The translations under genes and the position numbers were made by a program. A model generated the notes under the pieces. The model saw only the letters and a list, made by a program, of their open reading frames with translations, searched no databases and was not told where the DNA came from. From positions 219,393 through 283,392 of the forward strand of contig JAQURC010000002.1 of the NCBI GenBank assembly GCA_028715785.1: a stretch of DNA of 64,000 nucleotides, given 5' to 3'. The stretch is from Candidatus Omnitrophota bacterium (GTDB lineage Bacteria > Omnitrophota > Gorgyraeia > Gygaellales > Profunditerraquicolaceae). Positions 1-64,000 of the stretch are shown in pieces (position 1 is the first letter of the stretch; the number at the start of each line of letters is the position of its first letter).

Positions 1-2596
1 TTCCCCGGATAAATTACCCTACTGCATCGTTATCCCGCCGCCCAATGTCACCGGCATCCTGCATATGGGCCATGCCTTAAATAACAGCATCCAGGATATT
101 TTAATCCGTTACAAGAGAATGCGGGGCTTTGAGGCTTTATGGATGCCGGGCACCGACCACGCCGGGATCGCCACGCAAAACGTAGTGGAAAAATCCCTGG
201 CTAAAGAAGGGATAAAACGGCAGGATCTGGGCAGGGAAAAATTCATTGAGCGCGTCTGGCAATGGAAAGAGCAATACGGCTCAACCATAATTCATCAACT
301 AAAAAAATTGGGCTGCTCATGCGATTGGAAACGCCTGCGTTTCACGATGGACCAGGATTATTCGGCGGCAGTCACCGAAGTCTTTGTCAGGCTCTATGAA
401 AAAAAGTTAATTTATCAAGGCAATTATATCATTAACTGGTGCCCCCGCTGCCAGACGGCATTAAGCGACGAAGAGGCAGCGCATGCGGAATTACAAGGAA
501 GCCTTTATTACCTCAAATACCCGCTAAAAGATAATCCGCTTGAATTTATCAGTGTGGCCACAACCCGGCCGGAAACAATGCTTGGCGATACTGCCGTAGC
601 CGTAAACCCGAAAGACAAACGTTATAAGAAATATATCGGTAAAACTTTGCTCCTTCCGCTAATTAAACGGGAGATAAAAATTATTGCCGACTCATCCGTG
701 GACATGGAATTTGGAACAGGAGCCGTAAAGGTCACTCCCGCGCATGACCCCAATGATTACGCTTTAGGCAAAAAACATAACCTGGAATTCATTAATGTAA
801 TGGCCCCCGACGGCTCGATGAATGAGGCGGCCAAAAAATATTCCGGGCTAGACCGCTTTAAAGCCAGGGAAGCGGTATTGGAAGATTTAAAACAACTGGG
901 GCTGCTTGAAAAAATCGCTCCCCATACTCTTTCTGCCGGCCACTGTTACCGCTGCCACACAATAGTTGAGCCGTATTTATCCAAGCAATGGTTCGTAAAA
1001 ATGAAACCGCTGGCTAGGCTGGCGATCGAAGCGGTAAAAAAAGGAAGGATAAAATTTTATCCCGAGCGCTGGACCAAAGTCTATTTAAACTGGATGGAGA
1101 ATATCCAGGACTGGTGCATCTCCCGGCAGATCTGGTGGGGCCACCGCATTCCGGTTTATTACTGTAAAAATTGCCAGGGGAAAAACTCCAAATACGGCAT
1201 CATCGTATCGGCAGCCAAGCCCGCGCAATGCCCCAGGTGCAAATCAACCGGCTTGGTCCAGGAGGAGGATGTCTTAGACACCTGGTTCTCCAGCTGGCTC
1301 TGGCCGTTTGCGACATTCTATTGGCCGCAACAATTATCAAATAACCAGAAACCAGAAACCAGAAACCAGAAAACCGATTTAAACTACTTCTATCCTACTT
1401 CGGCATTAGTAACTGCGCCAGAAATAATTTTCTTCTGGGTAGCCAGGATGATTATGGCTGGATTTGAATTTATGGGAGAGGCGCCGTTTAAAGACGTTTA
1501 TATACACGGCACGGTCCGCGATGTCGAAGGCAAAAAGATGTCCAAATCCCTGGGCAATGTCATTGACCCGCTGGAAATTATCGCCGAATACGGCACCGAC
1601 GCTCTGCGTTTCAGCCTTATCTCGATAACCTCCCAGGGCCAGGATGTTTTCCTTTCCAAAGAAAGGTTCGAACAGGGCAGGAACTTTGCCAACAAGATTT
1701 GGAACGCTTCGCGCTTTGTCTTAACCAACCTTAAACCGGAAGAAGTAAACGTGGATTTATGCGTTTTTTTCAGGAAAGAACAGTTAGATATCGCCAACCG
1801 CTGGATATTAAGCAGGTTCTATTCGACTTTAGATAAAGCGGCCAAAGAACTGGATAGTTATAAATTTAATGAAGCAGCCAATACTCTGTATTCATTTTTC
1901 TGGCATGAATTCTGCGACTGGTACCTGGAACTGATCAAGCCGCAAATAAACCAGAAACAGACCCAGGTAGTCATGTATAAAGTTTTAGAAAAGACCCTAA
2001 GGATAATCCATCCTTTTATGCCCTTCATAACGGAGGAGATCTGGCAGCGCCTGCCGGGGGCAAAAAATTCAATTATGCAGCAGAGTTGGCCGCATCTGCA
2101 GAAAGATTTGATCAATAGCGAAGATGAGAGGCGAATGCAGGCGGCTTTTGATATTATCAATACCGTAAGGAATATGCGCGCGGAGCTAGAGGTCAATCCG
2201 CAAAGCCGTATTAACATCAAATTGGCTTTTGCCAATAAGCTTGCCCAAAATTCGATGGAACCGCTGTTTGACCATATAAAGAATTTAGCAAAAATCAATA
2301 ACTTAAGCGTGAATGAAAAATATACCGTCCAGAATAATGAATACGTGGTCCTGCTAAAGGATATACACATAGCGATGCCGCTTGCCGGAATAGCCGAGGT
2401 TAGCGAACAAATTAAGAAAAACCGCTTAAAAATCGAAAAATTGGAATCAGAGATCAAGAATAAAGAAGCCATGCTTTCCAATAAGAACTTTACTGAGCGG
2501 GCACCTAAAGAAATTGTCGAAGCTGAAAAGAGTAAACTGAATGATATGCGCGCCCAAATCGCCAAGTTAGAGGTAATTATAAATGGCTTACGCTAA
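1..2596 (+). CDS. valS: Valyl-tRNA synthetase, 5' end cut by the window edge
   Basis: Frame is open from base 2 and reads [14 protein letters not shown] (class I HIGH motif). KMSKS is present ([13 protein letters not shown]). CP1 editing region and a C-terminal coiled coil typical of ValRS. Confidence 0.95.
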
Positions 2597-3458
2597 ATAT
2601 TTTTTATCCGAAAATAAACCCCGGATCAATCCTAAAACGTTAAAATCGATAATTGAACAGGCCTTGATTGAAGATACGGGCAAAGGAGACCTTACCACGC
2701 TCCTTATGCTTCCAAAAAATAAAAAAATAAAAGCTAAAATTATCGCTAAAGAAAACTTCCTGCTTTGTGGTATTGATGCTGCCAGGCAAGTTTTTAAAAC
2801 CGTGGACCGGCGTTTAAGCTTTATTCAAAGAATCAAGGAGGGCAGGCAGGTGCGTAACGGAGAGGTTATCGCCGTTATATCCGGAATGGCAAAGAGCATC
2901 CTTGGGGCTGAACGGGTAGCCTTAAATTTGTTGGCGTTACTTTCCGGGATAGCCACAAAAACTAACCAGTTCGTCAAAAAAATAAGGCCTTATAAAACAA
3001 AAATTACCGATACCCGTAAGACCCTGCCCGGCCTAAGAGAATTAGAGAAATACGCGGTCAGGATCGCAGGAGGCTATAACCACAGGATGCGCCTGGATGA
3101 GATGGTTTTGGTTAAGGATAACCACCTCAAAATACTCGCAGGGCTCACTAATCTTCCTGAAATTACCAAAGGCTGTAAAGTTGAAATTGAAACACAGAAT
3201 TTAAAAGAATTCCGGCATGTTTTAAACCTCCAACCGGACATCATTATGCTTGATAATATGCGGATCAAAGATATTAAGGAAGCGGTAAGGATCCGGAATA
3301 ACACCAAATTTAAAAAACATAAAACTCTGCTGGAGGCAAGCGGAGGCATCGATCTTGGCAACATAAAGAAATACGCCGCAACAGGAGTTGAAATCATTTC
3401 AGTAGGAGAGCTTACGGATTCTTTAAAATCCGTTGATGTCAGCTTAGAAGTTATCTAA
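2583..3458 (+). CDS. nadC: Nicotinate-nucleotide pyrophosphorylase (quinolinate phosphoribosyltransferase)
   Basis: 291 aa, NadC/ModD-fold motifs (ENFLLCGID..., LDNM..., C-terminal GxxxIS(V)G). Overlaps the valS stop by 14 bp. Confidence 0.85.
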
Positions 3459-3482
3459 TCATTCGGCTAAAAATTCAAGCCC

Positions 3483-5456
3483 ATGGGTAAATTTAAATTA
3501 GTTTCCGTTTTTAAGCCCTGCGGAGACCAACCCAAAGCGATAGCGGAACTTTCCAAATCCATCCTGGATAAGAAACCTTATTCGACGCTGCTGGGGGTTA
3601 CCGGCAGCGGTAAAACTTTTACCTTAGCCAACGTAATAGCCAAAACCGGCTTACCCACCCTGGTAATCTCGCATAATAAAACATTGGCCGCCCAGCTTTA
3701 TTCGGAATTTAAAGACTTCTTTCCGCATAACGCGGTTGAATATTTTGTAAGTTATTACGATTATTACCAGCCGGAAGCCTACATTCCTTCCACGGATACC
3801 TATATAGAAAAAGATTCATCGATTAATGAGCGGCTGGACCGCTTAAGGCTGTCGGCGACAACCTCGTTAATGAGCCGCAAAGATGTAATTATCGTGGCCT
3901 CGGTTTCCTGTATCTATAACCTGGGTTCTCCCCAGGATTACCAGAAGATGCTGGTAATCTTAAATACGAAGGAAAAAATCCAGAGGGATGAATTGATTAC
4001 CCGGCTCATCCGGATCCAATATGAGCGCAATGATTATGAATTCAAACGCGGAAAATTACGGGTGCGCGGGGACGTAATCGAAATATTCCCTTCCTACAGC
4101 GAAGAAGCGCTGCGCGTAGAAATGCGTGGTGATTTAATCGATAAAATCTCGGTAATTGAACCGGTATCCGCAAAGACAATCAGCGTTATCGACAAAGCCG
4201 CGATTTATCCGGCAAAACATTTTATTGTTTCAGGCGACAGGGTTGATACGGCGATTAAATCCATAAAAGAAGAGCTGGCCATACAGTTAGAAAATCTGAA
4301 GAGAAAAAATAAATTACTGGAAGCCCAGCGCCTCCAGTCCCGCACAAACTACGACCTGGAAATGCTCAAAGAAATAGGCTACTGCCACGGGATCGAAAAC
4401 TATTCCCGGCACCTAAATGCCTTGCCCGCGGGCGGCCGGCCATATTCGATGATTGATTATTTCCAGGGGGATTTCTTGACCATCATCGATGAGTCTCACG
4501 CAACCATCCCGCAGATAAGAGGCATGTATGCCGGGGACAGGGCAAGGAAAGAGACCCTGGTAGATTACGGTTTCCGGCTTCCGTCATGCCTGGATAACCG
4601 GCCGTTAAAATTTGAAGAATTCAACCGGCTGGTAAAACAATTGGTTTTTGTTTCGGCTACGCCTGATGAATATGAATTAAAATTAAGCGGGAACAAAATT
4701 ATCGAGCAGATTATCCGGCCTACCGGTTTAATCGACCCTGAAATAATCGTTAAGCCCTCCCGGGGGCAAATCCAGGATTTAATCCTGGAGATAAAAAAAC
4801 GGGCTAAAAATAACCAAAGAACCCTGGTAACCACCCTGACCAAAAGAAACTCCGAAGACCTGGCTAATTACCTGGCCGAAAACGGAATAAAAGTAAAATA
4901 CCTGCATTCCGAAATACAAACTATCAGCCGTTCGGTAATCCTGAAAGAGCTGCGCCAGAAGAAATTTGATTGCTTAGTGGGGATTAATCTGTTGCGCGAA
5001 GGGCTGGATTTACCGGAGGTCTCATTGGTTGCCATCATCGACGCGGATAAAGAGGGGTTCCTGCGCAGCTCGACCAGCTTAATCCAGGTAGCCGGAAGGG
5101 CCGCGCGTAATATCGACGGGACGGTAATTATGTACGCCGATACGATTACCGGTTCGATGAAAAAAGCAATCCGGGAAAGCAACCGCAGAAGAAAAATCCA
5201 GCTGGAATACAACCGGAAGAATCAAATTACTCCCCGCTCAATCCAAAGGTCAATCAAAGAAGGGATAGAGAGCTTAGAGGATACCTCGGAATTTGTGCGA
5301 GAGCTGACCGGAGAACCAAAAGAGCAATACCAGTTGCATAAATATATATCCGAGTTAGAATATGAAATGGAATTGGCGGCGCGGAATTTGCAATTTGAAA
5401 AAGCGTCCGGGTTTAGGGACAAGATCAAGGAGCTGCGTAATGCTGCTGGCAATTGA
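3483..5456 (+). CDS. uvrB: Excinuclease ABC subunit B
   Basis: 657 aa. N-terminus FKLVS..KPCGDQPKAI, Walker A GVTGSGKTFT, helicase motifs and a C-terminal UvrB/UvrC interaction helix. Confidence 0.95.
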   Translation: MGKFKLVSVFKPCGDQPKAIAELSKSILDKKPYSTLLGVTGSGKTFTLANVIAKTGLPTLVISHNKTLAAQLYSEFKDFFPHNAVEYFVSYYDYYQPEAYIPSTDTYIEKDSSINERLDRLRLSATTSLMSRKDVIIVASVSCIYNLGSPQDYQKMLVILNTKEKIQRDELITRLIRIQYERNDYEFKRGKLRVRGDVIEIFPSYSEEALRVEMRGDLIDKISVIEPVSAKTISVIDKAAIYPAKHFIVSGDRVDTAIKSIKEELAIQLENLKRKNKLLEAQRLQSRTNYDLEMLKEIGYCHGIENYSRHLNALPAGGRPYSMIDYFQGDFLTIIDESHATIPQIRGMYAGDRARKETLVDYGFRLPSCLDNRPLKFEEFNRLVKQLVFVSATPDEYELKLSGNKIIEQIIRPTGLIDPEIIVKPSRGQIQDLILEIKKRAKNNQRTLVTTLTKRNSEDLANYLAENGIKVKYLHSEIQTISRSVILKELRQKKFDCLVGINLLREGLDLPEVSLVAIIDADKEGFLRSSTSLIQVAGRAARNIDGTVIMYADTITGSMKKAIRESNRRRKIQLEYNRKNQITPRSIQRSIKEGIESLEDTSEFVRELTGEPKEQYQLHKYISELEYEMELAARNLQFEKASGFRDKIKELRNAAGN

Positions 5457-6177
5457 TATCGGTAACACCAATATAAAAAGCGCGTTATTTAAAGGCAAAA
5501 AAATTATCAAACGGTTTGATCTCCCCGTAAAAACCTATTCCAAGGGCAGATTTGCAAAAAAACTTGCCAGTAACCAGCCAATATCCGCTGCCGCCATCTG
5601 CAGCGTTGTGCCTAAACTAACCGTAATTCTTAAACATGACCTAAAACTCTTAACCGGCAAAACCCCCTATATAATAGGTAAGGACTTAATTGTTCCTATG
5701 AAAAATCTTTACCGCAACCCCAAACAATTGGGCCAGGACCGGCTGGTCGCAGCTTACGCTGCCTCTAATCTTTACCATGCCCCTTTAATCGTCATGGATT
5801 CCGGCACCGCGATTACTTTTGATATAGTTTCCAAAGAAAAAACCTACCTGGGCGGATTGATCTTGCCCGGAATGGAAATTTCCTTTGAAGCTTTAAAAGC
5901 AAAAACCGCGCTCCTGCCAAAGATAAAATTACAGAAGCCAAAAGCCCTTATTGGGACCGATACCAAAAACAGCATATTAAGCGGAATTGTTTTTGGCACC
6001 GCTTGCCTGGCTAAAGAGCTGGTAAACAAAATCAAACAACGTATCGGTAAAGACACGCTGGTTATCGGCACCGGCGGAAACATCCATTTAATCAAGAAGT
6101 ATGCCGGCATGGGGATTAAAATTGATCCGGATCTGACTTTAAAAGGCATTAATCTTATCTATGGAAATAAAATTTAA
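5440..6177 (+). CDS. coaX: Type III pantothenate kinase
   Basis: Start chosen at the ATG giving MLLAIDIGNTNIKSALF, the canonical CoaX N-terminus. The upstream part of the ORF overlaps uvrB and is not coding here. Has the G(T)GGN C-terminal motif. Confidence 0.85.
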   Translation: MLLAIDIGNTNIKSALFKGKKIIKRFDLPVKTYSKGRFAKKLASNQPISAAAICSVVPKLTVILKHDLKLLTGKTPYIIGKDLIVPMKNLYRNPKQLGQDRLVAAYAASNLYHAPLIVMDSGTAITFDIVSKEKTYLGGLILPGMEISFEALKAKTALLPKIKLQKPKALIGTDTKNSILSGIVFGTACLAKELVNKIKQRIGKDTLVIGTGGNIHLIKKYAGMGIKIDPDLTLKGINLIYGNKI

Positions 6178-6775
6178 AGCCGCGTTCATTTTAACAGCTG
6201 CACTCCTTTGGGCGGGGATTTTTTCCTTTTCTTGTGCCGAAGAAAATAAACCCGCAGATAAAACTGAAACCGGGGTGGTTATCGAACAGGCGCTTAAAAA
6301 TTATGAAACATATAAACAAAAAGAACAGGAGGAATTGGCAAAAAAACTAAACTCCAGTTTAAACCAAATAATCCAAAGCTGGATAGCTTCGGCCAAAGTG
6401 AATAAGGAGAACGCCCTGGGCAGCCGCCTCCAACAAAGCTGGGAGAAACTATCCCCGCTCTATCCGATCTCGCCGGTGCCTTATGAATATTATTTACGGG
6501 GATACAAATACAGCCTGATTAAAAGTGACATAGCTAAAACCGACTCTATTCTTGCTCCTTATAAGGCCGCGGTTGCCATAAAGGAGGACCTTTATGTAGA
6601 AAAAAACCACTCTCCGGATATCAGTGACGCCGATCCTTATTTTTATACGGTTACTACGGCCTACAACTTAAACCTTGAATACCGGCAGGACGGATTTACA
6701 TTGATCAATAGCGACAGTAAAGTCGTAAACATAATAAATGACGCCCCTGTTGAAATAAAGAAATCCCGGCTTTAA
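6161..6775 (+). CDS. Hypothetical secreted protein
   Basis: 204 aa ORF with an N-terminal hydrophobic signal-like segment (FILTAALLWAGIFSFSCAEEN). No motif recognised. Confidence 0.4.
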   Translation: MEIKFKAAFILTAALLWAGIFSFSCAEENKPADKTETGVVIEQALKNYETYKQKEQEELAKKLNSSLNQIIQSWIASAKVNKENALGSRLQQSWEKLSPLYPISPVPYEYYLRGYKYSLIKSDIAKTDSILAPYKAAVAIKEDLYVEKNHSPDISDADPYFYTVTTAYNLNLEYRQDGFTLINSDSKVVNIINDAPVEIKKSRL

Positions 6776-6783
6776 AAAAACTC

Positions 6784-6812
6784 TTGACAAGAAAAATTTT
6801 TTAACTATAATT
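6784..6812 (+). promoter_or_regulatory. Sigma-70-type promoter for groES-groEL
   Basis: TTGACA (6784-6789), 17-nt spacer, TATAAT (6807-6812), preceded by an A-tract. Confidence 0.6.
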
Positions 6813-6838
6813 AGCACTCTAGGAAAAAGAGTGCCAGT
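6812..6838 (+). promoter_or_regulatory. CIRCE element (HrcA operator)
   Basis: TTAGCACTC-N9-GAGTGCCAG, close to the CIRCE consensus TTAGCACTC-N9-GAGTGCTAA. Sits between the promoter and the groES RBS. Confidence 0.75.
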
Positions 6839-6877
6839 TTTAACTAATAACTTCATATTTTTTAGGGAGGTGACAAG

Positions 6878-8849
<1,972 letters not shown>

Positions 8850-8888
8850 ACCCTTAAGAATTTAAGGTTAAACGGAAAATATAAAAAA

Positions 8889-8924
8889 AACGGCTGATCT
8901 CGATTACGGGATCAGCCGTTTTTA
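8889..8924 (+). terminator. Rho-independent terminator after groEL
   Basis: Hairpin AACGGCTGATC...GATCAGCCGTT followed by a T-run. Confidence 0.6.
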
Positions 8925-8973
8925 CTTCTAAAATAAGGGGCCGTCCTTAAGGTTCTTGCAAGAGTAGCTTTTT

Positions 8974-9693
8974 ATGTTAAAATATTTTATGCGCTCTGAC
9001 CGACTCTTACAGGTTACTTTTGCTATTTCTCTGCTTACTCACGGGGCAATCCTGCTACAGGCCCCAAGCCTTAATCCTTTTTCTCCTGTGCAAAAGAAGC
9101 AAAAGATAGAAGTGCATTATATTAAAGAGAATCTGCGGGCTAAATCCTTACCCAAGGCTTCTCCCGGGCCGGATTTACAAACTTCTTTCCCTAAGCCCGA
9201 GCCTTTTCTAAAGCTTGATTCAAAGGTAGTCACCGGAACTAAAACCCCCCCGCCTTATATTGAACAGAATAATGCATCTAAAACAGAAAGGCTCCCGCCC
9301 AACAGGACGTTAGGCTTCCCCAAGCCGACTTTTGCCGCACCCCCGCTAATGGCAATAAAGAAAAAGATCAGTTTGCCTCCCATCGAGATGGCCAAGATCA
9401 ATAACCCAAGTTATATAAATTACTACCAGATTGTCCGGGAAAAGATCCGGCGCAGCGCTTATCAAAATTATACCCATAATGAAACGGGGGAAGTCTATAT
9501 TTCATTTATTATCTCCTGCGACGGCTATATTAAAGATGCGCGTTTAGTCGAAGAGAAAACAACTGCCGGTGAATATCTAAAAGAGATTGCCTTAAGAAGC
9601 GTAAAAAATGCCTCTCCTTTTCCTGATTTTCCCAAGGAGCTGGACTATCTGCAGCTTTCTTTTAATATTATAATCTCTTTTGAGATAGAATAA
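8974..9693 (+). CDS. TonB family protein (N-terminal TM, Pro-rich spacer, TonB C-terminal-like domain)
   Basis: N-terminal hydrophobic helix and a proline-rich middle (PPPYIEQ.., FPKPTFAAPP). C-terminus GEVYISFIISCDGYIKDARLVEE..ASPFPDFP matches the TonB C-terminal pattern. Confidence 0.5.
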   Translation: MLKYFMRSDRLLQVTFAISLLTHGAILLQAPSLNPFSPVQKKQKIEVHYIKENLRAKSLPKASPGPDLQTSFPKPEPFLKLDSKVVTGTKTPPPYIEQNNASKTERLPPNRTLGFPKPTFAAPPLMAIKKKISLPPIEMAKINNPSYINYYQIVREKIRRSAYQNYTHNETGEVYISFIISCDGYIKDARLVEEKTTAGEYLKEIALRSVKNASPFPDFPKELDYLQLSFNIIISFEIE

Positions 9694-9820
9694 GCCGCTA
9701 AATTTAAATTCCTTGAAATAGAATTTGGCGCATGTTAGTATAATATGTAATCTAAAAAGAGCGATTGCCGTTAAAAGCAACCTTACTTGCAACTATAATT
9801 TAAAAAAGGAGACAGATGAT

Positions 9821-10207
9821 ATGGCTGAAAAAAAACGGATATTTATCGCCGATGACGACGAAGTAGTTTTAACCAGCCTGAAGAAATTGCTGCTTATGTC
9901 GGGTTTTGAAGTATACGCGACAACGAATTCCAAGGATGTATCCTCAATGGTCAAGTCCTTTAAACCCGACCTCATCCTTCTTGATTTACTCCTGCCGGAT
10001 TTAGGCGGTTTAGAAATTTGCGATATTTTAAACAAGGATACGGAAACCCAGGGGATACCGATAATTATCCTCTCCGCCGTAGGAAATTATACCGACATAC
10101 GCAAGGCCTACGCATTGGGGGTAATTGGTTACATTACCAAGCCTTATGAATTCCCGCGGTTATTAAAAGAGATCCAGAAGGCAATTGAATCTAAAGAAAG
10201 GATGTAA
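9821..10207 (+). CDS. Single-domain response-regulator receiver (CheY-like)
   Basis: Start at ATG after an AGGAG RBS (MAEKKRIFIADDDE). Acidic pocket DDDE and phospho-acceptor Asp in ILLDLLLPD. No output domain. Confidence 0.8.
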   Translation: MAEKKRIFIADDDEVVLTSLKKLLLMSGFEVYATTNSKDVSSMVKSFKPDLILLDLLLPDLGGLEICDILNKDTETQGIPIIILSAVGNYTDIRKAYALGVIGYITKPYEFPRLLKEIQKAIESKERM

Positions 10208-10238
10208 CCTCTTAATCCTCGGCTAACCGGAGAAATTA

Positions 10239-11504
10239 ATGAAGAAAAAAATAATTATCGGCATAATTATCTTCGGCTTTATGTGTTTTCCTGCCGCTCT
10301 TCTAAGGGCTGGCAATGACGTGGAAGATTTAAAGGAACAGATTAAACAATTGCAGTCAACCATCGAGGCCTTAAAAGTAAAAGTAGAGGACTTAGAGAAA
10401 AAACAAACAAGTGCGTCCAGCCAGGTAGCTAAAATTCCCGAAATCTCAGAATCTGTAAAACAGCTCAAAGAAAATAAGCCAAAAGGCTTCTCTATCGAAG
10501 GCGCCAGGGTTGGCGGGCATCTCAAATTATTCCTGTTTGACCAGGCGCAAGGCAAACGTAATGGCTTAAAACAAAGCTCAAACACCTCAGCCGGAATTTC
10601 CCATTTCTACCTGTTTATTGATAAAGACCTGACCGATAATACAAGCATAAGCGTTCAACCGGATATTACCGTAACCGCTTCGGCCACTCCCGCCCTGGGT
10701 TCCGATATCAGCCGCGCCAAGAGCGCATCAACCACTACTTCTATTTACCAGGCCTTTATTAAAACGCGCCTGAATAACGGTTTAGAAATAAAAGCAGGTG
10801 TATTTAATCCTTATTTTTCCGAAGAGTACGCTTCCGAAGTCTGGTGGGACGAACAATACCATATGAATAAAGGGGTTGCCGATATCGAATCCTGGCATGA
10901 TTCGGGGATTGAGTTTTATAAAAACTTTGATTTTAAAAACTTCTCTGTCCCGGCTTATTTTTATTTACTTAACGGAAATGTTACCAATACCGACGGTAAG
11001 TTCGTGGACAATAATGACGGCAAAAGCATCTTGTTGCATATTGCCCCGGAGGTCTCCAAATTCAGGTTTTTTGGCTCCTTCGGCTACGGTAAATGGGACG
11101 ACGGTAATGATTATGATAGCTGGCGTTATGCCTCGGGGCTTGAGTACAAATATAAAAAATTTACCTTAAGAAGCGAGTATTTGTTTAATAAATTCGAAGA
11201 TACGGCATTAACCGGCGGAGGGAGGGTTGATACCGAAAAGAAAGGTTACTATATCAAAGGCCTCTACCGTTTCAATCCCAAATGGCGCGCTTATATTAAT
11301 TATAGCGACGTGAACCTCCCGTATACCGGCGGCAGCAGCTTGTTAAAAGATACCTATAAAGCGGCAACTTTAGGATTGAATTATTTTTTTACCAACAGCT
11401 CCATAATCATGGGAGAAGTTTCCCGGGTCAACGGGGACAGGTCCGATGGATCCGAAAAGCTTGATTATTACCGCTCCACGATCGGCTGGAGAACCACTTT
11501 TTAA
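10239..11504 (+). CDS. Putative outer-membrane beta-barrel protein (porin-like) with an N-terminal coiled coil
   Basis: Signal peptide, heptad-repeat segment, then alternating amphipathic strands rich in Tyr/Gly/Asn. C-terminal residue is Phe (..RTTF), typical of OM beta-barrels. Confidence 0.45.
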   Translation: MKKKIIIGIIIFGFMCFPAALLRAGNDVEDLKEQIKQLQSTIEALKVKVEDLEKKQTSASSQVAKIPEISESVKQLKENKPKGFSIEGARVGGHLKLFLFDQAQGKRNGLKQSSNTSAGISHFYLFIDKDLTDNTSISVQPDITVTASATPALGSDISRAKSASTTTSIYQAFIKTRLNNGLEIKAGVFNPYFSEEYASEVWWDEQYHMNKGVADIESWHDSGIEFYKNFDFKNFSVPAYFYLLNGNVTNTDGKFVDNNDGKSILLHIAPEVSKFRFFGSFGYGKWDDGNDYDSWRYASGLEYKYKKFTLRSEYLFNKFEDTALTGGGRVDTEKKGYYIKGLYRFNPKWRAYINYSDVNLPYTGGSSLLKDTYKAATLGLNYFFTNSSIIMGEVSRVNGDRSDGSEKLDYYRSTIGWRTTF

Positions 11505-11510
11505 TTTATT

Positions 11511-12512
11511 ATGAGAAAAATATTATTATCGATCCTTATAATCGCAATAATAACCGTCGGTGCCTTCTGGATTATGCGGGGATCCCAAGCTGCTCCAGAG
11601 CAGCAACGCAGGGTAATGATGACTACTTACGTAACCATTTATGCTTACGGCAGCAAACCTGCTGTTTCTAAAGCCATCGACCAAGCTTTCCAGCGAATGC
11701 AGGAGGTTGCGGATAAGTTTAATGCCCATAATCCCGACAGCCCCCTATACGCGTTTAATCAAAATGGCACTCCGATTAAAGACAAGGAGATCCTTAGGGT
11801 CATAAAAATAGCCCAGGATATCAGCAAACAATCAGATGGCGCATTTGATATTACGGTTTACCCTCTGGTAAAACTCTGGGGATTTTATGGCGAGGATTCA
11901 GGCCAAATACCGCCGGCTGATAAAATTACCGAAGCTTTAAGCCGTATCGGCTACAAGCATCTTATTCTTGCTAACGGCCAATTGAAAAGAGATAATGAAA
12001 ACATATTGATTGACCTGGGCGGTATTGCCAAAGGCTATGTGGTAGGCCAGGGCATCCAGGCATTAAAAAAAGCCGGAGTCAATTCGGCAATAATCCAGGC
12101 CGGAGGGGATATCTATGCTCTGGGGCATAAAAAAGAAAAACCCTGGAAAATAGGCATCCGCCATCCGCGTAAAGAAGGGATCCTGGGCTATTTAGAGGTG
12201 GTTGATCAGGCGGTTATGGGCTCAGGGGACTATGAAAGGTTTTTTATCAAAGGCAGTAAAAGATACAATCATATTATCGATCCTAAAACAGGTTATCCTG
12301 CCAAAGAAGCAATAGGGGTAACGGTAATTTATCCTGATCCGGCTGTTGCCGATGCCTGGGGACCGGCACTTTCGATATTGGGCCCTGACGGCCTTAAGAT
12401 CGTCGAAAAGATCCCCGGCATGGAGGCGATAATCGTAACTGGCTCCGGAAAGCTTTTATACACTTCAGGTTTAGCAAGGCTGCTCAATACCTATGATAAA
12501 AATGAAAACTGA
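11511..12512 (+). CDS. apbE: FAD:protein FMN transferase (ApbE family)
   Basis: 333 aa with an N-terminal TM/signal and ApbE motifs (FDITVYPLVKLWGF, DLGGIAKGY, GDYERFF). Confidence 0.85.
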   Translation: MRKILLSILIIAIITVGAFWIMRGSQAAPEQQRRVMMTTYVTIYAYGSKPAVSKAIDQAFQRMQEVADKFNAHNPDSPLYAFNQNGTPIKDKEILRVIKIAQDISKQSDGAFDITVYPLVKLWGFYGEDSGQIPPADKITEALSRIGYKHLILANGQLKRDNENILIDLGGIAKGYVVGQGIQALKKAGVNSAIIQAGGDIYALGHKKEKPWKIGIRHPRKEGILGYLEVVDQAVMGSGDYERFFIKGSKRYNHIIDPKTGYPAKEAIGVTVIYPDPAVADAWGPALSILGPDGLKIVEKIPGMEAIIVTGSGKLLYTSGLARLLNTYDKNEN

Positions 12513-13101
12513 TGTTCTAAAGAAAATTTTGCTGATTATATTCTTTCTCCTTATCTGCGCCGATCTTTGTTTTGCTATCACGCTTTTGACCGAACAAGAA
12601 GCTTTAGACCGGCTCCTGCCGCATGCTTATGGAACAGAAATAACCACTCAAAAAATAACTGCTTCTCAAAAACAGCTGGATATGATTAAAAAGGAATTGG
12701 GGGGCAGGCTAGTTTACGAAATCAGGGATCGAGCCGCTAAAGAATTGAATCAACAAAAAGAATTTATTTTTTATTTTGCCAAAGATCAGAACGGAACAAT
12801 CGGGATAGCCCTTATTTTGGACGAGCCGGGAAAATGGGGGCCGATTAAATTCATTATCTATCTGGGGCCAAAAGGAGAAATTCACTCTACCGCAGTAATG
12901 AAATACAGCGAAACCCGCGGCAGGCCCGTTGCTTCAGGAAGCTTCTTAAGGCAATTTTCCGGCAAGACCCTTAATGATCCGCTAAACTTAGACCAGGACA
13001 TACAAGGGATCTCCGGAGCGACAATTTCTTCCCATGCCGCCTGCTTTACGATGAAAAAGGCAATGGTTTTATATAAAATACTGGTATTGGACCAAAAATA
13101 G
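12493..13101 (+). CDS. Stand-alone FMN-binding domain protein (extracytoplasmic, predicted flavinylation substrate)
   Basis: N-terminal hydrophobic segment. FMN_bind-type motif GISGATISS holds the Thr/Ser acceptor used by ApbE in NqrC/RnfG-type domains. Overlaps apbE by 20 bp. Confidence 0.75.
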   Translation: MIKMKTDVLKKILLIIFFLLICADLCFAITLLTEQEALDRLLPHAYGTEITTQKITASQKQLDMIKKELGGRLVYEIRDRAAKELNQQKEFIFYFAKDQNGTIGIALILDEPGKWGPIKFIIYLGPKGEIHSTAVMKYSETRGRPVASGSFLRQFSGKTLNDPLNLDQDIQGISGATISSHAACFTMKKAMVLYKILVLDQK

Positions 13102-13106
13102 AAAAA

Positions 13107-14726
13107 ATGAAAAGGCTTAAAGACATCACGGTAAGAAATAAAATTTTGCTGGGTTATTTTTGCATCATAGCATTCTTTATCGGGCTGGGGATATATTATG
13201 TCGACGCGACAAGGAAGATAAGCCAGGTAAGCCGCAAGATCGAATTGCATAATTTTACCGGAGTCGAGTTGATCACTGAAATCCAAAGGAACGTATTGAT
13301 CGTAAAAAATTTACAGAGGGGAATTTATTATGTCCAGAGAGACGGGCAGTTGCTGGAAATTAAAAAACACCTGGATATTTATGCTTCCAAAATTGCACAG
13401 CTTATCTCGGAATTAGAGGAATTGGAAAAAAATGGGCCGCCGGATACCTTAAGAATAGTATCCAGAATTAAAGGTTTGTTCCAAGAATACCGCAATTTGG
13501 TTTATAAAGAAATCCGGGATGGAATAAACGAAAAGGTTTATTGGGAGTTTAACGAACCGGCTGCTTTAAGGCAGTTAGAAGAAGAGTTAAACGACCTGCA
13601 CAATGAAGAAGTTTCCATTTTTTCTTTGGCGTTAGGAAATATGGACCATCTGGCAAGAAGAATGCGCGATAGTTATATTTGGACGCTTTTAATATTAATT
13701 CTTCTTTCAATCTGGATTGCCTGCTGGATCGCCGGGATCATTGTTAAGCCCATCATGAATTTAATCATGGGAATGCGTAAACTCGGTAACGGCAACCTTG
13801 ATTATAAAATAGAGGTAAAAAATAACGATGAAATCGGCATATTGCAGAACGGTTTTATGGCCATGGCCAACCGTTTAAAGTTGGCGCATGATGCTTTGCA
13901 GAAAGAAAGGGACAGCCTGGAGATTAAGGTAAAGGACCGGACAAAAGATTTAGAGCAGAGCCAAACGAATTTAATCCAGGCAAATGAAGAGTTAAAACGG
14001 ATTCAGAACCAACTCATCCAATCGGCAAAAATGGCGGCGATCGGATCGCTTGCCGGAGGAGTGGCGCATGAAATAAACAATCCCCTCACCGGGGTATTAA
14101 ATAATGTGGAGTTGATTAAAATGGAAATGGCGGAAAAAAATGATTTTGCCCCGGCGGATTTTAAAGGGCTTCTGGATATTATCGAAGAATCGGCTTTGCG
14201 CTGCAAGCGGATTGTCCAGGGGCTTCTGGAATTTTCTCATATCGGAAAAGAGGAGGTTAAACCCGCCTTGATCAATGAAGTTTTGGAAAAAACCATCGCT
14301 TTAGCCGGCAACGAGATGCGGCTTGAAAATATAAAAATTACCAAGGAATTCGCCAATAGCCGCCCGATGGCCAAGATTGATGTTAACCGCTTCCGGCAGG
14401 TCATTTTAGATATTATAAATAACGCAAGATGGGCCCTGCGTAACAAACCCCCCCATGCGGAATTAAGGATTAAAACTTTACTCTCGGAAGATAAGAAGCT
14501 TGTGATAATAGAAATCTACGATAATGGCTGCGGTATCGAAAAGGATACCCTGCCGCATATCTTTGAGCCGTTTTTTACCACCAAAAAAATCGGTGAGGGG
14601 ACAGGGCTGGGTCTGTCTATTTCTTACCAGATTATTAAAGAACTCAACGGTGTCCTGGAAGCAGAATCTGAAGGTAAGGATAAAGGAGCGACATTCAGGA
14701 TTAAGTTACCGGCAGCAGTAAACTGA
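13107..14726 (+). CDS. Sensor histidine kinase (2 TM, periplasmic helical sensor, HAMP, HisKA, HATPase_c)
   Basis: TM helices near residues 14-34 and 190-212. H-box [11 protein letters not shown]-box, G-boxes (GTGLGLSI). Confidence 0.9.
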
Positions 14727-14756
14727 TCAATAACAATTTAATTAAGGGGGTGTTTA

Positions 14757-15137
14757 ATGGACGGAAAAAAACCGCGCGCTTTAGTTGTGGATGATGAGAA
14801 AATCATCCGTGATTTTTTAAACACCCTGCTATCCCTGCAGGGGCTTGAAGTAGTCAAGGCTGAAGATGGATATAAGGCGATAGAGCTGTCCCGCACAGGG
14901 GGATTCGACCTTTTTTTCATCGACTACAGGCTGCCGGGCTTAAACGGTTTAGAGACTTTCCGCCAAATACGCCAGATTGACCAGGATGCCTCGGTAGTAA
15001 TGATGACCGGCTATGCGGTAGAAGGCATTCTCGAACAGGCAGTGAGCGAAGGGGCGTACGGTTTAATCCGCAAACCGTTTAATATCGGCGAAATAAAATA
15101 CTTAATCGATAAAATCCTGGTAGAAAAGAAAAAATAA
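14757..15137 (+). CDS. Single-domain response-regulator receiver (CheY-like)
   Basis: 126 aa, LVVDDE.., phospho-acceptor Asp in FFIDYRLPG, conserved Lys (IRKP). No output domain. Confidence 0.85.
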
Positions 15138-15174
15138 TGCTATACTGATTTTCCTAATTTTAGAAGGAAAGGAG

Positions 15175-15345
15175 ATGATCATATTGACACAGGTCGAAGT
15201 AAAGAAAGACGAATCTTTTGAATCCGCTTTGCGCCGGTTTAAGAAGAAAATCGAGCAGGAAGGGATTTTGCGTGAGGTCCGTGACCGTAAACATTACGAA
15301 AAACCCAGCGAACGCAAAAGAAAAAAAGCTAAAACCAGAAAATAA
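15175..15345 (+). CDS. rpsU: 30S ribosomal protein S21 (absent from the ORF track, under 60 aa)
   Basis: ..[50 protein letters not shown] matches S21 (..V(R/K)xNExx(D/E)xALRRFKR..EKP..RK..). The true start may be the TTG at 15184, about 9 nt after GGAG, rather than the ATG at 15175. Confidence 0.8.
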
Positions 15346-15347
15346 GC

Positions 15348-16172
15348 ATGGTGCCTCAAATTAGTATCCGTAAACCCGCTGTAGCCGGACAATTTTATCC
15401 TTCAAGCGCAAAAGATATCAATACAATGATTTCTTCTTTTGCCGATAAGGGAGCGCAAAAGAATGATGCTATAGGATGCGTTTTGCCTCATGCCGGGTAT
15501 ATTTATTCCGGAAAAGTAGCCGTAGCCACAGTCTCAAGGATAAATATCAAAGATACCGTGGTCCTTTTGGGCCCCAACCATACGGGCTTAGGGGCTGATT
15601 TTAGCATAATGCCACAAGGAAGCTGGCAAACTCCCCTGGGTAATATAGAAATTAATTCGGAGCTGGCAAATTCATTTTTAAGCAAATCCGGATACCTCAA
15701 GGGCGACACGCTGGCTCATCTGGATGAGCACTCCCTGGAGGTAGAACTTCCCATATTGCAGTATTTCAGGCGCGATTTTAAAATAGTCCCCATCGCTATT
15801 AAAACCGGCAGCCTGGCCGTACTCAATGAAATTGCGCAAAGCTTAGCCGGTGTAATTAACGAAAAACACCTTAAGGGCTCGATTACCTTGATTGCCAGTT
15901 CTGATATGACGCATTATGAGCCGCAGAAAAACGCGGAGAAAAAAGACAGCCTGGCAATTGAGGCAATAACCGCCCTAGACGAGCAAAGATTAGAATCGGC
16001 AATTAGAGAATTCAATATTTCCATGTGCGGTTTTGCCCCGGTTGCTGTATTGATAAAAGCCGCCAAGCTCCTCGGGGCAAAAACAGGAAAATTAATTAAA
16101 TACCAAACCAGCGCTGACGCCACCAGAGATACAGCCAGTGTTGTCGGCTATGCCGGAATTACAATTTATTAA
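15348..16172 (+). CDS. MEMO1 family protein (AmmeMemoRadiSam system protein B-like)
   Basis: Hallmark N-terminus RKPAVAGQFYP and metal-ligand motifs LPHAGYIYSG, GPNHTG and SSDMTHYEP. Confidence 0.8.
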   Translation: MVPQISIRKPAVAGQFYPSSAKDINTMISSFADKGAQKNDAIGCVLPHAGYIYSGKVAVATVSRINIKDTVVLLGPNHTGLGADFSIMPQGSWQTPLGNIEINSELANSFLSKSGYLKGDTLAHLDEHSLEVELPILQYFRRDFKIVPIAIKTGSLAVLNEIAQSLAGVINEKHLKGSITLIASSDMTHYEPQKNAEKKDSLAIEAITALDEQRLESAIREFNISMCGFAPVAVLIKAAKLLGAKTGKLIKYQTSADATRDTASVVGYAGITIY

Positions 16173-16175
16173 GCT

Positions 16176-16472
16176 ATGGATGATATAGAAAAAACCGATA
16201 AAAAGGAATTTGTTCCTCCGAAAGCGGATTTTAAATTTTTTATCACTACCCTTGCCTTACAGGCTTCCATTGCTTTAGGGCACATGGAAAATCCTGCAAC
16301 CGGCAAGGTTCAAAAGGATCCGGCGCAGGCAAAATTCCTTATCGATACGCTGGCTATGCTGCAGGAAAAAACCAAGGGCAACCTTACTAAGGAAGAAACA
16401 GACATATTAGAGAATTTACTTTATGAATTAAGAATAGCCTACCTTGCTAAGGAGGAAGATAAACCAAAATGA
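16176..16472 (+). CDS. Hypothetical protein (about 98 aa, DUF-like)
   Basis: ORF only. Acidic termini and a central hydrophobic helix. Function not recognised. Confidence 0.4.
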   Translation: MDDIEKTDKKEFVPPKADFKFFITTLALQASIALGHMENPATGKVQKDPAQAKFLIDTLAMLQEKTKGNLTKEETDILENLLYELRIAYLAKEEDKPK

Positions 16473-16621
16473 TCGATAAAGAACTGCTTGATATATTGGC
16501 TTGCCCTGTTTGTAAAGCCGATGTGAAATTGACAGGCAATAAAATTGTTTGCAGGAAATGCGGGAAAAAATATCCGGTGCGCGATGGGATCCCGGTAATG
16601 CTGGTAGATGAAGCAGGATAA
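16469..16621 (+). CDS. Trm112/YcaR-like zinc-ribbon protein (absent from the ORF track)
   Basis: 50 aa [21 protein letters not shown]...[20 protein letters not shown] is the classic Trm112 pattern (LLxxLxCPxC...CxxC..YPIxDGIPvml). ATGA overlap with the upstream stop. Confidence 0.7.
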
Positions 16622-16638
16622 AAAGACCGGCCTTAATA

Positions 16639-17082
16639 ATGAAAAAAATATTAGTTATCCACGGCCCTAACCTGGATCTTCTTGGGACAAGAGAGCCGAC
16701 AATCTATGGCCGCCTGACTTTAGCCAAAATTAACCGGATGCTTAAAATCCAGGCAAAAAAAGCTAAAGTGGCCTTAGTTATTAAACAATCCAACCACGAA
16801 GGCGCTATTGTAGATTTAATCGGAAGGGCCAAAAAAAATAAATTCCAAGGTATTTTGATTAATCCGGCAGCCTATACGCATACAAGCGTGGCTGTGCGCG
16901 ATGCCATAGCTGCCTGCGGACTGATTGTGGTCGAAGTCCACCTTTCTAATATCTATTCCCGTGAAGAGTTCAGGCACAAATCGCTGATCAGCCCGGTTGT
17001 TTGCGGCACGATCCTGGGTTTTGGGGCAAATAGCTATACCTTAGGATTGGCTGCCCTCCTTGATTTAATCCGGACAAAATGA
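16639..17082 (+). CDS. aroQ: 3-dehydroquinate dehydratase, type II
   Basis: [33 protein letters not shown]. Confidence 0.9.
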
Positions 17083-18140
17083 ACCGCCGCTTAAGAAACA
17101 TACATTCTGCGCTCAAACAGAGAAGGCTCGATGCCTTGCTTGTTTGTTGGCCGGCCAATATCTCTTATTTGACAGAATCCCAAAGCCGTGATTCCTATCT
17201 CCTGGTTTGCCGGAAAGAGGACATCTACTTCACCGATTCCCGCTATAGTGAAGAGGCAAAAATTTTCTTAAAAGGCAATGCCAAGCTCAAAGAATGCAAC
17301 GGTTCCGTATTTAAGCATATTGCGCAAACAGTTCTTGGATTTAAACTAAAAAAAGTGGGTATCGAAGAAAGATACCTGCCAACTGCCGAATTTGCCAGGA
17401 TTAAGGAATATGCCGGAGGAAAGTTTGATTTAATTCCTACGCACGGTATAATTGAGGATAAAAGGCAGGTTAAAGATAACCGGGAACTTGCGAAACTTAA
17501 GGAGGCCGCCCGGATCACGGCTCTGGCTTTAGAATATATTAAGCAATTCCTTGTCCCGGGGGTAAAAGAAGTAGAAGTTGTAGCCGAGCTTGAGCGCTTT
17601 ATAAGATACCAGGGAGCCAGGGCTTCGGCTTTTGATATAATTGTGGCTTCCGGGCCAAACTCTAGCCGTCCGCACCATCTTTCAGGAGAGAGAAAACTTA
17701 AAGATAATGAACCGGTGCTCATTGATTTGGGAGTTGATTATCAAGGATATAAATCTGACTTGACAAGGGTTTTCTTTTTGGGTAAAATGAACGTTCTTGT
17801 GCGTAAGGTTTATGATATTGTCCTTAAAGCTCAAGAGTTGGCGATCAGAAGAATTCATCCCGGCGCAGAAATGGCTGGAATTGATAGGGTTGCACGGGCT
17901 TACATCGCAAAAAAAGGGTACGCGAAAAATTTTACGCATAATCTCGGCCATGGTTTCGGCCTGGAGGTGCATGAAGACCCGCGGATCTCCGGCAATGAAG
18001 CCAGCGCGCTCAAGCCGGGCATGACTTTTACGGTAGAACCGGGGATATATTTACCGGGTAGATTCGGCATAAGGATCGAAGATATGGTTTTAGTAACCAG
18101 GAAAGGCTGCGAGGTGATCAGTGGCTCTATCAATAAATGA
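17079..18140 (+). CDS. pepP: Xaa-Pro aminopeptidase (M24B family)
   Basis: Creatinase-N-like N-terminal domain. Pita-bread metal ligands [17 protein letters not shown]. Confidence 0.85.
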
Positions 18141-18687
18141 AATTAAATCCGGGGTAACGATTTTAGTTGAAGGCAATGTTTATGTCTGCCTTGACGCCCA
18201 GCACATCAAACCCGGCAAGGGCGCGGCTTTTGTGCGGGCAAGGCTGCGCAACATGAAAAACAATAATATCCAGGAGAAGACTTTCCGCGGCGACGATAAA
18301 ATAGAGCAGGCTTTTATCGAGGAACGTAAATTACAATACCAGTATTCAAGCGGCGGGATATTCCATTTTATGGACACCGAAAACTTCGAAGAAATCGCTA
18401 TCTCCGAAGAAAGTGTCGGGGACTCCGCCAAGCTTTTAAAAGACAACCTGGAGATCCAGGGTTACTTCTTCAAGGGAGAGACCCTGTCCATAACCTTGCC
18501 TAATTTTATTGAATTTAACATTATTGAAACCGAGCCGGGCATAAAAGGCGATTCATCCAAAAGCGGGACTAAACCTGCCACGGTTGATACCGGGGCAATT
18601 ATTCAGGTCCCTCTATTTATTAATGTAGGGGACAAGATAAAAGTTGACACGCGTACCGGCGGCACCTATGTTGAAAGGGTCAACTAA
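18121..18687 (+). CDS. efp: Elongation factor P
   Basis: [15 protein letters not shown].....QHIKPGKGAAFVRARLRN, with the KPGKG loop. Confidence 0.95.
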   Translation: MALSINEIKSGVTILVEGNVYVCLDAQHIKPGKGAAFVRARLRNMKNNNIQEKTFRGDDKIEQAFIEERKLQYQYSSGGIFHFMDTENFEEIAISEESVGDSAKLLKDNLEIQGYFFKGETLSITLPNFIEFNIIETEPGIKGDSSKSGTKPATVDTGAIIQVPLFINVGDKIKVDTRTGGTYVERVN

Positions 18688-18689
18688 GT

Positions 18690-18755
18690 AACACCCCGCG
18701 CTTATAAGGAATTGCGCGCCTGCCTGCCGGCAGGCAGGGGTAGGCCCTTCTGGGC
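18690..18755 (+). repeat. Intergenic GC-rich palindromic element, copy A (efp-accB spacer)
   Basis: AACACCCCGCGCTTATAAGGAATTGCGCG + CCTGCCTGCCGGCAGGCAGG + GGGGTAG + GCCCTTCTGGGC. The first 54 nt are identical to copy B at 45642-45695. Confidence 0.7.
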
Positions 18756-18767
18756 AAGGAGTTTTTT

Positions 18768-19223
18768 ATGAATATCAAAGAAATCAAGGAAATGATTAAC
18801 CTGATGAATGAAAACGGCCTGACTGAACTGGAAGTAGAGAAGGATGATATGCGTATCCGCCTTAAAAAAACAGCCAGCGGCATCGAAGGTTTTGATGGAG
18901 CGGCTGTTTTGCAGGGACAGAACCAAGCAGCTCAACTTAAAGTCCAGAACCTGCAGCAGGCAGAAGAAAAGAACGCAGTTAAAACATTGGAAATTAAGTC
19001 TCCGATGGTCGGGACGTTCTATCGGGCGCCTAATCCCGAAGCCCCTGCTTATGTGGAGGTTGGCCAAACTATTGAACCCGGGCAGGTAATCTGTATCATT
19101 GAAGCGATGAAATTGATGAATGAAATAAAATCAGAAATAAAAGGCAAGATCCTTGAAATATTAGTTGATAACGCTGAACCGGTAGAATTCGGCCAGCCAT
19201 TATTCCTTATTGAGCCGCTCTAA
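18768..19223 (+). CDS. accB: Biotin carboxyl carrier protein of acetyl-CoA carboxylase
   Basis: C-terminal biotinyl domain with the EAMKLMNEI motif. Confidence 0.9.
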   Translation: MNIKEIKEMINLMNENGLTELEVEKDDMRIRLKKTASGIEGFDGAAVLQGQNQAAQLKVQNLQQAEEKNAVKTLEIKSPMVGTFYRAPNPEAPAYVEVGQTIEPGQVICIIEAMKLMNEIKSEIKGKILEILVDNAEPVEFGQPLFLIEPL

Positions 19224-19233
19224 GTAATATAAG

Positions 19234-20595
19234 ATGTTCTCTAAGATCCTTATTGCCAATCGAGGCGAAATCGCCTTAAGAATAATCCGCGCAGCTCATG
19301 AGATGGGCATACGCACCGTGGCCGTTTACTCCCAGGCGGACCGCAACAGCCTGCACGTGCGTTTTGCCGACGAAGCAATCTGCATCGGCCAGGCATCTTC
19401 CAGTAACAGCTACTTAAACATCCCCGCGATTATCAGCGCGGCTGAAATTACCGATGTCGAGGCCATTCATCCGGGTTACGGATTTTTGGCCGAGAACGCG
19501 CATTTTGCCGAAATATGTAAATCCTGTAAAATCACTTTTATCGGCCCTACCCCGGAAAATATGCGCCTTATGGGAGATAAGATGGCTGCCCGCACGACGA
19601 TGCAAAAAGCCGGCCTGCCGATTGTTCCCGGAAGCCGCGCGATTATAAAAAACAAGGAAGAAGCGCTCAAGACCGCCAAGACAATCGGCTATCCTGTAAT
19701 TATCAAAGCGGCTGCCGGAGGCGGCGGCAAAGGAATGCGTATTTGCCATAACGATCTAACTCTTGTATCCAGTTTATTGACCGCCCAGACCGAAGCGGAA
19801 GCAAATTTCGGTAATTCCAGCGTCTACATTGAAAAATATATTGAAAGACCGCGCCATATCGAAGTTCAGATTATCGCCGATTCCTCGGGCCATATCGTGC
19901 AGCTTGGAGAAAGGGACTGCAGTATCCAGAGGAGGCACCAGAAATTACTTGAAGAATCGCCTTCTCCGGTAGTCGACAGCAAGATGCGCCGTAAATTAGG
20001 AGAGATGGTTTTAAAAGGAATGAAATCCATCGGTTATGTCAGCTGCGGCACGATTGAATTTTTGCTTGATGAAAAAACCGGAAATTTCTATTTTATGGAG
20101 ATGAATACCCGGATCCAGGTAGAGCACCCGGTTACCGAAATGGTTACCGGCATTGATTTGATTAAGGAGCAGATCCGGGTGGCTTCCGGTGAAAAACTCA
20201 AGTTCAATCAGGACAATATTCAACTTAAGGGGGCGGCGATTGAATGCCGGATTAACGCCGAAGACCCGGATAATAATTTTATGCCTTGCCCCGGAAAAAT
20301 CGATGCATTAATCCTTCCCGGAGGCCCGAATGTCCGCGTGGATACGCATATTTACGCCGGATATGAAATATCCCCTTATTATGATTCTTTAGTGGCTAAA
20401 CTCATTGTCTACGGTAACAACCGCCAGGAGGCAATCAAAACTATGCGCCGGGCTTTAAGTGAATTTTACATTGCCCCGATTAAGACCACCATACCTTTTC
20501 ATCTTAAGCTGATGGACAATCCGTTATTTAAAAAGAGCGATATCTCCACCCATTTTGTGCAGGACCTTTTGGCAAATGAAGGGAAAGCAGAGTAA
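19234..20595 (+). CDS. accC: Biotin carboxylase
   Basis: 453 aa. [23 protein letters not shown]-grasp, [14 protein letters not shown]. Confidence 0.95.
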
Positions 20596-20949
20596 ATGAA
20601 CCGCGATGAATCAAGGAACGAATTAGGGATAGTCAGGATCCATAAGAATGTAATTTCATCCATATCTTCTATCGCCGCCATGGAGATCGAAGGGGTAAAA
20701 TCGGTCGGCAAAGATCTGAGGTCCGGATTGCTTGAATTTTTCGGGCAAAAATATTTTTCGGCAATAAAAGTAGATATCTCTAAAAATGAAGAGGTAAAGG
20801 TAGAAATTCCCTTGATTATCAAATATGGCTATAATATTCCGGATGTGGCCAGCCGCGTTCAGGAGAATGTACGCCAGGCATTAGAAAAGATGGGCAATCT
20901 TTCCATAAAAGATGTCAATATAAATGTGCGGGGGATAGAAAGGGGTTAA
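20596..20949 (+). CDS. Asp23/Gls24 family envelope stress protein
   Basis: 117 aa. N-terminus VRIHKNVISSISSIAAMEIEGV and a VxVxV repeat, typical of Asp23 (DUF322). Confidence 0.8.
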   Translation: MNRDESRNELGIVRIHKNVISSISSIAAMEIEGVKSVGKDLRSGLLEFFGQKYFSAIKVDISKNEEVKVEIPLIIKYGYNIPDVASRVQENVRQALEKMGNLSIKDVNINVRGIERG

Positions 20950-20951
20950 CT

Positions 20952-21560
20952 ATGAGATTTTTTTCCGTATTGGGGATCGTATTTTACTCGGTGGTCATTA
21001 TCGGGATCGGCCTGGCAATGATTATATTTTCATTGGACCTGTTACAGCCCCAGGATATCAATAATTTGCTTATTTTTTCCCAGAACAGCCAAAATTCCCG
21101 GATAATTATCGGCCTGTCCGGCGCGCTTTTAATCCTGATTAGTTTTTCCTTTGCCCAGGTCATCTTAGGTAAATTCCAGAGGGAAAGGACGATTGCATTC
21201 GCAACAGCCAGCGGCCAGGTCACCATATCGCTATCTGCGGTGGAGGACCTGATCCGCAGGTTGTCCGTAGTGATCCCTGAAGTAAAGGAATTAAGGCCAA
21301 ATGTCGTGGCCAGTAAAAAAGGAATTGTTGTCGATATGCGCGTAGTCTTGCGTTCTGAAGCCAATATCCCCGAACTTACCAGCCGCCTGCAGGATATTAC
21401 AAAAAGTAAAATTCAGGAGGTTTTAGGGGTTGAAGAGCAGATTATCATCAGGATCCATGTAGCCAAGATTGTTCACGATGAAAAGGACAGCCGCAAGAAA
21501 AAAGATTTCGAAAAAGACGATTATTCAACAATACCGTTTAGCGGTTACGGACGGGCTTAA
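20952..21560 (+). CDS. Membrane protein, AmaP-like Asp23 anchor candidate
   Basis: Two N-terminal TM helices, a basic/acidic C-tail, and position directly after Asp23. Confidence 0.45.
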   Translation: MRFFSVLGIVFYSVVIIGIGLAMIIFSLDLLQPQDINNLLIFSQNSQNSRIIIGLSGALLILISFSFAQVILGKFQRERTIAFATASGQVTISLSAVEDLIRRLSVVIPEVKELRPNVVASKKGIVVDMRVVLRSEANIPELTSRLQDITKSKIQEVLGVEEQIIIRIHVAKIVHDEKDSRKKKDFEKDDYSTIPFSGYGRA

Positions 21561-21564
21561 AGGC

Positions 21565-21594
21565 ACCCGGCGCTTATAAGGTATTGCGCGGGTG
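21565..21594 (+). repeat. Intergenic GC-rich palindromic element, copy C (upstream of pfk)
   Basis: CACCCGGCGC-TTATAAGGTATT-GCGCGGGTG, followed by the small hairpin TGTGT-tcgt-ACACA next to the AGGAGG RBS. Confidence 0.65.
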
Positions 21595-21623
21595 TGTGTT
21601 CGTACACAAGGAGGAATGAAGAA

Positions 21624-22652
21624 ATGGCAAGGATTGGTATTCTAACAGGCGGTGGCGATTGCCCGGGATTAAATCCGGTAATTCGGGCGGTTGTGCGTAA
21701 GGCGTTGCTTGAAGGATATGAAATCACGGGCATTAAAAATGGCTGGAAGGGCCTGGTTGAGAACGATACCATGCGTTTAGATATTAATACTGTTTCCGGC
21801 ATCTTACCCAAAGGCGGGACTATTTTAGGGACCAGCCGCACTAACCCGTATAAAAAAGAAGGCGACCTGCAAAAGGTCAAGGACAATTTTAAGAAAATGG
21901 GATTGGACGCCCTAGTTGCCGTGGGCGGCGAAGACACCCTCGGCGTTGCTTCCAAACTGGTTAAAGAAGGACTGCCTATTGTAGGAGTCCCCAAAACCAT
22001 TGACAATGACCTTTCAGCTACCGATTACACCTTTGGCTTCGATACTGCTTTAAACGTGGCAATGGAGTGTATTGACCGTTTACATACTACGGCTGAAAGC
22101 CATCACCGGATTATGGTCGCCGAGGTCATGGGCAGGCACGCGGGCTGGATTGCCCTTGAGGCAGGTATTGCCGGAGGAGCGGATGTGATCCTGATCCCTG
22201 AGATCCCTATCGATTTAGATGAAGTTTGCAATATTATCAAGAAGAGGCACGCAAGAGGAAAAACATTTAGTATTGTGGTAGTTTCCGAGGGCGCTCAATT
22301 TAAAGACGGCTCCATGGTTACCCAGGAAAAAAAGCTTGACGCCTTTGGGCATGTAAGGCTGGGCGGTATCGGCGAAGAATTAGCCGCGCAGATTGAGAAA
22401 AAAACCGGCTATGAAACCAGGGTCAGTGTCTTGGGCCATATACAAAGAGGGGGCTCACCGACCGCCTTTGACCGCGTATTGGGTACGCGCTTAGGGGTAA
22501 AAGCGGTGGAACTGATTAAAAATAAGAAATTCGGAAAAATGGTAGCCTTAGCCGGTATCAAGATTATCGACGTGCCTTTAGAGGAAGCGGTGAAGGCTTT
22601 AAAAACCGTGGATATGGAACTCTATGATATCGCGAAAGTTTTTTTTGGATAA
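21624..22652 (+). CDS. pfk: 6-phosphofructokinase (ATP- or PPi-dependent)
   Basis: Start at MARIGILTGGGDCPGLN, 8 nt after AAGGAGG. MGR and PKTIDND motifs. The ORF-track start at 21594 translates the upstream repeat. Confidence 0.85.
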   Translation: MARIGILTGGGDCPGLNPVIRAVVRKALLEGYEITGIKNGWKGLVENDTMRLDINTVSGILPKGGTILGTSRTNPYKKEGDLQKVKDNFKKMGLDALVAVGGEDTLGVASKLVKEGLPIVGVPKTIDNDLSATDYTFGFDTALNVAMECIDRLHTTAESHHRIMVAEVMGRHAGWIALEAGIAGGADVILIPEIPIDLDEVCNIIKKRHARGKTFSIVVVSEGAQFKDGSMVTQEKKLDAFGHVRLGGIGEELAAQIEKKTGYETRVSVLGHIQRGGSPTAFDRVLGTRLGVKAVELIKNKKFGKMVALAGIKIIDVPLEEAVKALKTVDMELYDIAKVFFG

Positions 22653-22662
22653 TAAGGTAGTG

Positions 22663-22708
22663 ACACCCCGCGCTGAATGGTATTGCGCGGGTGTCCTCCC
22701 CGTGGAGG
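22663..22708 (+). repeat. Intergenic GC-rich palindromic element, copy D, plus an RBS-pairing hairpin (upstream of gmhA)
   Basis: ACACCCCGCGC-TGAATGGTATT-GCGCGGGTGT is a perfect 11-bp stem. Then CCTCC-ccgt-GGAGG, where GGAGG is the gmhA Shine-Dalgarno. Confidence 0.65.
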
Positions 22709-22712
22709 AAAA

Positions 22713-23291
22713 ATGCGCGAAAGAATAAAAGATATACTTTTAGAAAGTATCCAGGTTAAAGAAGAGATCTTGCGCAACCAGGTTGATTCTATTCTCCAGA
22801 TTGCCGTGTTGATGATCGATTGCCTGAAAAAAGACGGCAAGGTCATTGTCTTTGGTAACGGCGGTTCGGCCAGCGACAGCCAGCATATTGCCGCCGAGCT
22901 TGTCGGCCGTTTTAAAAAAGACCGTTCGGCCTTAGCCGGTATTGCCCTGACTACCAATACATCGATACTTACTTCTCTGGCTAATGATTACGGTTATGAT
23001 GTAGTCTTTGCCCGCCAGGTCGAAGCCCTGGGCAAGAAAAATGACGTAGTTTTGGGGATATCTACCAGTGGAAAAGCAAAAAACGTAGCTTTAGGGATCA
23101 AGCAGGCTAAAAAAATGGGGATTAAAACCGTAGCTTTAAGCGGCGGAGACGGAGGAGATATCGTAAAGTTAGCCGATGTCTCTTTAGTCGTCCCTTCTAA
23201 AGTAACCGCCAGGATCCAGGAAGCGCACATTACTATCGCCCACATAATATGCGAAATGATCGAGCAAGAACTCTGCCAGGAACAAAAATAA
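22713..23291 (+). CDS. gmhA: D-sedoheptulose-7-phosphate isomerase (SIS domain)
   Basis: Start at MRERIKDIL after GGAGG. SIS motifs GNGGSASDSQH and ISTSG. Confidence 0.8.
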   Translation: MRERIKDILLESIQVKEEILRNQVDSILQIAVLMIDCLKKDGKVIVFGNGGSASDSQHIAAELVGRFKKDRSALAGIALTTNTSILTSLANDYGYDVVFARQVEALGKKNDVVLGISTSGKAKNVALGIKQAKKMGIKTVALSGGDGGDIVKLADVSLVVPSKVTARIQEAHITIAHIICEMIEQELCQEQK

Positions 23292-23758
23292 TTCCGCTTT
23301 CCAGTCTTATACGTAAAGTTAGGGCTCTTAAGCAAAAAAATAAACGGATAGTCTTTACTAACGGCTGCTTTGACATTTTACATTTCGGCCACGTTAAATA
23401 CCTCCAGGACGCCAAGGCCAAAGGTGATTATTTGATTGTGGCGGTTAACAGCGATTCCTCGATTAAAAAAATCAAGGGAAAAAACCGGCCGTTAATCGGA
23501 CAGCTCGACCGCCTAAAGACAATCGCCGCATTAGCAAGCGTGGATTTTGTGGTTTTATTCAATGAAGATAACCCGCTTAAATTGATCAGGGCCATTAAAC
23601 CGGATGTCCTGATCAAAGGCGCGGATTGGAGCAAAGAAAGAATGGTCGGGGCGGATTTTGTGGAAAGCTACGGCGGGAAGGCCGCGACCGTTAATTTGGT
23701 TAAAGGCCGCTCAACCAGTAAATTAATCGAAAAAATTGTCAAAGATTTCGCAAAATAA
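23249..23758 (+). CDS. D-glycero-beta-D-manno-heptose 1-phosphate adenylyltransferase (HldE domain II / RfaE2-like)
   Basis: Cytidylyltransferase-fold motif FTNGCFDILHFGHVKYL. The start is uncertain because there is no ATG, GTG or TTG between the gmhA stop and the conserved core. The ATG at 23249 overlaps gmhA by 43 bp. Confidence 0.75.
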   Translation: MRNDRARTLPGTKIIPLSSLIRKVRALKQKNKRIVFTNGCFDILHFGHVKYLQDAKAKGDYLIVAVNSDSSIKKIKGKNRPLIGQLDRLKTIAALASVDFVVLFNEDNPLKLIRAIKPDVLIKGADWSKERMVGADFVESYGGKAATVNLVKGRSTSKLIEKIVKDFAK

Positions 23759-24179
23759 TAGTATTTACCGTATAATTGACGCTGATCTAAACCGGGTCAA
23801 GGAAGGCTTGCGCGTTTGTGAAGAGATAACCCGGTTTATTCTGGACAGCCGAAAATTATCGGCGTTATTCAAAAGAATCAGGCATCAAATCGATACCCTG
23901 GCCAGAAAAATTTATCCTGTTTCGTTGCTGCTTAAAGAACGCCAAAGTAACAACGACGTGGGAAGATCCAATTCTTACGGAGAGCTCAAACGCGGTAATT
24001 GTAAAGATATTTTTTGGGCAAATATCCAGAGGGCCAAAGAATCTTTGCGGGTGCTTGAAGAATTCAGTAAATTAGTGGATGCTCAAGCGGCAGCAGGCTT
24101 TAAACAGCTCAGGTATAAAGTTTATGAAATCGAAAAAGAGTCTTTTAAAAAGATCTCGGCTTTACCTGATCCTGGATAG
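23736..24179 (+). CDS. Hypothetical protein, possibly a ThiE-associated N-terminal (ThiD2-like) domain protein
   Basis: The ORF has no internal Met and the listed start is a TTG inside the previous gene. YRIIDADLNRVKEGLRVCEE resembles N-terminal extensions of some thiamine-phosphate synthases. Its 3' end overlaps thiE by about 56 bp. Confidence 0.35.
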   Translation: MSKISQNNSIYRIIDADLNRVKEGLRVCEEITRFILDSRKLSALFKRIRHQIDTLARKIYPVSLLLKERQSNNDVGRSNSYGELKRGNCKDIFWANIQRAKESLRVLEEFSKLVDAQAAAGFKQLRYKVYEIEKESFKKISALPDPG

Positions 24180-24759
24180 GCCGACCCTTGGCGAGCGTTC
24201 TTTAGAAAATATATGTTCTGCGGCATCCGATGGTAAAATTGGCTTGATCCAGTTACGGGATAAAAAGTCCGCTAAAGCGGATGTGTTGGATTTTGCAATC
24301 AGGATTTCCAAAGCTTTGAGCCGCAGCAAAACGCTCTTTATAATTAATGATTATGCCGATGTGGCTGTTGCCTGCGGGGCAGACGGCTTGCATTTGGGCC
24401 AGGATGATTTATCTCTAAAACAGGCCAGAAAGATACTGGGAAAAGACCGGATTATCGGGATTTCCTGCCACAGCCTGGCTCAGGCATTAAGAGCTCAAAA
24501 CCAAGGAGCGGATTATATCGGCATTGGCCCCATATATGCCACGGCCACCAAGCCCGGATATAAACCGATAGGTTTAAAGGTCCTTGGCAAGCTAAAAGAT
24601 AAAATAAAAATCCCTTATTTTGCTATCGGGGATATTCACGCGGGCAATATTAAGAAAATTACCGCCTGCGGGGCCAGACGGGTTGCGGTTTGCCGGGCAA
24701 TTTTAAAAGCTGATAATCCTAAAAATGCAGCGAGACAATTGTATAAAATTTTAGAATAA
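24124..24759 (+). CDS. thiE: Thiamine-phosphate synthase
   Basis: RLYLILD.., GADGLHLGQDD and IGISCH motifs. Start taken at MKSKKS. Confidence 0.85.
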   Translation: MKSKKSLLKRSRLYLILDRPTLGERSLENICSAASDGKIGLIQLRDKKSAKADVLDFAIRISKALSRSKTLFIINDYADVAVACGADGLHLGQDDLSLKQARKILGKDRIIGISCHSLAQALRAQNQGADYIGIGPIYATATKPGYKPIGLKVLGKLKDKIKIPYFAIGDIHAGNIKKITACGARRVAVCRAILKADNPKNAARQLYKILE

Positions 24760-24760
24760 A

Positions 24761-26044
24761 ATGACACAGTTAGAATCCGCCAAAAAAAACATCGTTACAC
24801 CGCTTATGCGCGCAGTAGCCTCCATTGAAAGACTGGATCCTTCTTTGCTGATGCGCCTTATGCGTGAAGGTAAAGTAGTCATACCCCTAAATATAAATCA
24901 TAAAATAAAAAAACCCTGCGCAATAGGCAGCAGCCTGTCTACCAAGGTCAATGCCAATATCGGCACCTCAACGGATGAATCCCGGATCAGCGATGAAATA
25001 GAAAAACTTAAAGTTGCCATAAACCATGGGGCAGACGCTTTAATGGACTTAAGCGTAGGCGGAGATCTTGATAAATTAAGGCGCCGGGTCCTAAAACATT
25101 CAACTGTCCCGGTAGGCACGGTCCCGGTTTATGAGGTGGCAGTCAGGGCCCAGGAAAGAAAAGGCAACTTCCTTAAATTCAGCGCAGATGATGTTTTGGC
25201 GGTATTGGAAAAACAGGCAAGGCAGGGGGTGGATTTTTTTACCGTGCACAGCGGAGTAACATGCAATAGCCTTAAGGTCCTGGAAAAAAATAAAAGGCTG
25301 ATGGGAATTGTTTCGCGCGGCGGAGCAATTATTGCCAGCTGGATGAAATACCATAAGGAAGAAAATCCTTTTTATTCGCATTTTGACCGGATTTTGGATA
25401 TTGCCTATAAATATGATGTTACTTTAAGCCTGGGAGACGGGTTAAGGCCGGGTTCAATTTTAGACGCAACGGACAAGGCCCAGATTGCCGAGCTAAAAAT
25501 ACTCGGCAGTTTGGCCAAGCGCGCCTGGGATAGGAGCGTCCAGGTTATGATCGAAGGCCCAGGGCATGTCCCTATGGATCAAATAGAAAAAAACATTGCT
25601 TTAGAGAAAAAATATTGCTTTGGCGCTCCTTTTTATGTGCTGGGGCCTCTGGTTACCGATGTTGCCCCGGGTTATGACCATATTACATCTGCCATCGGCG
25701 GAGCAATGGCGGCAAGCTTTGGAGCGGATTTTCTCTGTTATGTGACTCCTGCCGAGCATTTGCGCCATCCCAGCGCCAGCGATGTGGCTGAAGGGGTAAT
25801 TGCCAGCCGCATTGCCGCCCACGCCGGAGATTTAGTTAAGCGCAGGAAAGTTGCGCTGGAATGGGACAGGAATATTTCTATTGCCAGGAAGGCGCGGGAC
25901 TGGAAAAAACAAATTCGGCTGGCTATTGACCCTAAAAAAGCAAAACAGTACCGGTTAAGCAGCAAGCCTAAACTTTCTAATGTATGCACGATGTGTGGGA
26001 AATACTGTTCTATCAAATTAATGGAAGATTGCCTGCGGGTGTAA
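24761..26044 (+). CDS. thiC: Phosphomethylpyrimidine synthase
   Basis: 427 aa with a radical-SAM-like C-terminal Cys cluster (CTMCGKYCSIK) and ThiC core motifs. Confidence 0.95.
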   Translation: MTQLESAKKNIVTPLMRAVASIERLDPSLLMRLMREGKVVIPLNINHKIKKPCAIGSSLSTKVNANIGTSTDESRISDEIEKLKVAINHGADALMDLSVGGDLDKLRRRVLKHSTVPVGTVPVYEVAVRAQERKGNFLKFSADDVLAVLEKQARQGVDFFTVHSGVTCNSLKVLEKNKRLMGIVSRGGAIIASWMKYHKEENPFYSHFDRILDIAYKYDVTLSLGDGLRPGSILDATDKAQIAELKILGSLAKRAWDRSVQVMIEGPGHVPMDQIEKNIALEKKYCFGAPFYVLGPLVTDVAPGYDHITSAIGGAMAASFGADFLCYVTPAEHLRHPSASDVAEGVIASRIAAHAGDLVKRRKVALEWDRNISIARKARDWKKQIRLAIDPKKAKQYRLSSKPKLSNVCTMCGKYCSIKLMEDCLRV

Positions 26045-26104
26045 TTCAGTGGTAGAATGGCAGCTTCCCAAGCTGCATATGGCGGTCCGATTCCGCTCAC
26101 CCGC
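26035..26104 (+). tRNA. tRNA-Gly (anticodon CCC)
   Basis: Cloverleaf with acceptor GCGGGTG/CACCCGC, D-arm ATTC-AGTGGTA-GAAT, anticodon stem GCAGC/GCTGC with loop TTCCCAA, and T-arm GGCGG-TCCGATT-CCGCT. No encoded CCA. The 5' end overlaps the thiC stop codon. Confidence 0.8.
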
Positions 26105-26116
26105 TTATAAATTGAT

Positions 26117-26776
26117 ATGAAAAATATTATTTTGATATTTTTAGTTTTGCTGATTACCGGATGTGCCAGCGTCCCTCCATATACGGGGCCGGCTTTACCG
26201 CCTTTAGCTCAAGGATTTGGCGGTATCCGTCACCGTGTAGAAACAGGCCAAACGCTCTGGAGGATATCAAAACTTTATGATGTAGATATAGATGATATCC
26301 TGCGCATAAACCATCTTCCGGAGAATACGGTTATCGAGATAGGCCAGGTGCTTTTAATCCCTAACCGCCCCAGGCCGCAAAATTTCGCGGTTAAATCCGG
26401 CGGAGATGATTTTATTTGGCCGCTTAAAGGCAGGGTAATCGCGGGTTTTGGTTCAAATTATCAGAATTTAATAAATAAAGGTATCAATATCCAGGCCTCA
26501 ATGGGAGAGAATATCCTGGCTACCCGAAGCGGGCGCGTAGTTTTTTATGCCGATCATTTCGGAAATTTCGGCAAGACGATAATTATCGACCACGGAGACG
26601 GTTTGCGTTCTATCTATTCCAGGGTTTTAGAGGCACTGGTGCGGCCGGGGGACAATGTGCACAAAGGCGCTCTCATCGGGCGTATCGGAACAAGCGCAAG
26701 GGACAAAAACACCTATTTACATTTTGAGATCCGCAAAGGGGCGCTGGCGCAAAATCCGCTGTTCTATTTACCATGA
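26117..26776 (+). CDS. LysM-domain M23 family peptidase lipoprotein (NlpD-like)
   Basis: Lipobox LITGC, LysM (ETGQTLWRISKLYDVDIDDILRIN) and an M23 core (HFGN.., IDHGDGLRSIY, HFEIRKG). Confidence 0.85.
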   Translation: MKNIILIFLVLLITGCASVPPYTGPALPPLAQGFGGIRHRVETGQTLWRISKLYDVDIDDILRINHLPENTVIEIGQVLLIPNRPRPQNFAVKSGGDDFIWPLKGRVIAGFGSNYQNLINKGINIQASMGENILATRSGRVVFYADHFGNFGKTIIIDHGDGLRSIYSRVLEALVRPGDNVHKGALIGRIGTSARDKNTYLHFEIRKGALAQNPLFYLP

Positions 26777-28368
26777 TCAAAGAGAAATTTTTTGACCGGA
26801 AAAATTATATCCAGATACTGGAAAAACGCATCGGCAGCCTCAAGGATGGTTACCGGCAGAATATCGCCATTATCGGCGAAGAAAACGTCGGCAAAACCAG
26901 TATTATTTCTAAATTTTTAGCCAACTATTATGACCCCCGGATTATCACGGTATTTCTGGAAGTGCGTCCGGAACCTCTTGAAGGATTTGTCAGGAGATTT
27001 ATCGGCGCGCTGCTTTATAATTTCCTCTTGAATAGCGGGTTGCCCCTGGAAGAAGACCTGGATTATTTAATTAATAAGTCTTCCAAATATATTCCCGGCA
27101 CCACACAAAAGATAAATTCCATACTTAACGATCTTTCAAAAAGAAGGAAGATAAACATTATCACCGAACTTTTCAGCCTGCCGGAATCGATCAACCAGGA
27201 GACGGCAAAGTTCACGGTGCTTTTCTTGGACGAATTCCATAACCTGGAAAGTATCGGCGTTAAGAATTTATACCGGCAATGGAGCAAGCTGCTTATCGTG
27301 CAGAAAAACACGCTCTATTGCCTCACCAGCTCAATGATGTTTAAAACCCGGGTCATCCTTACCAAGCAGCTGTCTTTACTGTTCGGTAATTTCGAGATCG
27401 TTACTGTTGAGCCTTTTGACATACATACAAGCCACCGTTACCTGGATTTGCATCTGCCCGGCCTTAAGGTAAACCCGGGATTAAAAGATTTCATCATCAA
27501 CTTTACCGGCGGTTACCCTCTTTACCTTGAGTTGATCGCCGATGCTTTATCTAAGGTAAATACCGGCGTTGATCTGGCCGACATCTTGGAGGACCTGTTA
27601 TTCAATTCTTCGGGGATCCTTAACCAAAGGTTCTCCAATTATATTAAGCGTTTCCTGGACTTGCCGGCCTGCAATGATTATATTTCCATACTTTATTTGA
27701 TCGCCAGCGGCCGCAACCGCATTAAAGATATCGCCCACATCTTGCACAAGCAGAAAAAAGAACTCACCGCAAGGATCAATTACCTGCTGGAATTAGACGC
27801 CATTACCCGCAGCGCGGATTTTCTTAAGGTAGGGGACCGCTTGTTTGCCTACTGGATGCGTTTTGTTTATCAGGAGAAGATGCGCTCCCTGTCATTCGAC
27901 GCTAAAAATCAAAAGGAAAAATTCCGCGATAATATCCGAGAGCTTATCCAGGAATTTTCCAGCCAATCCGTCAAGCCGCTGGCTAACCGGGTTAGCGAAC
28001 TGCTGCAGCTTTTTGAAGATGACCTTATACAGATCGAACGAAAAAAGATCCGGCTTAATCATTTCCGCGAAGTAAAGCCCCTGGCATTCAACCATCATTT
28101 TTTAAAAGAAGGGTTGTTGGGCCGTTCCAGCGATTCCCTCTGGATCATGGCGATCAAATCCGATGCCCTTACCGAGCAGGATATTGCCGAATTTTCCAAA
28201 GAATGCAAAAGATACCATCATAAATCGCAGCGCAAGATCATGGTTACTTTAAAAGAAGTTGACCCGAACGCGCGCTTAAGGGCGCTGGAAGAGAAAATCT
28301 GGACCTGGGACTTAAACAGCTTAAATCAAATCCTGGATTTATTTTCTAAACCCCGGGTGATCGCATGA
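26773..28368 (+). CDS. P-loop NTPase, Arch_ATPase (PF01637)-like with a C-terminal wHTH/DUF234-like region
   Basis: Walker A GEENVGKTS, Walker B VLFLDEFHNL. Overall architecture is the ATP-binding protein family common in archaea and bacteria. 531 aa. Confidence 0.6.
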   Translation: MIKEKFFDRKNYIQILEKRIGSLKDGYRQNIAIIGEENVGKTSIISKFLANYYDPRIITVFLEVRPEPLEGFVRRFIGALLYNFLLNSGLPLEEDLDYLINKSSKYIPGTTQKINSILNDLSKRRKINIITELFSLPESINQETAKFTVLFLDEFHNLESIGVKNLYRQWSKLLIVQKNTLYCLTSSMMFKTRVILTKQLSLLFGNFEIVTVEPFDIHTSHRYLDLHLPGLKVNPGLKDFIINFTGGYPLYLELIADALSKVNTGVDLADILEDLLFNSSGILNQRFSNYIKRFLDLPACNDYISILYLIASGRNRIKDIAHILHKQKKELTARINYLLELDAITRSADFLKVGDRLFAYWMRFVYQEKMRSLSFDAKNQKEKFRDNIRELIQEFSSQSVKPLANRVSELLQLFEDDLIQIERKKIRLNHFREVKPLAFNHHFLKEGLLGRSSDSLWIMAIKSDALTEQDIAEFSKECKRYHHKSQRKIMVTLKEVDPNARLRALEEKIWTWDLNSLNQILDLFSKPRVIA

Positions 28369-28913
28369 AAATAGGCGTAATCTCAGATACGCATATTCCG
28401 GATAAATGCGAGCATATCCCCGAAACATGCTTAAATGCCTTTAAGCATGTAGATATGATTATGCATGCCGGGGACATCGTAGACCTGGAGGCAATCGATG
28501 AATTAAAATCAGCCTGCCCAAAAGTAGTTGCCGTAGCGGGAAATATGGATTCTGGGAGAATAATGAAAAGTTTTCCGGTAAAACAGATTCTTGAGATTTC
28601 AGGTATTAAGGTCGGCCTTATGCACGGTTACGGGCCGCCGGCGGGCCTTATAAAAATCCTCAAGAATGCTTTTAAAAATATTCATCCCGATATAATTATC
28701 TTCGGCCATTCCCATAAACCCATGAACGAGATTATCGACGGAATATTGTTTTTTAATCCGGGCAGCGCTACCGATCTTTCCCTCGGAGACGCTTCATACG
28801 GGATAATCGAAATAAAAGACAAACCGGAAAGCAGTGCCTTGGCTTCCAATAGCCAAAACCACAAACCAAAGGGCAGCGGCCTGGCTATCGAGGCTAAAAT
28901 AATTAAAATTTAG
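28365..28913 (+). CDS. Metallophosphoesterase (MJ0936/YfcE family)
   Basis: MKIGVISDTHIP, HAGDIVD, GNMD, GHSH calcineurin-like motifs. Confidence 0.8.
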   Translation: MKIGVISDTHIPDKCEHIPETCLNAFKHVDMIMHAGDIVDLEAIDELKSACPKVVAVAGNMDSGRIMKSFPVKQILEISGIKVGLMHGYGPPAGLIKILKNAFKNIHPDIIIFGHSHKPMNEIIDGILFFNPGSATDLSLGDASYGIIEIKDKPESSALASNSQNHKPKGSGLAIEAKIIKI

Positions 28914-28915
28914 AT

Positions 28916-29386
28916 ATGGATACACTTTGGGCGCCATGGAGAATTAATTACGTAGGTAAAAAGAAAAAGCGCAAGGGCTGTATTTTTTGCCATGCAAAAA
29001 AAAGCGCCCTTAATGATCAGGTGATCTTTAAGACGGCAAAATCCATTTGCCTGCTCAATAAGTATCCGTATAATAACGGCCACATAATGATTTGCCCGCT
29101 ACGGCATATTGGCCAGGTATCAAGGCTTAAGGAAGAGGAGGTTCTTGATATTTTTAAATCCTTTAAAAAAGCAAAAGCATTGTTAGAAAAAGTTTTAAAA
29201 CCGCAGGGTTATAATATCGGACTTAACTTAGGGGCGGCTGCCGGCGCCGGAGTCACCGGGCATCTGCATCTGCATATTGTGCCTCGCTGGTTCGGGGATA
29301 CCAATTTCATGCCCTCTGCCTCCGGCACCAAGGTAATTTCCCAGTCTCTGGATGAGCTGGCTAAACGTTTAAGGAAACATGCATAA
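28916..29386 (+). CDS. HIT family protein (histidine triad nucleotide hydrolase/transferase)
   Basis: Histidine triad HLHLHIVPRW. Zn-ribbon-like CIFCH at the N-terminus. Confidence 0.8.
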   Translation: MDTLWAPWRINYVGKKKKRKGCIFCHAKKSALNDQVIFKTAKSICLLNKYPYNNGHIMICPLRHIGQVSRLKEEEVLDIFKSFKKAKALLEKVLKPQGYNIGLNLGAAAGAGVTGHLHLHIVPRWFGDTNFMPSASGTKVISQSLDELAKRLRKHA

Positions 29387-30524
29387 GGTTAACGCATTCG
29401 AAGAAAAATTTCTTGCTCCTTACGCCAGTAAAAGCTTTAATTCTCGGGGCAGGGTGCATAAAGAAGAGGAGCACCCTTACCGCTCATGTTACCAGCGTGA
29501 CCGGGACAGGATTATCCACTCCGCGGCGTTTAGGAGGCTGGAATATAAAACCCAGGTCTTTGTCAACCATGAAGGCGATTATTACCGTACCCGCCTGACT
29601 CACAGCATCGAAGTCTCTCAGATTGCCCGCACGATTGCCTGTTCATTGGGTTTGAATATGGACCTGACCGAAGCTATTGCTTTGGCGCACGATCTGGGGC
29701 ACACTCCTTTCGGGCATTCCGGGGAAGAGGTACTCAATGAATTGATGGCTAAAACCGGAGGTTTTAACCATAACCTCCAGGGCTTAAGAGTAGTGGATTA
29801 TCTTGAGGAGCGCTATCCGGAGTTCCCGGGATTAAATTTAAGCTGGGAGGTAAGAGAGGGAATAATCAAACATTCATCGGTCTTTGATATTGCGGTCAAG
29901 ATCAAAGAGTTTTTGCCCCGCAAGATGCCCTCGCTGGAAACCCAGGTGGTTGACATAGCAGACGAGATAGCCTATGATAACCACGATCTTGATGACGGGC
30001 TGACTTCAGGCTTGATCAAAGAAAACGACCTTGAGAACCTTGAAATTTGGAAGAAAATAAATCGCAAAATCGACCAGAAATATGCTAAAATCAACTCAAC
30101 TTACCGCAAACACCTGATTATCCGCGGCCTGATTGATTTACAGGTTACCGATCTTATCCGGCACACGCAATCAGAGATTATCCGGTTTAAGATCAAAAAA
30201 TATACAGACCCGTATAAGTTAGGTTTTAAAATAGTGGATTTCAGCAAAGAGGTCAAAGAGCTGAGAAAACCTCTCCGGCAGTTCCTCATGCAAAAGCTTT
30301 ATCACCATTACCGGGTAATGCGCATGAGCATAAAAGCCAAACGTTTTATCCGGGAGCTATTCAGTGAATACATTCAACGCCCGCAGCAGATGCCTTCTGA
30401 AATACAGCTTAAGATCCCCAAAGAAGGGGTAAAGCGGGTAGTTTGCGATTATATCGCCGGCATGACCGACCGGTACGCCTTAGATGAATACAAAAAACTA
30501 TTCAACCCCTACGAAAAAGTATAG
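29379..30524 (+). CDS. dgt: dNTP (dGTP) triphosphohydrolase-like HD-domain protein
   Basis: HD motifs RLTHSIEVSQIAR..LAHDLGHTPFGH and DIADEIAYDNHDLDDG, typical of the Dgt/SAMHD1-like family. Confidence 0.85.
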   Translation: MHKVNAFEEKFLAPYASKSFNSRGRVHKEEEHPYRSCYQRDRDRIIHSAAFRRLEYKTQVFVNHEGDYYRTRLTHSIEVSQIARTIACSLGLNMDLTEAIALAHDLGHTPFGHSGEEVLNELMAKTGGFNHNLQGLRVVDYLEERYPEFPGLNLSWEVREGIIKHSSVFDIAVKIKEFLPRKMPSLETQVVDIADEIAYDNHDLDDGLTSGLIKENDLENLEIWKKINRKIDQKYAKINSTYRKHLIIRGLIDLQVTDLIRHTQSEIIRFKIKKYTDPYKLGFKIVDFSKEVKELRKPLRQFLMQKLYHHYRVMRMSIKAKRFIRELFSEYIQRPQQMPSEIQLKIPKEGVKRVVCDYIAGMTDRYALDEYKKLFNPYEKV

Positions 30525-31557
30525 GTTTTTGATTTCGGCGGTACATAGCATTTACCGCCTGCTCAACTCTACTTATACTGTTAATGATTTGATCTGCCGC
30601 ATGGGCCGCCTGTTTTGCCAATTTTTTAACGCCCAATATTGCCAGGTTATCCTGTCGGATTCCGATAAGAAATATTCTATCGTTAAATGCACAATCATTG
30701 ATAACAGGAAATGCGACGTTCTCAAGAAAACAAGGATCCGCGGCAGGGTTGAGGAAAAAATCCTTAAACGCGCCTCCGTAGTCAGGGAGAACAATCTTTT
30801 AGGCATCCCGCTTATCTGCGAAGACCTGATCGGGCTGATTATCATAAAACGCGCCAAAACCAGCCAGCCCTTTGACATCTTTGACCAGGAAATGCTGATG
30901 ACCATGGCCGAACAGGCGGTTGTCGGGATCAAGAACCTGCAGCTTTATGAAGAACAGCAAAGAATAGTCTTTGGCAGTATCAAATCGTTAGTTACGCTCC
31001 TGGATACCCGGGTCTCCAGGGAATACACCCATTCGCCGCATTTTAGCAAGCTGGCTTGCTCTCTAGGCAGCGAGATCCATTTGAATGAAAAACAGCTGGA
31101 AAGCCTTAAATACGCCAGCCTTTTGCACGATGCCGGAAAGGCAGGCATTCCGGCTGAAATTTTAACCAAGACTACCAAGCTTACGGCCGAAGAATACGAT
31201 ATCATTAAAAAACACCCGGTTAAGGGAGCCCAGATCTTAAGGCCTTTGCAAATCTTGCGTCCGGCTATTCCGATTATCATGTATCACCATGAAAAATATA
31301 ACGGGACAGGCTATCCGTCGCACCTTAAAGGAAACCAGATCCCGCTTGGCGCCCGCATCATGGCGGTAGCCGACGCCTTCGAAGCGATGGTTTACGGCCG
31401 GCCTTACCGGCAAAGAATGAATATCCCGTCTGCGATAAGGGAAATAAAGAAAAAGAGCGGGACGCAATTTGACCCTAAAATCGTCGATGCCTTTTTGAAG
31501 GTGATCAAAAGATTTAATAAAAAAATATACTTGAAACAGGATGACCCTAAGTTATAA
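30484..31557 (+). CDS. GAF-domain HD-GYP phosphodiesterase
   Basis: N-terminal GAF-like region, then HD..HDAGK and HHEKYNGTGYP (HD-GYP signature). The start is ambiguous: ATG 30484, TTG 30529 or ATG 30601. Confidence 0.8.
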   Translation: MNTKNYSTPTKKYRFLISAVHSIYRLLNSTYTVNDLICRMGRLFCQFFNAQYCQVILSDSDKKYSIVKCTIIDNRKCDVLKKTRIRGRVEEKILKRASVVRENNLLGIPLICEDLIGLIIIKRAKTSQPFDIFDQEMLMTMAEQAVVGIKNLQLYEEQQRIVFGSIKSLVTLLDTRVSREYTHSPHFSKLACSLGSEIHLNEKQLESLKYASLLHDAGKAGIPAEILTKTTKLTAEEYDIIKKHPVKGAQILRPLQILRPAIPIIMYHHEKYNGTGYPSHLKGNQIPLGARIMAVADAFEAMVYGRPYRQRMNIPSAIREIKKKSGTQFDPKIVDAFLKVIKRFNKKIYLKQDDPKL

Positions 31558-31566
31558 TATAAGTTT

Positions 31567-32010
31567 ATGGCAGAAAGACAGAATTACTCGCAATCAGAAC
31601 TTTTTACCCAGTCTTCAGACAACGGCCATTATAAGCCGCATATTCCCAAGAACCCTTTTTTTTTACGTATCCGGGGGTATGAAAAAATCATGCTTTTGAT
31701 TATGGGGCTGGTTTTAGTAAGCATCGTTTCTTTTTCCATGGGAGTAGAAAACGGTAAAAGGGGCGCTTTTGCTAAAAATAGCGCTGCGGATAAAAACAGC
31801 TATACGATTCAGGTGGCATCTTTTAAAAACAAAGAAATTGCTTTAGCCCATGCCCAATCATTAAAAAATGACGGGCTGGCCCCGATGGTTTTTGCTAAAG
31901 GGAATTATATTATTTTGTGCGTAGGCAAATTTTCTAATCAAGAGAGCGCGCAACCTTTGCTCATTCAGCTGCAGAGGACCTACGCTGGTTGCCGCATAAG
32001 GAGGTTATAA
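31567..32010 (+). CDS. SPOR-domain protein (septal peptidoglycan-binding)
   Basis: TM helix, then a C-terminal SPOR-like fold YTIQVASFKNKEIALAHAQSL...GNYIILCVGKFSNQESAQ. Confidence 0.65.
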   Translation: MAERQNYSQSELFTQSSDNGHYKPHIPKNPFFLRIRGYEKIMLLIMGLVLVSIVSFSMGVENGKRGAFAKNSAADKNSYTIQVASFKNKEIALAHAQSLKNDGLAPMVFAKGNYIILCVGKFSNQESAQPLLIQLQRTYAGCRIRRL

Positions 32011-32014
32011 AAAC

Positions 32015-32314
32015 ATGTCGATACACCCGTCGTTAACCATTTCGGAAAAAGACAAAAAGGTCCGCTCGGTATTATCGCGCACGGAGCGGATAAAACAGAT
32101 GCAGGGGAAGAACAAATGGAAGGAAGGGGATCCGGTTCACGGCTTACCGAAACTTAAAACATTAAGGATAAAAATCAAGAAGGAAAAAGTCGAGAAGGCC
32201 GAGACCGCAACCCCTGAAGCGGGAGCATCAGCGGCACCGGCAGCCGGCGGAGCAAAGGAAGCTCCTAAGGCCGCTGCTCCTAAAGCTGCTGCTAAAGGGC
32301 AGGAGAAAAAATGA
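32015..32314 (+). CDS. Small basic protein with a histone-H1-like Ala/Lys/Pro tail
   Basis: 99 aa with a low-complexity C-terminus AAPAAGGAKEAPKAAAPKAAAKGQEKK. Confidence 0.4.
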   Translation: MSIHPSLTISEKDKKVRSVLSRTERIKQMQGKNKWKEGDPVHGLPKLKTLRIKIKKEKVEKAETATPEAGASAAPAAGGAKEAPKAAAPKAAAKGQEKK

Positions 32315-33090
32315 GGATAGCCAAGCGAATATCCATTTTCTTCATGGTAAGTTCGATTTTCTGCGCGCCTGTTTTTGCGGCAGCTGCCTTTACCGCTTTC
32401 GGCGGGCAAATTAATGCGGACAATATAAACGTCCGGGTAGACGCCACAGTAGGTTCCGATGTGATTTGCGGCATTTCCAAAGGCGAATTAGTAGAAGTCG
32501 TCGCGGAGGCTTATGATTGGTACAAGATCCGCCTGCCGAAAGAAGCGCCATCCTATGTAAAAAAAGACCTTCTCGAATGCGTCGATTCTGATCCTGCAGC
32601 TAACCCGGGGAAATGCCTCAGCGCCAAGGTAATCAAGGACAGGATAAATATCCGCATGGGCCCCAGCGAGTCTGCCTGGGTCTTAGGGAAAGCCGACAAA
32701 TTGACCGTAGTGAATATCCTGGCCCAGAAAAATGGCTGGTATAAAATTCAGCCGATTTATCAAAGTTATGGCTGGGTGAATAAAAAATTTGTCAGCAAAG
32801 AGATCCTGCCGCCAAAGAAGAAAAAAGCCGCGGAATTGCCTGCCAAAGATATTCCATCCGGCGATCTTCTGGTTATCGAAGGAACAATCAGCCCGTACGG
32901 GGTGGTTCTATGGCGTAAGGCGACGCATAAATTGGTTACTGCCGATAACAAGATTTATTTTCTGAAGGGCAACCGCAAAAGCTTAGACAGCCTTAACCAT
33001 CATAAGGTTAAAGTTGCCGGAAAACTGATCAGCCCGGCCGCAAGCGGATACCCCATTATCCAAATCGACATTATCGAGGCATTAAATTGA
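32311..33090 (+). CDS. Secreted protein with bacterial SH3 (SH3b) domains
   Basis: Signal peptide and two SH3b-like segments (NINVRVDATVGSDVICGISKGELVEV..DWYKI, and RINIRMGPSESAWVLGKADKLTVV..NGWYKI). Confidence 0.5.
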   Translation: MRIAKRISIFFMVSSIFCAPVFAAAAFTAFGGQINADNINVRVDATVGSDVICGISKGELVEVVAEAYDWYKIRLPKEAPSYVKKDLLECVDSDPAANPGKCLSAKVIKDRINIRMGPSESAWVLGKADKLTVVNILAQKNGWYKIQPIYQSYGWVNKKFVSKEILPPKKKKAAELPAKDIPSGDLLVIEGTISPYGVVLWRKATHKLVTADNKIYFLKGNRKSLDSLNHHKVKVAGKLISPAASGYPIIQIDIIEALN

Positions 33091-33716
33091 GCTTCTTGAA
33101 CCTAATTGTTTCTTTTTTCATATCATTTGCGCTTTTATTGATTGCCATGACCGTGCATGAATTCGCCCACGGCCTGGTTGCCTATAGGCGCGGTGATTCT
33201 ACGGCCAGGTTAAGCGGACGGCTGACCCTGAACCCGCTGGCCCATATTGATCCGTTCTGGACGCTTCTTTTGCCGCTGATACTTTTCTTATCCACATCCG
33301 GGCGTTTTGTTTTTGGGGCGGCCAAACCTGTCCCCATAAATTACTGGGCCCTGAAGAATCCCAAAAGAGACATTATCTGGATTGGCTTAAGCGGCCCGCT
33401 GGCTAATCTTATCTTGGCCCTGATTATCGCCGGCGTATTAAAATTTATCCCGCTTTCCGGAATTTTAGCCTACCTGCTGTTCCATCTGCTCACCATTAAT
33501 GTTATTCTGGCAATATTCAACCTTATACCGATCCCTCCCCTTGACGGTTCGCGCGTCTTAATGGGCCTGTTACCGGCCGAACTTTCGGAGCAATACGCCA
33601 ATTTAGAGCGTTATGGTTTTATTATCCTTTTTGTATTTATCTGGCTGGGCATCTTTGACCGCATACTCTGGCCGCTGGTCGGCCTGGTGATCAGAATGAT
33701 GGGGGTAGGCTCATAA
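33087..33716 (+). CDS. M50 family (site-2 protease-like) zinc metalloprotease
   Basis: Polytopic membrane protein with HEFAHG (HExxH) in TM1 and a downstream LDG motif. Confidence 0.7.
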   Translation: MSFLNLIVSFFISFALLLIAMTVHEFAHGLVAYRRGDSTARLSGRLTLNPLAHIDPFWTLLLPLILFLSTSGRFVFGAAKPVPINYWALKNPKRDIIWIGLSGPLANLILALIIAGVLKFIPLSGILAYLLFHLLTINVILAIFNLIPIPPLDGSRVLMGLLPAELSEQYANLERYGFIILFVFIWLGIFDRILWPLVGLVIRMMGVGS

Positions 33717-33717
33717 T

Positions 33718-34803
33718 ATGCCGGAAGTAAAGGTTAATTTAGGTAAACGCTCATACGCAATAATTATCGGATGCGGCATTCTCAAGCAGCTTGGCGGTTA
33801 TTTAACTAAATTAAATCTCGGTACAGACGCATTTATCGTTACCAATAATTTCTTAAAAAATAAATACGGGGCGAAATTATCCTGCGCCTTATCCTGCGCC
33901 GGGTTTAATCCGCATTTTAAGGTTGTCGCGGATAGCGAAAAAAGCAAATCTATCCAGACAGCAAGTTCGGTAATTAAAGACCTGGCTAAATTCGACCGAA
34001 AAAGAAAAGTTTTTATTATAGCTTTCGGCGGGGGGGTGGTTGGGGACCTGTCCGGTTTTGTGGCTTCGGTTTATAAACGGGGAATTAACTACATTCAGAT
34101 CCCGACGACCCTGCTGGCTCAGGTGGATTCGGCTATCGGCGGAAAAACAGCGGTTGACCTGGATTCAGGCAAAAATTTAGTCGGCGCCTTTTATCAGCCA
34201 AGACTTGTTTTTAGTGACATTGATTTTTTAAAAAGTTTAGATAGGGAGCAGCTTAGTTCGGGAATGGCCGAGGTCATCAAATACGCGGTAATTAAAGATA
34301 TGCGGCTTTTTAATTTCCTGGAAAACAAACATAAGGAAGTAATCGCAGGCAGGACATCTGTTCTTGAAACGATAATTAACTCCTGCAGTAAGATCAAGGC
34401 CAAGATAACCAGCGGCGATGAAAAAGAAGCTTCAGGGATAAGGACCATTCTTAACTTTGGGCATACGATCGGGCACGCAATCGAAGCCGCAGGCGGCTAT
34501 CGAGGGTATAACCACGGCCGGGCAGTCGGCTTAGGCATGATCGTTGCTGCCGATTTAAGCCGCAGGCTTAACCTGATTGACGCAAAAGGCGCCGCCCGTA
34601 TTGAAAATTTAATTAAACTTTACGGCTTGCCTGCCAAAATTAAGGGCTTGTCTATGGATAGAATTATTCAAGCCCATTATCACGATAAGAAATTTTCGGG
34701 TAAAGAAAATAAATTCGTGCTTATCCGCGGGATTGGTAAACCCAAAATTGTACGCAATATCAGGCTGGATTTAATAAAACAGGCGATCGCAAGGATAGTT
34801 TAG
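33718..34803 (+). CDS. aroB: 3-dehydroquinate synthase
   Basis: GGGVVGDLSGF, IPTTLLAQVDSAIGGKT and HTIGHAIE motifs. Confidence 0.9.
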   Translation: MPEVKVNLGKRSYAIIIGCGILKQLGGYLTKLNLGTDAFIVTNNFLKNKYGAKLSCALSCAGFNPHFKVVADSEKSKSIQTASSVIKDLAKFDRKRKVFIIAFGGGVVGDLSGFVASVYKRGINYIQIPTTLLAQVDSAIGGKTAVDLDSGKNLVGAFYQPRLVFSDIDFLKSLDREQLSSGMAEVIKYAVIKDMRLFNFLENKHKEVIAGRTSVLETIINSCSKIKAKITSGDEKEASGIRTILNFGHTIGHAIEAAGGYRGYNHGRAVGLGMIVAADLSRRLNLIDAKGAARIENLIKLYGLPAKIKGLSMDRIIQAHYHDKKFSGKENKFVLIRGIGKPKIVRNIRLDLIKQAIARIV

Positions 34804-34819
34804 GGCCTAAAACCCTTTT

Positions 34820-35290
34820 TTATCTGCGGGTGGAAAGGGTAACGGGTTTTTCCTGGTTGTTAAGTTCTACGGTATTGGCAGTAATCCTGGTTACTCTGGC
34901 CCCGTCAACCGAATCATTCTCCCGGACAATCTGATTGTTGATCAAAGCGTAGCCGTCGTTATCGGAAAAGAAAATCCCGTTTAAAACAAAAGCGGTTTCC
35001 GGAACATTCTTTTCTTCTTTAACTAAGGCAGGCTCTTCAGGCGGGGGAGGCAAGACAAGAGCGGGCTGCTGGACGGGGATTGCGGTTTTCTTCGCTACTT
35101 GAGCAGTTTTTATTTTACGCCCCAACAGGCTAAAAATAAAGCTGCTCAAAAAAATACCTGTCAGCAGGATTAAAATATACGCCAGCAATATCCGGGGGCC
35201 GGGTAATTTAGCCGGCAGCGGATTATTTTTCGCTTCATTCTGCTGGATGTACTGGCCGGTTTTCTTTAATGCCTCATTGATGATGCTCAT
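34820..35290 (-). CDS. Hypothetical membrane protein (GspB/ExeB-like partner of the ExeA-like ATPase)
   Basis: Single TM helix. Translationally coupled (4-bp overlap) to the upstream ExeA-like gene. No strong motif. Confidence 0.35.
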   Translation of the reverse strand: MSIINEALKKTGQYIQQNEAKNNPLPAKLPGPRILLAYILILLTGIFLSSFIFSLLGRKIKTAQVAKKTAIPVQQPALVLPPPPEEPALVKEEKNVPETAFVLNGIFFSDNDGYALINNQIVRENDSVDGARVTRITANTVELNNQEKPVTLSTRR

Positions 35291-36117
35291 GTATTTTGGG
35301 CTACAGAATAGCTGTCCAATTCTTCAACGCATTTTTTGATTATATTAAAATCTATACGGATGGTTTCGCTGACAAATCCGGCTAAAAGCGCGCGGTCACA
35401 GATCATATTAATTAACCGCGGGGTACCCCCGGAAAAATGGCTGATCATATCCACGGCTTCAGCGCTAAATTCAATTTGCCTGCTGTTCTGTGCGCCGGCA
35501 ATCTCAAGGCGCCAGTTAATATAACTGTTTATCTCATCATTATCCAGGGGGCCGATATGGTACCTGACCATGATCCTCTGGCGCAATTGCCTTAAATCAT
35601 AGAGATTAAGGCGTTCGTTCAACTCGGGCTGGCCCACTAAAATTACCTGCAATAGTTTATCTTTTTCCGTCTCTAGATTTGAAAGCAGGCGGATCTGCTC
35701 AAGCAAACCGGGTTTTAGGTTCTGGGCTTCGTCGATTATCAATACCAGGTTGTTGCCGGCGGCGGATTCTCTCAACAGGAAGTTATTTAGCTCCAGTACC
35801 ATGCCCAGCTTGGTTTTGTCCCTGGTGCTTATTCCGAAATCCCTGATGATTGATTCTAACAGCTGAACTTCGGAGAAGGTGGGGTTTAAAATAAAAGCGG
35901 TTTTAACGTTTTTACCGACCTGGTTCAGGAAAAAACGGCAGATCGTTGTCTTGCCCGTGCCGATCTCCCCGGTTAAAACAATAATCCCTTTTCTCTGGGA
36001 AACTCCGTAGAGCAGGTGGGAGATGGCTTCTTTGTGTTTCTTGCTGGAAAAAAAGAAAGCCGGATCGCTGGTAACGTTAAATGGCCTTTCTTTTAATCCA
36101 TAGTATTTACAATACAT
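35287..36117 (-). CDS. ExeA/GspA-like AAA ATPase (MshM-like)
   Basis: Walker A GEIGTGKTT, Walker B LIIDEAQNL, PF13401-type architecture. 276 aa. Confidence 0.7.
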   Translation of the reverse strand: MYCKYYGLKERPFNVTSDPAFFFSSKKHKEAISHLLYGVSQRKGIIVLTGEIGTGKTTICRFFLNQVGKNVKTAFILNPTFSEVQLLESIIRDFGISTRDKTKLGMVLELNNFLLRESAAGNNLVLIIDEAQNLKPGLLEQIRLLSNLETEKDKLLQVILVGQPELNERLNLYDLRQLRQRIMVRYHIGPLDNDEINSYINWRLEIAGAQNSRQIEFSAEAVDMISHFSGGTPRLINMICDRALLAGFVSETIRIDFNIIKKCVEELDSYSVAQNT

Positions 36118-36142
36118 TTTTCACCTGCCCCTATTATAACAC

Positions 36143-36210
36143 AGAATCAGGGAACATTTCTATTTTTTTTCTATTTTTTTCAAAAAAAATAGAAATGTTC
36201 CCTGATTTCT
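36143..36210. repeat. Long near-perfect palindrome (28-bp arms, 11-nt spacer) in a divergent promoter region
   Basis: AGAATCAGGGAACATTTCTATTTTTTTT ctatttttttc AAAAAAAATAGAAATGTTCCCTGATTTCT. Arms are related to the 59043-59121 element. Confidence 0.7.
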
Positions 36211-36227
36211 CGTTTTTAAAATATTTA

Positions 36228-36256
36228 TTGACAAATTAACAGTATTATTATAGAAT
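36228..36256 (+). promoter_or_regulatory. Candidate sigma-70 promoter for the guaB-like gene
   Basis: TTGACA (36228-36233), 17-nt spacer, TAGAAT (36251-36256). Confidence 0.45.
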
Positions 36257-36348
36257 TTATAATCCTTTCATTAGTTCCCCCAAAAGGGCAAAATATTCAT
36301 AACTTATTACAAAACAACGGGTTAATACTATAATAAGGAGAATTCAAA

Positions 36349-37509
36349 ATGGCGGAGTGGATAGGTATAAACAGGCGCGCAAGAAGGTGTTATGGCTTTG
36401 ATGAGGTTGCCCTGGTTCCCGGAGCCCAAACCGTAAATCCCAATGAAGTCGATACCAGCTTTGAATTTAACGGGAAAAGGTTTAAGATACCTATTCTTGC
36501 GGCGGCTATGGATGGAGTGGTCAACGTTAAGTTTGCCATTGAAATGTCCCGCTTAGGCGGAATTGCGGTCTTAAATCTCGATGGGATACAAACCCGTTAT
36601 GAAGATCCGGATGGAGTGCTGGAAGAAATTGCCAAAGCTACCCCGCAAAAAGCTACCGAATTAATCCAGGCAGTTTACACCACCCCCATAAAAGAAAAAC
36701 TGGTTACCAAGAGGGTGGCCGAAATTAAAAAAGCCAAGGCTATGGCTGTAGTAAGCTGCATCCCGGCGAATGCCGAAAAATTCTCAAAATTAGCGGTTAG
36801 CGCCGGAGCTGATATTTTCATCATCCAATCCACAGTCACTACGATTAAACACGTCTCTACGCAATATAAAACGCTGAACTTAATAAAATTCTGTAAATCC
36901 ATGAAAATCCCCGTAATCCTGGGAAATTGCGTAACCTACGAGACAACTTTAGAACTTATGCAAACCGGGGCCAGCGGTTTACTTATCGGCGTGGGGCCGG
37001 GTGCTGCTTGCACAACGCGCGGGGTATTAGGTATCGGAGTCCCCCAGGTCACCGCTACTGTTGACGCATCAGGGGCGCGCGATTTTCATTATAAACGCAC
37101 GGGAAAATATGTCTCCATTATTACGGACGGCGGGATGAACCGGGGAGGGGATATCTGCAAGGCATTTGCCTGCGGGGCCGACGCCGTTATGATCGGCTCA
37201 AGCTTTGCCCGCGCCCAGGAGGCTCCCGGCAGAGGATTTCACTGGGGGATGGCTACCTCCCATGTTAACCTGCCCCGCGGAACCCGCATTCAGGTCGGCA
37301 CAACCGGCTTATTGAAAGAAATTTTACTCGGGCCGGCAAAAGTGGACGACGGCTCACAAAATCTTTTAGGCGCCTTAAGGACATCCATGGGTTCACTGGG
37401 CGCATCAAACTTAAAAGAAATGCATGACGTAGAAATCATCATCGCCCCTTCGATCCAGACCGAAGGAAAAATATTTCAAGTCGGCCAAAGAGTAGGAATG
37501 GGAAAATGA
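36349..37509 (+). CDS. IMP dehydrogenase/GMP reductase family protein (short form without CBS subdomain)
   Basis: 386 aa TIM barrel with catalytic Cys loop [11 protein letters not shown] and IIADGG-like ITDGG. No CBS insert. Confidence 0.8.
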
Positions 37510-39047
37510 CCAGGCAGACAATTTTAATCTTGGATTTCGGCTCGCAATACACCCAATTGATCGCCCGCAGGGTAAGGGAAAATAAAGTTTTTTCGATAAT
37601 TATTCCCTATAATACTCCGGCAAAAGAGATCGCTGCCCTAAACCCCAAAGGTTTAATTCTTTCAGGAGGACCGGCTTCGGTAGTGAATAAAAAATCGCCC
37701 TATCCCGACCCGGGAATCTTTAAGCTAGGGCTGCCTATTCTGGGTATCTGCTATGGGATGCAGGTTATTTGCGAACTCCTGGGAGGCAAAGTTAAGCATA
37801 CCCGCGAGCGCGAGTATGGAAAAGTAGAATTATTTATCGATGACAACCGTGACCTTTTCAGCCACCTGCCGGGTAATTTTACCTGCTGGGCCAGCCACGG
37901 GGATTATGTAACTAAAATGCCGGCGGGTTTCCACACCTCAAGCCATACCGCCAACACGCCGATTGCCGCAATATCCAACCCAAAAAGAAAAATATACGCG
38001 GTCCAGTTCCACCCCGAGGTAACCCACACGGAAAAAGGCAGCCAGATATTAAGCAATTTTTTATTCAAAATTTGCGGCGCTTCGGGAAGATGGAATATGC
38101 AGTCATTTATCAAAGAATCCGTCGAACATATTAAAAAAACCGTGGGAAAAGATAAGGTGGTGCTGGGCCTAAGCGGCGGAGTGGATTCTTCGGTTGCCGC
38201 CCTGTTAATCCATAAAGCTATCGGCAAGAACCTGCGTTGTATTTTTATCGATAACGGCCTGCTCAGGAAAGGCGAAGCCGAACAGGTTAAAAGCGTTTTC
38301 AAAGATATGTACCACCTTAACCTAAGCTACGTGGACAGGAGCAAAAGGTTCCTTGAGCGCCTGAAAGGGATAACCGACCCGGAAGAAAAAAGAAAAATAA
38401 TCGGCGATGAATTCATCAGGGTATTCGAAGAAGAAGCAAAAAAGACAAAAGGGGCAAAGTTCCTGGGGCAGGGGACGCTCTATCCGGATGTTATCGAATC
38501 TGTTTCGCCCACAGGAGGCCCCAGCAGAAAGATTAAAAGCCACCATAATGTCGGAGGGCTTCCCGCGCAAATGAAGCTTAAACTTATCGAGCCGTTAAGG
38601 GAGCTGTTCAAAGATGAGACGCGCGAAATCGGCAGGCAGTTAGGGTTACCGGAAAATATTATCCAGCGCCAGCCGTTTCCCGGCCCGGGCCTGGCAGTCA
38701 GGATCATCGGAACAATAGATATCGAACGCTTAAATCTTCTGCGCGAAGCGGATAAACGGGTAATCGAAGAAATTTCAAAAGCCGGCCTGTATGAACAGAT
38801 CTGGCAATCCTTTGCCGTATTATTGCCGATAAAAAGCGTGGGGATCATGGGCGATGAGCGCACATATGAAAATGTCGCCGCACTTCGGTGCGTCTCCAGC
38901 TTTGACGGCATGACCGCCGACTGGGTAAAACTTCCTTATGAAGTTATGGAAAAAATCTCCAATCGGATCATTAATGAAGTAAAAGGGATCAACCGGGTTG
39001 TTTACGACATAAGCTCCAAGCCTCCTGCAACCATCGAATGGGAGTAA
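37506..39047 (+). CDS. guaA: GMP synthase (glutamine-hydrolysing)
   Basis: Class I GATase (GICYGMQ), ATP-PPase P-loop SGGVDSSV, C-terminal dimerisation domain. Confidence 0.95.
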
Positions 39048-39052
39048 TACTT

Positions 39053-39178
39053 GCGTAACGTGTAAAGAGTAAAGTGTAATGTAGGTGTAACGCAACTGTG
39101 TGTAACGGAAAGGGGTTTTGCGTTACGCAATTAAACATTACACCAACATTACACGTTACACATTACACGTTACACAAA
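39053..39178. repeat. Symmetric array of GTGTAA / TTACAC hexamer repeats (outer inverted repeat TGCGTAACG/CGTTACGCA) upstream of dnaE
   Basis: Left half has GTGTAA at 39061, 39075, 39085 and 39101. Right half has TTACAC at 39139, 39150, 39157, 39164 and 39171, the last four phased at 7 bp. The axis is near 39110. Both flanking spurious ORFs begin MRY..IT.Y.LHVTQ because they translate the two arms. Confidence 0.6.
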
Positions 39179-39182
39179 ATAG

Positions 39183-42100
39183 ATGTCTCATTCCGAATTC
39201 GTCCACCTGCATTTACACACCCAATACAGCCTTCTTGACGGCGCCTGCCGCATACCTGAAATACTGGCCATCGCCAAAAGTTTCAAAATGGATTCCCTGG
39301 CAATTACCGACCATGGCAGCATGTTCGGGGCAATCGAATTCTACCTGGAAGCGCAGAAAGCAGGGATCAAACCAATTATCGGATGTGAAGTTTACGTTGC
39401 CCCGCAAAGCAGGCTAAACAAAGGGGGAAGCGGTATTGAAGACGCGGCTAACCATTTGATACTTCTGGCCCGTGATGAAGAAGGATACCGCAACTTAATG
39501 AAACTGGTCTCCATCGGTTACCTGGAAGGTTTCTACTACCGCCCGCGTATCGACAAGGAAGTCTTGGCCAGCCACGCCAAAGGATTGATCGCATCAAGCG
39601 CCTGCCTTAAAGGAGAGGTCGCATCCCTCATATTGCAAAAACGTTTCAATGACGCACTCAAAGCCGCCGATACTTATCAGAACATCCTGGGAAAAGAAAA
39701 TTTTTATTTAGAGATCCAGAACAACTCTATTGCCGAGCAACAAACTGTAAATGAGGGGATGTTTAAAATTTCCAGGGAACTGGGGATACCCCTGGTTGCC
39801 ACTAACGACGTGCATTACCCCACCAGGGATAAAGCCGAAGCTCACGAGGCGCTACTTTGCATCCAAACACAATCCACCCTTGATGACCCCAAGCATATGC
39901 GTTTCCAGACGGATGAATTTTATTTCCGTTCCCCCGAAGAAATGAAAAAATTATTTAAGGACTGCCCGCAGGCCATACAAAATACCGTCGAGATTGCCCG
40001 GCGCTGTAACCTGGAGCTGGATTTTGGCAAAATGCACCTGCCTAAATACGTGCCTCCGGAAGGAAAAGATAAAGAAAAATTCCTGCTTGAGCTTTGCGAA
40101 AAAGGGCTGGCTGCTAAAAATTTAAAAAACAACCCCGAAGCGCAAAAACGCCTGGATCATGAATTAAAAATTATCCGGGATATGGGTTTTATCAGTTACT
40201 TCCTGATTGTCTGGGATTTCATCCATCATGCCAAAAGCCAGAATATCCCGGTGGGCCCGGGAAGAGGCTCAGCCGCAGGAAGCCTGGTAAGTTTTCTTTT
40301 GGGGATCACCGACTTAGACCCGTTAAAATACGGGCTGCTTTTCGAAAGGTTCCTTAACCCGCAGCGTTTGGGGCTGCCTGATATCGATATTGATTTTTGT
40401 TACGAACGCAGGCAGGAGGTCATTGATTATGTTACCAATAAATACGGGCAGGAGAATGTCGCTCAAATCATTACCTTTGGGACGATGCAGGCCCGCGCCG
40501 TAACCCGGGACGTCGGCCGAGTCATGAATATCGCTTACGCCGACGTCGACCGGATCGCTAAAATGATCCCGGCTGAACTGGACATGACGCTCAAAAAAGC
40601 CCTGGAGAGTGAACCGGAGTTAAACAACCTTTACAAGAATGACCCGCAGATAACCAAACTGATCAATATCGCTTTATCGCTGGAAGGATTAAACCGCCAC
40701 GCCTCGGTGCATGCCGCCGGCGTAATTATCACGGACAAACCGTTAAATAACTACATGCCCGTATTTAAAACCACCGATGACCAGATCACCACCGGCTATA
40801 GTATGGGAACCCTGGAAAAAATCGGTTTACTTAAAGTTGATTTTCTCGGCTTAAGGACGCTGACCGTAATCGATGAGACCCTCAAACTCATCAAGAAGGA
40901 ACGCCTCATCCAAATCGATATTGAAAAACTGTCACTGGATGACCAAAACACCTATAAACTGTTGTCCTCAAGCCATACTATCGGAATATTCCAGGTAGAA
41001 AGCTCGGGAATGCGCGATTTACTTAAAAAACTTATACCTGAACGCTTCGAGGATTTAATCGCGCTCCTGGCGCTTTACCGGCCCGGGCCGATCGGTTCAG
41101 GGATGCTTGATGACTTTATGAAGCGTAAACACGGGACGACTCCGATTAGATACGAACACGCGAAACTTGAGCCCATTCTCAAAGAAACCTACGGTATTAT
41201 GGTTTATCAGGAGCAGATTATGCAGATTGCCTCCAGCCTTGCCGGATTTTCTCTTGCCCAGGCGGATATCCTGCGTAAAGCTATGGGCAAGAAAATCCCG
41301 GAAGTTATGGAGAAAGAACGGAAGAATTTCATTAACGGCTGCATTAAAAACGGGATAAAAGAGAGCACTGCCAGTAAAATATTCGATTTGATTGAATATT
41401 TTTCCGGATACGGATTCAATAAATCGCATTCAACGGCTTACGCCTTAATTTCATACCGCACCGCTTATTTAAAAGCAAATTATCCGGTGGAATTCATGAC
41501 CGCCCTGCTTACCTCCGAACGCGATAACACGGATAAAATCGTCGAATACGTCAATGAAACGCAGCGCATGGGATTAACCGTCCAACCGCCGGATATAAAT
41601 GAAAGCGGGGTGCTTTTTAAGGTTGAGAATGAAAAGACGATCCGTTTCGGCCTGATCGCCATAAAAAATGTGGGCAGGGGCGCGGCTGAATCTATCGTCA
41701 AGGCCAGGGAAAACTTAAAGTTTAAATCATTGGAAGACCTCTGCCAACGCATAGATTTAAGGCTGGCAAACCGCAAGGTCCTGGAAAGCCTGATCAAATG
41801 CGGAGCCCTGGATTCCTTCGGGGTATCCAGGGCCGCGATGTTTGCCGGCCTGGACATAATTTTAGAGGGGGCGCAAAGAAACCAAAGGGAAAAATCCAGC
41901 GGCCAGCTTTCATTCTTCGACCCAACGCAGGAAGAGAACGGGTTTAAAAAAACCGAAAATAATTTACCCGTGGTAAAAGAATGGCCGGAACCTCAATTGC
42001 TTGCTTTTGAAAAAGACATGCTGGGTTTCTATGTCAGCGGCCATCCTTTGGCCCGCTATGCCAAGCAGCTCAAACGTTTTGTTTCCTGCTCCACCTCCGG

Positions 42101-42638
42101 CCTCCATGAACATAAAGATCAGGATACGGTCAAGATGGTCGGATTAATCGCCAAGATCAAACATACGGTTACCCGGGCAAAACAAGAGAAAATGGCGATA
42201 TTAAAACTGGAGGATCTGGAAGGCGCGGTAGAAATCCTGGTGTTTCCGCGCGCTTTTGCCAGGATAAGCAGCTATATCCAGGCAAATACCATAGTGCATA
42301 TCCGCGGCATACTGGACCTTAAAGAGGAAACGCCTAAAATAATCGCAGAAGACCTTTTTCCGTTTGAGGAAATTTACAAGTTAATCACGGCGATGAATAT
42401 TAACCTGTCCGGAATAAAAGAAAATATCTTTGAATCCTTAAAAACCCTGCTTAGCGATTACCGGGGCAATATTCCCGTTTATTTACGCCTGGATAACGCA
42501 CCCGGCGACAAACAGGCGCAGGCGCGATCCGGCGTGCAGTTAGTTGTCGGCCAGGGGCTCTATGTTTCTCCCAGCGAAAAACTCATCCAGGACTTAGATG
42601 AATTATTGGGCCAGGAACGCCTATCGCTTGTGATTTAG
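39183..42638 (+). CDS. dnaE: DNA polymerase III alpha subunit
   Basis: 1151 aa with an N-terminal PHP domain (HLHLHTQYSLLDG), polymerase core, OB fold and C-terminal tail. Confidence 0.97.
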   Translation: MSHSEFVHLHLHTQYSLLDGACRIPEILAIAKSFKMDSLAITDHGSMFGAIEFYLEAQKAGIKPIIGCEVYVAPQSRLNKGGSGIEDAANHLILLARDEEGYRNLMKLVSIGYLEGFYYRPRIDKEVLASHAKGLIASSACLKGEVASLILQKRFNDALKAADTYQNILGKENFYLEIQNNSIAEQQTVNEGMFKISRELGIPLVATNDVHYPTRDKAEAHEALLCIQTQSTLDDPKHMRFQTDEFYFRSPEEMKKLFKDCPQAIQNTVEIARRCNLELDFGKMHLPKYVPPEGKDKEKFLLELCEKGLAAKNLKNNPEAQKRLDHELKIIRDMGFISYFLIVWDFIHHAKSQNIPVGPGRGSAAGSLVSFLLGITDLDPLKYGLLFERFLNPQRLGLPDIDIDFCYERRQEVIDYVTNKYGQENVAQIITFGTMQARAVTRDVGRVMNIAYADVDRIAKMIPAELDMTLKKALESEPELNNLYKNDPQITKLINIALSLEGLNRHASVHAAGVIITDKPLNNYMPVFKTTDDQITTGYSMGTLEKIGLLKVDFLGLRTLTVIDETLKLIKKERLIQIDIEKLSLDDQNTYKLLSSSHTIGIFQVESSGMRDLLKKLIPERFEDLIALLALYRPGPIGSGMLDDFMKRKHGTTPIRYEHAKLEPILKETYGIMVYQEQIMQIASSLAGFSLAQADILRKAMGKKIPEVMEKERKNFINGCIKNGIKESTASKIFDLIEYFSGYGFNKSHSTAYALISYRTAYLKANYPVEFMTALLTSERDNTDKIVEYVNETQRMGLTVQPPDINESGVLFKVENEKTIRFGLIAIKNVGRGAAESIVKARENLKFKSLEDLCQRIDLRLANRKVLESLIKCGALDSFGVSRAAMFAGLDIILEGAQRNQREKSSGQLSFFDPTQEENGFKKTENNLPVVKEWPEPQLLAFEKDMLGFYVSGHPLARYAKQLKRFVSCSTSGLHEHKDQDTVKMVGLIAKIKHTVTRAKQEKMAILKLEDLEGAVEILVFPRAFARISSYIQANTIVHIRGILDLKEETPKIIAEDLFPFEEIYKLITAMNINLSGIKENIFESLKTLLSDYRGNIPVYLRLDNAPGDKQAQARSGVQLVVGQGLYVSPSEKLIQDLDELLGQERLSLVI

Positions 42639-42736
42639 CATTAAGATTTTCGGCGAATATTATTTTCTTGACACTGTAACATTTTGCTGTTATTATACTT
42701 AGCAAATACATCCTGCGTTTATAAGGAGGCACTAAG

Positions 42737-43009
42737 ATGACCAAAAAAGACATTGTCTTAAAAGTATCCGATGAAAGCAACTTAAAACAAATAGACGTCA
42801 AAAAGGTGGTCCAAAAAACCTTCGATTGCATCATTGACGCCTTAGTCAGGGGCGAAAAGATCGAATTGCGTAATTTTGGTGTTTTTAAAATAAAACAAAG
42901 AAAGAGCCGCACAGGCAGAAATCCGCGCACCAATCAGGTTATCCCTGTCCCGCCAAGAAAAGTTGTCATCTTCAAAGCTGGCTTGGAAATGAAACAGAAA
43001 ATTAAATAA
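42737..43009 (+). CDS. hup: HU/IHF family DNA-binding protein
   Basis: 90 aa with the beta-arm motif RNPRTNQVIPVP..KVVIFKAG. Preceded by TTGACA-17-TATTAT at 42668-42696. Confidence 0.9.
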   Translation: MTKKDIVLKVSDESNLKQIDVKKVVQKTFDCIIDALVRGEKIELRNFGVFKIKQRKSRTGRNPRTNQVIPVPPRKVVIFKAGLEMKQKIK

Positions 43010-43022
43010 GAAAAATTAACTC

Positions 43023-44261
43023 ATGTTCAAAAGAGTAGCGGGTACTAGAGATATCCTGCCTGAAGAAACGCCTTCCTGGCAAAGAATCGAGAAAATAGCA
43101 CATAAGACATTCTCGCTTTATAATTACCGGGAAATACGCACCCCCATAATCGAGGATGCCTCGCTTTTTAGCCGCACCCTGGGGACAACTGCCGAAATCG
43201 TGCAGAAACAGATGTTTCTCATCCGCAACCAGGATGACACCTACGCCCTGCGTCCGGAAGGCACCGCCTCAATCGTGCGCGGCTATTTGGAAAATAATTT
43301 AGACAAGGCCGCCGGTTTTACAAAATTATATTATCTCGGCCCGATGTTCCGCCTTGAGCGGCCGCAAAAAGGAAGACTGCGCCAATTCCATCATGTCGGC
43401 TGCGAAGCAATCGGCTCCCAGGACGCCTCAGTTGACGTAGAAATAATCGCCTTAGCCGATCAACTGCTTAAAAATTTTGGCATCACCGGCTATAAAATCA
43501 AGATCAACAGCCTGGGTTGCTCCAAAGATAAAGAGGCTTTAAGTTTAAGCTTAAAAGAATGTTTGCAGAAAAAAGTAAAGGAACTTTGCGCCGACTGCCA
43601 GCAAAGGTTAAAAAATAACGTATTAAGGGTATTGGACTGTAAAAACGAAACTTGCCAGAAGATCGTTAAAACAGCCTGCCCCGACCAACGGCACCTTTGC
43701 CCGGATTGCCTGGAGCATTTTGAAAAAGTAAAAAACGGGTTAAATAACCTGGATATACCGTTTGAGCTCCAGCCGCTGCTTGTGCGCGGGCTGGATTATT
43801 ACAACCGCACGGTATTTGAAATCACGCATCCGGGTTTAGGCAGCCAGGACGCTATCGGAGCAGGCGGCCGTTATAATAATTTAGTCCGCCAGTTAGGCGG
43901 GCCGGATCTGGGAGGAATAGGCTTTGCTTTCGGCGTGGAAAGGCTGCTTTTGGCATCGGAAAACCTGGATGAAAAACCGCAGAAAAAATTGGTATACTTG
44001 ATTACCCTTGGAGGATCCGCCAAATTAGCCGGACTAAAATTACTAAACCAGTTGCGCAAATCCGATATTGCCTGCGATACGGATTACCTGAACAAATCAT
44101 TAAAAGGGGCAATGCGCGCCGCCAATGACGCGGGGGCAAGCCAGGTTTTGATTTTAGGAGACGACGAATTAAAAAAGAACACTATCACCGTTAAAAACAT
44201 GTCCGAAAGCACTCAAAAAGAAATTACGCTGGATAATTTAATCGGGGAATTAAAATGTTAA
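43023..44261 (+). CDS. hisS: Histidyl-tRNA synthetase
   Basis: Class II motifs (MFRLERPQKGRLRQFHHVGCE, GGRYN..), Cys-rich insertion and anticodon-binding domain. Confidence 0.95.
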   Translation: MFKRVAGTRDILPEETPSWQRIEKIAHKTFSLYNYREIRTPIIEDASLFSRTLGTTAEIVQKQMFLIRNQDDTYALRPEGTASIVRGYLENNLDKAAGFTKLYYLGPMFRLERPQKGRLRQFHHVGCEAIGSQDASVDVEIIALADQLLKNFGITGYKIKINSLGCSKDKEALSLSLKECLQKKVKELCADCQQRLKNNVLRVLDCKNETCQKIVKTACPDQRHLCPDCLEHFEKVKNGLNNLDIPFELQPLLVRGLDYYNRTVFEITHPGLGSQDAIGAGGRYNNLVRQLGGPDLGGIGFAFGVERLLLASENLDEKPQKKLVYLITLGGSAKLAGLKLLNQLRKSDIACDTDYLNKSLKGAMRAANDAGASQVLILGDDELKKNTITVKNMSESTQKEITLDNLIGELKC

Positions 44262-45649
44262 GGACCCATACTTGCGCCCAACTCAATGCCGCGGATACGG
44301 GAAAACCGGTTACGCTTTGCGGCTGGGTTGCCAATAGGCGCGACCACGGCAAGCTAATCTTTATTGACATCCGCGACCGCTACGGCCTGACCCAAGTCGT
44401 CTTCATCCCTAAAGAATCAGGGGAAGCCCATAAATTGGCGCAAGAGCTAAGAAGTGAATTCGTAATCAAATTAAGCGGACTGGTAAATAAGCGTCCGGCC
44501 GGCACGGTTAATCCAAAACTGGTAACCGGAGAAATAGAAATTTTAGCCAAAGAGCTGGAAATATTAAACCCCAGCAGCACCCCTCCGTTTGAAATCCAGG
44601 ATGATATCGAGATAACCGAAGAGATCCGCCTTAAATACCGTTACCTTGATTTGAGAAGGAACAAAGTTTTTAAAAACCTGCTGTTACGAAGCGATCTCTA
44701 TAAAGTTATCCGCTCCTACCTGGGAAACAAAGATTTTATCGAATGCGAAACTCCGATACTGACCAAATCCACTCCTGAAGGCGCCCGCGATTACCTGGTC
44801 CCTGCAAGATTAAACCCGGGCCATTTTTTTGCCCTGCCCCAATCCCCGCAATTATTCAAGCAGATCCTGATGGTCGCCGGAATCGAAAAATACTATCAGA
44901 TCGCCAAATGTTTCCGCGATGAAGACCTGCGCGCCGACCGCCAGCCGGAATTTACCCAGCTGGATATCGAAATGTCCTTTATAAACCAGGAGGATATCTT
45001 TTCTTTAACCGAAGGACTGATGAAGATTATTTTCAAGGAATTAAAAAACATAGAGCTGCCCACTCCGTTTACCCGTATAAGTTATAAAGATGCGCTGGAA
45101 AAATATAAGTCCGATAAACCTGACCTGCGCCCTGAAACAAAAACAGAATTCGCTTTCTGTTGGGTGCTGGATTTCCCGCTTTTTAAATTCAATGCGGAAG
45201 AAAAACGCTGGGAAAGCGAACACCATCCTTTTACCGCGCCGAAAGCCGAAGATATCCAAAACCTGGAAAAATCCCCGGATAAAGTAAAATCCTGCTCATA
45301 TGACCTGGTTTTAAACGGCATGGAACTGGGTTCAGGATCAATAAGGATACACCGCCCGGAGCTCCAAGAGAAAATCTTTAAGATTATCGGCATAGATAAA
45401 GAAGAGGCCTCCAAGCGTTTCGGATTCCTTCTGGATGCTTTTACGTTCGGAGCGCCTCCGCATGGAGGGGTGGCTTTTGGATTAGACAGGCTGCTTGCCA
45501 TACTTTCTGCGGAATCAAGCATACGCGAAGTCATTACCTTTCCTAAAACCTCGGCCGCGTTCTGCCCGTTAACTAACGCGCCTTCGGATGTTGAAGATAA
45601 GCAATTAAAAGAACTGGGTATAACCATTATTAACACCCCGCGCTTATAA
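44255..45649 (+). CDS. aspS: Aspartyl-tRNA synthetase, bacterial type but lacking the GAD insertion domain
   Basis: N-terminal OB (LRTHTCAQL..LCGWV..RRDHG), motif 2 FRDEDLRADRQPEFTQLDIEMSF, then YGSDKPDLR is followed directly by the FPLF/HHPFTAP region. About 120 aa that E. coli AspRS carries here are absent. Confidence 0.9.
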   Translation: MLRTHTCAQLNAADTGKPVTLCGWVANRRDHGKLIFIDIRDRYGLTQVVFIPKESGEAHKLAQELRSEFVIKLSGLVNKRPAGTVNPKLVTGEIEILAKELEILNPSSTPPFEIQDDIEITEEIRLKYRYLDLRRNKVFKNLLLRSDLYKVIRSYLGNKDFIECETPILTKSTPEGARDYLVPARLNPGHFFALPQSPQLFKQILMVAGIEKYYQIAKCFRDEDLRADRQPEFTQLDIEMSFINQEDIFSLTEGLMKIIFKELKNIELPTPFTRISYKDALEKYKSDKPDLRPETKTEFAFCWVLDFPLFKFNAEEKRWESEHHPFTAPKAEDIQNLEKSPDKVKSCSYDLVLNGMELGSGSIRIHRPELQEKIFKIIGIDKEEASKRFGFLLDAFTFGAPPHGGVAFGLDRLLAILSAESSIREVITFPKTSAAFCPLTNAPSDVEDKQLKELGITIINTPRL

Positions 45650-45697
45650 GGAATTGCGCGCCTGCCTGCCGGCAGGCAGGGGTAGCCCTTGTGGGCG
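45642..45697 (+). repeat. Intergenic GC-rich palindromic element, copy B (aspS to LysM-lipoprotein spacer)
   Basis: 54/54 nt identical to copy A: AACACCCCGCGCTTATAAGGAATTGCGCGCCTGCCTGCCGGCAGGCAGGGGTAG. Tail hairpin GCCCTTGTGGGC. Confidence 0.7.
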
Positions 45698-45713
45698 AAA
45701 GGAGGGAAGTAAG

Positions 45714-46247
45714 ATGAATAAATTTAAATTAGCAGGGATCTGCGTATTGGCATCGACAATGGCACTATCAGGATGCGTGACCAGGACCTACAACTTAACC
45801 CGTGATAGAGTGGACCAGGATTTATCATCCACCTCAGGAAACCGCGGTTACCTTACCGGCCAGGCCCCTGAACCAAAAGAAAGAACAACTACCCGCACCG
45901 TCAGGGTCTTTGAGATAGAACTGGGAAAAACTAAATCTAATGTAAGCTGTCCGGCAACCACCCCGCTGGGGACCAGCATCGAAGAACCGGCTGGCGGCTT
46001 TCAGGAGGAAATAAATGAAACCCAGGGTTTTGAAAAATATACGGTAGCTAAAAATGACACCTTACAAAAAATTTCTAAAAAATTTTACGGAACAACCAAA
46101 AGATGGATGAAGATTTATAATGCCAATAAAAATGTTTTATCCGCCCCGGACAAACTTTATCCCGGACAAACTTTAAATATCCCTTCTGCCCCGGCATTAA
46201 AAATTAAGCCTGAGAAAATGGCAGAAACAAAAGAAAACCTCAAGTAA
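45714..46247 (+). CDS. LysM-domain lipoprotein
   Basis: Start at MNKFKLAGICVLASTMALSGC (lipobox) after AGGAGGG. C-terminal LysM (YTVAKNDTLQKISKKFYG...YPGQTLNIP). The ORF-track start at 45654 translates the repeat. Confidence 0.6.
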   Translation: MNKFKLAGICVLASTMALSGCVTRTYNLTRDRVDQDLSSTSGNRGYLTGQAPEPKERTTTRTVRVFEIELGKTKSNVSCPATTPLGTSIEEPAGGFQEEINETQGFEKYTVAKNDTLQKISKKFYGTTKRWMKIYNANKNVLSAPDKLYPGQTLNIPSAPALKIKPEKMAETKENLK

Positions 46248-46249
46248 AC

Positions 46250-47206
46250 TTGAGCATGGATAAAATAATCAGACTGCAGTCCCAGGCAGAAGCGCAGAGC
46301 CTGATGGGGACCCAGGATGCCAATATTAAAATCATCGAGAAAGAGTTCAAGGTCAGGCTTATCCTGCGCGGCGAACACCTGAAATTAAGCGGCTCATCCG
46401 GCAACATCAAGAAGGCAAACCAGCTGATTGAATATCTGCTCAGCGGGATCCGTTCGGCAAACCAAGAGATCGGCCAGAGCGATTTAACCTATTTGATTGC
46501 CAATTTGAAAAAAAGCAAAAAATCATCGCCGATAGCGCAATTGGATACCGGAATCACGCGTTCCTGCGCGGGTAAACAGATCGGGCCAAAAACTGCCGGG
46601 CAAAGAGAATATGTCCAGGCAATCAGAGAACACGACATTGTCTTCGGCATCGGCCCTGCCGGAACAGGAAAAACTTACCTGGCGATGGCCTGCGCGGTGG
46701 AAGAGCTGAAAAAACAGCAGGTGCGCCGGATTATCCTGACCCGGCCGGCAATCGAAGCGGGAGAGTCGCTGGGATTTCTTCCCGGCGATATGCAAGCCAA
46801 AATCTCGCCCTACTTACGGCCGCTTTACGACGCCTTATACGATATGATGGAAGGCCAGCGTATTGAAAAATATATCGAAACCGGGATTATCGAAGTCGCC
46901 CCGCTTGCCTATATGCGCGGCAGGACACTAAACGATGCCTTCATTATCCTTGATGAAGCTCAAAATTGCACCGCCGAACAGATGAAGATGTTTTTGACCC
47001 GTTTGGGTTTTGATTCCAAAGCGGTAATTACCGGCGATATCACTCAAAGCGACCTGCCGGGAGCCAACCCTATCGGACTGCTCCAGGCGCAGGATATACT
47101 TAAAGAGATCCGGGGCATAAAATTTATTTACTTTAGCGGGGCCGATGTCGTCCGGCACTCGCTGGTGCAGAGAATAATCGAAGCGTATGAAAAAACTGTT
47201 CGATAA
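46250..47206 (+). CDS. phoH: PhoH-like ATPase (PhoH/YbeZ) with an N-terminal KH-like domain
   Basis: Walker A GPAGTGKTY, Walker B ILDEAQN. Confidence 0.9.
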   Translation: MSMDKIIRLQSQAEAQSLMGTQDANIKIIEKEFKVRLILRGEHLKLSGSSGNIKKANQLIEYLLSGIRSANQEIGQSDLTYLIANLKKSKKSSPIAQLDTGITRSCAGKQIGPKTAGQREYVQAIREHDIVFGIGPAGTGKTYLAMACAVEELKKQQVRRIILTRPAIEAGESLGFLPGDMQAKISPYLRPLYDALYDMMEGQRIEKYIETGIIEVAPLAYMRGRTLNDAFIILDEAQNCTAEQMKMFLTRLGFDSKAVITGDITQSDLPGANPIGLLQAQDILKEIRGIKFIYFSGADVVRHSLVQRIIEAYEKTVR

Positions 47207-48536
47207 AAATAGGCTTTTTATTATGGGAATAAGTATTTTTATATTTTTGCTTAGTTACATCCTCGGCCTGAACCCGGCCATACCGTTCCTTTTAATCATT
47301 CTTTACCTGTGTTTTTATGAAAATTTTTCTAAGATAAAAAACGCGACCCTGGCCAACCTGAGCTTCCTTTACCTGATCTCTTTCTCTATCGGATATACCC
47401 TGCTGGAAAACGGTATAGCAATTTACTTTATTCCGATTGCGATCATCCCGATGCTGGGTGTCCTTTTATTCAATAACCTTGCGGTGGCTTACTTTCTATC
47501 GCTAAGCACCTGCCTGTCCCTGGCAATTTTAAGCCCGGAACCATTTAAGGCAGGGTTTATTTTAACGGCCTCCTGCGTAGGCGCGATACTCTGGGTAAAC
47601 GGAGCCCGTAAACGCACAAAAGTAATCCAGGCAGGGGCGGTTTCCGGGATCCTGCAGCTGGCCGGCTTAATCCTTCTTGAGCATTTCCGGATCAATCAAT
47701 CACAGCGGTATTTAATAATTTTAACCAATGGCCTGCTTTGCGGAGTGGTTACCTTAGGCATTCTTCCGCTATTTGAATATCTCCTGCAGAAAGTAACCAA
47801 TATCAGCCTGCTGGAGCTGGCTGATTTTAATCAACCGCTCTTACAACGCATGATCCTGGAGGCACCCGGAACTTATCACCACAGCCTGGTTGTCGGTAAT
47901 CTTTCCGATACCGCTTCTGCGGCCATCGGCGCCAACGGCCTGCTGGCCAGGATCGGAGCATATTATCATGATATAGGAAAATTGCAGAAACCGGAATATT
48001 TTATCGAAAACCAGGATATCAGAAAGAACGCCCACGATACTCTTTCTCCTACGATGAGCAAACTGATCATTATGAACCATGTCAAGGAAGGGCTGGAACT
48101 TGCCAAAAAATACTCGCTAAACCCCGTGCTGATGGATTTTATCCAGCAGCATCACGGCAGCAGCCTGGTCTATTATTTTTACCGCCGGGCGCTGGAGGGA
48201 AAAGAAGAGGACCAGGAGGTAACCGAAGAGGGGTTCCGGTATCCGGGCCCAAAACCCGCTACCAAAGAAACGGCAATCGTGCTCTTAGCCGACTCCGTAG
48301 AAGCGGCCACCCGCTCCCTGAAAGACCCCGCTCCGGATAAGATCGAAGAGATGGTGCATAAAATAATAAATAATAAATTTATCGACGGTCAGCTTGATGA
48401 ATGCGAGCTTACCCTGAAAGATATCGAAAAGATATCCAGCGTTTTTACCAAGATATTAAGCGGCATATACCATAGCCGGGTAAATTACCCTCAAGAACCC
48501 AAAGATGAAAATAACCATAAAAAACCTGCAGGATAA
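47187..48536 (+). CDS. 7TM-receptor HD/HDIG phosphohydrolase (PgpH/YqfF-like)
   Basis: Seven N-terminal TM helices, HD domain HHSLVV..YHDIGK..MDFIQQHHG. Conserved phoH-pgpH-ybeY gene order. Confidence 0.75.
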   Translation: MKKLFDKNRLFIMGISIFIFLLSYILGLNPAIPFLLIILYLCFYENFSKIKNATLANLSFLYLISFSIGYTLLENGIAIYFIPIAIIPMLGVLLFNNLAVAYFLSLSTCLSLAILSPEPFKAGFILTASCVGAILWVNGARKRTKVIQAGAVSGILQLAGLILLEHFRINQSQRYLIILTNGLLCGVVTLGILPLFEYLLQKVTNISLLELADFNQPLLQRMILEAPGTYHHSLVVGNLSDTASAAIGANGLLARIGAYYHDIGKLQKPEYFIENQDIRKNAHDTLSPTMSKLIIMNHVKEGLELAKKYSLNPVLMDFIQQHHGSSLVYYFYRRALEGKEEDQEVTEEGFRYPGPKPATKETAIVLLADSVEAATRSLKDPAPDKIEEMVHKIINNKFIDGQLDECELTLKDIEKISSVFTKILSGIYHSRVNYPQEPKDENNHKKPAG

Positions 48537-48918
48537 AATACCTGTTCATCCGCAAAAGATAAAAAATTTAATCCATAAGGTCCTTAAGGGAGAAAAAGTA
48601 AAAGAATCGGGCTGGATAAATATTTGTTTTGTGAACAATTCGCTCATTAAGAAATTCAACGCAAAATTCCTGAAAACCAACAGCGCAACCGATGTTTTGG
48701 CCTTTAACTTAGGGAGGAAGAAAAAAATTATTTTAGCCGATATTATGATCTCTACCGATACCGCAATCAAACAAGCCGGTATTTTTAAAACCACCCCTGA
48801 TTACGAATTATTGCTCTACGTAACCCACGGCATATTGCATATATTAGGTTATAACGACCGCACTAAACCTGAGGTCAGGCTGATGCGCGAAAAGGAAAGC
48901 GAATATGTCGATAGATAA
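48505..48918 (+). CDS. ybeY: rRNA maturation endoribonuclease YbeY
   Basis: Metal-binding motif HGILHILGYND (H-x3-H-x5-H context). About 137 aa. Confidence 0.9.
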   Translation: MKITIKNLQDKIPVHPQKIKNLIHKVLKGEKVKESGWINICFVNNSLIKKFNAKFLKTNSATDVLAFNLGRKKKIILADIMISTDTAIKQAGIFKTTPDYELLLYVTHGILHILGYNDRTKPEVRLMREKESEYVDR

Positions 48919-49660
48919 AGCACAGGGTATCGTGTTAAACAAGCGCGATTTACGGGAGACCTCGATAATTGCCGATTTTTATACCAAAGAATTCGGAAAG
49001 ATAAACGGGATACTCAAAGGGATCCGCACCGAACCGGAAAAATTTGCCTCAAACTTAGAGCCTTTTTCGCTAAATGAGATCATCTTCTACAGAAAAACTA
49101 ATTCCAACTTACACCTGGTAAGCCAGGCGGATAAGCTGGACAACTTCACCCGTATCAGGCAAAGCATCGAAAGGACAAGCACCGCCGGCTTTATGGTCGA
49201 ACTGATCAATTCCATAATGCAGCCTGAGGATAAAAATGAGGAGATCTTTAATTTGGCGCTGGCAAGCCTCAAAGAGCTTGAGACCAACTATAATCCGGAA
49301 AAAATCGCCACTATTTTTAAAATAAAGATGCTCAGCCTTTCCGGATTTAAACCGCATTTTGATTCCTGCGTTTGCTGCATGGATAAAATAATGGGCCAAT
49401 CCAAATTCAGCCTTTCTTTAGGCGGGCTGCTCTGCTTGCGCTGCATGCCCAAGGATCCCGCAAGCCGGGCGATTTTCCGGGGAACTATCGCCACGGTTTT
49501 ACATATCGAAAGGAACAGCTTTACCGGCAGCCTTAGCCTGGGAATGAACCCGCAAATAAAAAAGGAACTGGATTTGATCCTAAACTCATTCTTAAACTTT
49601 CATCTTGGCCGTGAACTAAAATCGCAGAAACTGATTAATAAATTAGAGGTCGCGGTATGA
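48905..49660 (+). CDS. recO: DNA repair protein RecO
   Basis: N-terminal OB fold, C4 zinc finger C..C...C..C (CVCC...CLRC). Confidence 0.85.
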   Translation: MSIDKAQGIVLNKRDLRETSIIADFYTKEFGKINGILKGIRTEPEKFASNLEPFSLNEIIFYRKTNSNLHLVSQADKLDNFTRIRQSIERTSTAGFMVELINSIMQPEDKNEEIFNLALASLKELETNYNPEKIATIFKIKMLSLSGFKPHFDSCVCCMDKIMGQSKFSLSLGGLLCLRCMPKDPASRAIFRGTIATVLHIERNSFTGSLSLGMNPQIKKELDLILNSFLNFHLGRELKSQKLINKLEVAV

Positions 49661-49679
49661 TAAAGAAAGATAGGACTAC

Positions 49680-50606
49680 ATGAAAATTGTCGTTGTCGGT
49701 TCAGGAGCAATGGGCTCGCTCTTTGCCGCCTTTTTAACCAAGTCAAAAGAAGAGATCTGGCTCCTGGATAAAAATAAGGAGAATGCCGCCAAAATTAACG
49801 CCTCCGGGATCTCTGTAGAAGGCGTGTCGGGATCCTGGCAGGCAAAAGTAAAAACCACAGCCGGCATAGAAGATATCGGCAAGGCCGATTTGGCGCTTAT
49901 CTGCGTAAAGGCATTCAATACCAAATCCGCGGTTGAACAGATCAAACCTATCCTTGGCCAAAATACCAAAATCTTGACCCTGCAAAACGGAATTGGAAAC
50001 GTAGAAATTATTTCCGAAATAGCCGGAGAGGATAAGGTAATTGCCGGAGTGACCAGCCAAGGCGTAACTTTAATTGAAACCGGAAAGATCCGCCACGCCG
50101 GCAACGGAGAGACGATCATCGGCTCAATCGACGGCAAAACCCCGGTTGAACTGCGGCAAATCCGCGAAATATTTAATAAGGTGGGCCTGGAGACTAAAAT
50201 GTCCCGCGATATAAAAAGCCTGATCTGGTCGAAATTAATCATTAACGTAGGCATTAATGCCCTGGCGGCGGTTACCCGGCTGCCTAACGGCAGGCTCACC
50301 GAATACGAAGGGACCAAAAGGATCTTAAGGGATGCGGTCACGGAAGCCGCGCGCATCGTCAAAAGAAAACGCGTAAAATTAGTCTTTGACGACCCGCTGG
50401 CAAAAGTTGAAGCTGTCTGCGAGGGCACATCCGATAATCTTTCATCAATGCTCCAGGATGTATTAAGAAAAAAACGCACCGAGATCGACTTTATTAACGG
50501 AGTAATCGTGCGATTAGGGCAAGAGATGGGCATCAGCGTGCCAACCAACAAACTCCTGCTTGATCTGGTAAAAACTATCGAATCAAGCTACGGACATTCA
50601 GTATAG
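49680..50606 (+). CDS. panE: 2-dehydropantoate 2-reductase
   Basis: Rossmann motif MKIVVVGSGAMGS and ApbA/PanE family length. Confidence 0.8.
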   Translation: MKIVVVGSGAMGSLFAAFLTKSKEEIWLLDKNKENAAKINASGISVEGVSGSWQAKVKTTAGIEDIGKADLALICVKAFNTKSAVEQIKPILGQNTKILTLQNGIGNVEIISEIAGEDKVIAGVTSQGVTLIETGKIRHAGNGETIIGSIDGKTPVELRQIREIFNKVGLETKMSRDIKSLIWSKLIINVGINALAAVTRLPNGRLTEYEGTKRILRDAVTEAARIVKRKRVKLVFDDPLAKVEAVCEGTSDNLSSMLQDVLRKKRTEIDFINGVIVRLGQEMGISVPTNKLLLDLVKTIESSYGHSV

Positions 50607-50707
50607 ATTTAAAATGGCTTTTAGCCCAAAGACCCGCAGGTATTTAGTAACTTTTTTGATAACCGGCTGGATAATCAGTTTAATTTATTTCATTTGTAAG
50701 AACAAAT

Positions 50708-51532
50708 ATGGACATTAAAGATATCCTGGAATTAAAAAACAAACGTAAAATTACCATGCTGACCGCCTATGACTATCCTACGGCCAGTTTGGTTGACCGG
50801 GCGGGAATAGATATAATCCTGGTCGGAGACTCCCTGGCCAATGTCGTGCTGGGCCTGGAATCAACCACCCAGGTAGGCATGGCTGAAATGCTGCATCATG
50901 CCAAAGCCGCCAGGCGCGCGGTTAAAGACGCCCTGCTTATCGCGGACATGCCTTTTGACTCTTATCAAACCAACCCGCAAGATGCGGTAAAAAACGCAAA
51001 ACGATTTATTGAAGAAGCCGGGGTTCAGGCGGTTAAATTAGAATGGTTTGGGGGCTGCCCGGAGGTAACCAAACAAATCATCGATGCGGGTATCCCGGTT
51101 ATGGGCCATATCGGCCTGACTCCCCAGACCGCGGATAAAATCGGAGGGTTCAAAGTGCAGGGTAAAGACGCCCAGGACGCGCAAAAGCTTATTGATCAGG
51201 CCCTGGTTTTAGAAAAATTGGGGTGTTTTGCGGTTGTCCTGGAATGCGTGCCTGATAAAATATCCCAATTGATTGCTAAAAAAATTAAAATACCGGCTAT
51301 CGGAATTGGAGCAGGCATCCATTGCGACGGACAGGTCCTGGTTATTAATGACATGCTGGGCCTCTTTGAGCGCTATACCCCGAAATTTGTCAAAAAATAC
51401 GCCCATCTTTCTGAAACCATCCTAAAAGCTGTTGAAGATTTCAAGAATGAAGTTATTCAGGAAAAGTTCCCGGATTTAAAGCATTCTTTCATGATCAAAG
51501 AAGAGGAGTTCAAAAAGTTAAATGGCAGCTAA
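50708..51532 (+). CDS. panB: 3-methyl-2-oxobutanoate hydroxymethyltransferase
   Basis: LTAYDYP, GDSL, KLEGG-like KLEWFGG motifs. Confidence 0.9.
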   Translation: MDIKDILELKNKRKITMLTAYDYPTASLVDRAGIDIILVGDSLANVVLGLESTTQVGMAEMLHHAKAARRAVKDALLIADMPFDSYQTNPQDAVKNAKRFIEEAGVQAVKLEWFGGCPEVTKQIIDAGIPVMGHIGLTPQTADKIGGFKVQGKDAQDAQKLIDQALVLEKLGCFAVVLECVPDKISQLIAKKIKIPAIGIGAGIHCDGQVLVINDMLGLFERYTPKFVKKYAHLSETILKAVEDFKNEVIQEKFPDLKHSFMIKEEEFKKLNGS

Positions 51533-52250
51533 ACGGTTTACCAAATATTTAGTCAGTACCGTCGCGCTGGGTTTAAGCGCGGCCTTTGTAATCAAATTCG
51601 CCGGCCCCAATATCCTAAGACAGTATATCTCTTATGGCATAGGAAATTGTAAAAACATCCCGATACTCTGCATGCAGCCGCAAGATTATTCCTTTAAACC
51701 CGAAATCAATAAAGAATACCTGGACACATTAATTCCGCAGAATTTTCCAAAGATGTCAGTTTCTGTGCCTAAGGGTTTTACCCTGGTTCAGGAATTAATT
51801 AAGCGGGTATACTACAAAAAAAATCATTTTAATAACCATACCAATAATAGAGCGGTGATCTATCTTTTATTCCAGGAACCAGGGGCATTTATCAAACTTT
51901 ACCCGGAGGTGCGCAAACAGGGGATAAGGGATAACGCGGAATTCCTCCGCCGCCTTACGCATGCCAACCTTGACCAATTAAATAATCTCACCGACGCTTT
52001 CTTTGTGATCATGAAGAGCGTATTTACTCCCGATATCGGAAACCAAAGCACCGCCAAAATGATCAAATTCGAATTGGGCAACATCAGAGGGTTTATCAAT
52101 TATTCAATGGCAAAACCGGATAATTACTTCGATTGCGATGTCCTTGATGAAAAAGATAACTTTTTTAAAGTATATATAAAAGATGCCGGAGCACGCCTGG
52201 ACCTAAACAACGTATTTGCGATAATCTCAACGTTAAAGCCGATTAACTAA
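51522..52250 (+). CDS. Hypothetical protein with an N-terminal TM/signal segment
   Basis: ORF only. Overlaps the panB stop by 11 bp. No motif recognised. Confidence 0.35.
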   Translation: MAAKRFTKYLVSTVALGLSAAFVIKFAGPNILRQYISYGIGNCKNIPILCMQPQDYSFKPEINKEYLDTLIPQNFPKMSVSVPKGFTLVQELIKRVYYKKNHFNNHTNNRAVIYLLFQEPGAFIKLYPEVRKQGIRDNAEFLRRLTHANLDQLNNLTDAFFVIMKSVFTPDIGNQSTAKMIKFELGNIRGFINYSMAKPDNYFDCDVLDEKDNFFKVYIKDAGARLDLNNVFAIISTLKPIN

Positions 52251-52283
52251 TTATAAAAATTAAAATAAATAAGGTAATCAAGC

Positions 52284-54869
52284 ATGGATATTTTCAAAAC
52301 AAAAAATAAAGTAATAATCAATACAGGCCCAAAAACCCAAGCATTGGATTTCGACTATCTGGGATGCCCTAAAGAGGTCCTTTTTGATAAATTAGAAACT
52401 TCGCAAAAAGGGATTACGGAACAGGAGGCCAAAAAACGGCTCTTAGAGTACGGGCTTAACGAACCGGCCAAGAAAAAGAAACGCAACATACTCAAAGAGA
52501 TCTTTTCCAAGTTCCTCAACCCTCTGGTTATCGTCCTATTGGTCATCGGCTCTTTTTCATTGTTTTTCGGGGAAAAAATCAGCGCCCTGATCGTTTTCCT
52601 TATGGCGGTGATGAGTGTGATGCTTGCCTTTGTGCAGGAGCACCGCGCAAGTCGCGCCGCCGAGAAGCTCAGCGAAATGGTGCGCACTACCGCCACAGTG
52701 CTGCGTAACGGCAAATCTAAAGAGATAAGCATCAGGGAAATTGTCCCCGGGGATATAGTCGACCTCTTCGCCGGGGATATGATCCCCGCTGACCTAAGGA
52801 TCATATCCTGCAAGGATCTGTTCATTAATCAGGCTTCTTTGACCGGCGAGTCTTTTCCCATCGAAAAAATATGCCTGCCCATTACGCCAAAAAATAATTC
52901 TATATCCGAATTGGCCAATATCGCTTTCATGGGCTCAAGCGTGGTTAGCGGGACCGCCCTGGGGATAGTCATCAAAACCGGTATCGCTACCCAATTCGGA
53001 GAACTTTCCCGAAAACTGGCGACCATGCGCATCGAAACCAGTTTCGATAAAGGCATAAATAAATTTACCATGCTCATGGTCAAAACGATGGTTTGCATGG
53101 TTATGTTTATTTTCGCCATCATTGCCTTTAGGCACGGAAATTTAATCCAAGCCCTGCTTTTTTCATTGGGCGTGGCAGTCGGGCTTGCCCCGGAGATGCT
53201 GCCGATGATCGTAACCTTGAATCTTTCTAAAGGCGCCATCGCCATGTCCAAAAAAGATGTGATCGTCAAGCGCCTGAATTCCATCCAGAATTTCGGGGCT
53301 ATGGATGTCTTATGCACCGATAAGACCGGCACCCTGACCATGGATAAGATCATCCTGGAAAAACATTGCGATGTGGTAAGAAAAGAAGACGCCGATACCT
53401 TGCGTTACGCTTATATCAATAGCTTTTATCAGACCGGCCTGAAAAACCTCTTGGACCGGGCAATCCTTAAGCATGAGAAATTGCTGGTCCAGGAATATAT
53501 AAAAATAGACGAGATACCTTTTGATTTCTCCAGGAAGATCATGTCGGTTGTGGTGGCAGCAGAAGATAAGCACAAGATCATTTCCAAAGGCGCTCCGGAA
53601 GAGATCTTCAAAAGATGCCTGCAATATGAGCTGGACGGAGAAATTTTTGACATCGACCCGCTGATTATCTCGGATCTAAAGGAAGAATTCGATTCTTTAA
53701 GCGCCGACGGTTTCAGGGTTTTAGCCATTGCCTATAAAAATTTCGAAAATAAAAAAGAGGCCTATTCAAAAGACGACGAAAGAGAGTTAATCCTCAAAGG
53801 ATATATCGCTTTTCTTGACCCTCCCAAACCCAGCGCAAAAAGGGCGATCCAAGCGCTTAAAAAGTTGGGGATAGATTTTAAGGTTTTAACCGGAGACAAC
53901 GAACTGGTCACCAAAAAAATATGCAGCGAGGTCGGCCTGGACGTAAAGGGGCTGGTAACCGGTGACAGGGTAGAAAAATCAAATGACCTCCAATTACGGG
54001 AACTGGTAAAAACAACCAATATCTTTGCCCGCCTGTCGCCGATGCAAAAAGAAAGAGTGATCGGAGCCCTGCATGCCAATGGGCATATCGTAGGGTATCT
54101 GGGCGACGGCATAAACGACGCTCCGGCTTTAAAAACTTCGGATGTCGGAATTTCGGTGAATAACGCCGTAGATATCGCCAAAGAATCGGCGGATATCATC
54201 CTGCTTAAAAAGAACCTGATGGTCTTAGAGGACGGGGTGATCGAAGGCAGGAAAACATTCGGAAATATCGTTAAATACATCAAGATGGGCTCAAGCTCCA
54301 ATTTCGGCAATATGTTCAGCATGACCGGAGGCAGCCTGTTTTTACCTTTCCTGCCGATGCTGCCTATCCAGATACTCCTGAATAATTTCCTTTACGATGT
54401 ATCGCAGATAGCCATACCTACGGACAATGTGGACAAAGAATACGTTACCAAGCCCCGGCCCTGGAACATCAAGTATATCCGGAATTTTATGGTGATTATC
54501 GGGCCGATCAGCTCAATATACGATTTTCTTACTTACGGGGTGATGCTATTTATTTTCCATGCCCAAGCCCAGCTTTTTCATACCGGATGGTTCATCGAAT
54601 CATTATGCACCCAGACTCTGGTCATCCATATAATCCGGACGGGAAAAATACCTTTTATCGAAAGCCGGCCAAGCAGGTTCTTAATGTTCATGTCGGTTGT
54701 CATTGTTTCCATAGGCATCGCCATACCGTTTACTCCGCTGGCTAAGCCTTTTGGATTTGTCAAACCGCCTCCGATGTATTTTGCGGCTTTATTCATTATG
54801 GTAGTTACGTATTTATTTTTTGTGCAGGCAGTCAAGAAATGGTTTATCCGGAAGTACGGTTATGAATAA
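52284..54869 (+). CDS. mgtA: Mg2+-importing P-type ATPase
   Basis: P-type motifs CTDKTGTLT, TGDN, GDGINDAPAL. Ten TM helices. MgtA-like N- and C-termini. Confidence 0.9.
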   Translation: MDIFKTKNKVIINTGPKTQALDFDYLGCPKEVLFDKLETSQKGITEQEAKKRLLEYGLNEPAKKKKRNILKEIFSKFLNPLVIVLLVIGSFSLFFGEKISALIVFLMAVMSVMLAFVQEHRASRAAEKLSEMVRTTATVLRNGKSKEISIREIVPGDIVDLFAGDMIPADLRIISCKDLFINQASLTGESFPIEKICLPITPKNNSISELANIAFMGSSVVSGTALGIVIKTGIATQFGELSRKLATMRIETSFDKGINKFTMLMVKTMVCMVMFIFAIIAFRHGNLIQALLFSLGVAVGLAPEMLPMIVTLNLSKGAIAMSKKDVIVKRLNSIQNFGAMDVLCTDKTGTLTMDKIILEKHCDVVRKEDADTLRYAYINSFYQTGLKNLLDRAILKHEKLLVQEYIKIDEIPFDFSRKIMSVVVAAEDKHKIISKGAPEEIFKRCLQYELDGEIFDIDPLIISDLKEEFDSLSADGFRVLAIAYKNFENKKEAYSKDDERELILKGYIAFLDPPKPSAKRAIQALKKLGIDFKVLTGDNELVTKKICSEVGLDVKGLVTGDRVEKSNDLQLRELVKTTNIFARLSPMQKERVIGALHANGHIVGYLGDGINDAPALKTSDVGISVNNAVDIAKESADIILLKKNLMVLEDGVIEGRKTFGNIVKYIKMGSSSNFGNMFSMTGGSLFLPFLPMLPIQILLNNFLYDVSQIAIPTDNVDKEYVTKPRPWNIKYIRNFMVIIGPISSIYDFLTYGVMLFIFHAQAQLFHTGWFIESLCTQTLVIHIIRTGKIPFIESRPSRFLMFMSVVIVSIGIAIPFTPLAKPFGFVKPPPMYFAALFIMVVTYLFFVQAVKKWFIRKYGYE

Positions 54870-54924
54870 GAGCGAGCAAACTCTACTTGACTTTTGACTT
54901 AAATTAAGCTAAAAATAAAAGACT

Positions 54925-56229
54925 ATGGCGGAAAACTTGATGGATAAAGTTACTTCCCTTTGCAAGCGCAGGGGGTTTATTTTCCAGGGAAGCGAAATTT
55001 ACGGCGGCCTGGCCAACACCTGGGATTACGGCCCGTACGGGGTGGAATTAAAAAACAACCTTAAACGCGCCTGGTGGAAGGCTTGCGTCTATGAGAGAAA
55101 CGATATCTTAGGCATGGATGCCTCTATCCTTATGCATCCTAAGGTCTGGGAGGCCAGCGGCCATGTTGAAAATTTCTTTGATTTAAAAAGCGACTGCAAG
55201 GTATGTAAAAAACGTTTTAAGACCGCCGACTTAAAAGATAACTCTGTTTGTCCCGAATGTTCCGGCCAGCTTACCGAATCCCGGCCGTTTAATTTAATGT
55301 TTAAGACCCACCAGGGCCCGGTAGAAGATGCTTCTAACTTAATCCACCTGCGGCCGGAAACCGCCCAGGGTATGTTTGTAAATTTCCTGAATATCCTGGA
55401 TTCAAAACACCCGAAACTTCCTTTTGGCTTAGCGCAGATCGGCAAGGCATTCCGCAATGAAATCACTCCGGGAAATTTTACCTTCCGCACACGGGAATTC
55501 GAACAAATGGAAATCGAATATTTCTGCAGTCCGCTTGATGCGGATAAAACGTATGAATCGTGGATTGAAGAAAGGTTCAATTGGTACTTAAGCCTCGGGA
55601 TAAAAAAAGAAAACCTGCGCAAACGCCGGCATGCCAAAGATGAACTGGCCCATTATGCCAAAGCCTGCACCGACATAGAATATAATTTTCCGTTCGGCTG
55701 GAGCGAACTGGAGGGGATCGCCAACCGCACGGATTTTGACCTAAAACAGCATTCTAAATTCAGCGGCAAGGAACTGCAGTATTTTGATGATCAAAAAAAG
55801 GAAAGATTCTATCCTTATATTATTGAGCCTTCCGGAGGAGTCGATAGGAGTGTTTTGGCAATATTAGTCGATGCCTATCATGAAGAAAAAGTCAAGGAGG
55901 ATACCCGCGTAGTCCTGAAATTAAGTAAAGACTTGTCTCCGGCAAAAGTCGCGGTGCTGCCGCTTCTAAGAAATAGGCCGGAAATTGTGGAGTTGGCAAA
56001 AAATATAGCCGGCGATTTAAAAAAATCTTTAATCGCGGTTTACGATGATACCGGGGCAATCGGCAAGCTCTACCGCCGGCAGGATGAAGTGGGAACGCTA
56101 TTTTGCGTAACCGTAGATGTTCAAAGCTTGGAAGACAAACAGGTAACCGTGCGCGACCGCGATACGATGCAGCAGGTAAGAATTTCAATGGATAAATTAA
56201 AAGAATATTTGATCAATCAACTCAGTTAA
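54925..56229 (+). CDS. glyQS: Glycyl-tRNA synthetase (alpha2 dimeric type)
   Basis: 434 aa with class II motifs (FRNEITPGNFTFRTREF, GGVDRS..) and an anticodon-binding domain. Confidence 0.9.
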   Translation: MAENLMDKVTSLCKRRGFIFQGSEIYGGLANTWDYGPYGVELKNNLKRAWWKACVYERNDILGMDASILMHPKVWEASGHVENFFDLKSDCKVCKKRFKTADLKDNSVCPECSGQLTESRPFNLMFKTHQGPVEDASNLIHLRPETAQGMFVNFLNILDSKHPKLPFGLAQIGKAFRNEITPGNFTFRTREFEQMEIEYFCSPLDADKTYESWIEERFNWYLSLGIKKENLRKRRHAKDELAHYAKACTDIEYNFPFGWSELEGIANRTDFDLKQHSKFSGKELQYFDDQKKERFYPYIIEPSGGVDRSVLAILVDAYHEEKVKEDTRVVLKLSKDLSPAKVAVLPLLRNRPEIVELAKNIAGDLKKSLIAVYDDTGAIGKLYRRQDEVGTLFCVTVDVQSLEDKQVTVRDRDTMQQVRISMDKLKEYLINQLS

Positions 56230-56242
56230 GTTATTAACAATA

Positions 56243-56268
56243 GTAGGGCGGGTTTAAACCCGCCCTAC
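56243..56268. terminator. 26-bp perfect palindrome GTAGGGCGGGTTTAAACCCGCCCTAC (terminator-like hairpin without a U-tract)
   Basis: Directly downstream of the glyQS stop. Shares the GTAG-N6-GTTTAAAC-N6-CTAC format with 59069-59094. Confidence 0.5.
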
Positions 56269-56296
56269 CGTAAAGAAAGGAAGGGTTTAAAAAGTA

Positions 56297-59029
56297 ATGG
56301 CAAAGAAATATGTTTACTCCTTCGGGGGCGGTAAAGCAGACGGCAATGAAAGCATGAAGAACCTCCTGGGCGGCAAAGGCGCCAACCTTGCGGAGATGGC
56401 CGGGAACAAAGATCTGTTGCTGCCGGTGCCTCCGGGTTTTACCTGCACCACCGAAGTCTGCACATATTATTATCAGAATAAAAAGAAATACCCCAAAGAA
56501 TTAAAAGCTCAAGTAGCAGCCGCCCTGGAAAAAGTGGAGAAATTAATGGCTAGGAAATTCGGCGACGCCAATAATCCGCTTTTATTCTCAGTGCGCTCCG
56601 GTGCAAGAAAATCCATGCCCGGAATGATGGAGACGGTTTTAAATGTCGGCTTGACTGAAAAAACTATCCCCGGCCTGGTTAAACAGAGCGGCGGAAACAG
56701 CCGTTTTGTTTATGATGCTTACCGCCGGCTGATTATGATGTACTCTGATGTGGTTATGGAGAAGGCCGCCGGAATCGAACCAAAGGCAGAAGAGGGCATC
56801 CGCAAACAGCTGGAAGGTATTATGGCCCAGCTTAAAAAATCCAAAAACTACGCCAGCGATACCGATTTAAATGTCGATGACCTTAAAAAACTCTGCGGCC
56901 AATTTAAAATTAAAATCAAAGAGGTCTTGGGTAAAGAATTCCCCGATGAACCGATGGAGCAATTATGGGGCGGCATTGGCGCGGTATTTTCTTCCTGGAA
57001 CGGAAAACGCGCGATCAGCTACCGCCGCATCGAAAATATCCCGGATGAATGGGGCACGGCGGTAAACGTGCAAACCATGGTCTTCGGGAATATGGGCAAT
57101 GATTCGGCAACCGGCGTTGCCTTTACGCGTAACCCGGGAAACGGAGAGAATAATTTTTACGGAGAATACCTGATTAACGCCCAGGGGGAAGACGTGGTTG
57201 CCGGTATCCGCACTCCCGCTCCGATCAACGAATATTCAACTTCAAGCCACAATAAAGACCTGCTCACCCTGGAAAAAGCAATGCCCAAAATTTACAAAGA
57301 ACTGCACTCCATCCAGGACCGGCTGGAAAAACATTACCATGATATGCAGGATATCGAGTTTACCATTGAAAAAGGCAGGCTCTTTATGCTGCAGTGCCGC
57401 ATAGGCAAACGCAACGGCCCGGCAGCCGTGCGCATGGCGGTGGATATGGTCAAAGAAAAAATGATTAAAAAAGAACAGGCGGTAATGCGCGTAACGCCGG
57501 CGCAGCTTGATGAATTATTGCATCCGATTATCGATCCTAAAACGGAATTAACCGTCAAGCCTTTTGCTAAAGGACTGCCGGCAGGACCGGGCGGAGCAAG
57601 CGGGCAAATTGTTTTCTCATCCCATGAAGCCGTAGAATGGGCAAAAACAGGCAAAAAAGTAATTCTTGTCCGCGAGGAAACCAACCCGGAAGACGTGGAG
57701 GGTATGCGTGTCGCCCAGGCGATCCTTACTGCCCGCGGCGGCATGACCAGCCACGCGGCATTAGTCGCCCGCGGCTGGGGTAAATGCTGTATCGTCGGCT
57801 GCAGCACTATGCATGTCGATATTGGAAACAAATCCCTGCATGTTGACGGCAAAACGCTCAAAGAGGGGGACTGGATCACCTTAAACGGGACCAAAGGCAA
57901 TGTCTACGAAGGCAAACTCCCGATGATGGATGCCACCGAAGAAAATATGATCCTTTCGGAATTTTTGAAAATTTGCGATGGGATACGCAAGCTGGGTATC
58001 CGCACTAATGCCGATACCCCGGAAGACGCCCAAAAGGCGCTGCAATTCGGAGCAGAGGGTATCGGGCTTTTCCGCACGGAGCATATGTTTTACGGAAAAG
58101 GCTCTGACCAGCCGTTATTCTTATTGCGGAAAATGATCATCTCTAAAACCGTCGAAGAGAGGCAAAAAGCATTGGACGAGCTGTTCCCTTTTGTAAAGAA
58201 AGATATCAAAGGGACGATCGCAGCGATGGACGGATACCCTGTAGTCATCCGCCTGCTTGACCCGCCGCTGCATGAATTCGTGCCGCGCGAACAGGCAAAG
58301 CTTGAACAGCTTGCAAACGATTTAAAAATCGATATGCAGGAATTAGCTAAAAGGGCCGAAGGGCTGCATGAATCCAACCCGATGATGGGCCACCGCGGCG
58401 TGCGTTTAGGAGTTACCTATCCTGAAATCAGCACAATGCAGATCCGCGCGATTTTAGAAGCAGCCGCGGAATTAGTTAAAGAAGGCAAGGACCCTTATCC
58501 GGAAATCATGATCCCGGTTGTCTGCGATGTAAAAGAACTAGAGGATCAGTTTGCGATTGCCGAAAAAATTTATCAAGAAGTGCTGGCAAAATACGGACTG
58601 AAGAAATTAAAATTCCTCCTGGGGACCATGATTGAAATTCCCCGCGCGGCATTTGTCGCCGATAAACTGGCAACGGTGGCCGAATTCTTCTCTTTCGGGA
58701 CCAATGATATGACTCAGATGGGTTTTGGTTTTTCAAGGGACGATATCGGAGGATTTCTGCCGGAATACATCAAAAAAGAGATCCTGCCCGAAGACCCATT
58801 CCAAAGCATCGATCAAGAGGGTATCGGCGAATTGATTAAACTGGGCATCAAACGCGGGCGCTCAACCAATAAAAAGCTGGAAGTTGGGATCTGCGGAGAG
58901 CACGGGGGCGAGCCTAAATCCGTGGAGTTCTGCCATAATATAGGTATGGATTATGTCAGCTGTTCGCCCTTTAGGGTCCCGATCGCGAAATTAGCAGCAG
59001 CGCAAGCTGTATTGAAGAATAAAAAATAA
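56297..59029 (+). CDS. ppdK: Pyruvate, phosphate dikinase
   Basis: 910 aa with an ATP-grasp N-terminus, phospho-His domain (GGMTSHAALVARGWG) and a PEP-utilising TIM barrel. Confidence 0.95.
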   Translation: MAKKYVYSFGGGKADGNESMKNLLGGKGANLAEMAGNKDLLLPVPPGFTCTTEVCTYYYQNKKKYPKELKAQVAAALEKVEKLMARKFGDANNPLLFSVRSGARKSMPGMMETVLNVGLTEKTIPGLVKQSGGNSRFVYDAYRRLIMMYSDVVMEKAAGIEPKAEEGIRKQLEGIMAQLKKSKNYASDTDLNVDDLKKLCGQFKIKIKEVLGKEFPDEPMEQLWGGIGAVFSSWNGKRAISYRRIENIPDEWGTAVNVQTMVFGNMGNDSATGVAFTRNPGNGENNFYGEYLINAQGEDVVAGIRTPAPINEYSTSSHNKDLLTLEKAMPKIYKELHSIQDRLEKHYHDMQDIEFTIEKGRLFMLQCRIGKRNGPAAVRMAVDMVKEKMIKKEQAVMRVTPAQLDELLHPIIDPKTELTVKPFAKGLPAGPGGASGQIVFSSHEAVEWAKTGKKVILVREETNPEDVEGMRVAQAILTARGGMTSHAALVARGWGKCCIVGCSTMHVDIGNKSLHVDGKTLKEGDWITLNGTKGNVYEGKLPMMDATEENMILSEFLKICDGIRKLGIRTNADTPEDAQKALQFGAEGIGLFRTEHMFYGKGSDQPLFLLRKMIISKTVEERQKALDELFPFVKKDIKGTIAAMDGYPVVIRLLDPPLHEFVPREQAKLEQLANDLKIDMQELAKRAEGLHESNPMMGHRGVRLGVTYPEISTMQIRAILEAAAELVKEGKDPYPEIMIPVVCDVKELEDQFAIAEKIYQEVLAKYGLKKLKFLLGTMIEIPRAAFVADKLATVAEFFSFGTNDMTQMGFGFSRDDIGGFLPEYIKKEILPEDPFQSIDQEGIGELIKLGIKRGRSTNKKLEVGICGEHGGEPKSVEFCHNIGMDYVSCSPFRVPIAKLAAAQAVLKNKK

Positions 59030-59042
59030 AGAAAGAAATAAA

Positions 59043-59121
59043 GGGACAGTTTCTATTTTTTGTACTTTGTAGCTGACGTTTAAACGTCAGCTACCCTGTG
59101 GATAAAAATAGAAACGGTCCC
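59043..59121. repeat. Nested palindromic element: 18-bp inverted arms GGGACAGTTTCTATTTTT / AAAAATAGAAACGGTCCC enclosing a 26-bp perfect palindrome GTAGCTGACGTTTAAACGTCAGCTAC
   Basis: Outer arms match the 36143-36210 palindrome arms at 17/20 positions. The inner palindrome (59069-59094) matches the format of 56243-56268. Lies between the ppdK stop and the sigma-factor start. Confidence 0.65.
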
Positions 59122-59132
59122 AAATCAAACCG

Positions 59133-59948
59133 ATGGAAGCGCTAAAAACATATCTTAAAGAAGTCCGGCAGATACCTCTTTTAACCGCCAAACAGGAAAT
59201 CGAGTTAAACAAGAAGATCCGTAAGGGGGATGAAATGGCGCGCAAAGAAATGATCCGCGCCAATCTGCGTTTAGTGATTAATATCGCCAAAAGATACATG
59301 CGCCTGGGGATCCCTTTTCTTGATCTGATCGAAGAAGGAAACCTGGGGTTAATGAAGGCGGTTGAGAGGTTCGATCACCGCAAGGGTTTCCGTTTCTCAA
59401 CTTACGCCGCCTGGTGGATTAAACAGGGGATTACCCGCTCGATCAGCGAGCAGGGGAAGATGATCCGCGTTCCGGTGTATATGAATGACCTGATCACCAA
59501 GTGGAAAAAGAATAAAGAGCGCTTAAGCCAAAAATTAAAACGCATCCCTTCAAACGAAGAGATCGCCAAAAAGTTAAAACTCTCCCCCGAAAAAATGGAA
59601 CAAATTAATTTCTGGATGTCCAGCACCACTTCATCCCTGGAAGCGCCGATCGGAGAGGACGATGAAAATCAGGTATCGGATTTAGTAGAGGATAAAAATG
59701 CCGTGCCGCCGGACGCCGGCATCCAGCGCCTGCTTAACCGGGAAAGGCTGGATAACCTTTTAGAAATTATGTCAGAACGGGAAAAGGGGATTTTAAACCT
59801 GCGTTTTGGCCTGGCTAATGATAAACCCCAGACTTTGGCTGAAGTGGCCAAAAAACTGGGTGTTTCGCGCGAGAGGATCCGCCAGATCGAAGAGACAGCT
59901 TTAAGGAAATTAAGGAAATTCGTCGCCAGCCAGGAAAAGGAGCTTTAG
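59133..59948 (+). CDS. Sigma-70 family RNA polymerase sigma factor (regions 1.2-4, RpoD/RpoS-like short form)
   Basis: Region 2 DLIEEGNLGLMKAVERFD..GFRFSTYAAWWIKQ, plus region 3 and region 4 HTH (LAEVAKKLGVSRERIRQIE). Confidence 0.85.
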   Translation: MEALKTYLKEVRQIPLLTAKQEIELNKKIRKGDEMARKEMIRANLRLVINIAKRYMRLGIPFLDLIEEGNLGLMKAVERFDHRKGFRFSTYAAWWIKQGITRSISEQGKMIRVPVYMNDLITKWKKNKERLSQKLKRIPSNEEIAKKLKLSPEKMEQINFWMSSTTSSLEAPIGEDDENQVSDLVEDKNAVPPDAGIQRLLNRERLDNLLEIMSEREKGILNLRFGLANDKPQTLAEVAKKLGVSRERIRQIEETALRKLRKFVASQEKEL

Positions 59949-60479
59949 ATGAATAATTCCCTATTGGAAAAATCCATAAGGAACATTCCCGATTTCCCTA
60001 AACCGGGGATCCTTTTCCGCGATGTCACTACTTTAATCCAGAACAAAACAGCTTTTAAAAAAGCCGTTGATTTATTGGCCAAAAGGTACAAAGCAAAGGG
60101 GTTTGATAAAGTAGTCGGGGTGGAGGCACGGGGATTTATTTTTGGGGCCGCAGTCGCCTATAAAATCGGCGCCGGGTTTGTGCCGGTGCGCAAAAAAGGG
60201 AAGCTCCCCTTTAAAACAATCTCTGCGACTTACCAGTTGGAATACGGCACGGATACTTTGGAAATCCACCAAGACGCAATTTCTCCCGGTGAAAAAGTTT
60301 TAATTATCGATGACCTTTTGGCTACCGGCGGAACGGTTAAAGCGGTAACTGAACTGGTCGGCCAGCTGGGAGGAAAAATCTCAGGCATCGGCTTTGTCAT
60401 CGAGCTGGTGGATTTAAAAGGAAAAGATAAGCTAAAAGATTACCCTGTGTTTTCGTTAATTAAGTTTGAAGGGGAATAA
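59949..60479 (+). CDS. apt: Adenine phosphoribosyltransferase
   Basis: PRPP-binding motif VLIIDDLLATGGT. About 176 aa. Confidence 0.9.
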   Translation: MNNSLLEKSIRNIPDFPKPGILFRDVTTLIQNKTAFKKAVDLLAKRYKAKGFDKVVGVEARGFIFGAAVAYKIGAGFVPVRKKGKLPFKTISATYQLEYGTDTLEIHQDAISPGEKVLIIDDLLATGGTVKAVTELVGQLGGKISGIGFVIELVDLKGKDKLKDYPVFSLIKFEGE

Positions 60480-60491
60480 GGATTACACCCT

Positions 60492-60565
60492 GCCCCTGTA
60501 GCTCATAAGGATAGAGCAGCAGTTTCCTAAACTGCGTGCGGCAGGTTCGATTCCTGCCAGGGGCA
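60492..60565 (+). tRNA. tRNA-Arg (anticodon CCT)
   Basis: Acceptor GCCCCTG/CAGGGGC, D-arm GCTC-ATAAGGAT-AGAGC, anticodon stem GCAGT/ACTGC with loop TTCCTAA, T-arm GCAGG-TTCGATT-CCTGC, discriminator A, no encoded CCA. Confidence 0.85.
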
Positions 60566-60576
60566 TTTAAATTATT

Positions 60577-61221
60577 ATGTATAACTTACACGCGCACACA
60601 TTTTTAAGTGACGGCGACCTGCTCCCTTCAGAAGTAGCGGTGCGCTATCAGGATAAAGGCTATAAGGTAATCGCCATCACCGACCATGCCGACTACAGCA
60701 ACATCAAACAAACCGCAAAAGCAATCGTGGAATTCTGTAAACGCTGGCCTAAAGATTCCGGAATCAAAGTTTTGCCGGGAATCGAATTAACGCACCTGCC
60801 CCCGGAACAGTTTAAGCCGCTGGCATCCTTAGCCAGAAAAGAGGGGATTAAAATCATTATTGCCCACGGGGAAACCCCGGTTGAGCCGGTTACAAAAAAT
60901 ACCAACCACCTGGCCCTCCTGGCGGATATCGATATCCTGGCGCATCCCGGATTAATTACTGACCAGGATACCAGGCTTGCCAAAGAGCGCGGAATATTCT
61001 TAGAAATTACCAGCCGCCGCGGCCACAAAGAAACAAACACCCATGTGATAAATCAGGCCAGGAAATTCGGGGCAAAATTAATTTTAAATAATGACAGCCA
61101 CGCTCCGGAAGACATCATTACCCCGGAGCAATTAATCAAGGCTGGCTTGGATTCCGGATTAACCCCGGTTGAGATTGATGCAATCTATCAAAACGTAAAA
61201 GAATTTTTAACCAGGAGGTAA
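60577..61221 (+). CDS. PHP-domain metal-dependent phosphoesterase
   Basis: MYNLHAHTFLSDG, ITDHAD, AHG, HAPE histidine and aspartate ligands of the PHP fold. Confidence 0.7.
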   Translation: MYNLHAHTFLSDGDLLPSEVAVRYQDKGYKVIAITDHADYSNIKQTAKAIVEFCKRWPKDSGIKVLPGIELTHLPPEQFKPLASLARKEGIKIIIAHGETPVEPVTKNTNHLALLADIDILAHPGLITDQDTRLAKERGIFLEITSRRGHKETNTHVINQARKFGAKLILNNDSHAPEDIITPEQLIKAGLDSGLTPVEIDAIYQNVKEFLTRR

Positions 61222-61222
61222 G

Positions 61223-61687
61223 ATGAAACTTGCAAAACTGTTCTCCTTTATTTCCCTGGGCTGCCTGACGGCTATTGCCTTCTTAGGCTGCTCGACTCTT
61301 TCCGATAATCCAAAATCCATAAACCCAGGATTACTTGAACCTCAAGCAACTCTAAAATTCAGCGATGTGCCGGTGCCTGTAGGCTTAAAATCCCTGCCCC
61401 AGGAATCATATTCTTTTGAAAGTTCGGGGGTGCGCGTGGGGGTTTTAAAATACCAGGGCAAAGCCAATGCCGACCAGGTAATTAATTTTTACAAGGAACA
61501 GATGGCGATGTACAACTGGAACCTGGTAAACATCGTCGAGTATGGGCAGAGGCTGATCAACTTCGAACGTGAAAATGAAACCTGCATCATTACCCTGGAA
61601 CCAAAGGGGAACAACATAACCTTAACTATTTCTCTGGGCCCAAAATCACAAAATCTGGTTAAAAGATCCAAACCGCCGGTAAAATAG
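61223..61687 (+). CDS. Hypothetical lipoprotein
   Basis: Signal peptide with lipobox (AFLGCS). No motif recognised. Confidence 0.4.
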   Translation: MKLAKLFSFISLGCLTAIAFLGCSTLSDNPKSINPGLLEPQATLKFSDVPVPVGLKSLPQESYSFESSGVRVGVLKYQGKANADQVINFYKEQMAMYNWNLVNIVEYGQRLINFERENETCIITLEPKGNNITLTISLGPKSQNLVKRSKPPVK

Positions 61688-61826
61688 AGGGAAATTTAAA
61701 AAAACTCTTGACAAATAAAGAGTTATGTGCAAAAATTATTCAAATGAAATTATCCTAGGTAATATTATTATTAGCCTAGTTAACCATATATCCATAAACA
61801 GTTAACAAAAAAGGAGGAGTAAAAAA

Positions 61827-63188
61827 ATGGGTAAACGCTTGATCTTAGTATTAGCGCTTGCTTTGATAGTCGGCCTGACATTTAGCGCCGCCTATGCCGA
61901 AGTGCAAAATGTAAAAGTAAGTGGAGACATCTTAGTAAGTGGCGTAAATAGAAACCATTTTAACTTAAATAATGGAAACGCGGCCAAAAGCGACAAGAGC
62001 GTTCTAAAACAGAACTTCTTAATGTCCCAGGTCAGATTACGCGTTGATGCAGATCTTACTGACAATGTCATGGCAACAGTAAGACTGATCAATGAAAGGA
62101 TCTGGAACGGGCAGAACGATTCCGGAGCCGCCAGCACCAATAGCGGAGAGATTGATTTGGATCTGGCTTATGTTACTTTAAAAGAATTCTTGTATTCTCC
62201 TTTAACTTTAACCGTAGGCCGCCAGGAAATCAAATTCGGTAATGGTTTGGTTATTGGCAATGCAAAAGTAGTTGGCACCTCATCAAGCATTCCCACTGAC
62301 TTAACGGAAAGAAAAGCTTTTGATGCCATCCGCGCAACCTTAAACTATGACCCGTTAGTCGTGGACTTAGTTTATGCTCAAACAAAACAAAGCAATTCAG
62401 TTGATAGAAACACAATCAGTTTAACCGGTATTAATGCCGCGTATGCCCTTAACAAAAAAACTGATGTTTCTGTATATTATTGGTTAAAAAAAGATAACAA
62501 CACTAACCTAAGTATCGGTACTAGCAGGCCCGATCAGCTCTCAACAGTTGGCGCTTTAATCTCTAACTCTTCAATTGAGAATTTGACTACTTCTTTAGAA
62601 GCTGCCTACCAGTTTGGAAGGAACACTGAGACAACAAATCAGAAAAAACATAATGCGTGGGCATTACAGGCAATGGCAGATTATACCTTTGCTAAAGTAA
62701 AAACAACTCCGAAGATTGGCGCTTCCTATACCTATCTTTCCGGAGGTACCACATCTCCTAATGACACAAGAAATGCCGGTTGGGATCCTTTATTCTATGA
62801 TCAAAAACTCAACAATATCGTTTACACGCTTCTGCCTTTTTCAAACATGAGTGCTTTTAATTTAAAAGGCAGCATGAAACCGGTTGATGATGTTACCGTA
62901 TCCTTAGTTTATGGATACTATGGCGTAGCGCAAAAAAACAGTGCCGCTTTTACTCTTCCTCACACCTACGATAATGGAACCAATTACTATGGTAGCGGTA
63001 CTCCTAATAGGGGGTCATATACAGGTAAATCATATCTAGGAAGCGCGCTGGATGGAACTATAACCTACGACTACACAGAAGATGTCCAGTTTGGTTTAAC
63101 CGGCGGTTATTTCCTGCCGGGTAACGCATTAACTACAGATGCAGCCAATGCAACCCAGTTAATCGGCTCAATGAAAGTAGTATTCTAA
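61827..63188 (+). CDS. Putative outer-membrane beta-barrel protein (porin-like)
   Basis: Signal peptide ending AYA-EV, alternating amphipathic strands and a C-terminal Phe (..KVVF). Preceded by a strong promoter-like region sharing a 20-mer with the groES promoter. Confidence 0.45.
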   Translation: MGKRLILVLALALIVGLTFSAAYAEVQNVKVSGDILVSGVNRNHFNLNNGNAAKSDKSVLKQNFLMSQVRLRVDADLTDNVMATVRLINERIWNGQNDSGAASTNSGEIDLDLAYVTLKEFLYSPLTLTVGRQEIKFGNGLVIGNAKVVGTSSSIPTDLTERKAFDAIRATLNYDPLVVDLVYAQTKQSNSVDRNTISLTGINAAYALNKKTDVSVYYWLKKDNNTNLSIGTSRPDQLSTVGALISNSSIENLTTSLEAAYQFGRNTETTNQKKHNAWALQAMADYTFAKVKTTPKIGASYTYLSGGTTSPNDTRNAGWDPLFYDQKLNNIVYTLLPFSNMSAFNLKGSMKPVDDVTVSLVYGYYGVAQKNSAAFTLPHTYDNGTNYYGSGTPNRGSYTGKSYLGSALDGTITYDYTEDVQFGLTGGYFLPGNALTTDAANATQLIGSMKVVF

Positions 63189-63214
63189 TAATATAACTTA
63201 TGTAGAAACACTTG

Positions 63215-63249
63215 AAACCCTCGGAGGAGCAATCCTCCGAGGGTTTTTT
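63215..63249 (+). terminator. Rho-independent terminator
   Basis: AAACCCTCGGAGGA-gcaa-TCCTCCGAGGGTTT followed by TTTT. Confidence 0.7.
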
Positions 63250-63266
63250 AATACTTTAAATCCCCC

Positions 63267-64000
63267 ATGTTAAATCTTGCCTTTATCTTCCATATGCACC
63301 AGCCGTATTATAAGGACCTCTTGACACAGGAGAGCGGCCTGCCTTGGGTCAGGCTGCACGGCGTCAAAGATTACCTGGATATGGTGCAGATCCTGGAAAA
63401 ATTCCCTAAAATAAAACAGACCTTCAACGTTGTGCCGTCTTTATTTGAACAGGTCGAAGATTATAATAACGGTAAAGTAAAGGATAAATACCTTGAGTTA
63501 AGCAGGAAACCGGCGGCGGAATTATCCAAACACGAGCAGGAATTTATCCTGCGGAATTTCTTTTCCATAAACAACGAGAAGGTGATCTCGACCTTTCCGC
63601 GCTATTACCAGCTCCACTTTAAAAAACACCATCACCTGGAATTCTTGACCCAGGATTACCTGGATTTACAGCTCCTGTTTAACCTGGCCTGGATCGATCC
63701 GTCTTTCAGGCAGAATATCCCTGAACTGAAAAAAATAGTCTTAAAAGAAAGGTTCTTTAACGAACAGGATAAAGCCATTGTCCTGGATAAACAGCTAAGC
63801 ATCTTAAAAGAGATCATCCCGGCCTATTGCCTCTTTAGACAAAATAACCAGATCGAAATCACTGTTACTCCTTATTATCATCCCATTCTGCCGCTGCTTT
63901 GCTCGACGAACACCGCCAAAGAAGCAAACCCTAAAACCGCCCTGCCCAAAGAAGAATTTCGTTATCCGCAAGATGCAAAAGATCAGATTGACAGCGCGGT
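63267..64000 (+). CDS. Glycoside hydrolase family 57 protein (alpha-amylase / 4-alpha-glucanotransferase-like), 3' end cut by the window edge
   Basis: MLNLAFIFHMHQPYY.., GVKDYLDM, TPYYHPILPLL are GH57 signature regions. The frame stays open to the window end. Not in the ORF track because no stop lies in the window. Confidence 0.8.
   Translation, partial: MLNLAFIFHMHQPYYKDLLTQESGLPWVRLHGVKDYLDMVQILEKFPKIKQTFNVVPSLFEQVEDYNNGKVKDKYLELSRKPAAELSKHEQEFILRNFFSINNEKVISTFPRYYQLHFKKHHHLEFLTQDYLDLQLLFNLAWIDPSFRQNIPELKKIVLKERFFNEQDKAIVLDKQLSILKEIIPAYCLFRQNNQIEITVTPYYHPILPLLCSTNTAKEANPKTALPKEEFRYPQDAKDQIDSA

Follow-up and report, generated by a model that had tools for sequence, protein, structure and literature searches.

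Conserved pairing of an exported FMN_bind protein with a rare four-helix-bundle sensor domain suggests a candidate periplasmic flavin input module in Candidatus Omnitrophota

Results

Gene organization of the locus

The window analyzed in this study, a 64 kb stretch of DNA from an uncultured anaerobe of Candidatus Omnitrophota, contains a row of six genes at positions 9821–15137 (Table 1). All six open reading frames were found on the plus strand at the coordinates of the first-pass annotation, with gaps from 5′ to 3′ of 31, 6, −20, 5 and 30 nucleotides, where the negative value reflects the overlap between apbE and the FMN_bind gene, and we thus agree with its description of co-directional, tightly spaced or overlapping genes. 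Its view of the six as a single operon holds in part, since their order recurs in relatives and is thus more than chance, but they do not form an indivisible unit, as the presence of porin and receivers differs between loci. A sigma-70-like match upstream of the first gene is a possible operon promoter; such sites are no more frequent in the region than expected from shuffled sequence.

Table 1. Features of the gene row and their positions in the window.
Feature	Position	Strand	Description
Sigma-70-like promoter match	9771–9799	+	TTAAAA-17-TATAAT, upstream of RR1; consensus match only
RR1	9821–10207	+	Single-domain CheY-like receiver, 128 aa, without output domain; Pfam Response_reg 2e-24
OMP beta-barrel	10239–11504	+	N-terminal coiled coil, distantly OprO/OprP-like; weak Porin_O_P match, 9e-05
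ApbE FAD:protein FMN transferase	11511–12512	+	PF02424 2e-81, full profile covered
FMN_bind protein	12493–13101	+	Single domain, exported; PF04205 1e-9; RnfG/NqrC fold
Thr177 codon	13021–13023	+	Predicted covalent FMN attachment site, S174-G-A-T177
Sensor histidine kinase	13107–14726	+	TM1, periplasmic four-helix bundle, TM2, HAMP, HisKA, HATPase_c
Periplasmic sensor domain	13182–13688	+	Kinase residues ~26–194; rare, divergent 4HB_MCP/CHASE3-type bundle
RR2	14757–15137	+	Single-domain receiver, 126 aa; Response_reg 7e-26

Both receivers lack a DNA-binding output, as had been noted before. In RR1, the acidic pocket and the Asp, Thr/Ser and Lys residues are all found by inspection. An alternative TTG start at 9725 would be possible, although the ATG at 9821 is assigned because orthologues comprise 128 residues. 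Its counterparts at the same position are of this length in L027 and L029, and a 123-residue receiver is located there in L001.

The outer membrane protein combines a signal-like N-terminus and a coiled coil with a C-terminal Phe. Its match to Porin_O_P is weak (22.3 bits at a cutoff of 20.9), and a profile of the family detects a 50 kDa outer membrane protein (1e-3) and, weakly, OprO (0.013) in the PDB. Orthologues with 28–53% identity are found in nearly all loci of the set L001–L026, and inspection of L029 and L028 showed that the gene is missing. Judged from this sequence comparison, the porin is an ancestral neighbor of ApbE-FMN_bind that is dispensable in the window clade. The following gene encodes an ApbE flavin transferase with a hydrophobic N-terminal export or anchor segment, as originally assigned, which lacks a lipobox Cys and contains no cysteine anywhere in the protein; its orthologues are 44–57% identical.

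The FMN_bind protein and its predicted flavin site

The signal peptide of the FMN_bind protein probably ends at Ala28 (CFA-IT). The AF2 model (pLDDT 91.2) has RnfG (9eri_G) and NqrC (8a1y_C) as top matches in Foldseek with a probability of 1.0, in accordance with an FMN_bind protein. The proposed flavinylation motif GISGATISS is found at residues 172–180. Its SGATISS part is conserved in 29 homologues (alignment A1), with G175, A176 and T177 being invariant and S174 nearly so (at least 90%). The motif deviates from the published consensus D-x-x-[S/T]-G-A-[S/T] (PMC12052999) in the displacement of its Asp, with Gln171 at position −6 and a conserved Asp169 two residues off at −8. The SGAT residues are kept in both groups of flavoproteins, those linked to the sensor and those linked to electron transfer. 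The residues specific to the sensor-linked clade are few and thus do not clearly mark a new interface, whereas the conservation of the flavin site in this clade and the adjacency of ApbE in 9 of its loci suggest that the flavin still matters.

The kinase and its sensor domain

The kinase, with P0065–P0078 as full-length orthologues, contains HAMP (residues 207–258), HisKA (314–380, with His321 in the H-box) and HATPase_c (425–536) domains. Its hydrophobic segments at 7–25 and 195–213 enclose about 169 residues, which AF2 predicts to form four long helices (pLDDT 90), in accordance with the helical periplasmic region described earlier. The structural relationship to chemoreceptor ligand-binding domains is reflected in Foldseek matches with TM scores of 0.6–0.7, and both P0192 and the L117 kinase give a significant 4HB_MCP_1 match. 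Conserved features of the domain (alignment A2) include the motifs SRxIELxNFxGVEL and LRDEDIxxLSxxLGxIDxLA and invariant Arg and Lys residues, with the most conserved motifs being membrane-proximal. The entire family amounts to 18 cluster representatives at E<=1e-3 among 1.84 billion proteins, and with a domain of this rarity, the pairing with FMN_bind does not simply follow from domain abundance.

Pairing of FMN_bind with the sensor domain in relatives

The FMN_bind gene is located directly 5′ of a member of the sensor family in 13 loci (the window, L027, L029, L028, L001, L010, L110, L111, L113, L114, L115, L116 and L117), with gaps ranging from −14 to +21 nucleotides, several of which are 4-nucleotide overlaps. 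In L018, the pair is found in reversed order with overlapping genes. TusA, DsrE2 and DsrE genes adjoin the pair in L018 and L113. A search that started from the kinase recovered full-length orthologues in L110 and L111 (50–51% identical) and sensor domains in L113 and L114 (33–36% identical), all with FMN_bind upstream. The only member checked that lacks this neighbor is L112, a paralogue from the same MAG as L113.

The pair is retained without the porin in L029 and L028, without an adjacent ApbE in L113 and L114 and after loss of the downstream receiver in L110 and L111. A receiver of the RR2 type follows the kinase in L001, L010, L027, L029, L116 and L117, and inspection of L110, L111 and L113 revealed none downstream of the kinase. 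Even the signaling output is exchangeable. In L115, the sensor domain is present over its full length and with both signature motifs (HMM E = 1.5e-34) but continues into HAMP and MCPsignal, with the resulting chemoreceptor still encoded directly after ApbE-FMN_bind, whereas in L028 and P0185–P0190 it is part of a stand-alone sensor-HAMP-PAS protein. Since a chemoreceptor exerts no control over transcription, co-regulation or autoregulation of an operon does not account for the linkage. Thus, as far as sequences can tell, no other feature of the window clade is as well conserved as the succession of FMN_bind and sensor domain. The lack of any description of this pairing in the flavinylation literature searched agrees with the first-pass annotation, which knew of no characterization of the architecture. 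Its proposal of a joint function of the exported FMN protein and the kinase's periplasmic domain gains comparative support from a pairing that persists through changes of porin, ApbE, receiver and output, although a sensor role is not inherent to the flavoprotein family.

Relatives in electron-transfer clusters

No membrane electron-transfer partner, cytochrome, EetA/EetB or Rnf/Nqr genes are found within the 64 kb window. The two-component system is in this respect the only visible partner of the flavoprotein, as previously claimed, but this does not extend to orthologues residing in electron-transfer clusters elsewhere. Clusters with the order EetA-EetB/ECF-T-porin-ApbE-FMN_bind are found in Desulfobacterales, Firestonebacteria, Elusimicrobia and other Omnitrophota, where they continue either with an MtrC/OmcA-like decahaem cytochrome or with a 4-TM protein, a receiver and a PilS-like kinase. 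In Desulfobacterales, porin-ApbE-FMN_bind precedes an MtrC/OmcA-like decahaem lipoprotein (PF22113, 2e-50) in clusters that also contain cytochrome b and multihaem cytochromes, and those of other Omnitrophota include Nqr, UbiA and polyprenyl synthase genes. MtrC-like or multihaem cytochromes follow the flavoprotein in 19 loci. The kinases adjoining the module are of two unrelated types, 4HB and PilS-like with six TM segments, and the synteny of the flavoprotein with porin, ApbE and sensor extends over four phyla. These contexts point to a family of electron-transfer ancestry, of which the window clade, where such partners have been lost from the locus, looks like a derived, pared-down form.

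Discussion

A candidate periplasmic redox co-sensor

The pronounced conservation of the gene pair leads us to slightly favor a mechanism where the flavinylated protein would serve the four-helix-bundle domain as a redox co-sensor in the periplasm. Based on motif and gene linkage, we infer that ApbE would attach FMN covalently to Thr177 of the exported RnfG/NqrC-fold protein, whereas the strict conservation of the pair suggests that the holo-flavoprotein would dock on the bundle of the kinase. Periplasmic oxidants or reductants, possibly entering by the OprO/P-like porin, would set the redox state of the flavoprotein, which in turn would alter the conformation of the bundle. The signal would then proceed via TM2 and HAMP to control autophosphorylation of His321 and phosphotransfer to RR1 and RR2. 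The flavoprotein would have been recruited from an envelope electron-transfer module composed of EetA, an EetB-ECF-T FAD exporter, porin, ApbE and FMN_bind, followed by a cytochrome or a 4-TM protein, which is still intact in other phyla. The role as electron carrier is thus ancestral, and it may persist in the window clade with its partners at other sites of the genome.

Such persistence is central to a different explanation, which we consider rather unlikely, where the flavoprotein is the extracytosolic carrier of a FLEET-like or porin-linked chain with partners elsewhere in the genome, whereas the sensor reads an independent cue, such as a small anion, and is linked for co-expression or regulation only. 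Tight gene linkage can reflect co-expression alone, and the described clusters with cytochromes or Nqr, UbiA and polyprenyl synthase genes are consistent with a carrier, as is EetB, for which experiments support a role as FAD exporter that supplies ApbE (PMC9973259). The association of the module with two unrelated kinase types would be expected of interchangeable regulators. The sensor itself carries invariant Arg and Lys residues and membrane-proximal conserved motifs. In NarX, nitrate is bound directly by a conserved box in a comparable position near the membrane, and the location of the motifs would thus fit direct sensing of a small ligand without the flavoprotein. However, a mere carrier accounts neither for a pair that outlasts all other electron-transfer genes of the locus, the porin and even ApbE, nor for a rare sensor domain that is almost never found without FMN_bind, nor for a chemoreceptor as partner in L115, and nearly all receivers adjoining the pair across loci are single-domain proteins without DNA-binding output.

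The same synteny would equally agree with a periplasmic enzyme or ligand processor, for instance a reductase of Fe(III) chelates, quinones or humics, sulfur species or O2, which makes, consumes or presents the ligand of the bundle and thus provides an indirect input. We view this as improbable. The RnfG/NqrC-type single-FMN domain is known as an electron relay and not as an enzyme, and its 170 residues offer neither a second cofactor nor a substrate pocket, with no electron source visible locally. An OprO/P-like porin would suggest the entry of anionic solutes, and oxidase activity was reported for a soluble multi-flavinylated protein in a JBC review (PMC12052999), whereas the sulfur-relay genes that could hint at a substrate neighbor the pair in two loci only. 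Finally, it appears highly improbable that the 202-residue protein belongs to an Rnf or Na+-NQR complex as an ordinary RnfG/NqrC subunit, with the complex encoded at another site and incidental adjacency to the kinase. Although its fold and best sequence matches are RnfG/NqrC and some homologues are named 'RnfG subunit' in one source, it reaches 42, 41 and 33 bits in RnfG NCBIfam models with cutoffs of 102, 205 and 230, Rnf/Nqr genes are absent from the window, and its synteny with porin, ApbE and sensor extends over four phyla. Moreover, L015 and L021 carry a separate NqrC-like gene with NqrD/E/F-like genes beside the family member, which identifies the flavoprotein family as a distinct paralogue.

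Relationship to known systems

Four-helix-bundle sensors are known to read docked periplasmic proteins, as in the case of Tar with maltose-binding protein and TorS with TorT. The proposed co-sensor would resemble these systems, and LuxP-LuxQ with its PAS-type sensor, in the docking of a separate exported protein whose gene neighbors that of the sensor. The predicted structure of the window sensor as a four-helix bundle further relates it to Tar and other chemoreceptor ligand-binding domains, and its family is used with kinase and chemoreceptor outputs alike. In contrast to the accessory proteins of the Tor, Tar and Lux systems, which are cofactor-free solute-binding proteins reporting a ligand, the window accessory is a predicted ApbE substrate with a covalent redox cofactor. 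In Aer, FAD is bound non-covalently to a cytoplasmic PAS domain of the same polypeptide. The proposed mechanism resembles it in that a flavin redox state would act on a chemoreceptor or kinase containing HAMP. In anaerobes, a covalent redox cofactor serves extracytoplasmic redox or gas sensing with chemoreceptor or kinase output in the Geobacter chemoreceptors GSU0582/GSU0935 and in Cache_heme receptors, which carry haem c in a PAS/Cache sensor (PMC3460858, PMC12889525). Unlike this arrangement in cis, the window system would employ FMN on a separate protein of RnfG fold that acts in trans on a four-helix bundle.

On the side of electron transfer, ApbE and a secreted FMN_bind substrate are shared with the Listeria EET system (FmnB/ApbE, PplA, EetA, EetB, FmnA, DmkA/B, Ndh2), and relatives of the window contain EetA (NusG_II), an EetB-ECF-T fusion and in some cases UbiA and polyprenyl synthase. 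In contrast, EetA, EetB, Dmk and Ndh2 are all absent from the window, the hosts are diderm, the cluster includes an outer-membrane porin, a signaling protein is the conserved neighbor, and the flavoprotein lacks a lipobox and contains a single FMN domain. With RnfG/NqrC it shares the fold, the N-terminal hydrophobic helix and the ApbE-type SGAT site, although it scores well under the family cutoffs and lacks an Rnf/Nqr context, with a separate NqrC in related loci. The trio in Desulfobacterales with its subsequent MtrC/OmcA-like decahaem lipoprotein recalls MtrCAB, whereas the window contains no cytochrome, its porin is OprO/P-like rather than MtrB-like and the cluster encodes no MtrA-like periplasmic decahaem protein.

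Collectively, the retention of the pair despite changes in its signaling output suggests a so far undescribed form of bacterial redox sensing outside the cytoplasm, and, if this is true, the chemoreceptor of L115 would represent the periplasmic equivalent of an energy taxis system.

Organization of the operon

The six genes assigned to one apparent operon in the first-pass annotation, including the 20-bp overlap of apbE with the gene of the FMN-binding protein, were recovered as open reading frames on the same strand with successive gaps of 31, 6, -20, 5 and 30 nt, and the profile searches it proposed for four of the proteins returned the respective families in each case (PF02424, PF04205, HAMP and HisKA).

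Genes of the operon with their positions in the window and Pfam matches (E-values in brackets)
Gene	Position	Strand	Pfam match
RR1, single-domain receiver	9821-10207	+	Response_reg
Porin, 421 aa	10239-11504	+	Porin_O_P, weak match
ApbE	11511-12512	+	PF02424 (2.3e-81)
FMN_bind protein	12493-13101	+	PF04205 (1.2e-9)
Sensor kinase	13107-14726	+	HAMP (1.5e-9), HisKA (2.9e-13), HATPase_c (2.4e-21)
RR2, single-domain receiver	14757-15137	+	Response_reg

The match of ApbE is of full length, extending over positions 1-266 of the 266 in the profile, and its score of 131 bits, at a cutoff of 498 for the NCBIfam equivalog, indicates that the protein is not the enterobacterial orthologue. ApbE proteins are typically directed out of the cytosol by a lipoprotein signal peptide; the N-terminus of this one contains the hydrophobic segment MRKILLSILIIAIITVGAFWIM, and since it is devoid of cysteines it is not a lipoprotein. 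The kinase contains all classical features of HisKA kinases, with the H-box HEINNP at residue 321, and two hydrophobic segments comprising residues 7-25 and 195-213. For the porin, a sequence search of the PDB gave marginal matches only. A scan of the operon for promoters and terminators found no enrichment compared to shuffled sequences and no terminator between the genes, which neither supports nor contradicts the transcription as a single unit. Just 5' of RR1 (8974-9693) resides a gene encoding a protein of 239 residues with a weak TonB C-terminal match, which may or may not be part of the operon; the equivalent position in the related loci L027 and L029 is occupied by unannotated proteins of 234-252 residues.

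Fold and identity of the flavoprotein

The view of the exported 202-residue protein as a bona fide member of the FMN_bind family with a candidate flavinylation threonine is borne out by its score against PF04205 (39 bits, cutoff 22) and by an AF2 model (pLDDT 91.2), whose closest solved folds in Foldseek are RnfG and NqrC (probability 1.0, TM 0.43-0.49). The predicted attachment site is located in the sequence S174-G-A-T177, in which the family alignment shows no variation at G175, A176 and T177 and at least 90% conservation at S174, and the segment SGATISS is invariant in 29 homologues. When compared to the published flavinylation motif D-x-x-[S/T]-G-A-[S/T] (PMC12052999), position -6 is occupied by a glutamine and the conserved aspartate is found at -8. 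The deviation is small, and the review that gives this motif, in which mutation of the aspartate to alanine is reported to have minor effects only, suggests it to be tolerable (PMC12052999).

The scores against RnfG-like families stay far below their cutoffs (42 of 102 for TIGR01947, 41 of 205 for NF045876 and 33 of 230 for NF041840), the 64-kb window contains neither RnfA/E-like nor NqrF-like genes, and two related loci (L015 and L021) carry a separate NqrC-like gene. The assignment of the protein as an RnfG or NqrC subunit, by which the first-pass annotation might have been refuted, was thus rejected on account of family scores and gene context. Only about seven positions distinguish sensor-linked from other members of the family, which is too few to define an interface on the flavoprotein.

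The sensor domain of the kinase

The stretch between both hydrophobic segments of the kinase was modelled by AF2 as four long helices (pLDDT 90), and its Foldseek matches are ligand-binding domains of chemoreceptors, including MCP2201 (7wrm_A, TM 0.70) and Vc1313 (8bsa_A, 0.63), besides Tar and the sensor of HK9. The domain is thus predicted to be an antiparallel four-helix bundle of the 4HB_MCP/CHASE3 type located between two transmembrane segments. The window kinase itself does not match PF12729 or PF05227; within the family, 4HB_MCP_1 is found above cutoff in the homologous protein P0192 (1.8e-9) and also in the kinase of L117, and CHASE3 in 4 of 17 members (best E-value 8.5e-7). A search of the PDB with the sensor profile yielded marginal matches only. 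The alignment displays conserved motifs close to the membrane and an invariant arginine and lysine. In an exhaustive HMMER search among 1.84 billion proteins, the domain was found in 18 cluster representatives; it is rare and almost always seen together with the flavoprotein. The kinase encoded on the contig of P0097 shares 42% identity with the window kinase over 77% of the latter's length. Its sensor domain does not belong to the 18-member family, and the gene directly before it encodes an ABC_sub_bind periplasmic binding protein, in the same order of partner and kinase as observed with FMN_bind.

Pairing of flavoprotein and sensor in relatives

In a neighbour-joining tree, all flavoproteins linked to four-helix-bundle kinases (type A) fall into one clade, and EetA or EetB was found near none of its members. 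The locus with the highest similarity (L027, FMN_bind 80% identical) shares all six genes and their flanks with the window. L029 (73%) has retained the order receiver-ApbE-FMN_bind-kinase-receiver and lost the porin, L028 (58%), equally without porin, combines ApbE-FMN_bind with a split sensor-HAMP-PAS protein, a PAS-kinase and a receiver, and in L001, L010, L116 and L117 (44-53%) the order is porin-ApbE-FMN_bind-kinase-receiver. The last three of these loci contain an additional kinase of about 430 residues 5' of the porin, which weakly matches the PilS-like sensor described below in L116 and L117 and does not match it in L010.

The pairing was also investigated in reverse, by a search that started from the window kinase and then looked upstream for FMN_bind. 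In L110 and L111, where the full-length kinase is 50-51% identical, the FMN_bind gene abuts or overlaps the start of the kinase, and in L113 and L114, which encode more distant kinases, it is kept with a 4-nt overlap, without ApbE or the porin next to it. The sole member checked that lacks it is L112, a paralogue in the same metagenome-assembled genome as L113. The survey for FMN_bind-kinase neighbours suggested in the first-pass annotation thus found the FMN_bind gene directly 5' of a sensor-family gene in 13 loci, with the order reversed in one further locus and a single exception. Within the operon, it is this pair that is conserved, whereas porin and receivers vary, and the partner conserved in the clade of the window is the sensor domain. 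The six genes do not constitute a conserved unit, as L029 and L028 have no porin and L110, L111 and L113 lack the receivers. The alternative that porin-ApbE-FMN_bind would be the sole core with the kinase being incidental is weakened by the contexts within the clade, the kinase-first search and the fusion of the sensor to a chemoreceptor.

This chemoreceptor, a 497-residue HAMP-MCPsignal protein, is encoded 13 nt 3' of ApbE-FMN_bind in L115 (FMN_bind 50% identical), and its residues 5-212 match the sensor profile in full length (E = 1.5e-34) including both signature motifs. Other members of the family are stand-alone sensor-HAMP-PAS proteins or contain extra PAS domains. The variation of outputs attached to the same sensor shows that it is the periplasmic domain, and no single output, to which the flavoprotein is linked, and since a chemoreceptor has no role in transcription, a regulator of its own operon cannot explain the linkage. 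In the split design (L028:10646-13767), a kinase-less sensor-HAMP-PAS protein is followed by a separate PAS-HisKA-HATPase protein. Such proteins of 453-463 residues without kinase domain are found in P0185-P0188 and P0190, and their presence in five cluster representatives characterizes them as a conserved design instead of a frameshift.

Receivers adjoining the module are almost all single-domain proteins of 114-168 residues. Type IV pilus or T2SS-like genes (MshE/T2SSE ATPase, T2SSF, pseudopilins and PilM), together with a gene for a receiver-PilZ protein, adjoin members of the sensor-kinase family in L028:14577-20624, L112:130-1865 and L117:10191-11234, and their products are possible targets of the single-domain receivers. 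Genes for TusA-like (with CPxP motif), DsrE2 and DsrE proteins are located beside the FMN_bind-sensor pair in L018:2645-3817, and TusA is found directly 5' of FMN_bind in L113:130-354. These sulfur-relay neighbours may hint at a sulfur compound as signal or may be a coincidence.

Electron-transfer relatives of the flavoprotein

Scans of genome and metagenome collections identified 106 loci, whose open reading frames were called and labelled by family HMMs. In most loci of Desulfobacterales, Firestonebacteria, Elusimicrobia and other Omnitrophota, the cluster is led by an EetA-like NusG_II protein, followed by an EetB-CbiQ fusion, porin, ApbE and FMN_bind. The fusion joins Hpre_diP_synt_I (PF07456), to which EetB belongs in Pfam, to CbiQ (ECF-T). 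In Listeria, experiments support EetB and an ECF-T subunit as the exporter that supplies ApbE with FAD, and fusions of both have been noted previously (PMC9973259). We regard the flavoprotein family as a descendant of an electron-transfer module.

In Desulfobacterales, FMN_bind is followed by an MtrC/OmcA-like decahaem protein (PF22113, 2e-50), and multihaem cytochromes and a cytochrome b are located upstream. In several other phyla it is followed by the protein F10, a single-domain receiver and a kinase whose sensor is of the PilS-like 6TM type (type B, PF25323); this sensor domain shows 37-47% identity between members from three phyla. In the loci that extend at least 600 nt beyond FMN_bind, the gene next to it encodes a cytochrome in 19 cases and F10 in 15, whilst type-A and type-B kinases account for 6 cases each and other proteins for 16.

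The arrangement of L003:7603-13028 from metagenome-assembled genomes of Desulfobacterales, where porin-ApbE-FMN_bind precedes a decahaem lipoprotein of about 780 residues resembling MtrC/OmcA, recurs in L004, L005, L007, L011, L012, L022, L024, L036, L047, L048 and L050. Upstream of this trio are genes for EetA, the EetB-ECF-T fusion, an octahaem and a trihaem cytochrome and cytochrome b561. Judged from its gene content, the cluster has the appearance of a hitherto undescribed electron conduit of the outer membrane that includes a flavinylated protein. OetA/OetB were described in a paper on syntrophic sulfate reducers, which makes no mention of ApbE or FMN-binding proteins, and no description of these clusters was found in the literature on OetA/OetB, EetA/NusG or FMN-binding proteins with sensor kinases.

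F10 (L015:10630-11088) is a protein of 150-170 residues with four transmembrane segments and no Pfam match, which in 15 loci is encoded directly 3' of FMN_bind. These loci include L002, L013, L016, L021, L031, L045, L052 and L056, and distant ones (L097 and L100-L102) in which the order is FMN_bind-F10-ApbE. Its invariant residues include K14, Y28, T39, H63, K91, P98, D105, M109, G128 and W147 (L015 numbering), and with only one invariant histidine its assignment as a bis-His haem protein is not supported. In Omnitrophota, Firestonebacteria and Elusimicrobia, the flavoprotein module has type-B kinases as neighbours, usually paired with a single-domain receiver (L015:11496-12812, L014:10580-11947, L025:3123-4517). 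At L015:2-2666 and L021:1062-4040, the end of a Na+-NQR-like operon (an NqrC-like FMN_bind gene, two RnfA/E-like genes and an NqrF-like gene) and, after it, genes for UbiA and polyprenyl synthase are located directly 5' of EetA-EetB-porin-ApbE-FMN_bind, so that one ApbE may serve both systems at these loci. In L042:9101-16561, an open reading frame of at least 2487 residues, whose Pfam match is an internal HATPase_c only, starts 524 nt past FMN_bind and runs off the locus.

Discussion

From the gene content, folds, motif conservation, synteny pattern and rarity of the sensor, we infer a mechanism in which ApbE would flavinylate Thr177 of the exported FMN_bind protein and the holo-flavoprotein would dock on the four-helix bundle. 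Periplasmic oxidants or reductants, for which the OprO/P-like porin is a possible entry route, would set the redox state of the flavoprotein, which in turn would modulate signalling by the kinase or chemoreceptor and thus act on putative downstream targets. We favour, with modest confidence, this role of the flavoprotein as a periplasmic redox input docked on the bundle. The wider proposal is put forward tentatively, its chances appearing slightly short of even: the flavinylated RnfG-fold protein would be the redox-input subunit in extracytoplasmic sensors of a new class, whose bundle drives either a kinase or a chemoreceptor, or else a split HAMP-PAS relay, and which would have been exapted from an outer-envelope electron-transfer module. 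In three other phyla, PilS-like 6TM kinases recur beside members of this flavoprotein family, and they may have solved the same problem a second time and independently.

Alternatively, the flavoprotein could have remained an electron carrier with partners encoded elsewhere, and the sensor would read something else. This reading draws on the clear electron-transfer ancestry of the family and on the membrane-proximal motifs and the invariant arginine and lysine of the sensor, and we consider it unlikely though worth serious attention. That the flavoprotein would act as an enzyme or ligand-processing factor appears improbable, and with respect to a stray subunit of an Rnf or Nqr complex, the sub-cutoff scores and the gene context leave hardly any room.

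The locus resembles TorT-TorS and the pair of maltose-binding protein and Tar in the logic of co-sensing by an accessory protein, with the partner gene conserved beside the sensor gene in 13 loci, and it resembles periplasmic haem-c sensors (PMC3460858, PMC12889525) and the cytoplasmic flavin sensor Aer in its chemistry, without being a member of either group. By analogy, the proposed system would be the flavin counterpart of the former sensors and the periplasmic counterpart of Aer. The window does not encode a FLEET system as found in Listeria (EetA, EetB, FmnA, DmkA/DmkB and Ndh2 with FmnB and PplA), as a tblastn search of the entire 64 kb with the EetA, EetB-ECF-T, UbiA, polyprenyl synthase and NqrF families, which are present in related loci, found nothing. 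Neither does it contain an Mtr-like porin-cytochrome conduit, since a multihaem neighbour is confined to the Desulfobacterales relatives and a search of the 64-kb window for open reading frames with at least two CxxCH motifs found none. Genes for cytochromes, EetA/EetB, Rnf/Nqr and quinone biosynthesis are all absent from this stretch.

Signalling, kinases, sensors and two-component systems are unmentioned in the text of two large surveys of flavinylation and a 2025 review (PMC12052999), and kinase domains appear in this literature incidentally, in one supplementary gene table only. A targeted search for the FMN_bind-sensor architecture gave no precedent, in line with the initial impression that it had not been characterized. 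ApbE-dependent flavinylation has so far been understood only as builder of extracytosolic electron-transfer chains, and a flavinylated protein serving as input of a kinase or chemoreceptor would extend this widespread modification to a new role. The Desulfobacterales clusters of porin, ApbE, FMN_bind and MtrC-like protein suggest that electron conduits of the outer membrane may include a flavoprotein. In cytochrome-poor anaerobes such as Omnitrophota, the proposed system would, if true, offer a plausible way to sense oxidants, electron acceptors or partners outside of the cell.

What the first reader, a model, noticed from the sequence alone, without database searches (positions are those of the whole stretch)
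18690..18755. Two distant intergenic spacers carry an identical 54-nt GC-rich multi-hairpin element (copy A at 18690-18755, copy B at 45642-45697)
Copy A (efp-accB spacer) and copy B (aspS to LysM-lipoprotein spacer) are 27 kb apart. They share AACACCCCGCGCTTATAAGGAATTGCGCGCCTGCCTGCCGGCAGGCAGGGGTAG without a single mismatch, followed by related GCCCTTNTGGGC hairpins and then the RBS. The sequence folds as an outer CCCC/GGGG helix enclosing two hairpins (CGCGC-ttataaggaatt-GCGCG and CCTGCCTGCC/GGCAGGCAGG), a three-way-junction-like RNA. Perfect identity at unrelated loci in a genome that is otherwise about 42% GC implies a repeat family or a conserved cis-regulatory RNA (REP/BIME-like mRNA stabiliser, attenuator, or protein-binding motif), not chance.
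Basis: seen in the sequence. Interest (0 to 1): 0.6.

Follow-up and report, generated by a model that had tools for sequence, protein, structure and literature searches.

The report
Twin-hairpin repeat docked at ribosome-binding sites
The two identical sequences are copies of a small repeated element, not found in Rfam or the searched literature, from uncultured Omnitrophota bacteria; it folds into two hairpins, sits directly in front of the ribosome-binding site of many genes, and was inserted at both flagged places recently, so it is a new and apparently mobile piece of gene-expression architecture.

Summary
Chance expectation is 0.

It is not an isolated pair. The window holds four copies of one element family, upstream of accB, pfk, a SIS/gmhA-like gene and a LysM protein gene. 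The family occurs in at least 43 Omnitrophota genome assemblies and many metagenome contigs. It matches nothing in Rfam, and I found no paper describing it.

The canonical unit has three parts in fixed register:
- Hairpin 1: R-CACCCCGCGC-[UWAU..GGWAUU]-GCGCGGGUG-U, with a conserved sequence.
- Hairpin 2: 4-5 bp plus an NNGU tetraloop. The structure is conserved and the sequence is free (59 different stems).
- The Shine-Dalgarno sequence follows immediately, and the start codon comes about 25 nt after hairpin 1.

Covariation and a G·U over A·C excess support folding of the sense-strand RNA.

The two flagged copies are a rare variant with an extra hairpin. Relatives have empty sites at both junctions (efp-accB, aspS-LysM), so both copies are lineage-specific insertions placed just 5' of a pre-existing SD. 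Their perfect identity reflects recent copying or homogenisation.

The function, an RNA-level insulator or stabiliser of downstream translation initiation, is inferred and not shown.

The parts
18689..18743 (+). Copy A, stretch identical to copy B (55 nt)
18692..18741 (+). Copy A hairpin 1. The 5' arm is 18692-18701 (CACCCCGCGC), the loop 18702-18713 (TTATAAGGAATT), the inner 3' arm 18714-17, and the outer 3' arm 18737-18741. It is interrupted by the extra hairpin.
   Evidence: fold; CM hits
18718..18735 (+). Copy A extra hairpin (GCCTGCC-TGCC-GGCAGGC) inserted in the 3' arm of hairpin 1. It creates the three-way junction. This rare variant was also seen in L007 and L100.
18744..18755 (+). Copy A hairpin 2 (GCCC-TTCT-GGGC). 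The orthologue in the sister genome has GGCC-TTCT-GGCC, a compensatory change.
18756..18770 (+). Resident Shine-Dalgarno AAGGAG (18756-61) and the accB start codon (18768-70).
45631..45685 (+). Copy B, stretch identical to copy A. Hairpin 1 has its 5' arm at 45634-43 and loop at 45644-55. The extra hairpin is 45660-45677.
45647..45649 (+). Stop codon (TAA) of the aspS-type gene, lying in the loop of copy B. The last five codons of this gene are encoded by the element.
45685..45696 (+). Copy B hairpin 2 (GCCC-TTGT-GGGC).
45698..45716 (+). Resident Shine-Dalgarno AAAGGAGGG and the start codon (45714-16) of the LysM protein gene. In relatives without the element this stretch is the 3' end of the aspS coding sequence.
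21562..21626 (+). Copy C, the canonical form. Hairpin 1 is 21564-21594 (loop TTATAAGGTATT), hairpin 2 is 21595-21608 (TGTGT-TCGT-ACACA), the SD is 21608-14, and the pfk start is 21624.
22662..22715 (+). Copy D. Hairpin 1 is 22664-22693 (loop TGAATGGTATT). Hairpin 2 is 22694-22709 (CCTCC-CCGT-GGAGG), and its 3' arm is the SD. The start of the SIS/gmhA-like gene is 22713. The orthologous spacer in L150 also carries a copy.

Best explanation
The two sequences are members of a family of small (about 46-66 nt) dispersed repeats for which I found no Rfam entry or published description. The family occurs in Omnitrophota, in at least three orders of class Velamenicoccia/Koll11.

A unit is two directly abutting hairpins:
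- Hairpin 1 has about 10 bp with one bulged C, a conserved sequence (CACCCCGCGC/GCGCGGGUG) and an 11-12-nt loop (UWAU..GGWAUU).
- Hairpin 2 has 4-5 bp with an NNGU tetraloop. Only its structure is conserved.

Shown:
- The unit lies in sense orientation with its 3' end flush against the Shine-Dalgarno sequence of the downstream gene in most copies.
- It is gained and lost between related genomes. Both flagged copies are insertions between the upstream gene's end and a pre-existing SD. One insertion is inside the 3' end of the aspS coding sequence, whose stop codon is now supplied by the loop.
- Copies nest inside the loops of other copies and form tandem arrays.
- The two flagged copies were recently homogenised or re-copied.
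- Base pairing is maintained by compensatory changes, and there is an excess of G·U pairs on the sense strand.

Inferred:
- The unit is transcribed as part of the mRNA.
- It converts a translationally coupled gene junction into a structured intercistronic leader. The two stacked hairpins hold the C-rich sequence away from the SD, block exonucleases and upstream ribosomes, and so set the initiation and stability of the downstream cistron independently of the upstream one.
- Hairpin 1 is probably read by a conserved factor, either an enzyme that spreads the element or an RNA-binding protein or the ribosome.
For: Family and structure:
- The exact core GCGCTTATAAGGNATTGCGC gives 77 hits in 74 stretches. 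Of these, 73 stretches come from 43 Omnitrophota assemblies and 1 is a chance hit.
- With the stems fixed and the loop free, there are over 120 metagenome contigs.
- Covariance models find exactly 4 copies in the window.
- Hairpin 2 is present in 203 of 204 copies, with 59 different stems.
- 97.7-98.8% of cells are paired. The covariation score is 0.24-0.26 against 0.09-0.11 in shuffles, reached by 0 of 500 shuffles.
- RNAalifold predicts the same structure independently.
- G·U pairs outnumber A·C mismatches 39 to 7.

Position:
- In 125 of 203 unique copies an SD and start codon lie 16-32 nt after hairpin 1, with a mode of 25-27 nt. A further 31 copies lie behind tandem or nested units.
- No conserved -35/-10 signal lies upstream.

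Insertion:
- The efp-accB junction is empty in L196-L199 and filled in the window and L195.
- The aspS-LysM junction is empty in L201-L204 and filled in the window and L200.
- The SD and downstream bases are the resident ones.
- Nested and tandem copies are seen.

Retention under constraint:
- Orthologous copies are 75-95% identical, while upstream non-coding DNA is about 50-85% and coding DNA 72-86% identical.
- Copy A and its L195 orthologue differ by a compensatory GCCC/GGGC to GGCC/GGCC change.

SD exposure: P(unpaired) of the SD is 0.55 in native leaders against 0.41 when the element is shuffled (p = 3e-7).

Downstream genes are broad and often code for abundant proteins: EF-Tu, DnaK, r-proteins, enolase, PGK, GS III, Skp and lipoproteins.
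Against: - There are no expression data, so transcription through the element and any effect on translation or stability are inferred.
- The empty orthologous sites show the element is dispensable for accB and for the LysM gene.
- SD accessibility with the element (0.55) is lower than with no leader at all (0.66). The element therefore does not open the SD. It is only less harmful than random sequence of the same composition.
- About 4-5% of copies are reversed relative to the nearest gene: tRNA-Thr/rpmG in six species, plus L039 and L109.
- A few copies precede tRNAs (L048, L095) or are followed by terminators (L039, L057, L140).
- The sequence conservation of hairpin 1 could reflect recent spread rather than selection on each copy.
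- No mobilising enzyme or RNA-binding partner was identified.
Confidence: 0.5

Rival explanations
1. A purely selfish or neutral mobile repeat. The unit is copied by an unidentified enzyme that homes to the purine-rich tract at the 5' edge of SD-like sequences, and to the similar AAGG-AATT tract in its own loop. Its position, orientation and enrichment before strongly expressed genes are then by-products of target choice and of where insertions are tolerated in a compact genome. It has no role in expression.
For: - Filled and empty orthologous sites at both flagged junctions.
- Nesting in loops and tandem arrays.
- Identical copies 27 kb apart whose orthologues differ from each other.
- The reversed tRNA-Thr copy sits, in its own sense, 5 nt before a GGAGG that is only the antisense of the tRNA 3' end.
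- The downstream gene set is unspecific, with 147 Pfam families in 144 proteins.
Against: - Hairpin 2 has 59 different stems that all stay paired, including a compensatory change between orthologous copies. This argues for long residence under structural selection.
- Orthologous copies are more conserved than the flanking non-coding DNA.
- The G·U excess on the sense strand points to selection on the transcript.
- There are no terminal inverted repeats, no target duplication and no Y1 transposase in 1.26 Mb of sampled DNA.
Confidence: 0.25
2. An operator for a dedicated trans-acting RNA-binding regulator, i.e. a regulon. A protein (CsrA-like or novel) binds the GGW-containing loop of hairpin 1 together with the SD about 30 nt downstream. 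It thereby coordinately represses or activates translation of about 5% of genes. Multi-unit arrays and orphan copies followed by terminators would act as high-affinity leaders or sponges.
For: - With the stems fixed, the loop ends are conserved: T 90%, A 95%, GG 86-93%, ATT 85-100%.
- Hairpin 1's stem sequence is conserved while hairpin 2 is free to vary.
- The distance from hairpin 1 to the SD is fixed.
- Arrays of 3-5 units lie in 5' UTRs behind sigma-70-like promoters.
- Orphan copies are followed by terminators.
- A GGA in a hairpin loop plus a GGA in the SD is the geometry of CsrA targets. This point rests on established knowledge and was not tested here.
Against: - 27 of 118 loops have GGT and 13 have TGA or TGT instead of GGA. 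CsrA tolerates this poorly.
- No csrA, fliW or hfq gene was found in 1.26 Mb of sampled DNA. This is a weak test, because less than one genome equivalent was sampled.
- Empty orthologous sites mean that regulon membership would be very fluid.
- Some copies are reversed.
Confidence: 0.12
3. An element serving the upstream gene: a U-tract-less terminator or attenuator, or a REP-like 3' stabiliser of the upstream cistron.
For: - Hairpin 1 is a stable GC-rich stem.
- It starts within 0-5 nt of the upstream stop codon, or contains that stop codon, in about a third of copies.
- E. coli REPs stabilise upstream mRNA and, when close to a stop codon, reduce upstream translation. This is established knowledge and was not tested here.
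Against: - There is no T/U run after either hairpin.
- Register is kept with the downstream SD, not with the upstream stop. Gaps to the upstream stop range from -20 to over 140 nt, or there is no upstream gene on that strand.
- Copies occur inside ribosomal-protein operons and behind promoters in 5' UTRs.
- Canonical terminators with T runs exist elsewhere in these genomes.
Confidence: 0.06
4. A DNA-level signal: a promoter, or a palindromic operator for a DNA-binding protein.
For: - The loop contains TATAAG in the commonest variant.
- The element precedes highly expressed genes and two tRNAs.
- Promoter-like matches lie just upstream of copies A and D.
Against: - There is no conserved -35 or -10 at any fixed distance. 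Information content is about 0 beyond position -5.
- With free loops the TATAAG is not conserved.
- Compensatory changes in both stems, with several stem variants in one genome, fit nucleic-acid pairing and not a protein half-site.
- This genome has ordinary TTGACA-17-TAGAAT promoters.
- Many copies lie inside operons directly after an upstream stop codon.
Confidence: 0.03

Closest known systems
REP/BIME elements of Enterobacteria and Pseudomonas (with RAYT transposases)
   Same: Both are short GC-rich extragenic palindromes present in many copies. Both sit in operon spacers and are co-transcribed. Both are known to affect mRNA stability and, near stop codons, translation. Both are subject to gain, loss and homogenisation, and both are themselves targets for further insertions.
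   Different: - The Omnitrophota unit is two different hairpins in fixed order, with a conserved asymmetric 11-12-nt loop.
- About 90% of copies are in sense orientation, flush with the downstream SD, rather than 3' of genes in either orientation or in inverted pairs.
- No 5' GTAG signature and no Y1 (RAYT/IS200) transposase was seen.
- The same hairpin 1 sequence is shared across at least three orders, whereas REP sequences differ between species.
Correia elements (CREE) of Neisseria and similar MITEs (ERIC, RUP, BOX)
   Same: Both are small non-autonomous repeats inserted next to genes. Both are polymorphic between relatives and co-transcribed. Both fold into hairpins that change the expression of neighbouring genes.
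   Different: Correia elements are 100-155 bp with terminal inverted repeats and a TA duplication, and they carry promoter and IHF sites. Here there are no inverted termini and no target duplication in two filled/empty comparisons. The unit is about 46 nt and its register with the SD is exact.
Intercistronic RNA elements that define stable mRNA ends next to an RBS (chloroplast PPR10-type sites; phage T7 RNase III sites)
   Same: This is a 'works like' comparison only. Each is a structure or protein site placed between cistrons, immediately upstream of the ribosome-binding site. It uncouples the downstream cistron and protects or activates it.
   Different: The sequences and host lineages are unrelated. 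In those systems the trans-acting factor and the processing step are known. Here neither is known, and processing has not been shown.
CsrA/RsmA binding sites and CsrB-type multi-hairpin RNAs
   Same: Both have a GG(A) motif presented in a hairpin loop, with a second one in the SD about 30 nt downstream. Both include leaders or RNAs with several such hairpins in a row.
   Different: A quarter of the loops have GGU. The long conserved stem and the obligatory second hairpin are not CsrA features. No csrA gene was seen in the sampled DNA.

Membership tests
REP/BIME | Short imperfect extragenic palindrome repeated many times in a genome | tested here: met
   There are 4 copies in 64 kb. The exact 19-nt core alone gives up to 6 stretches (7 hits) per genome assembly. 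About 1 extra copy is found per 25 kb of flanking DNA.
REP/BIME | Conserved 5' GTAG tetranucleotide and a cognate RAYT (Y1 transposase) gene | tested here: inconclusive
   The consensus 5' end is WRR-CACCCC and has no GTAG. tblastn with IS200 and IS608 TnpA found nothing at E<=1 in 1.26 Mb. That sample is less than one genome equivalent per species, and no whole genome could be searched.
REP/BIME | Location mostly 3' of genes, in either orientation, often as inverted pairs (BIME/REPIN) | tested here: not met
   156 of 203 copies have an SD and start codon downstream in sense orientation, 125 of them at 16-32 nt. Multiple copies are direct tandem or nested, not inverted.
MITE | Terminal inverted repeats and a target-site duplication | tested here: not met
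   The two ends of the unit belong to different hairpins and are not inverted repeats of each other. No duplication is visible in the filled versus empty comparisons at efp-accB and aspS-LysM.
Any Rfam 15 family | Match to a curated covariance model | tested here: not met
   The gathering-threshold scan of the window found only two tRNAs. E-value scans up to 10 over copy A and over copies C and D found nothing relevant.
Intrinsic (Rho-independent) terminator | GC-rich hairpin followed by a run of U | tested here: not met
   Hairpin 1 is followed directly by hairpin 2, and hairpin 2 by AAGGAGG. The terminator scan reported no site at copies A, C or D, which lie in the scanned region 15000-24000; copy B was not scanned.
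Sigma-70 promoter | -35 and -10 hexamers at fixed spacing, with an invariant A and T in the -10 | tested here: not met
   The 50 nt upstream carry no information beyond position -5. The loop TATAAG is not conserved when the loop is left free.
CsrA/RsmA target | GGA in the loop of a hairpin plus GGA at the SD; csrA present in the genome | tested here: inconclusive
   68 of 118 loops have GGA, 27 have GGT and 13 have TGA or TGT. No csrA or fliW was found in 1.26 Mb. No whole genome was searched.
Riboswitch or other ligand- or pathway-specific leader | Association with a coherent set of genes | tested here: not met
   144 downstream proteins hit 147 Pfam families, and the commonest family has 4 members.
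SD-sequestering RNA thermometer or translational switch | SD paired in the regulatory hairpin | tested here: not met
   Only the CCTCC/GGAGG subclass of hairpin 2 (9 of 204 copies, including window copy D) pairs the SD. In the rest the SD lies 3' of hairpin 2 and is about 55% unpaired.

The most novel reading that the evidence does not exclude
The unit is a new kind of target-specific mobile element that homes to the 5' edge of Shine-Dalgarno sequences, and to the SD-like tract in its own loop. An unidentified enzyme would read the conserved hairpin 1. Each insertion would break translational coupling and give the downstream gene an autonomous, structured leader. Under this reading the element continually rewires operon expression across a whole class of ultra-small, host-dependent bacteria.
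Probability: 0.2. Interest if true: 0.85.

Novelty: new variant of a known kind. Interest (0 to 1): 0.62.

Why it matters
Omnitrophota are uncultured, ultra-small bacteria with compact genomes, many of them host-dependent, and almost nothing is known about how they control gene expression.

This element appears to occupy roughly one intergenic junction in 16-25 kb. That extrapolates to an order of 60-120 copies per 1.6-1.9 Mb genome. It sits in front of many genes for abundant proteins, including EF-Tu, DnaK, ribosomal proteins, glycolytic enzymes and envelope proteins.

Dispersed palindromic repeats are well known. I know of none that is locked in register with the Shine-Dalgarno sequence, inserts even into the 3' end of an upstream coding sequence while supplying a new stop codon, and keeps the same hairpin sequence across several orders.

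If it affects translation or mRNA stability, it is a major and evolutionarily fluid layer of expression control. If it is an SD-homing mobile element, it is a new target specificity. Either way it gives a testable RNA motif and a convenient sequence marker for this class of Omnitrophota.

Tried and rejected
- **Rfam.** Nothing matched at gathering or at E<=10.
- **Phage or viral origin.** The exact core has 0 hits in IMG/VR.
- **Literature.** Full-text searches for the sequence and for Omnitrophota with hairpin, RNA motif, CsrA or palindromic found no description. Two Omnitrophota genome papers do not mention it.
- **Promoter reading.** Rejected, because no upstream signal is conserved and the loop TATAAG is not conserved. 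By inspection of the consensus, sigma-54 and ECF patterns do not fit.
- **Standby SD pairing with the 16S 3' end.** Only GG(A) is conserved in the loop, which is too little to support this.
- **CsrA, FliW, Hfq and IS200/IS608 TnpA.** tblastn searches of the sampled DNA found no hits, but the sample is too small to conclude anything.
- **A fifth window hit at 36550-36567.** This is coding sequence of an IMPDH-like gene and a chance match.
- **Looking up the window's own contig by exact protein.** Not on record. The AccB and LysM proteins are 100% identical to NCBI 'Candidatus Omnitrophica bacterium' MAG proteins.
- **Target-site duplication.** None is resolvable from two filled/empty pairs.
- **Genome-wide copy number.** It could not be measured, because only about 8-kb pieces of contigs are retrievable.

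Full report
**1. The observation**

None was found in 100 shuffles. The identity is 55 nt: 18689-18743 and 45631-45685.

Copy A lies between an EF-P gene and a biotin-carrier (accB) gene that is followed by accC. Copy B lies between a class II D/K/N aminoacyl-tRNA synthetase gene and a LysM protein gene. The synthetase reading frame runs into copy B and stops at the TAA in its loop.

The three-way-junction fold is the predicted minimum for copy A, and for both copies on the complementary strand, but not for copy B on the + strand.

**2. More copies in the window**

A repeat search showed a third, diverged copy at 21561-21618 that lacks the CCTGCC...GGCAGG palindrome. The shared core GCGCTTATAAGGNATTGCGC occurs three times, against 0.04 expected.

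Covariance models built later find exactly four copies with filters off:
- 21562-21616, before pfk
- 22662-22716, before a SIS/gmhA-like gene
- 18690, copy A
- 45632, copy B

A weak fifth hit at 36550 is coding sequence and a chance match.

**3. The family**

The 19-nt core was scanned against one genome per GTDB species.
- It gave 74 stretches. Of these, 73 come from MAGs named Omnitrophota/Omnitrophica, or from 'uncultured Planctomycetales' third-party (TPA) assemblies.
- By my count of accession prefixes they represent 43 assemblies. One stretch, in Yanshouia, is a chance hit.
- Four of the assemblies are classified in Seymour et al. 2023 (PMC10066038, supplement). They fall in three orders of class Velamenicoccia (GTDB Koll11): Ghiorseimicrobiales, Gygaellales and Velamenicoccales. 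Their genomes are 1.6-1.9 Mb.

The window itself belongs here. Its AccB and LysM proteins are 100% identical to NCBI 'Candidatus Omnitrophica bacterium' MAG proteins. Other window proteins are 67-81% identical to proteins in the fetched loci.

The bases flanking the core were not required by the search, yet they are strikingly conserved. The consensus is R-CACCCC-GCGC-TTATAAGGWATT-GCGC-GGGTG-T-GCCC-TTGT-GGGC-A-AGGAGG-N5-9-ATG.

**4. How conserved is the loop?**

To remove the ascertainment on the loop, I scanned metagenomes with both stems fixed and the loop free. About six of these are GC-rich chance hits.

The 118 distinct loops are 11 nt (71%) or 12 nt (25%) long. Their ends are conserved and the middle is free:
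- 5' end: T 90%, W, A 95%, T 73%
- 3' end: G 86%, G 93%, W (A 70%, T 27%), A 85%, T 97%, T 100%

**5. Structure**

A second hairpin directly follows hairpin 1 in 203 of 204 copies.
- It has 4-5 bp and a tetraloop that nearly always ends in U (UUGU, AGGU, UCGU and others).
- There are 59 different stem sequences. Across them 953 cells are Watson-Crick, 23 are G·U and 7 are A·C.

On a 93-sequence alignment, 97.7-98.8% of cells pair. The covariation score is 0.24-0.26 against 0.09-0.11 in shuffles (0 of 500 reach it), and far above any slid register. Four of the hairpin 2 pairs and three outer pairs of hairpin 1 show double changes. RNAalifold predicts the same structure unaided.

The purine before CACCCC pairs with the U after GGGUG: 65 A-U and 24 G·U. 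Over all pairs, G·U outnumbers A·C 39 to 7. This is expected if the sense-strand transcript is what is selected.

Three caveats apply. The inner stem and either the loop or the stems were fixed by the searches. The sequences are related to one another. My filter allowed at most one mismatch in hairpin 2.

**6. Position**

Among 203 unique copies with full flanks:
- 125 have an SD and a start codon 16-32 nt after hairpin 1, with a mode of 25-27 nt.
- 31 have them further away, behind tandem or nested units.
- 47 were unassigned. Most of these are inner units of arrays, very short genes or starts without an SD. Six are the reversed tRNA-Thr/rpmG copies and two were false matches of my loose regular expression.

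The upstream gene often ends within a few bases of the element, or in the loop TAA (12 of 89 copies). The 50 nt upstream carry no conserved signal beyond position -5. The element is therefore neither part of a sigma-70-type promoter nor tied to a transcription start. Ordinary TTGACA-17-TAGAAT promoters do exist in this genome.

Downstream genes are very diverse, with 147 Pfam families in 144 proteins. They include many abundant proteins: EF-Tu, DnaK, L20, L35, L6, S3, S16, L7/L12, trigger factor, enolase, PGK, PEPCK, GS III, Skp and lipoproteins. This rules out a pathway-specific riboswitch-like role.

Exceptions exist.
- A reversed copy lies between tRNA-Thr and rpmG in six species.
- Reversed copies lie shortly upstream of minus-strand genes in L039 and L109.
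- Sense copies lie before tRNAs in L048 and L095.
- A few copies are followed by terminators.

**7. Dynamics: the decisive comparison**

I fetched the orthologous junctions from relatives.

efp-accB junction:
- Genomes with 81-84% AccB identity have no element. One has TAA-A-AGGAG-N7-ATG and the other an overlapping TGATG.
- The sister genome GCA_028716245.1 (92% identity) has the element at the same place. There it carries a complete second unit nested in its loop, instead of the window's extra hairpin.

aspS-LysM junction:
- Four relatives (67-76% identity) have the synthetase stop codon 1 nt before the LysM start. The SD AAAGGAGG lies inside the synthetase coding sequence.
- The sister genome has a canonical unit without the extra hairpin.

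The model finds no element in any of the eight empty loci with filters off.

Four conclusions follow.
- Both flagged copies are lineage-specific insertions placed immediately 5' of a resident SD.
- Copy B was inserted into the 3' end of a coding sequence. It replaced its last codons and supplied a new stop.
- The window's two copies are identical, including a rare 18-19-nt extra hairpin, although their orthologues differ from each other. This indicates recent homogenisation or re-copying in this lineage.
- Hairpin 2 of copy A differs from its orthologue by a compensatory pair of changes (GCCC/GGGC against GGCC/GGCC).

Elsewhere, units nest in the loops of other units (L004, L015, L040, L061, L014). 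They also form direct tandem arrays of 3-5 units in 5' UTRs behind promoter-like sequences (L156, L166, L185, L131).

Other sites are old. The pfk-gmhA spacer is occupied both in the window and in L150. So are the EF-Tu, GS III and glycosyltransferase leaders in several species. In those cases the element is 75-95% identical, while the upstream 60 nt are about 50-85% identical and the coding DNA 72-86%.

**8. What it does**

Nothing here measures expression, so function is inferred. The following points are firm:
- It is a structured insert, apparently co-transcribed.
- It is kept in sense orientation and in register with the SD.
- Its pairing is under selection.
- It converts tightly coupled gene junctions into 65-80-nt structured spacers.

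Folding calculations show that the native arrangement leaves the SD more accessible than the same bases shuffled (0.55 against 0.41, p = 3e-7). It is not more accessible than with no leader at all (0.66). The two hairpins therefore mainly keep the C-rich sequence out of the way. A small subclass, including window copy D, uses the SD itself as the 3' arm of hairpin 2.

My best reading has two parts. First, this is a REP/MITE-like repeat that spreads to SD-proximal sites. Second, once inserted, it acts as an intercistronic insulator or stabiliser for the downstream cistron.

The conserved stem and loop ends of hairpin 1 imply a reader, but its identity is open. It could be a mobilising enzyme, an RNA-binding protein or the ribosome. 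The rivals are scored in the report sections: purely selfish spread, a regulon operator of the CsrA type, an element serving the upstream gene, and a DNA-level signal.

**9. Novelty**

There is no Rfam family. The exact core gave no match in IMG/VR viral contigs. No paper in the searchable library contains the sequence or describes such an element in Omnitrophota.

In kind it is closest to REP/BIME and Correia-type repeats, but it fails their defining features of orientation, location and termini. What is unusual is the combination of exact docking at the Shine-Dalgarno sequence, an obligatory second hairpin of free sequence, and one hairpin 1 sequence shared across orders.

Noticed in passing
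In the second, the SD GGAGG is the 3' arm of hairpin 2 (CCTCC-CCGT-GGAGG).
   Followed up: yes
window 45647-45649: The aspS-type gene ends at the TAA in the loop of copy B. In relatives without the element the gene is 5 codons different at its end and stops 1 nt before the LysM start.
   Followed up: yes
L001, L021, L026, L037, L052, L058 (e.g. L037:1464-1526, minus strand): One copy lies in reverse orientation between tRNA-Thr and rpmG (L33, no SD), upstream of tRNA-Trp-secE-nusG-rplK-rplA. It is conserved in six species. In the element's own sense it is followed after 5 nt by TGGAGG, which is the antisense of the tRNA 3' end.
   Followed up: partly
L156:700-1030, L166 (minus strand) 1480-1715, L185, L131, L014:427-700: Direct tandem arrays of 3-5 units, and multiply nested units, fill 5' UTRs of up to about 300 nt. 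In L166 and L131 they lie behind sigma-70-like promoter sequences.
   Followed up: partly
L039:7609-7710, L057:1564-1640, L140:1137-1225: These orphan copies are followed within about 10-20 nt by a terminator-like hairpin with a T run, and no gene lies downstream in sense. They could be small RNAs, or copies reversed relative to a neighbouring gene.
   Followed up: partly
L048:7397-7519 and L095 (near 11188): Sense-orientation copies lie directly upstream of tRNA genes (tRNA-Arg in a Velamenicoccus MAG), so the element is not restricted to protein-coding leaders.
   Followed up: no
window 36145-36162 / 36190-36207 and 36228-36256: An 18-bp perfect inverted repeat (AATCAGGGAACATTTCTA / TAGAAATGTTCCCTGATT) is separated by 27 nt of A/T runs. 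It lies in the divergent spacer before an IMPDH-like gene, next to a clean TTGACA-17-TAGAAT promoter-like site.
   Followed up: no
window 26035-26105 and 60492-60565: Two tRNA genes on the + strand are the only Rfam matches in the window.
   Followed up: no
L156:1010-1100: An RsfS/iojap-like reading frame follows the last unit of the array. It has an SD (AAGGAG) but no ATG, GTG or TTG at the expected distance, so it may use an ATA start.
   Followed up: no

What the first reader, a model, noticed from the sequence alone, without database searches (positions are those of the whole stretch)
21565..22708. Second subtype of the same palindromic family (copies C and D) with RBS-occluding hairpins upstream of pfk and gmhA
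Copy C (21565-21594, CACCCGGCGC-TTATAAGGTATT-GCGCGGGTG) and copy D (22663-22694, ACACCCCGCGC-TGAATGGTATT-GCGCGGGTGT) share the stem sequence and the T-A-rich loop (..GGTATT) with copies A/B. They form one long perfect stem instead of two hairpins. In D the next 14 nt (CCTCC-ccgt-GGAGG) pair the gmhA Shine-Dalgarno. In C a small hairpin TGTGT-tcgt-ACACA abuts AGGAGG. All four copies sit immediately after the stop codon of one gene and before the RBS of the next gene in the same operon. That placement fits an inter-cistronic processing/stability element or translational-coupling modulator, or a REP-like element.
Basis: seen in the sequence. Interest (0 to 1): 0.5.

Follow-up and report, generated by a model that had tools for sequence, protein, structure and literature searches.

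The report
Mobile two-hairpin repeat beside ribosome-binding sites
Copies C and D belong to a previously undescribed family of about 50-base, two-hairpin repeats found across the candidate phylum Omnitrophota; the repeats come and go between close relatives and lodge just upstream of ribosome-binding sites, so they look like small mobile DNA rather than switches specific to pfk or gmhA.

Summary
C is 21564-21608 and D is 22664-22709. Each has a hairpin hp1 with a one-base bulge, not a perfect stem, directly followed by a second hairpin hp2 and then the Shine-Dalgarno (SD) sequence.

The same module, sharing the hp1 arms and loop with A and B, occurs in at least 59 Omnitrophota species genomes and about 84 metagenome contigs. 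Both stems show compensatory changes. About two thirds of copies sit in sense orientation directly before an SD and start codon of unrelated housekeeping genes.

The module behaves like mobile DNA:
- Site C is empty in all four syntenic relatives, site A in three, and site D in one; at D one further relative carries a different repeat.
- Copies nest inside each other's loop at AAGG^AATT.
- Copies form tandem arrays.

No Rfam family, terminator or promoter matches. The conserved Omnitrophota RAYT-like transposase carries a different hairpin.

Predicted access to the ribosome-binding site is unchanged by the module but is lowered by shuffled inserts. Only D can occlude its SD, and a competing pairing leaves it about 60% open.

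Verdict: a REP/MITE-like repeat family with an unusual SD-adjacent niche. The mobilising enzyme and any RNA-level role are unknown.

The parts
21564..21594 (+). Copy C, hairpin 1 (hp1): CACCCGGCGC / 12-nt loop TTATAAGGTATT / GCGCGGGTG, with a one-base bulge or G-G mismatch
   Evidence: Sequence. MFE fold. Covariance model R1 gives 53.7 bits, E = 8.7e-11, and C was not used in training.
21595..21608 (+). Copy C, hairpin 2 (hp2): TGTGT-tcgt-ACACA, with no linker after hp1
   Evidence: The same hp2 subtype occurs in L006, L029, L079 and L080.
21609..21626 (+). pfk Shine-Dalgarno AGGAGG (21609-21614), spacer, and ATG (21624-21626). The AGG at 21561-21563, 5' of the insert, repeats the AGG at 21609-21611.
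   Evidence: The empty orthologous sites read TAG/TAA-AGGAGG-N9-11-ATG. The SD is predicted 87% unpaired.
22653..22663 (+). Copy D, 5' flank: purine-rich tract TAAGGTAGTGA after the pfk stop (22650-22652). It may be the former SD and can pair with the CCUCC of hp2.
   Evidence: Alternative MFE pairing. Orthologous flanks end in GTAGG, GGAAGG or GGGAAGG.
22664..22693 (+). Copy D, hairpin 1: CACCCCGCGC / 11-nt loop TGAATGGTATT / GCGCGGGTG, with one bulged C
   Evidence: R1 gives 70.1 bits.
22694..22709 (+). Copy D, hairpin 2: TCCTCC-ccgt-GGAGGA. Its 3' arm contains the gmhA SD (GGAGG, 22704-22708). The ATG is at 22713.
   Evidence: The subfamily recurs in L027, L037, L069, L084, L097, L111, L116 and L119.
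18692..18755 (+). Copy A (efp|accB). hp1 is 18692-18718 plus 18739-18742, split by the 20-nt palindrome at 18719-18738. hp2 GCCC-ttct-GGGC is 18744-18755. SD AAGGAG is 18756-18761 and the ATG is at 18768.
   Evidence: 35.9 bits. The site is filled in L116 and empty in L117-L119.
45634..45696 (+). Copy B (aspS|LysM lipoprotein). hp1 is 45634-45660 plus 45681-45684, split by the palindrome at 45661-45680. hp2 GCCC-ttgt-GGGC is 45685-45696. SD AGGAGG is 45700-45705 and the ATG is at 45714. The aspS stop TAA (45647-45649) lies in the hp1 loop.
   Evidence: (35.7 bits).

Best explanation
C and D are two copies of a lineage-specific, non-autonomous repeated element of Omnitrophota. It is REP/MITE-like in behaviour.

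The unit is about 46-55 nt and has two parts:
- hp1 is a 9-10 bp G+C-rich stem with one bulged base in the 5' arm and an 11-12 nt loop, U-W-A-W-n-G-G-W-A-U-U.
- hp2 follows with no linker. It is 4-7 bp, variable in sequence but always paired, usually with an NNGU loop.

Shown here:
- Units are gained and lost on the time scale of species divergence.
- They insert next to purine-rich, SD-like sequence: the 5' flank is W-R-R, the self-insertion point is AAGG^AATT in their own loop, and AGG flanks both sides at site C.
- They keep one orientation relative to the downstream gene.
- They end so that an SD follows hp2, or is supplied by hp2's 3' arm.

Inferred:
- Because the two hairpins abut, the folded unit is a self-contained 'dumbbell' whose 5' and 3' flanks emerge side by side. 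This would leave the ribosome-binding site as accessible as if the unit were absent, and would let copies persist even in ribosomal-protein operons.
- The conserved bulge and loop are the recognition features of an unidentified mobilising protein, possibly one acting on single-stranded hairpin DNA.

For pfk and gmhA the copies are most likely near-neutral passengers in the intercistronic spacers. In D the anti-SD CCUCC can toggle between the upstream purine tract and the gmhA SD, which may modestly affect gmhA initiation.
For: Distribution:
108 of them are in 59 Omnitrophota-type assemblies, including Ca. Velamenicoccus archaeovorus LiM.
- Parts of the module that the pattern did not force are conserved: GGTGT, hp2 and the SD. 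hp2 of at least 5 bp is present in 88% of copies against 15% of control positions.
- A second scan that left the hp1 stems free gave 93 metagenome hits. About 84 carry hp1, with compensatory variants such as CACCCGGCGC/GCGCCGGUG..CAGCGC/GCGCUG....GACGC/GCGUC.. and GCGU/ACGC, and the bulge is kept.
- hp2 covaries at 5 of 6 pairs.

Mobility:
- In the syntenic loci L116-L119, site C is filled only in the window and site A only in the window and L116. Site D is filled in the window, L116 and L119 (and in L084), is empty in L118, and in L117 is occupied by a different repeat.
- L116 has an exact 46-nt extra copy inside the loop of copy A at AAGG^AATT.
- Nested copies occur in L008, L011, L018, L047, L059 and L067. 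Tandem arrays occur in L015, L125 and L201, the last with at least 17 copies in 13 kb.

Niche:
- 73 of 110 copies have a sense ORF start within 35 nt downstream, against about 10 antisense.
- Both strands are used within single contigs.
- The downstream genes are diverse housekeeping genes.

Fold neutrality (n = 108):
- Mean probability that the SD-to-AUG stretch is unpaired is 0.53 native, 0.52 with the unit deleted (p = 0.13) and 0.48 with a shuffled insert (p = 2e-6).
Against: - No mobilising gene was found. The one conserved Y1/RAYT-like family in Omnitrophota is flanked by a different hairpin (TCTAACCAGGTTA...) and has no copy of this element within 4 kb in four further loci scanned with the model; its source locus L110 does hold one copy about 1.6 kb upstream.
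- The junctions are inconsistent. Site C shows an AGG/AAGG direct repeat, while the nested insertion shows none.
- Site D is more conserved than neutral sites. Identity is 93% and 83% against L116 and L119, while four-fold degenerate sites in the flanking genes are 68-80% and 41-56% identical. This points to constraint, gene conversion or repeated insertion, not simple junk.
- Strict sense orientation and exact SD adjacency would also be expected of a functional RNA leader.
- No whole-genome census could be made, so copy number per genome is extrapolated: 4 per 64 kb in the window and 4 per 52 kb in relatives seeded on PFK.
Confidence: 0.6

Rival explanations
1. A phylum-specific cis-acting RNA leader. 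hp1 would be the docking or cleavage site of a dedicated protein or RNase that separates cistrons, and hp2 would then cap the new 5' end next to the SD. In this reading selection for that role keeps the module, and mobility is only how it spreads.
For: - Orientation is almost exclusively sense, and the module abuts the SD with 0-1 nt of slack.
- The hp1 loop and bulge are conserved across the phylum while the stems covary.
- Site D is conserved well above four-fold degenerate sites.
- The module is frequent upstream of highly expressed genes such as ribosomal proteins, DnaK, GroES and NusA.
- At the Trm112 site the module lies between an SD inside the upstream ORF and the AUG. Three contigs lack any SD after hp2, which suggests the folded RNA matters.
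Against: - Copies are dispensable at sites A, C and D in close relatives.
- Nested and tandem copies serve no obvious leader role.
- G-U (19) and A-C (15) mismatches in hp1 are balanced, so there is no strand-specific RNA signature.
- Deleting the module does not change predicted access to the ribosome-binding site.
- The loop decays at the orthologous D copy of L119.
- No Rfam family matches.
Confidence: 0.22
2. A DNA-level protein-binding palindrome, for example a site for a nucleoid protein, topoisomerase or site-specific recombinase, that acts on double-stranded or extruded DNA independently of transcription.
For: - hp1 is a near-palindrome with an A+T-rich centre.
- G-U and A-C mismatches are symmetric, which is the expectation for DNA pairing.
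- E. coli REP/BIME elements are known to bind gyrase and IHF (own knowledge).
Against: - Orientation follows the local gene on either strand of the same contig.
- hp2 and the SD junction would be irrelevant to a DNA site, yet they are conserved.
- The one-base bulge makes the duplex site asymmetric.
Confidence: 0.07
3. One reading: SD-occluding hairpins that tune the pfk to gmhA expression ratio or translational coupling in this operon.
For: - D's hp2 pairs GGAGG with CCUCC.
- That subfamily recurs at gmhA in L116, L119 and L084.
- hp1 starts within 3-11 nt of the upstream stop codons, so a terminating ribosome would melt it (inference).
Against: - C does not occlude its SD, which is 87% unpaired.
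- In D and two of its three orthologues the MFE structure pairs CCUCC with the upstream purine tract, leaving the SD about 60% open.
- Site C is absent in all four relatives, and site D carries no copy of the element in two of them.
- The same module precedes more than 100 unrelated genes.
Confidence: 0.06

Closest known systems
REP / BIME elements and REPIN-RAYT systems (Enterobacteria, Pseudomonas; Bertels & Rainey, PMC3337134, PMC3116915)
   Same: - Short imperfect palindromes that are almost entirely extragenic and repeated many times.
- Lineage-specific, and variable between close relatives.
- Organised into subfamilies.
- Often sit in intercistronic spacers just after stop codons.
   Different: - The units are not inverted doublets. 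They occur singly or as direct tandem and nested arrays.
- They have a fixed sense orientation and abut the SD of the downstream gene.
- A second, covarying hairpin is part of the unit.
- The conserved Omnitrophota RAYT-like gene is flanked by another hairpin, not by this element.
Small composite repeats co-transcribed with genes: pneumococcal BOX/RUP/SPRITE, Neisseria Correia elements, ERIC (Croucher et al., PMC3049150)
   Same: - Modular, and strongly folded if transcribed.
- Inserted in transcribed spacers.
- Variable module number.
- Possible side effects on mRNA cleavage or stability.
   Different: - Much shorter, about 50 nt.
- No terminal inverted repeats spanning the unit.
- Those families are enriched between convergent genes or show mixed orientations, whereas this one is locked 5' of start sites.
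IS200/IS605-type single-strand transposition and derived palindrome-associated elements (own knowledge)
   Same: - A hairpin with an extrahelical base could act as a recognition feature.
- Insertion occurs 3' of a short specific sequence.
- Orientation is fixed.
- The nested insertion shows no target duplication.
   Different: - The two hairpins are unlike each other.
- No cognate TnpA was found.
- Site C shows a 3-4 nt direct repeat.
- The mechanism is untested.
Insulating or stabilising 5' hairpins next to ribosome-binding sites, such as the ompA 5' stem-loop and the split RBS of T4 gene 38 (own knowledge)
   Same: - A stable local hairpin directly upstream of an exposed SD.
- One arrangement, the Trm112 site, with structure between an SD and the AUG.
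   Different: - Those are single-gene features, not a dispersed repeat family.
- No 5' end has been mapped here.

Membership tests
REP (repetitive extragenic palindrome) | Short imperfect palindrome, predominantly extragenic, repeated many times in a genome | tested here: met
   - hp1 is an imperfect palindrome of about 31 nt.
- All four window copies and essentially all retrieved copies are intergenic, or overlap only the last codons of a gene.
- Density is 4 per 64 kb here and up to 17 per 13 kb in L201.
- Copy number per genome could not be counted.
REPIN | Two REPs in inverted orientation forming one long hairpin, as the replicating unit (PMC3337134) | tested here: not met
   - Copies are single, in direct tandem, or nested in the same orientation.
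- The one close inverted pair (L063) flanks an skp-like gene.
REPIN-RAYT system | A single-copy RAYT (Y1 HUH transposase) gene flanked by its cognate REP/REPIN | tested here: not met
   - A conserved Y1_Tnp family (Pfam E = 1.5e-18) sits next to comM in five Omnitrophota loci.
- It is flanked by TCTAACCAGGTTA...TAACCTGGTTAGA.
- The model finds no hit within 4 kb of it in the four loci scanned, L213-L216.
- Other transposases could not be surveyed.
MITE | Terminal inverted repeats at the two ends of the unit, plus a target-site duplication | tested here: inconclusive
   - The unit's ends (CACC... and the 3' foot of hp2) are not inverted repeats of each other.
- An AGG/AAGG direct repeat flanks copy C, but the clean nested insertion in L116 has none.
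Rfam RNA families (any) | A covariance-model match at or near the gathering score | tested here: not met
   - The only gathering-level hits in the window are two tRNAs.
- A permissive scan of 18600-22800 found nothing overlapping the elements.
Intrinsic terminator / attenuator | G+C-rich hairpin followed by a U tract | tested here: not met
   No T run follows hp1 or hp2, and the terminator scan reports no site on the elements.
Integron attC site | Bulged imperfect palindrome after a cassette stop codon, with RYYYAAC / GTTRRRY cores and a nearby integron integrase | tested here: not met
   A bulged hairpin after stop codons is present, but the core sequences are absent from the elements (sequence). 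The flanking genes are syntenic housekeeping genes, not cassettes. No integrase search was run.
CsrA-type leader | GGA in a hairpin loop plus GGA in the SD, bridged by a CsrA dimer | tested here: inconclusive
   The loop has GGA in A, B and about 60% of copies, but GGU in C, D and about 40% of copies. The presence of CsrA in these genomes was not tested.

The most novel reading that the evidence does not exclude
The module may be a mobile 'leader cassette' that homes to Shine-Dalgarno sequences and is kept by selection. In this reading a phylum-specific protein or RNase recognises the bulged hp1 and its conserved loop, cuts polycistronic mRNAs there, and leaves hp2 as a protective 5' cap directly before the SD. 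That would be a transposable punctuation system for operons. Its array-length variation might also explain the unexplained hypervariable windows reported inside Omnitrophota ribosomal-protein operons (bioRxiv 10.64898/2026.06.07.730766).
Probability: 0.2. Interest if true: 0.8.

Novelty: new variant of a known kind. Interest (0 to 1): 0.5.

Why it matters
Omnitrophota are uncultured, ultra-small and possibly predatory bacteria, and almost nothing is known about their gene expression.

A repeat that is conserved in sequence across the phylum, fixed in orientation, and wedged precisely between stop codons and ribosome-binding sites is unusual for REP-like DNA. It occurs even inside ribosomal-protein operons. 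It points to one of two things:
- a transposition mechanism that targets SD-like sequence; or
- a transposable RNA leader.

Practical consequences:
- These modules will confuse start-codon calling and operon prediction. ORFs run into them and end at the loop UAA.
- They are likely to break or collapse short-read assemblies.
- They may account for population heterogeneity reported inside ribosomal-protein operons.

The covariance model built here can annotate them.

Tried and rejected
1. Known RNA family. Rfam scans at the gathering threshold and at a permissive E-value found nothing on the elements.
2. Terminator or promoter. No U tract is present and no consensus site is predicted on the elements.
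3. REPIN/RAYT link.
   - A motif screen of all ORFs in 1.6 Mb of fetched DNA found one Y1 transposase, in L110.
   - Its homologues form a conserved family beside comM in Omnitrophota.
   - They carry their own, different hairpin and no copy of this element within 4 kb.
4. Inverted pair as a transposase cradle. The inverted pair in L063 flanks an skp-like chaperone gene next to bamA.
5. Strand-specific RNA pairing test. G-U (19) against A-C (15) mismatches in hp1 are not different (p = 0.6). This gives no support for RNA-only selection.
6. RBS insulator or occluder idea. Native and deleted constructs give the same predicted SD-to-AUG accessibility.
7. Exact target site and target duplication. 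The junctions at C, A, D and the nested copies could not be reconciled into one rule.
8. tRNA-derived origin. The hp1 arms resemble the tRNA-Gly(CCC) acceptor strands and hp2 resembles its D-arm. However, the stems covary away from that sequence in other copies, so this was left as an unproven lead.
9. Literature. Full-text searches for Omnitrophota/Omnitrophica/Velamenicoccus combined with palindromic, RNA motif or repeat found no description of this element.
Full report
**What is in the window**

Reading 21300-22900 confirms both copies.

Copy C:
- hp1 is 21564-21594: CACCCGGCGC, loop TTATAAGGTATT, GCGCGGGTG.
- hp2 follows immediately at 21595-21608: TGTGT-tcgt-ACACA.
- AGGAGG is at 21609-21614 and the pfk ATG at 21624.

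Copy D:
- hp1 is 22664-22693: CACCCCGCGC, loop TGAATGGTATT, GCGCGGGTG.
- hp2 is 22694-22709: TCCTCC-ccgt-GGAGGA.
- The gmhA ATG is at 22713.

The 5' arm is one base longer than the 3' arm, so the stem has a bulge and is not perfect.

Pfam identifies the neighbouring genes as pepP, efp, [A], accB, accC, asp23, a 202-aa ORF, [C], pfk, [D], gmhA and a cytidylyltransferase.

Copies A (18692-18755) and B (45634-45696) have the same hp1. In both it is interrupted between GCGCG and GGT by the 20-nt palindrome CCTGCCTGCCGGCAGGCAGG, which gives a three-way junction. In B the aspS reading frame runs into the element and stops at the UAA in the hp1 loop.

**More than chance**

- The 15-mer GGTATTGCGCGGGTG occurs exactly twice in the window.
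- A covariance model (R1), scored at every position of the window, finds only A-D. The next match has E about 0.9.
- Folding energies are only modestly better than shuffles: z = -2.05 for C and -2.6 for D.

**The family**

An exact pattern for hp1 (CACCCSGCGCTN{3,7}GGWATTGCGCG) was scanned over one genome per bacterial species.
- Seven are isolated chance matches in unrelated taxa.
- The other 108 lie in 59 assemblies labelled Omnitrophota/Omnitrophica, including Ca. Velamenicoccus archaeovorus LiM. A few are labelled 'uncultured Planctomycetales' and one is labelled Margulisiibacteriota.

The part of the module that the pattern did not force is conserved:
- GGTGT follows the pattern.
- A perfect hairpin follows directly. 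It is at least 5 bp in 88% of copies against 15% of control positions, and at least 6 bp in 66% against 7%.
- GGAG(G) and a start codon 5-9 nt later follow in about two thirds of copies.

hp2 falls into subfamilies: UUGUCU/AGACAA, GCCC/GGGC, UGUGU/ACACA (as in C), UCCUCC/GGAGGA (as in D), UUCGCC/GGCGAA and others. Five of its six pairs show changes on both sides (that alignment was selected for hairpins).

A second scan, of metagenomes, fixed only GGAATT and one hp2 type and left the hp1 stems free.
- It gave 93 hits, of which about 84 have hp1.
- The stems show compensatory variants: CACCCGGCGC/GCGCCGGUG (about 20 times), ..CAGCGC/GCGCUG.., ..GACGC/GCGUC.., ..AACGC/GCGUU.. and GCGU/ACGC.
- The one-base bulge and the loop consensus U-W-A-W-n-G-G-W-A-U-U are retained.

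**Context and orientation**

- Of 110 pattern-defined copies, 73 have an ORF start in the sense direction within 35 nt downstream. About 10 have an antisense start on the other side.
- Copies on both strands occur within single contigs.
- The base before CACC is a purine in 96% of copies. The two bases before it are mostly A/T then G/A.
- The downstream genes are unrelated housekeeping genes. Pfam confirms L16, L6, L20, L35, DnaK, GroES, NusA, IlvC, Ndk and SSB among more than 100.

This rules out a regulator specific to pfk or gmhA.

**Evidence for mobility**

PFK homologues are all from Omnitrophota. Four syntenic loci were fetched: L116, L117, L118 and L119, at 98, 94, 93 and 91% PFK identity. 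The spacers compare as follows.

| Site | Filled | Empty or other |
|---|---|---|
| C (202aa\|pfk) | window only | L116 and L118 read TAG/TAA-AGGAGG-N9-11-ATG; L119 has a plain 24-nt spacer; L117 has an unrelated 71-nt spacer without the element |
| A (efp\|accB) | window, L116 | L117 and L119 read TAA-(GC)AAGGAG-N6-7-ATG; in L118 the stop and start overlap |
| D (pfk\|gmhA) | window, L116, L119; also L084 | empty in L118; a different repeat in L117 |

Further points:
- At C the window reads TAA-AGG-[unit]-AGGAGG..., so AGG/AAGG appears on both sides of the insert.
- In L116 a second, complete 46-nt unit (CACCTGGCGC...GGCGAA) sits inside the loop of copy A exactly at AAGG^AATT, with no duplication.
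- The same nesting point recurs in L008, L011, L018, L047, L059 and L067.
- Tandem and multiply nested arrays occur. L201 has at least 17 copies in 13 kb, between ribosomal-protein genes. L125 is similar.
- Composite forms propagate. A and B share the hp1-plus-palindrome composite, which is also seen in L087 and L065.

These are the hallmarks of a proliferating repeat, not of a fixed regulatory site.

**Evidence that the copies are not simply decaying**

At site D the unit is 93% (L116) and 83% (L119) identical to the window copy. Four-fold degenerate sites in pfk and gmhA are only 68-80% and 41-56% identical. The stems are unchanged or changed to G-U, and the differences sit mainly in the loops. 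Purifying selection on the fold, gene conversion from other copies, or repeated insertion at a hot spot could each explain this.

Across 129 distinct copies, hp1 has 19 G-U and 15 A-C mismatches (p = 0.6). So there is no signature that only the sense RNA strand is under selection.

**Effect on the ribosome-binding site**

- In C the SD lies just outside hp2 and is predicted 87% unpaired.
- In D the CCUCC arm can pair with the downstream GGAGG or with the purine tract 5' of hp1. The second pairing is the MFE structure in the window copy and in two of three orthologues. It leaves the SD 58-63% unpaired in those three copies; in L116 the MFE pairs the SD, which is then only 5% unpaired.
- Across 108 copies, the mean probability that the SD-to-AUG stretch is unpaired was compared for three constructs.

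| Construct | Mean probability unpaired | Comparison with native |
|---|---|---|
| Native unit | 0.53 | - |
| Unit deleted | 0.52 | p = 0.13 |
| Shuffled insert of the same composition | 0.48 | p = 2e-6 |

The unit is therefore a self-contained fold that does not disturb the initiation region. hp1 and hp2 abut without a linker. I infer that they can stack into a dumbbell whose two flanks emerge side by side.

At the DUF1844/Trm112 junction the unit lies between an SD embedded in the upstream ORF and the AUG. The upstream ORF ends at the loop UAA. Three contigs have no SD after hp2. This is consistent with the dumbbell picture, or with termination followed by re-initiation.

**What mobilises it**

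- A motif screen of all ORFs in 1.6 Mb of fetched DNA found one Y1 (HUH) transposase, in L110.
- Its relatives form a conserved family of 52-88% identity that sits beside comM in Omnitrophota, as domesticated RAYTs do.
- That gene is flanked by a different hairpin, TCTAACCAGGTTA...TAACCTGGTTAGA. Model R1 finds nothing within 4 kb of it in the four further loci scanned.

The mobilising activity therefore remains unknown. Several features are reminiscent of single-strand (IS200/IS605-like) transposition: the conserved bulge and loop, the fixed orientation, insertion 3' of a short purine motif, and the lack of duplication at the nested site. That link is inference only.

**Comparison with known systems**

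- The element meets the descriptive definition of a REP: a short imperfect palindrome that is extragenic, repeated, lineage-specific and variable between relatives (PMC3337134).
- It fails the REPIN test (inverted doublets) and the RAYT-association test.
- It resembles small co-transcribed composite repeats such as BOX, Correia and ERIC (PMC3049150) in being modular and folded. It differs in being much shorter and locked in sense orientation against the SD.
- It matches no Rfam family. It is not a terminator or promoter. It lacks attC cores.
- Full-text searches found no description of it.

**Verdict**

The family is a new variant of a known kind. Its niche is unusual: between the stop codon and the SD, or between the SD and the AUG, including in ribosomal-protein operons. 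An RNA-level role remains open.

Interest is moderate at 0.5. The most novel reading still open, a transposable operon-punctuation leader, has a probability of about 0.2.

Noticed in passing
window 18719-18738 and 45661-45680: The 20-nt perfect palindrome CCTGCCTGCCGGCAGGCAGG that interrupts hp1 in copies A and B is a dispersed mini-element in its own right. There are 13 copies in the fetched DNA. Several stand alone just upstream of an SD and ATG (L048, L071, L075, L209), and others sit inside hp1 (L065, L087).
   Followed up: partly
window 45634-45649; also L158, L165, L180, L137 and L199: Upstream ORFs read into the element and terminate at the UAA in the hp1 loop: aspS ends ...NTPRL* and DUF1844 ends ...TPRA*. 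The consensus unit has a stop codon in all three frames before the SD.
   Followed up: partly
L110 4105-4779; L213-L216 around 3900-4620: A conserved RAYT-like Y1 transposase (192-198 aa) sits at a fixed locus, spoVG - UPF0102 - comM - Y1_Tnp, across Omnitrophota. It is flanked by its own hairpin, TCTAACCAGGTTA...TAACCTGGTTAGA, and the right copy overlaps the gene's last codons.
   Followed up: yes
window 26035-26105; L118 10400-10470; L137 125-200; L158 1476-1550; L047: The thiC stop codon lies inside the 5' end of tRNA-Gly(CCC). In three relatives a copy of the element abuts this tRNA, with hp2's 3' arm overlapping the tRNA's first bases. The hp1 arms (CACCC(C)GC / GCGGGUGU) and the hp2 loop region (AGGUAGA) resemble the tRNA-Gly acceptor strands and D-arm. 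This could reflect origin or coincidence.
   Followed up: partly
L201 2040-3490, 5900-6520 and 11690-12610; L125 660-1650: Dense tandem and nested arrays of the element fill spacers in the ribosomal-protein operons, upstream of rpsC, rplP, rpmJ and rpsM. A 2026 preprint reports unexplained hypervariable windows inside ribosomal-protein operons in 150 of 223 Omnitrophota chromosomes and does not mention intergenic repeats. The two observations may be linked.
   Followed up: no
L117 7030-7117; L026 about 5525-5570; L013/L017/L024/L096/L108; L018/L064/L067/L082; L063 150-1100: Several other repeat families occupy the same kind of spacer:
- GTAATGTT(T)CCCCTCGCGGGAGCTCGGGGT...;
- the palindrome AAGACCCGGTCTT;
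- ACACCCGGCC...GGCCGGTGT;
- a repeat of about 60 nt, GAATTTATACCCCTTATT..GGGTATTTAAATGAGC.
These genomes appear rich in small repeats.
   Followed up: no
window 36145-36207: A perfect 26-nt inverted repeat, AATCAGGGAACATTTCTATTTTTTTT / AAAAAAAATAGAAATGTTCCCTGATT, with 11 nt between the arms. It looks like a bidirectional terminator or another repeat. A related hairpin lies in the thiC|tRNA spacer of L119.
   Followed up: no
window 36550-36567: A weak partial match to the hp1 loop region, CGCTTAGGCGGAATTGCG (10.9 bits, E about 1). It may be a relic copy or chance.
   Followed up: no
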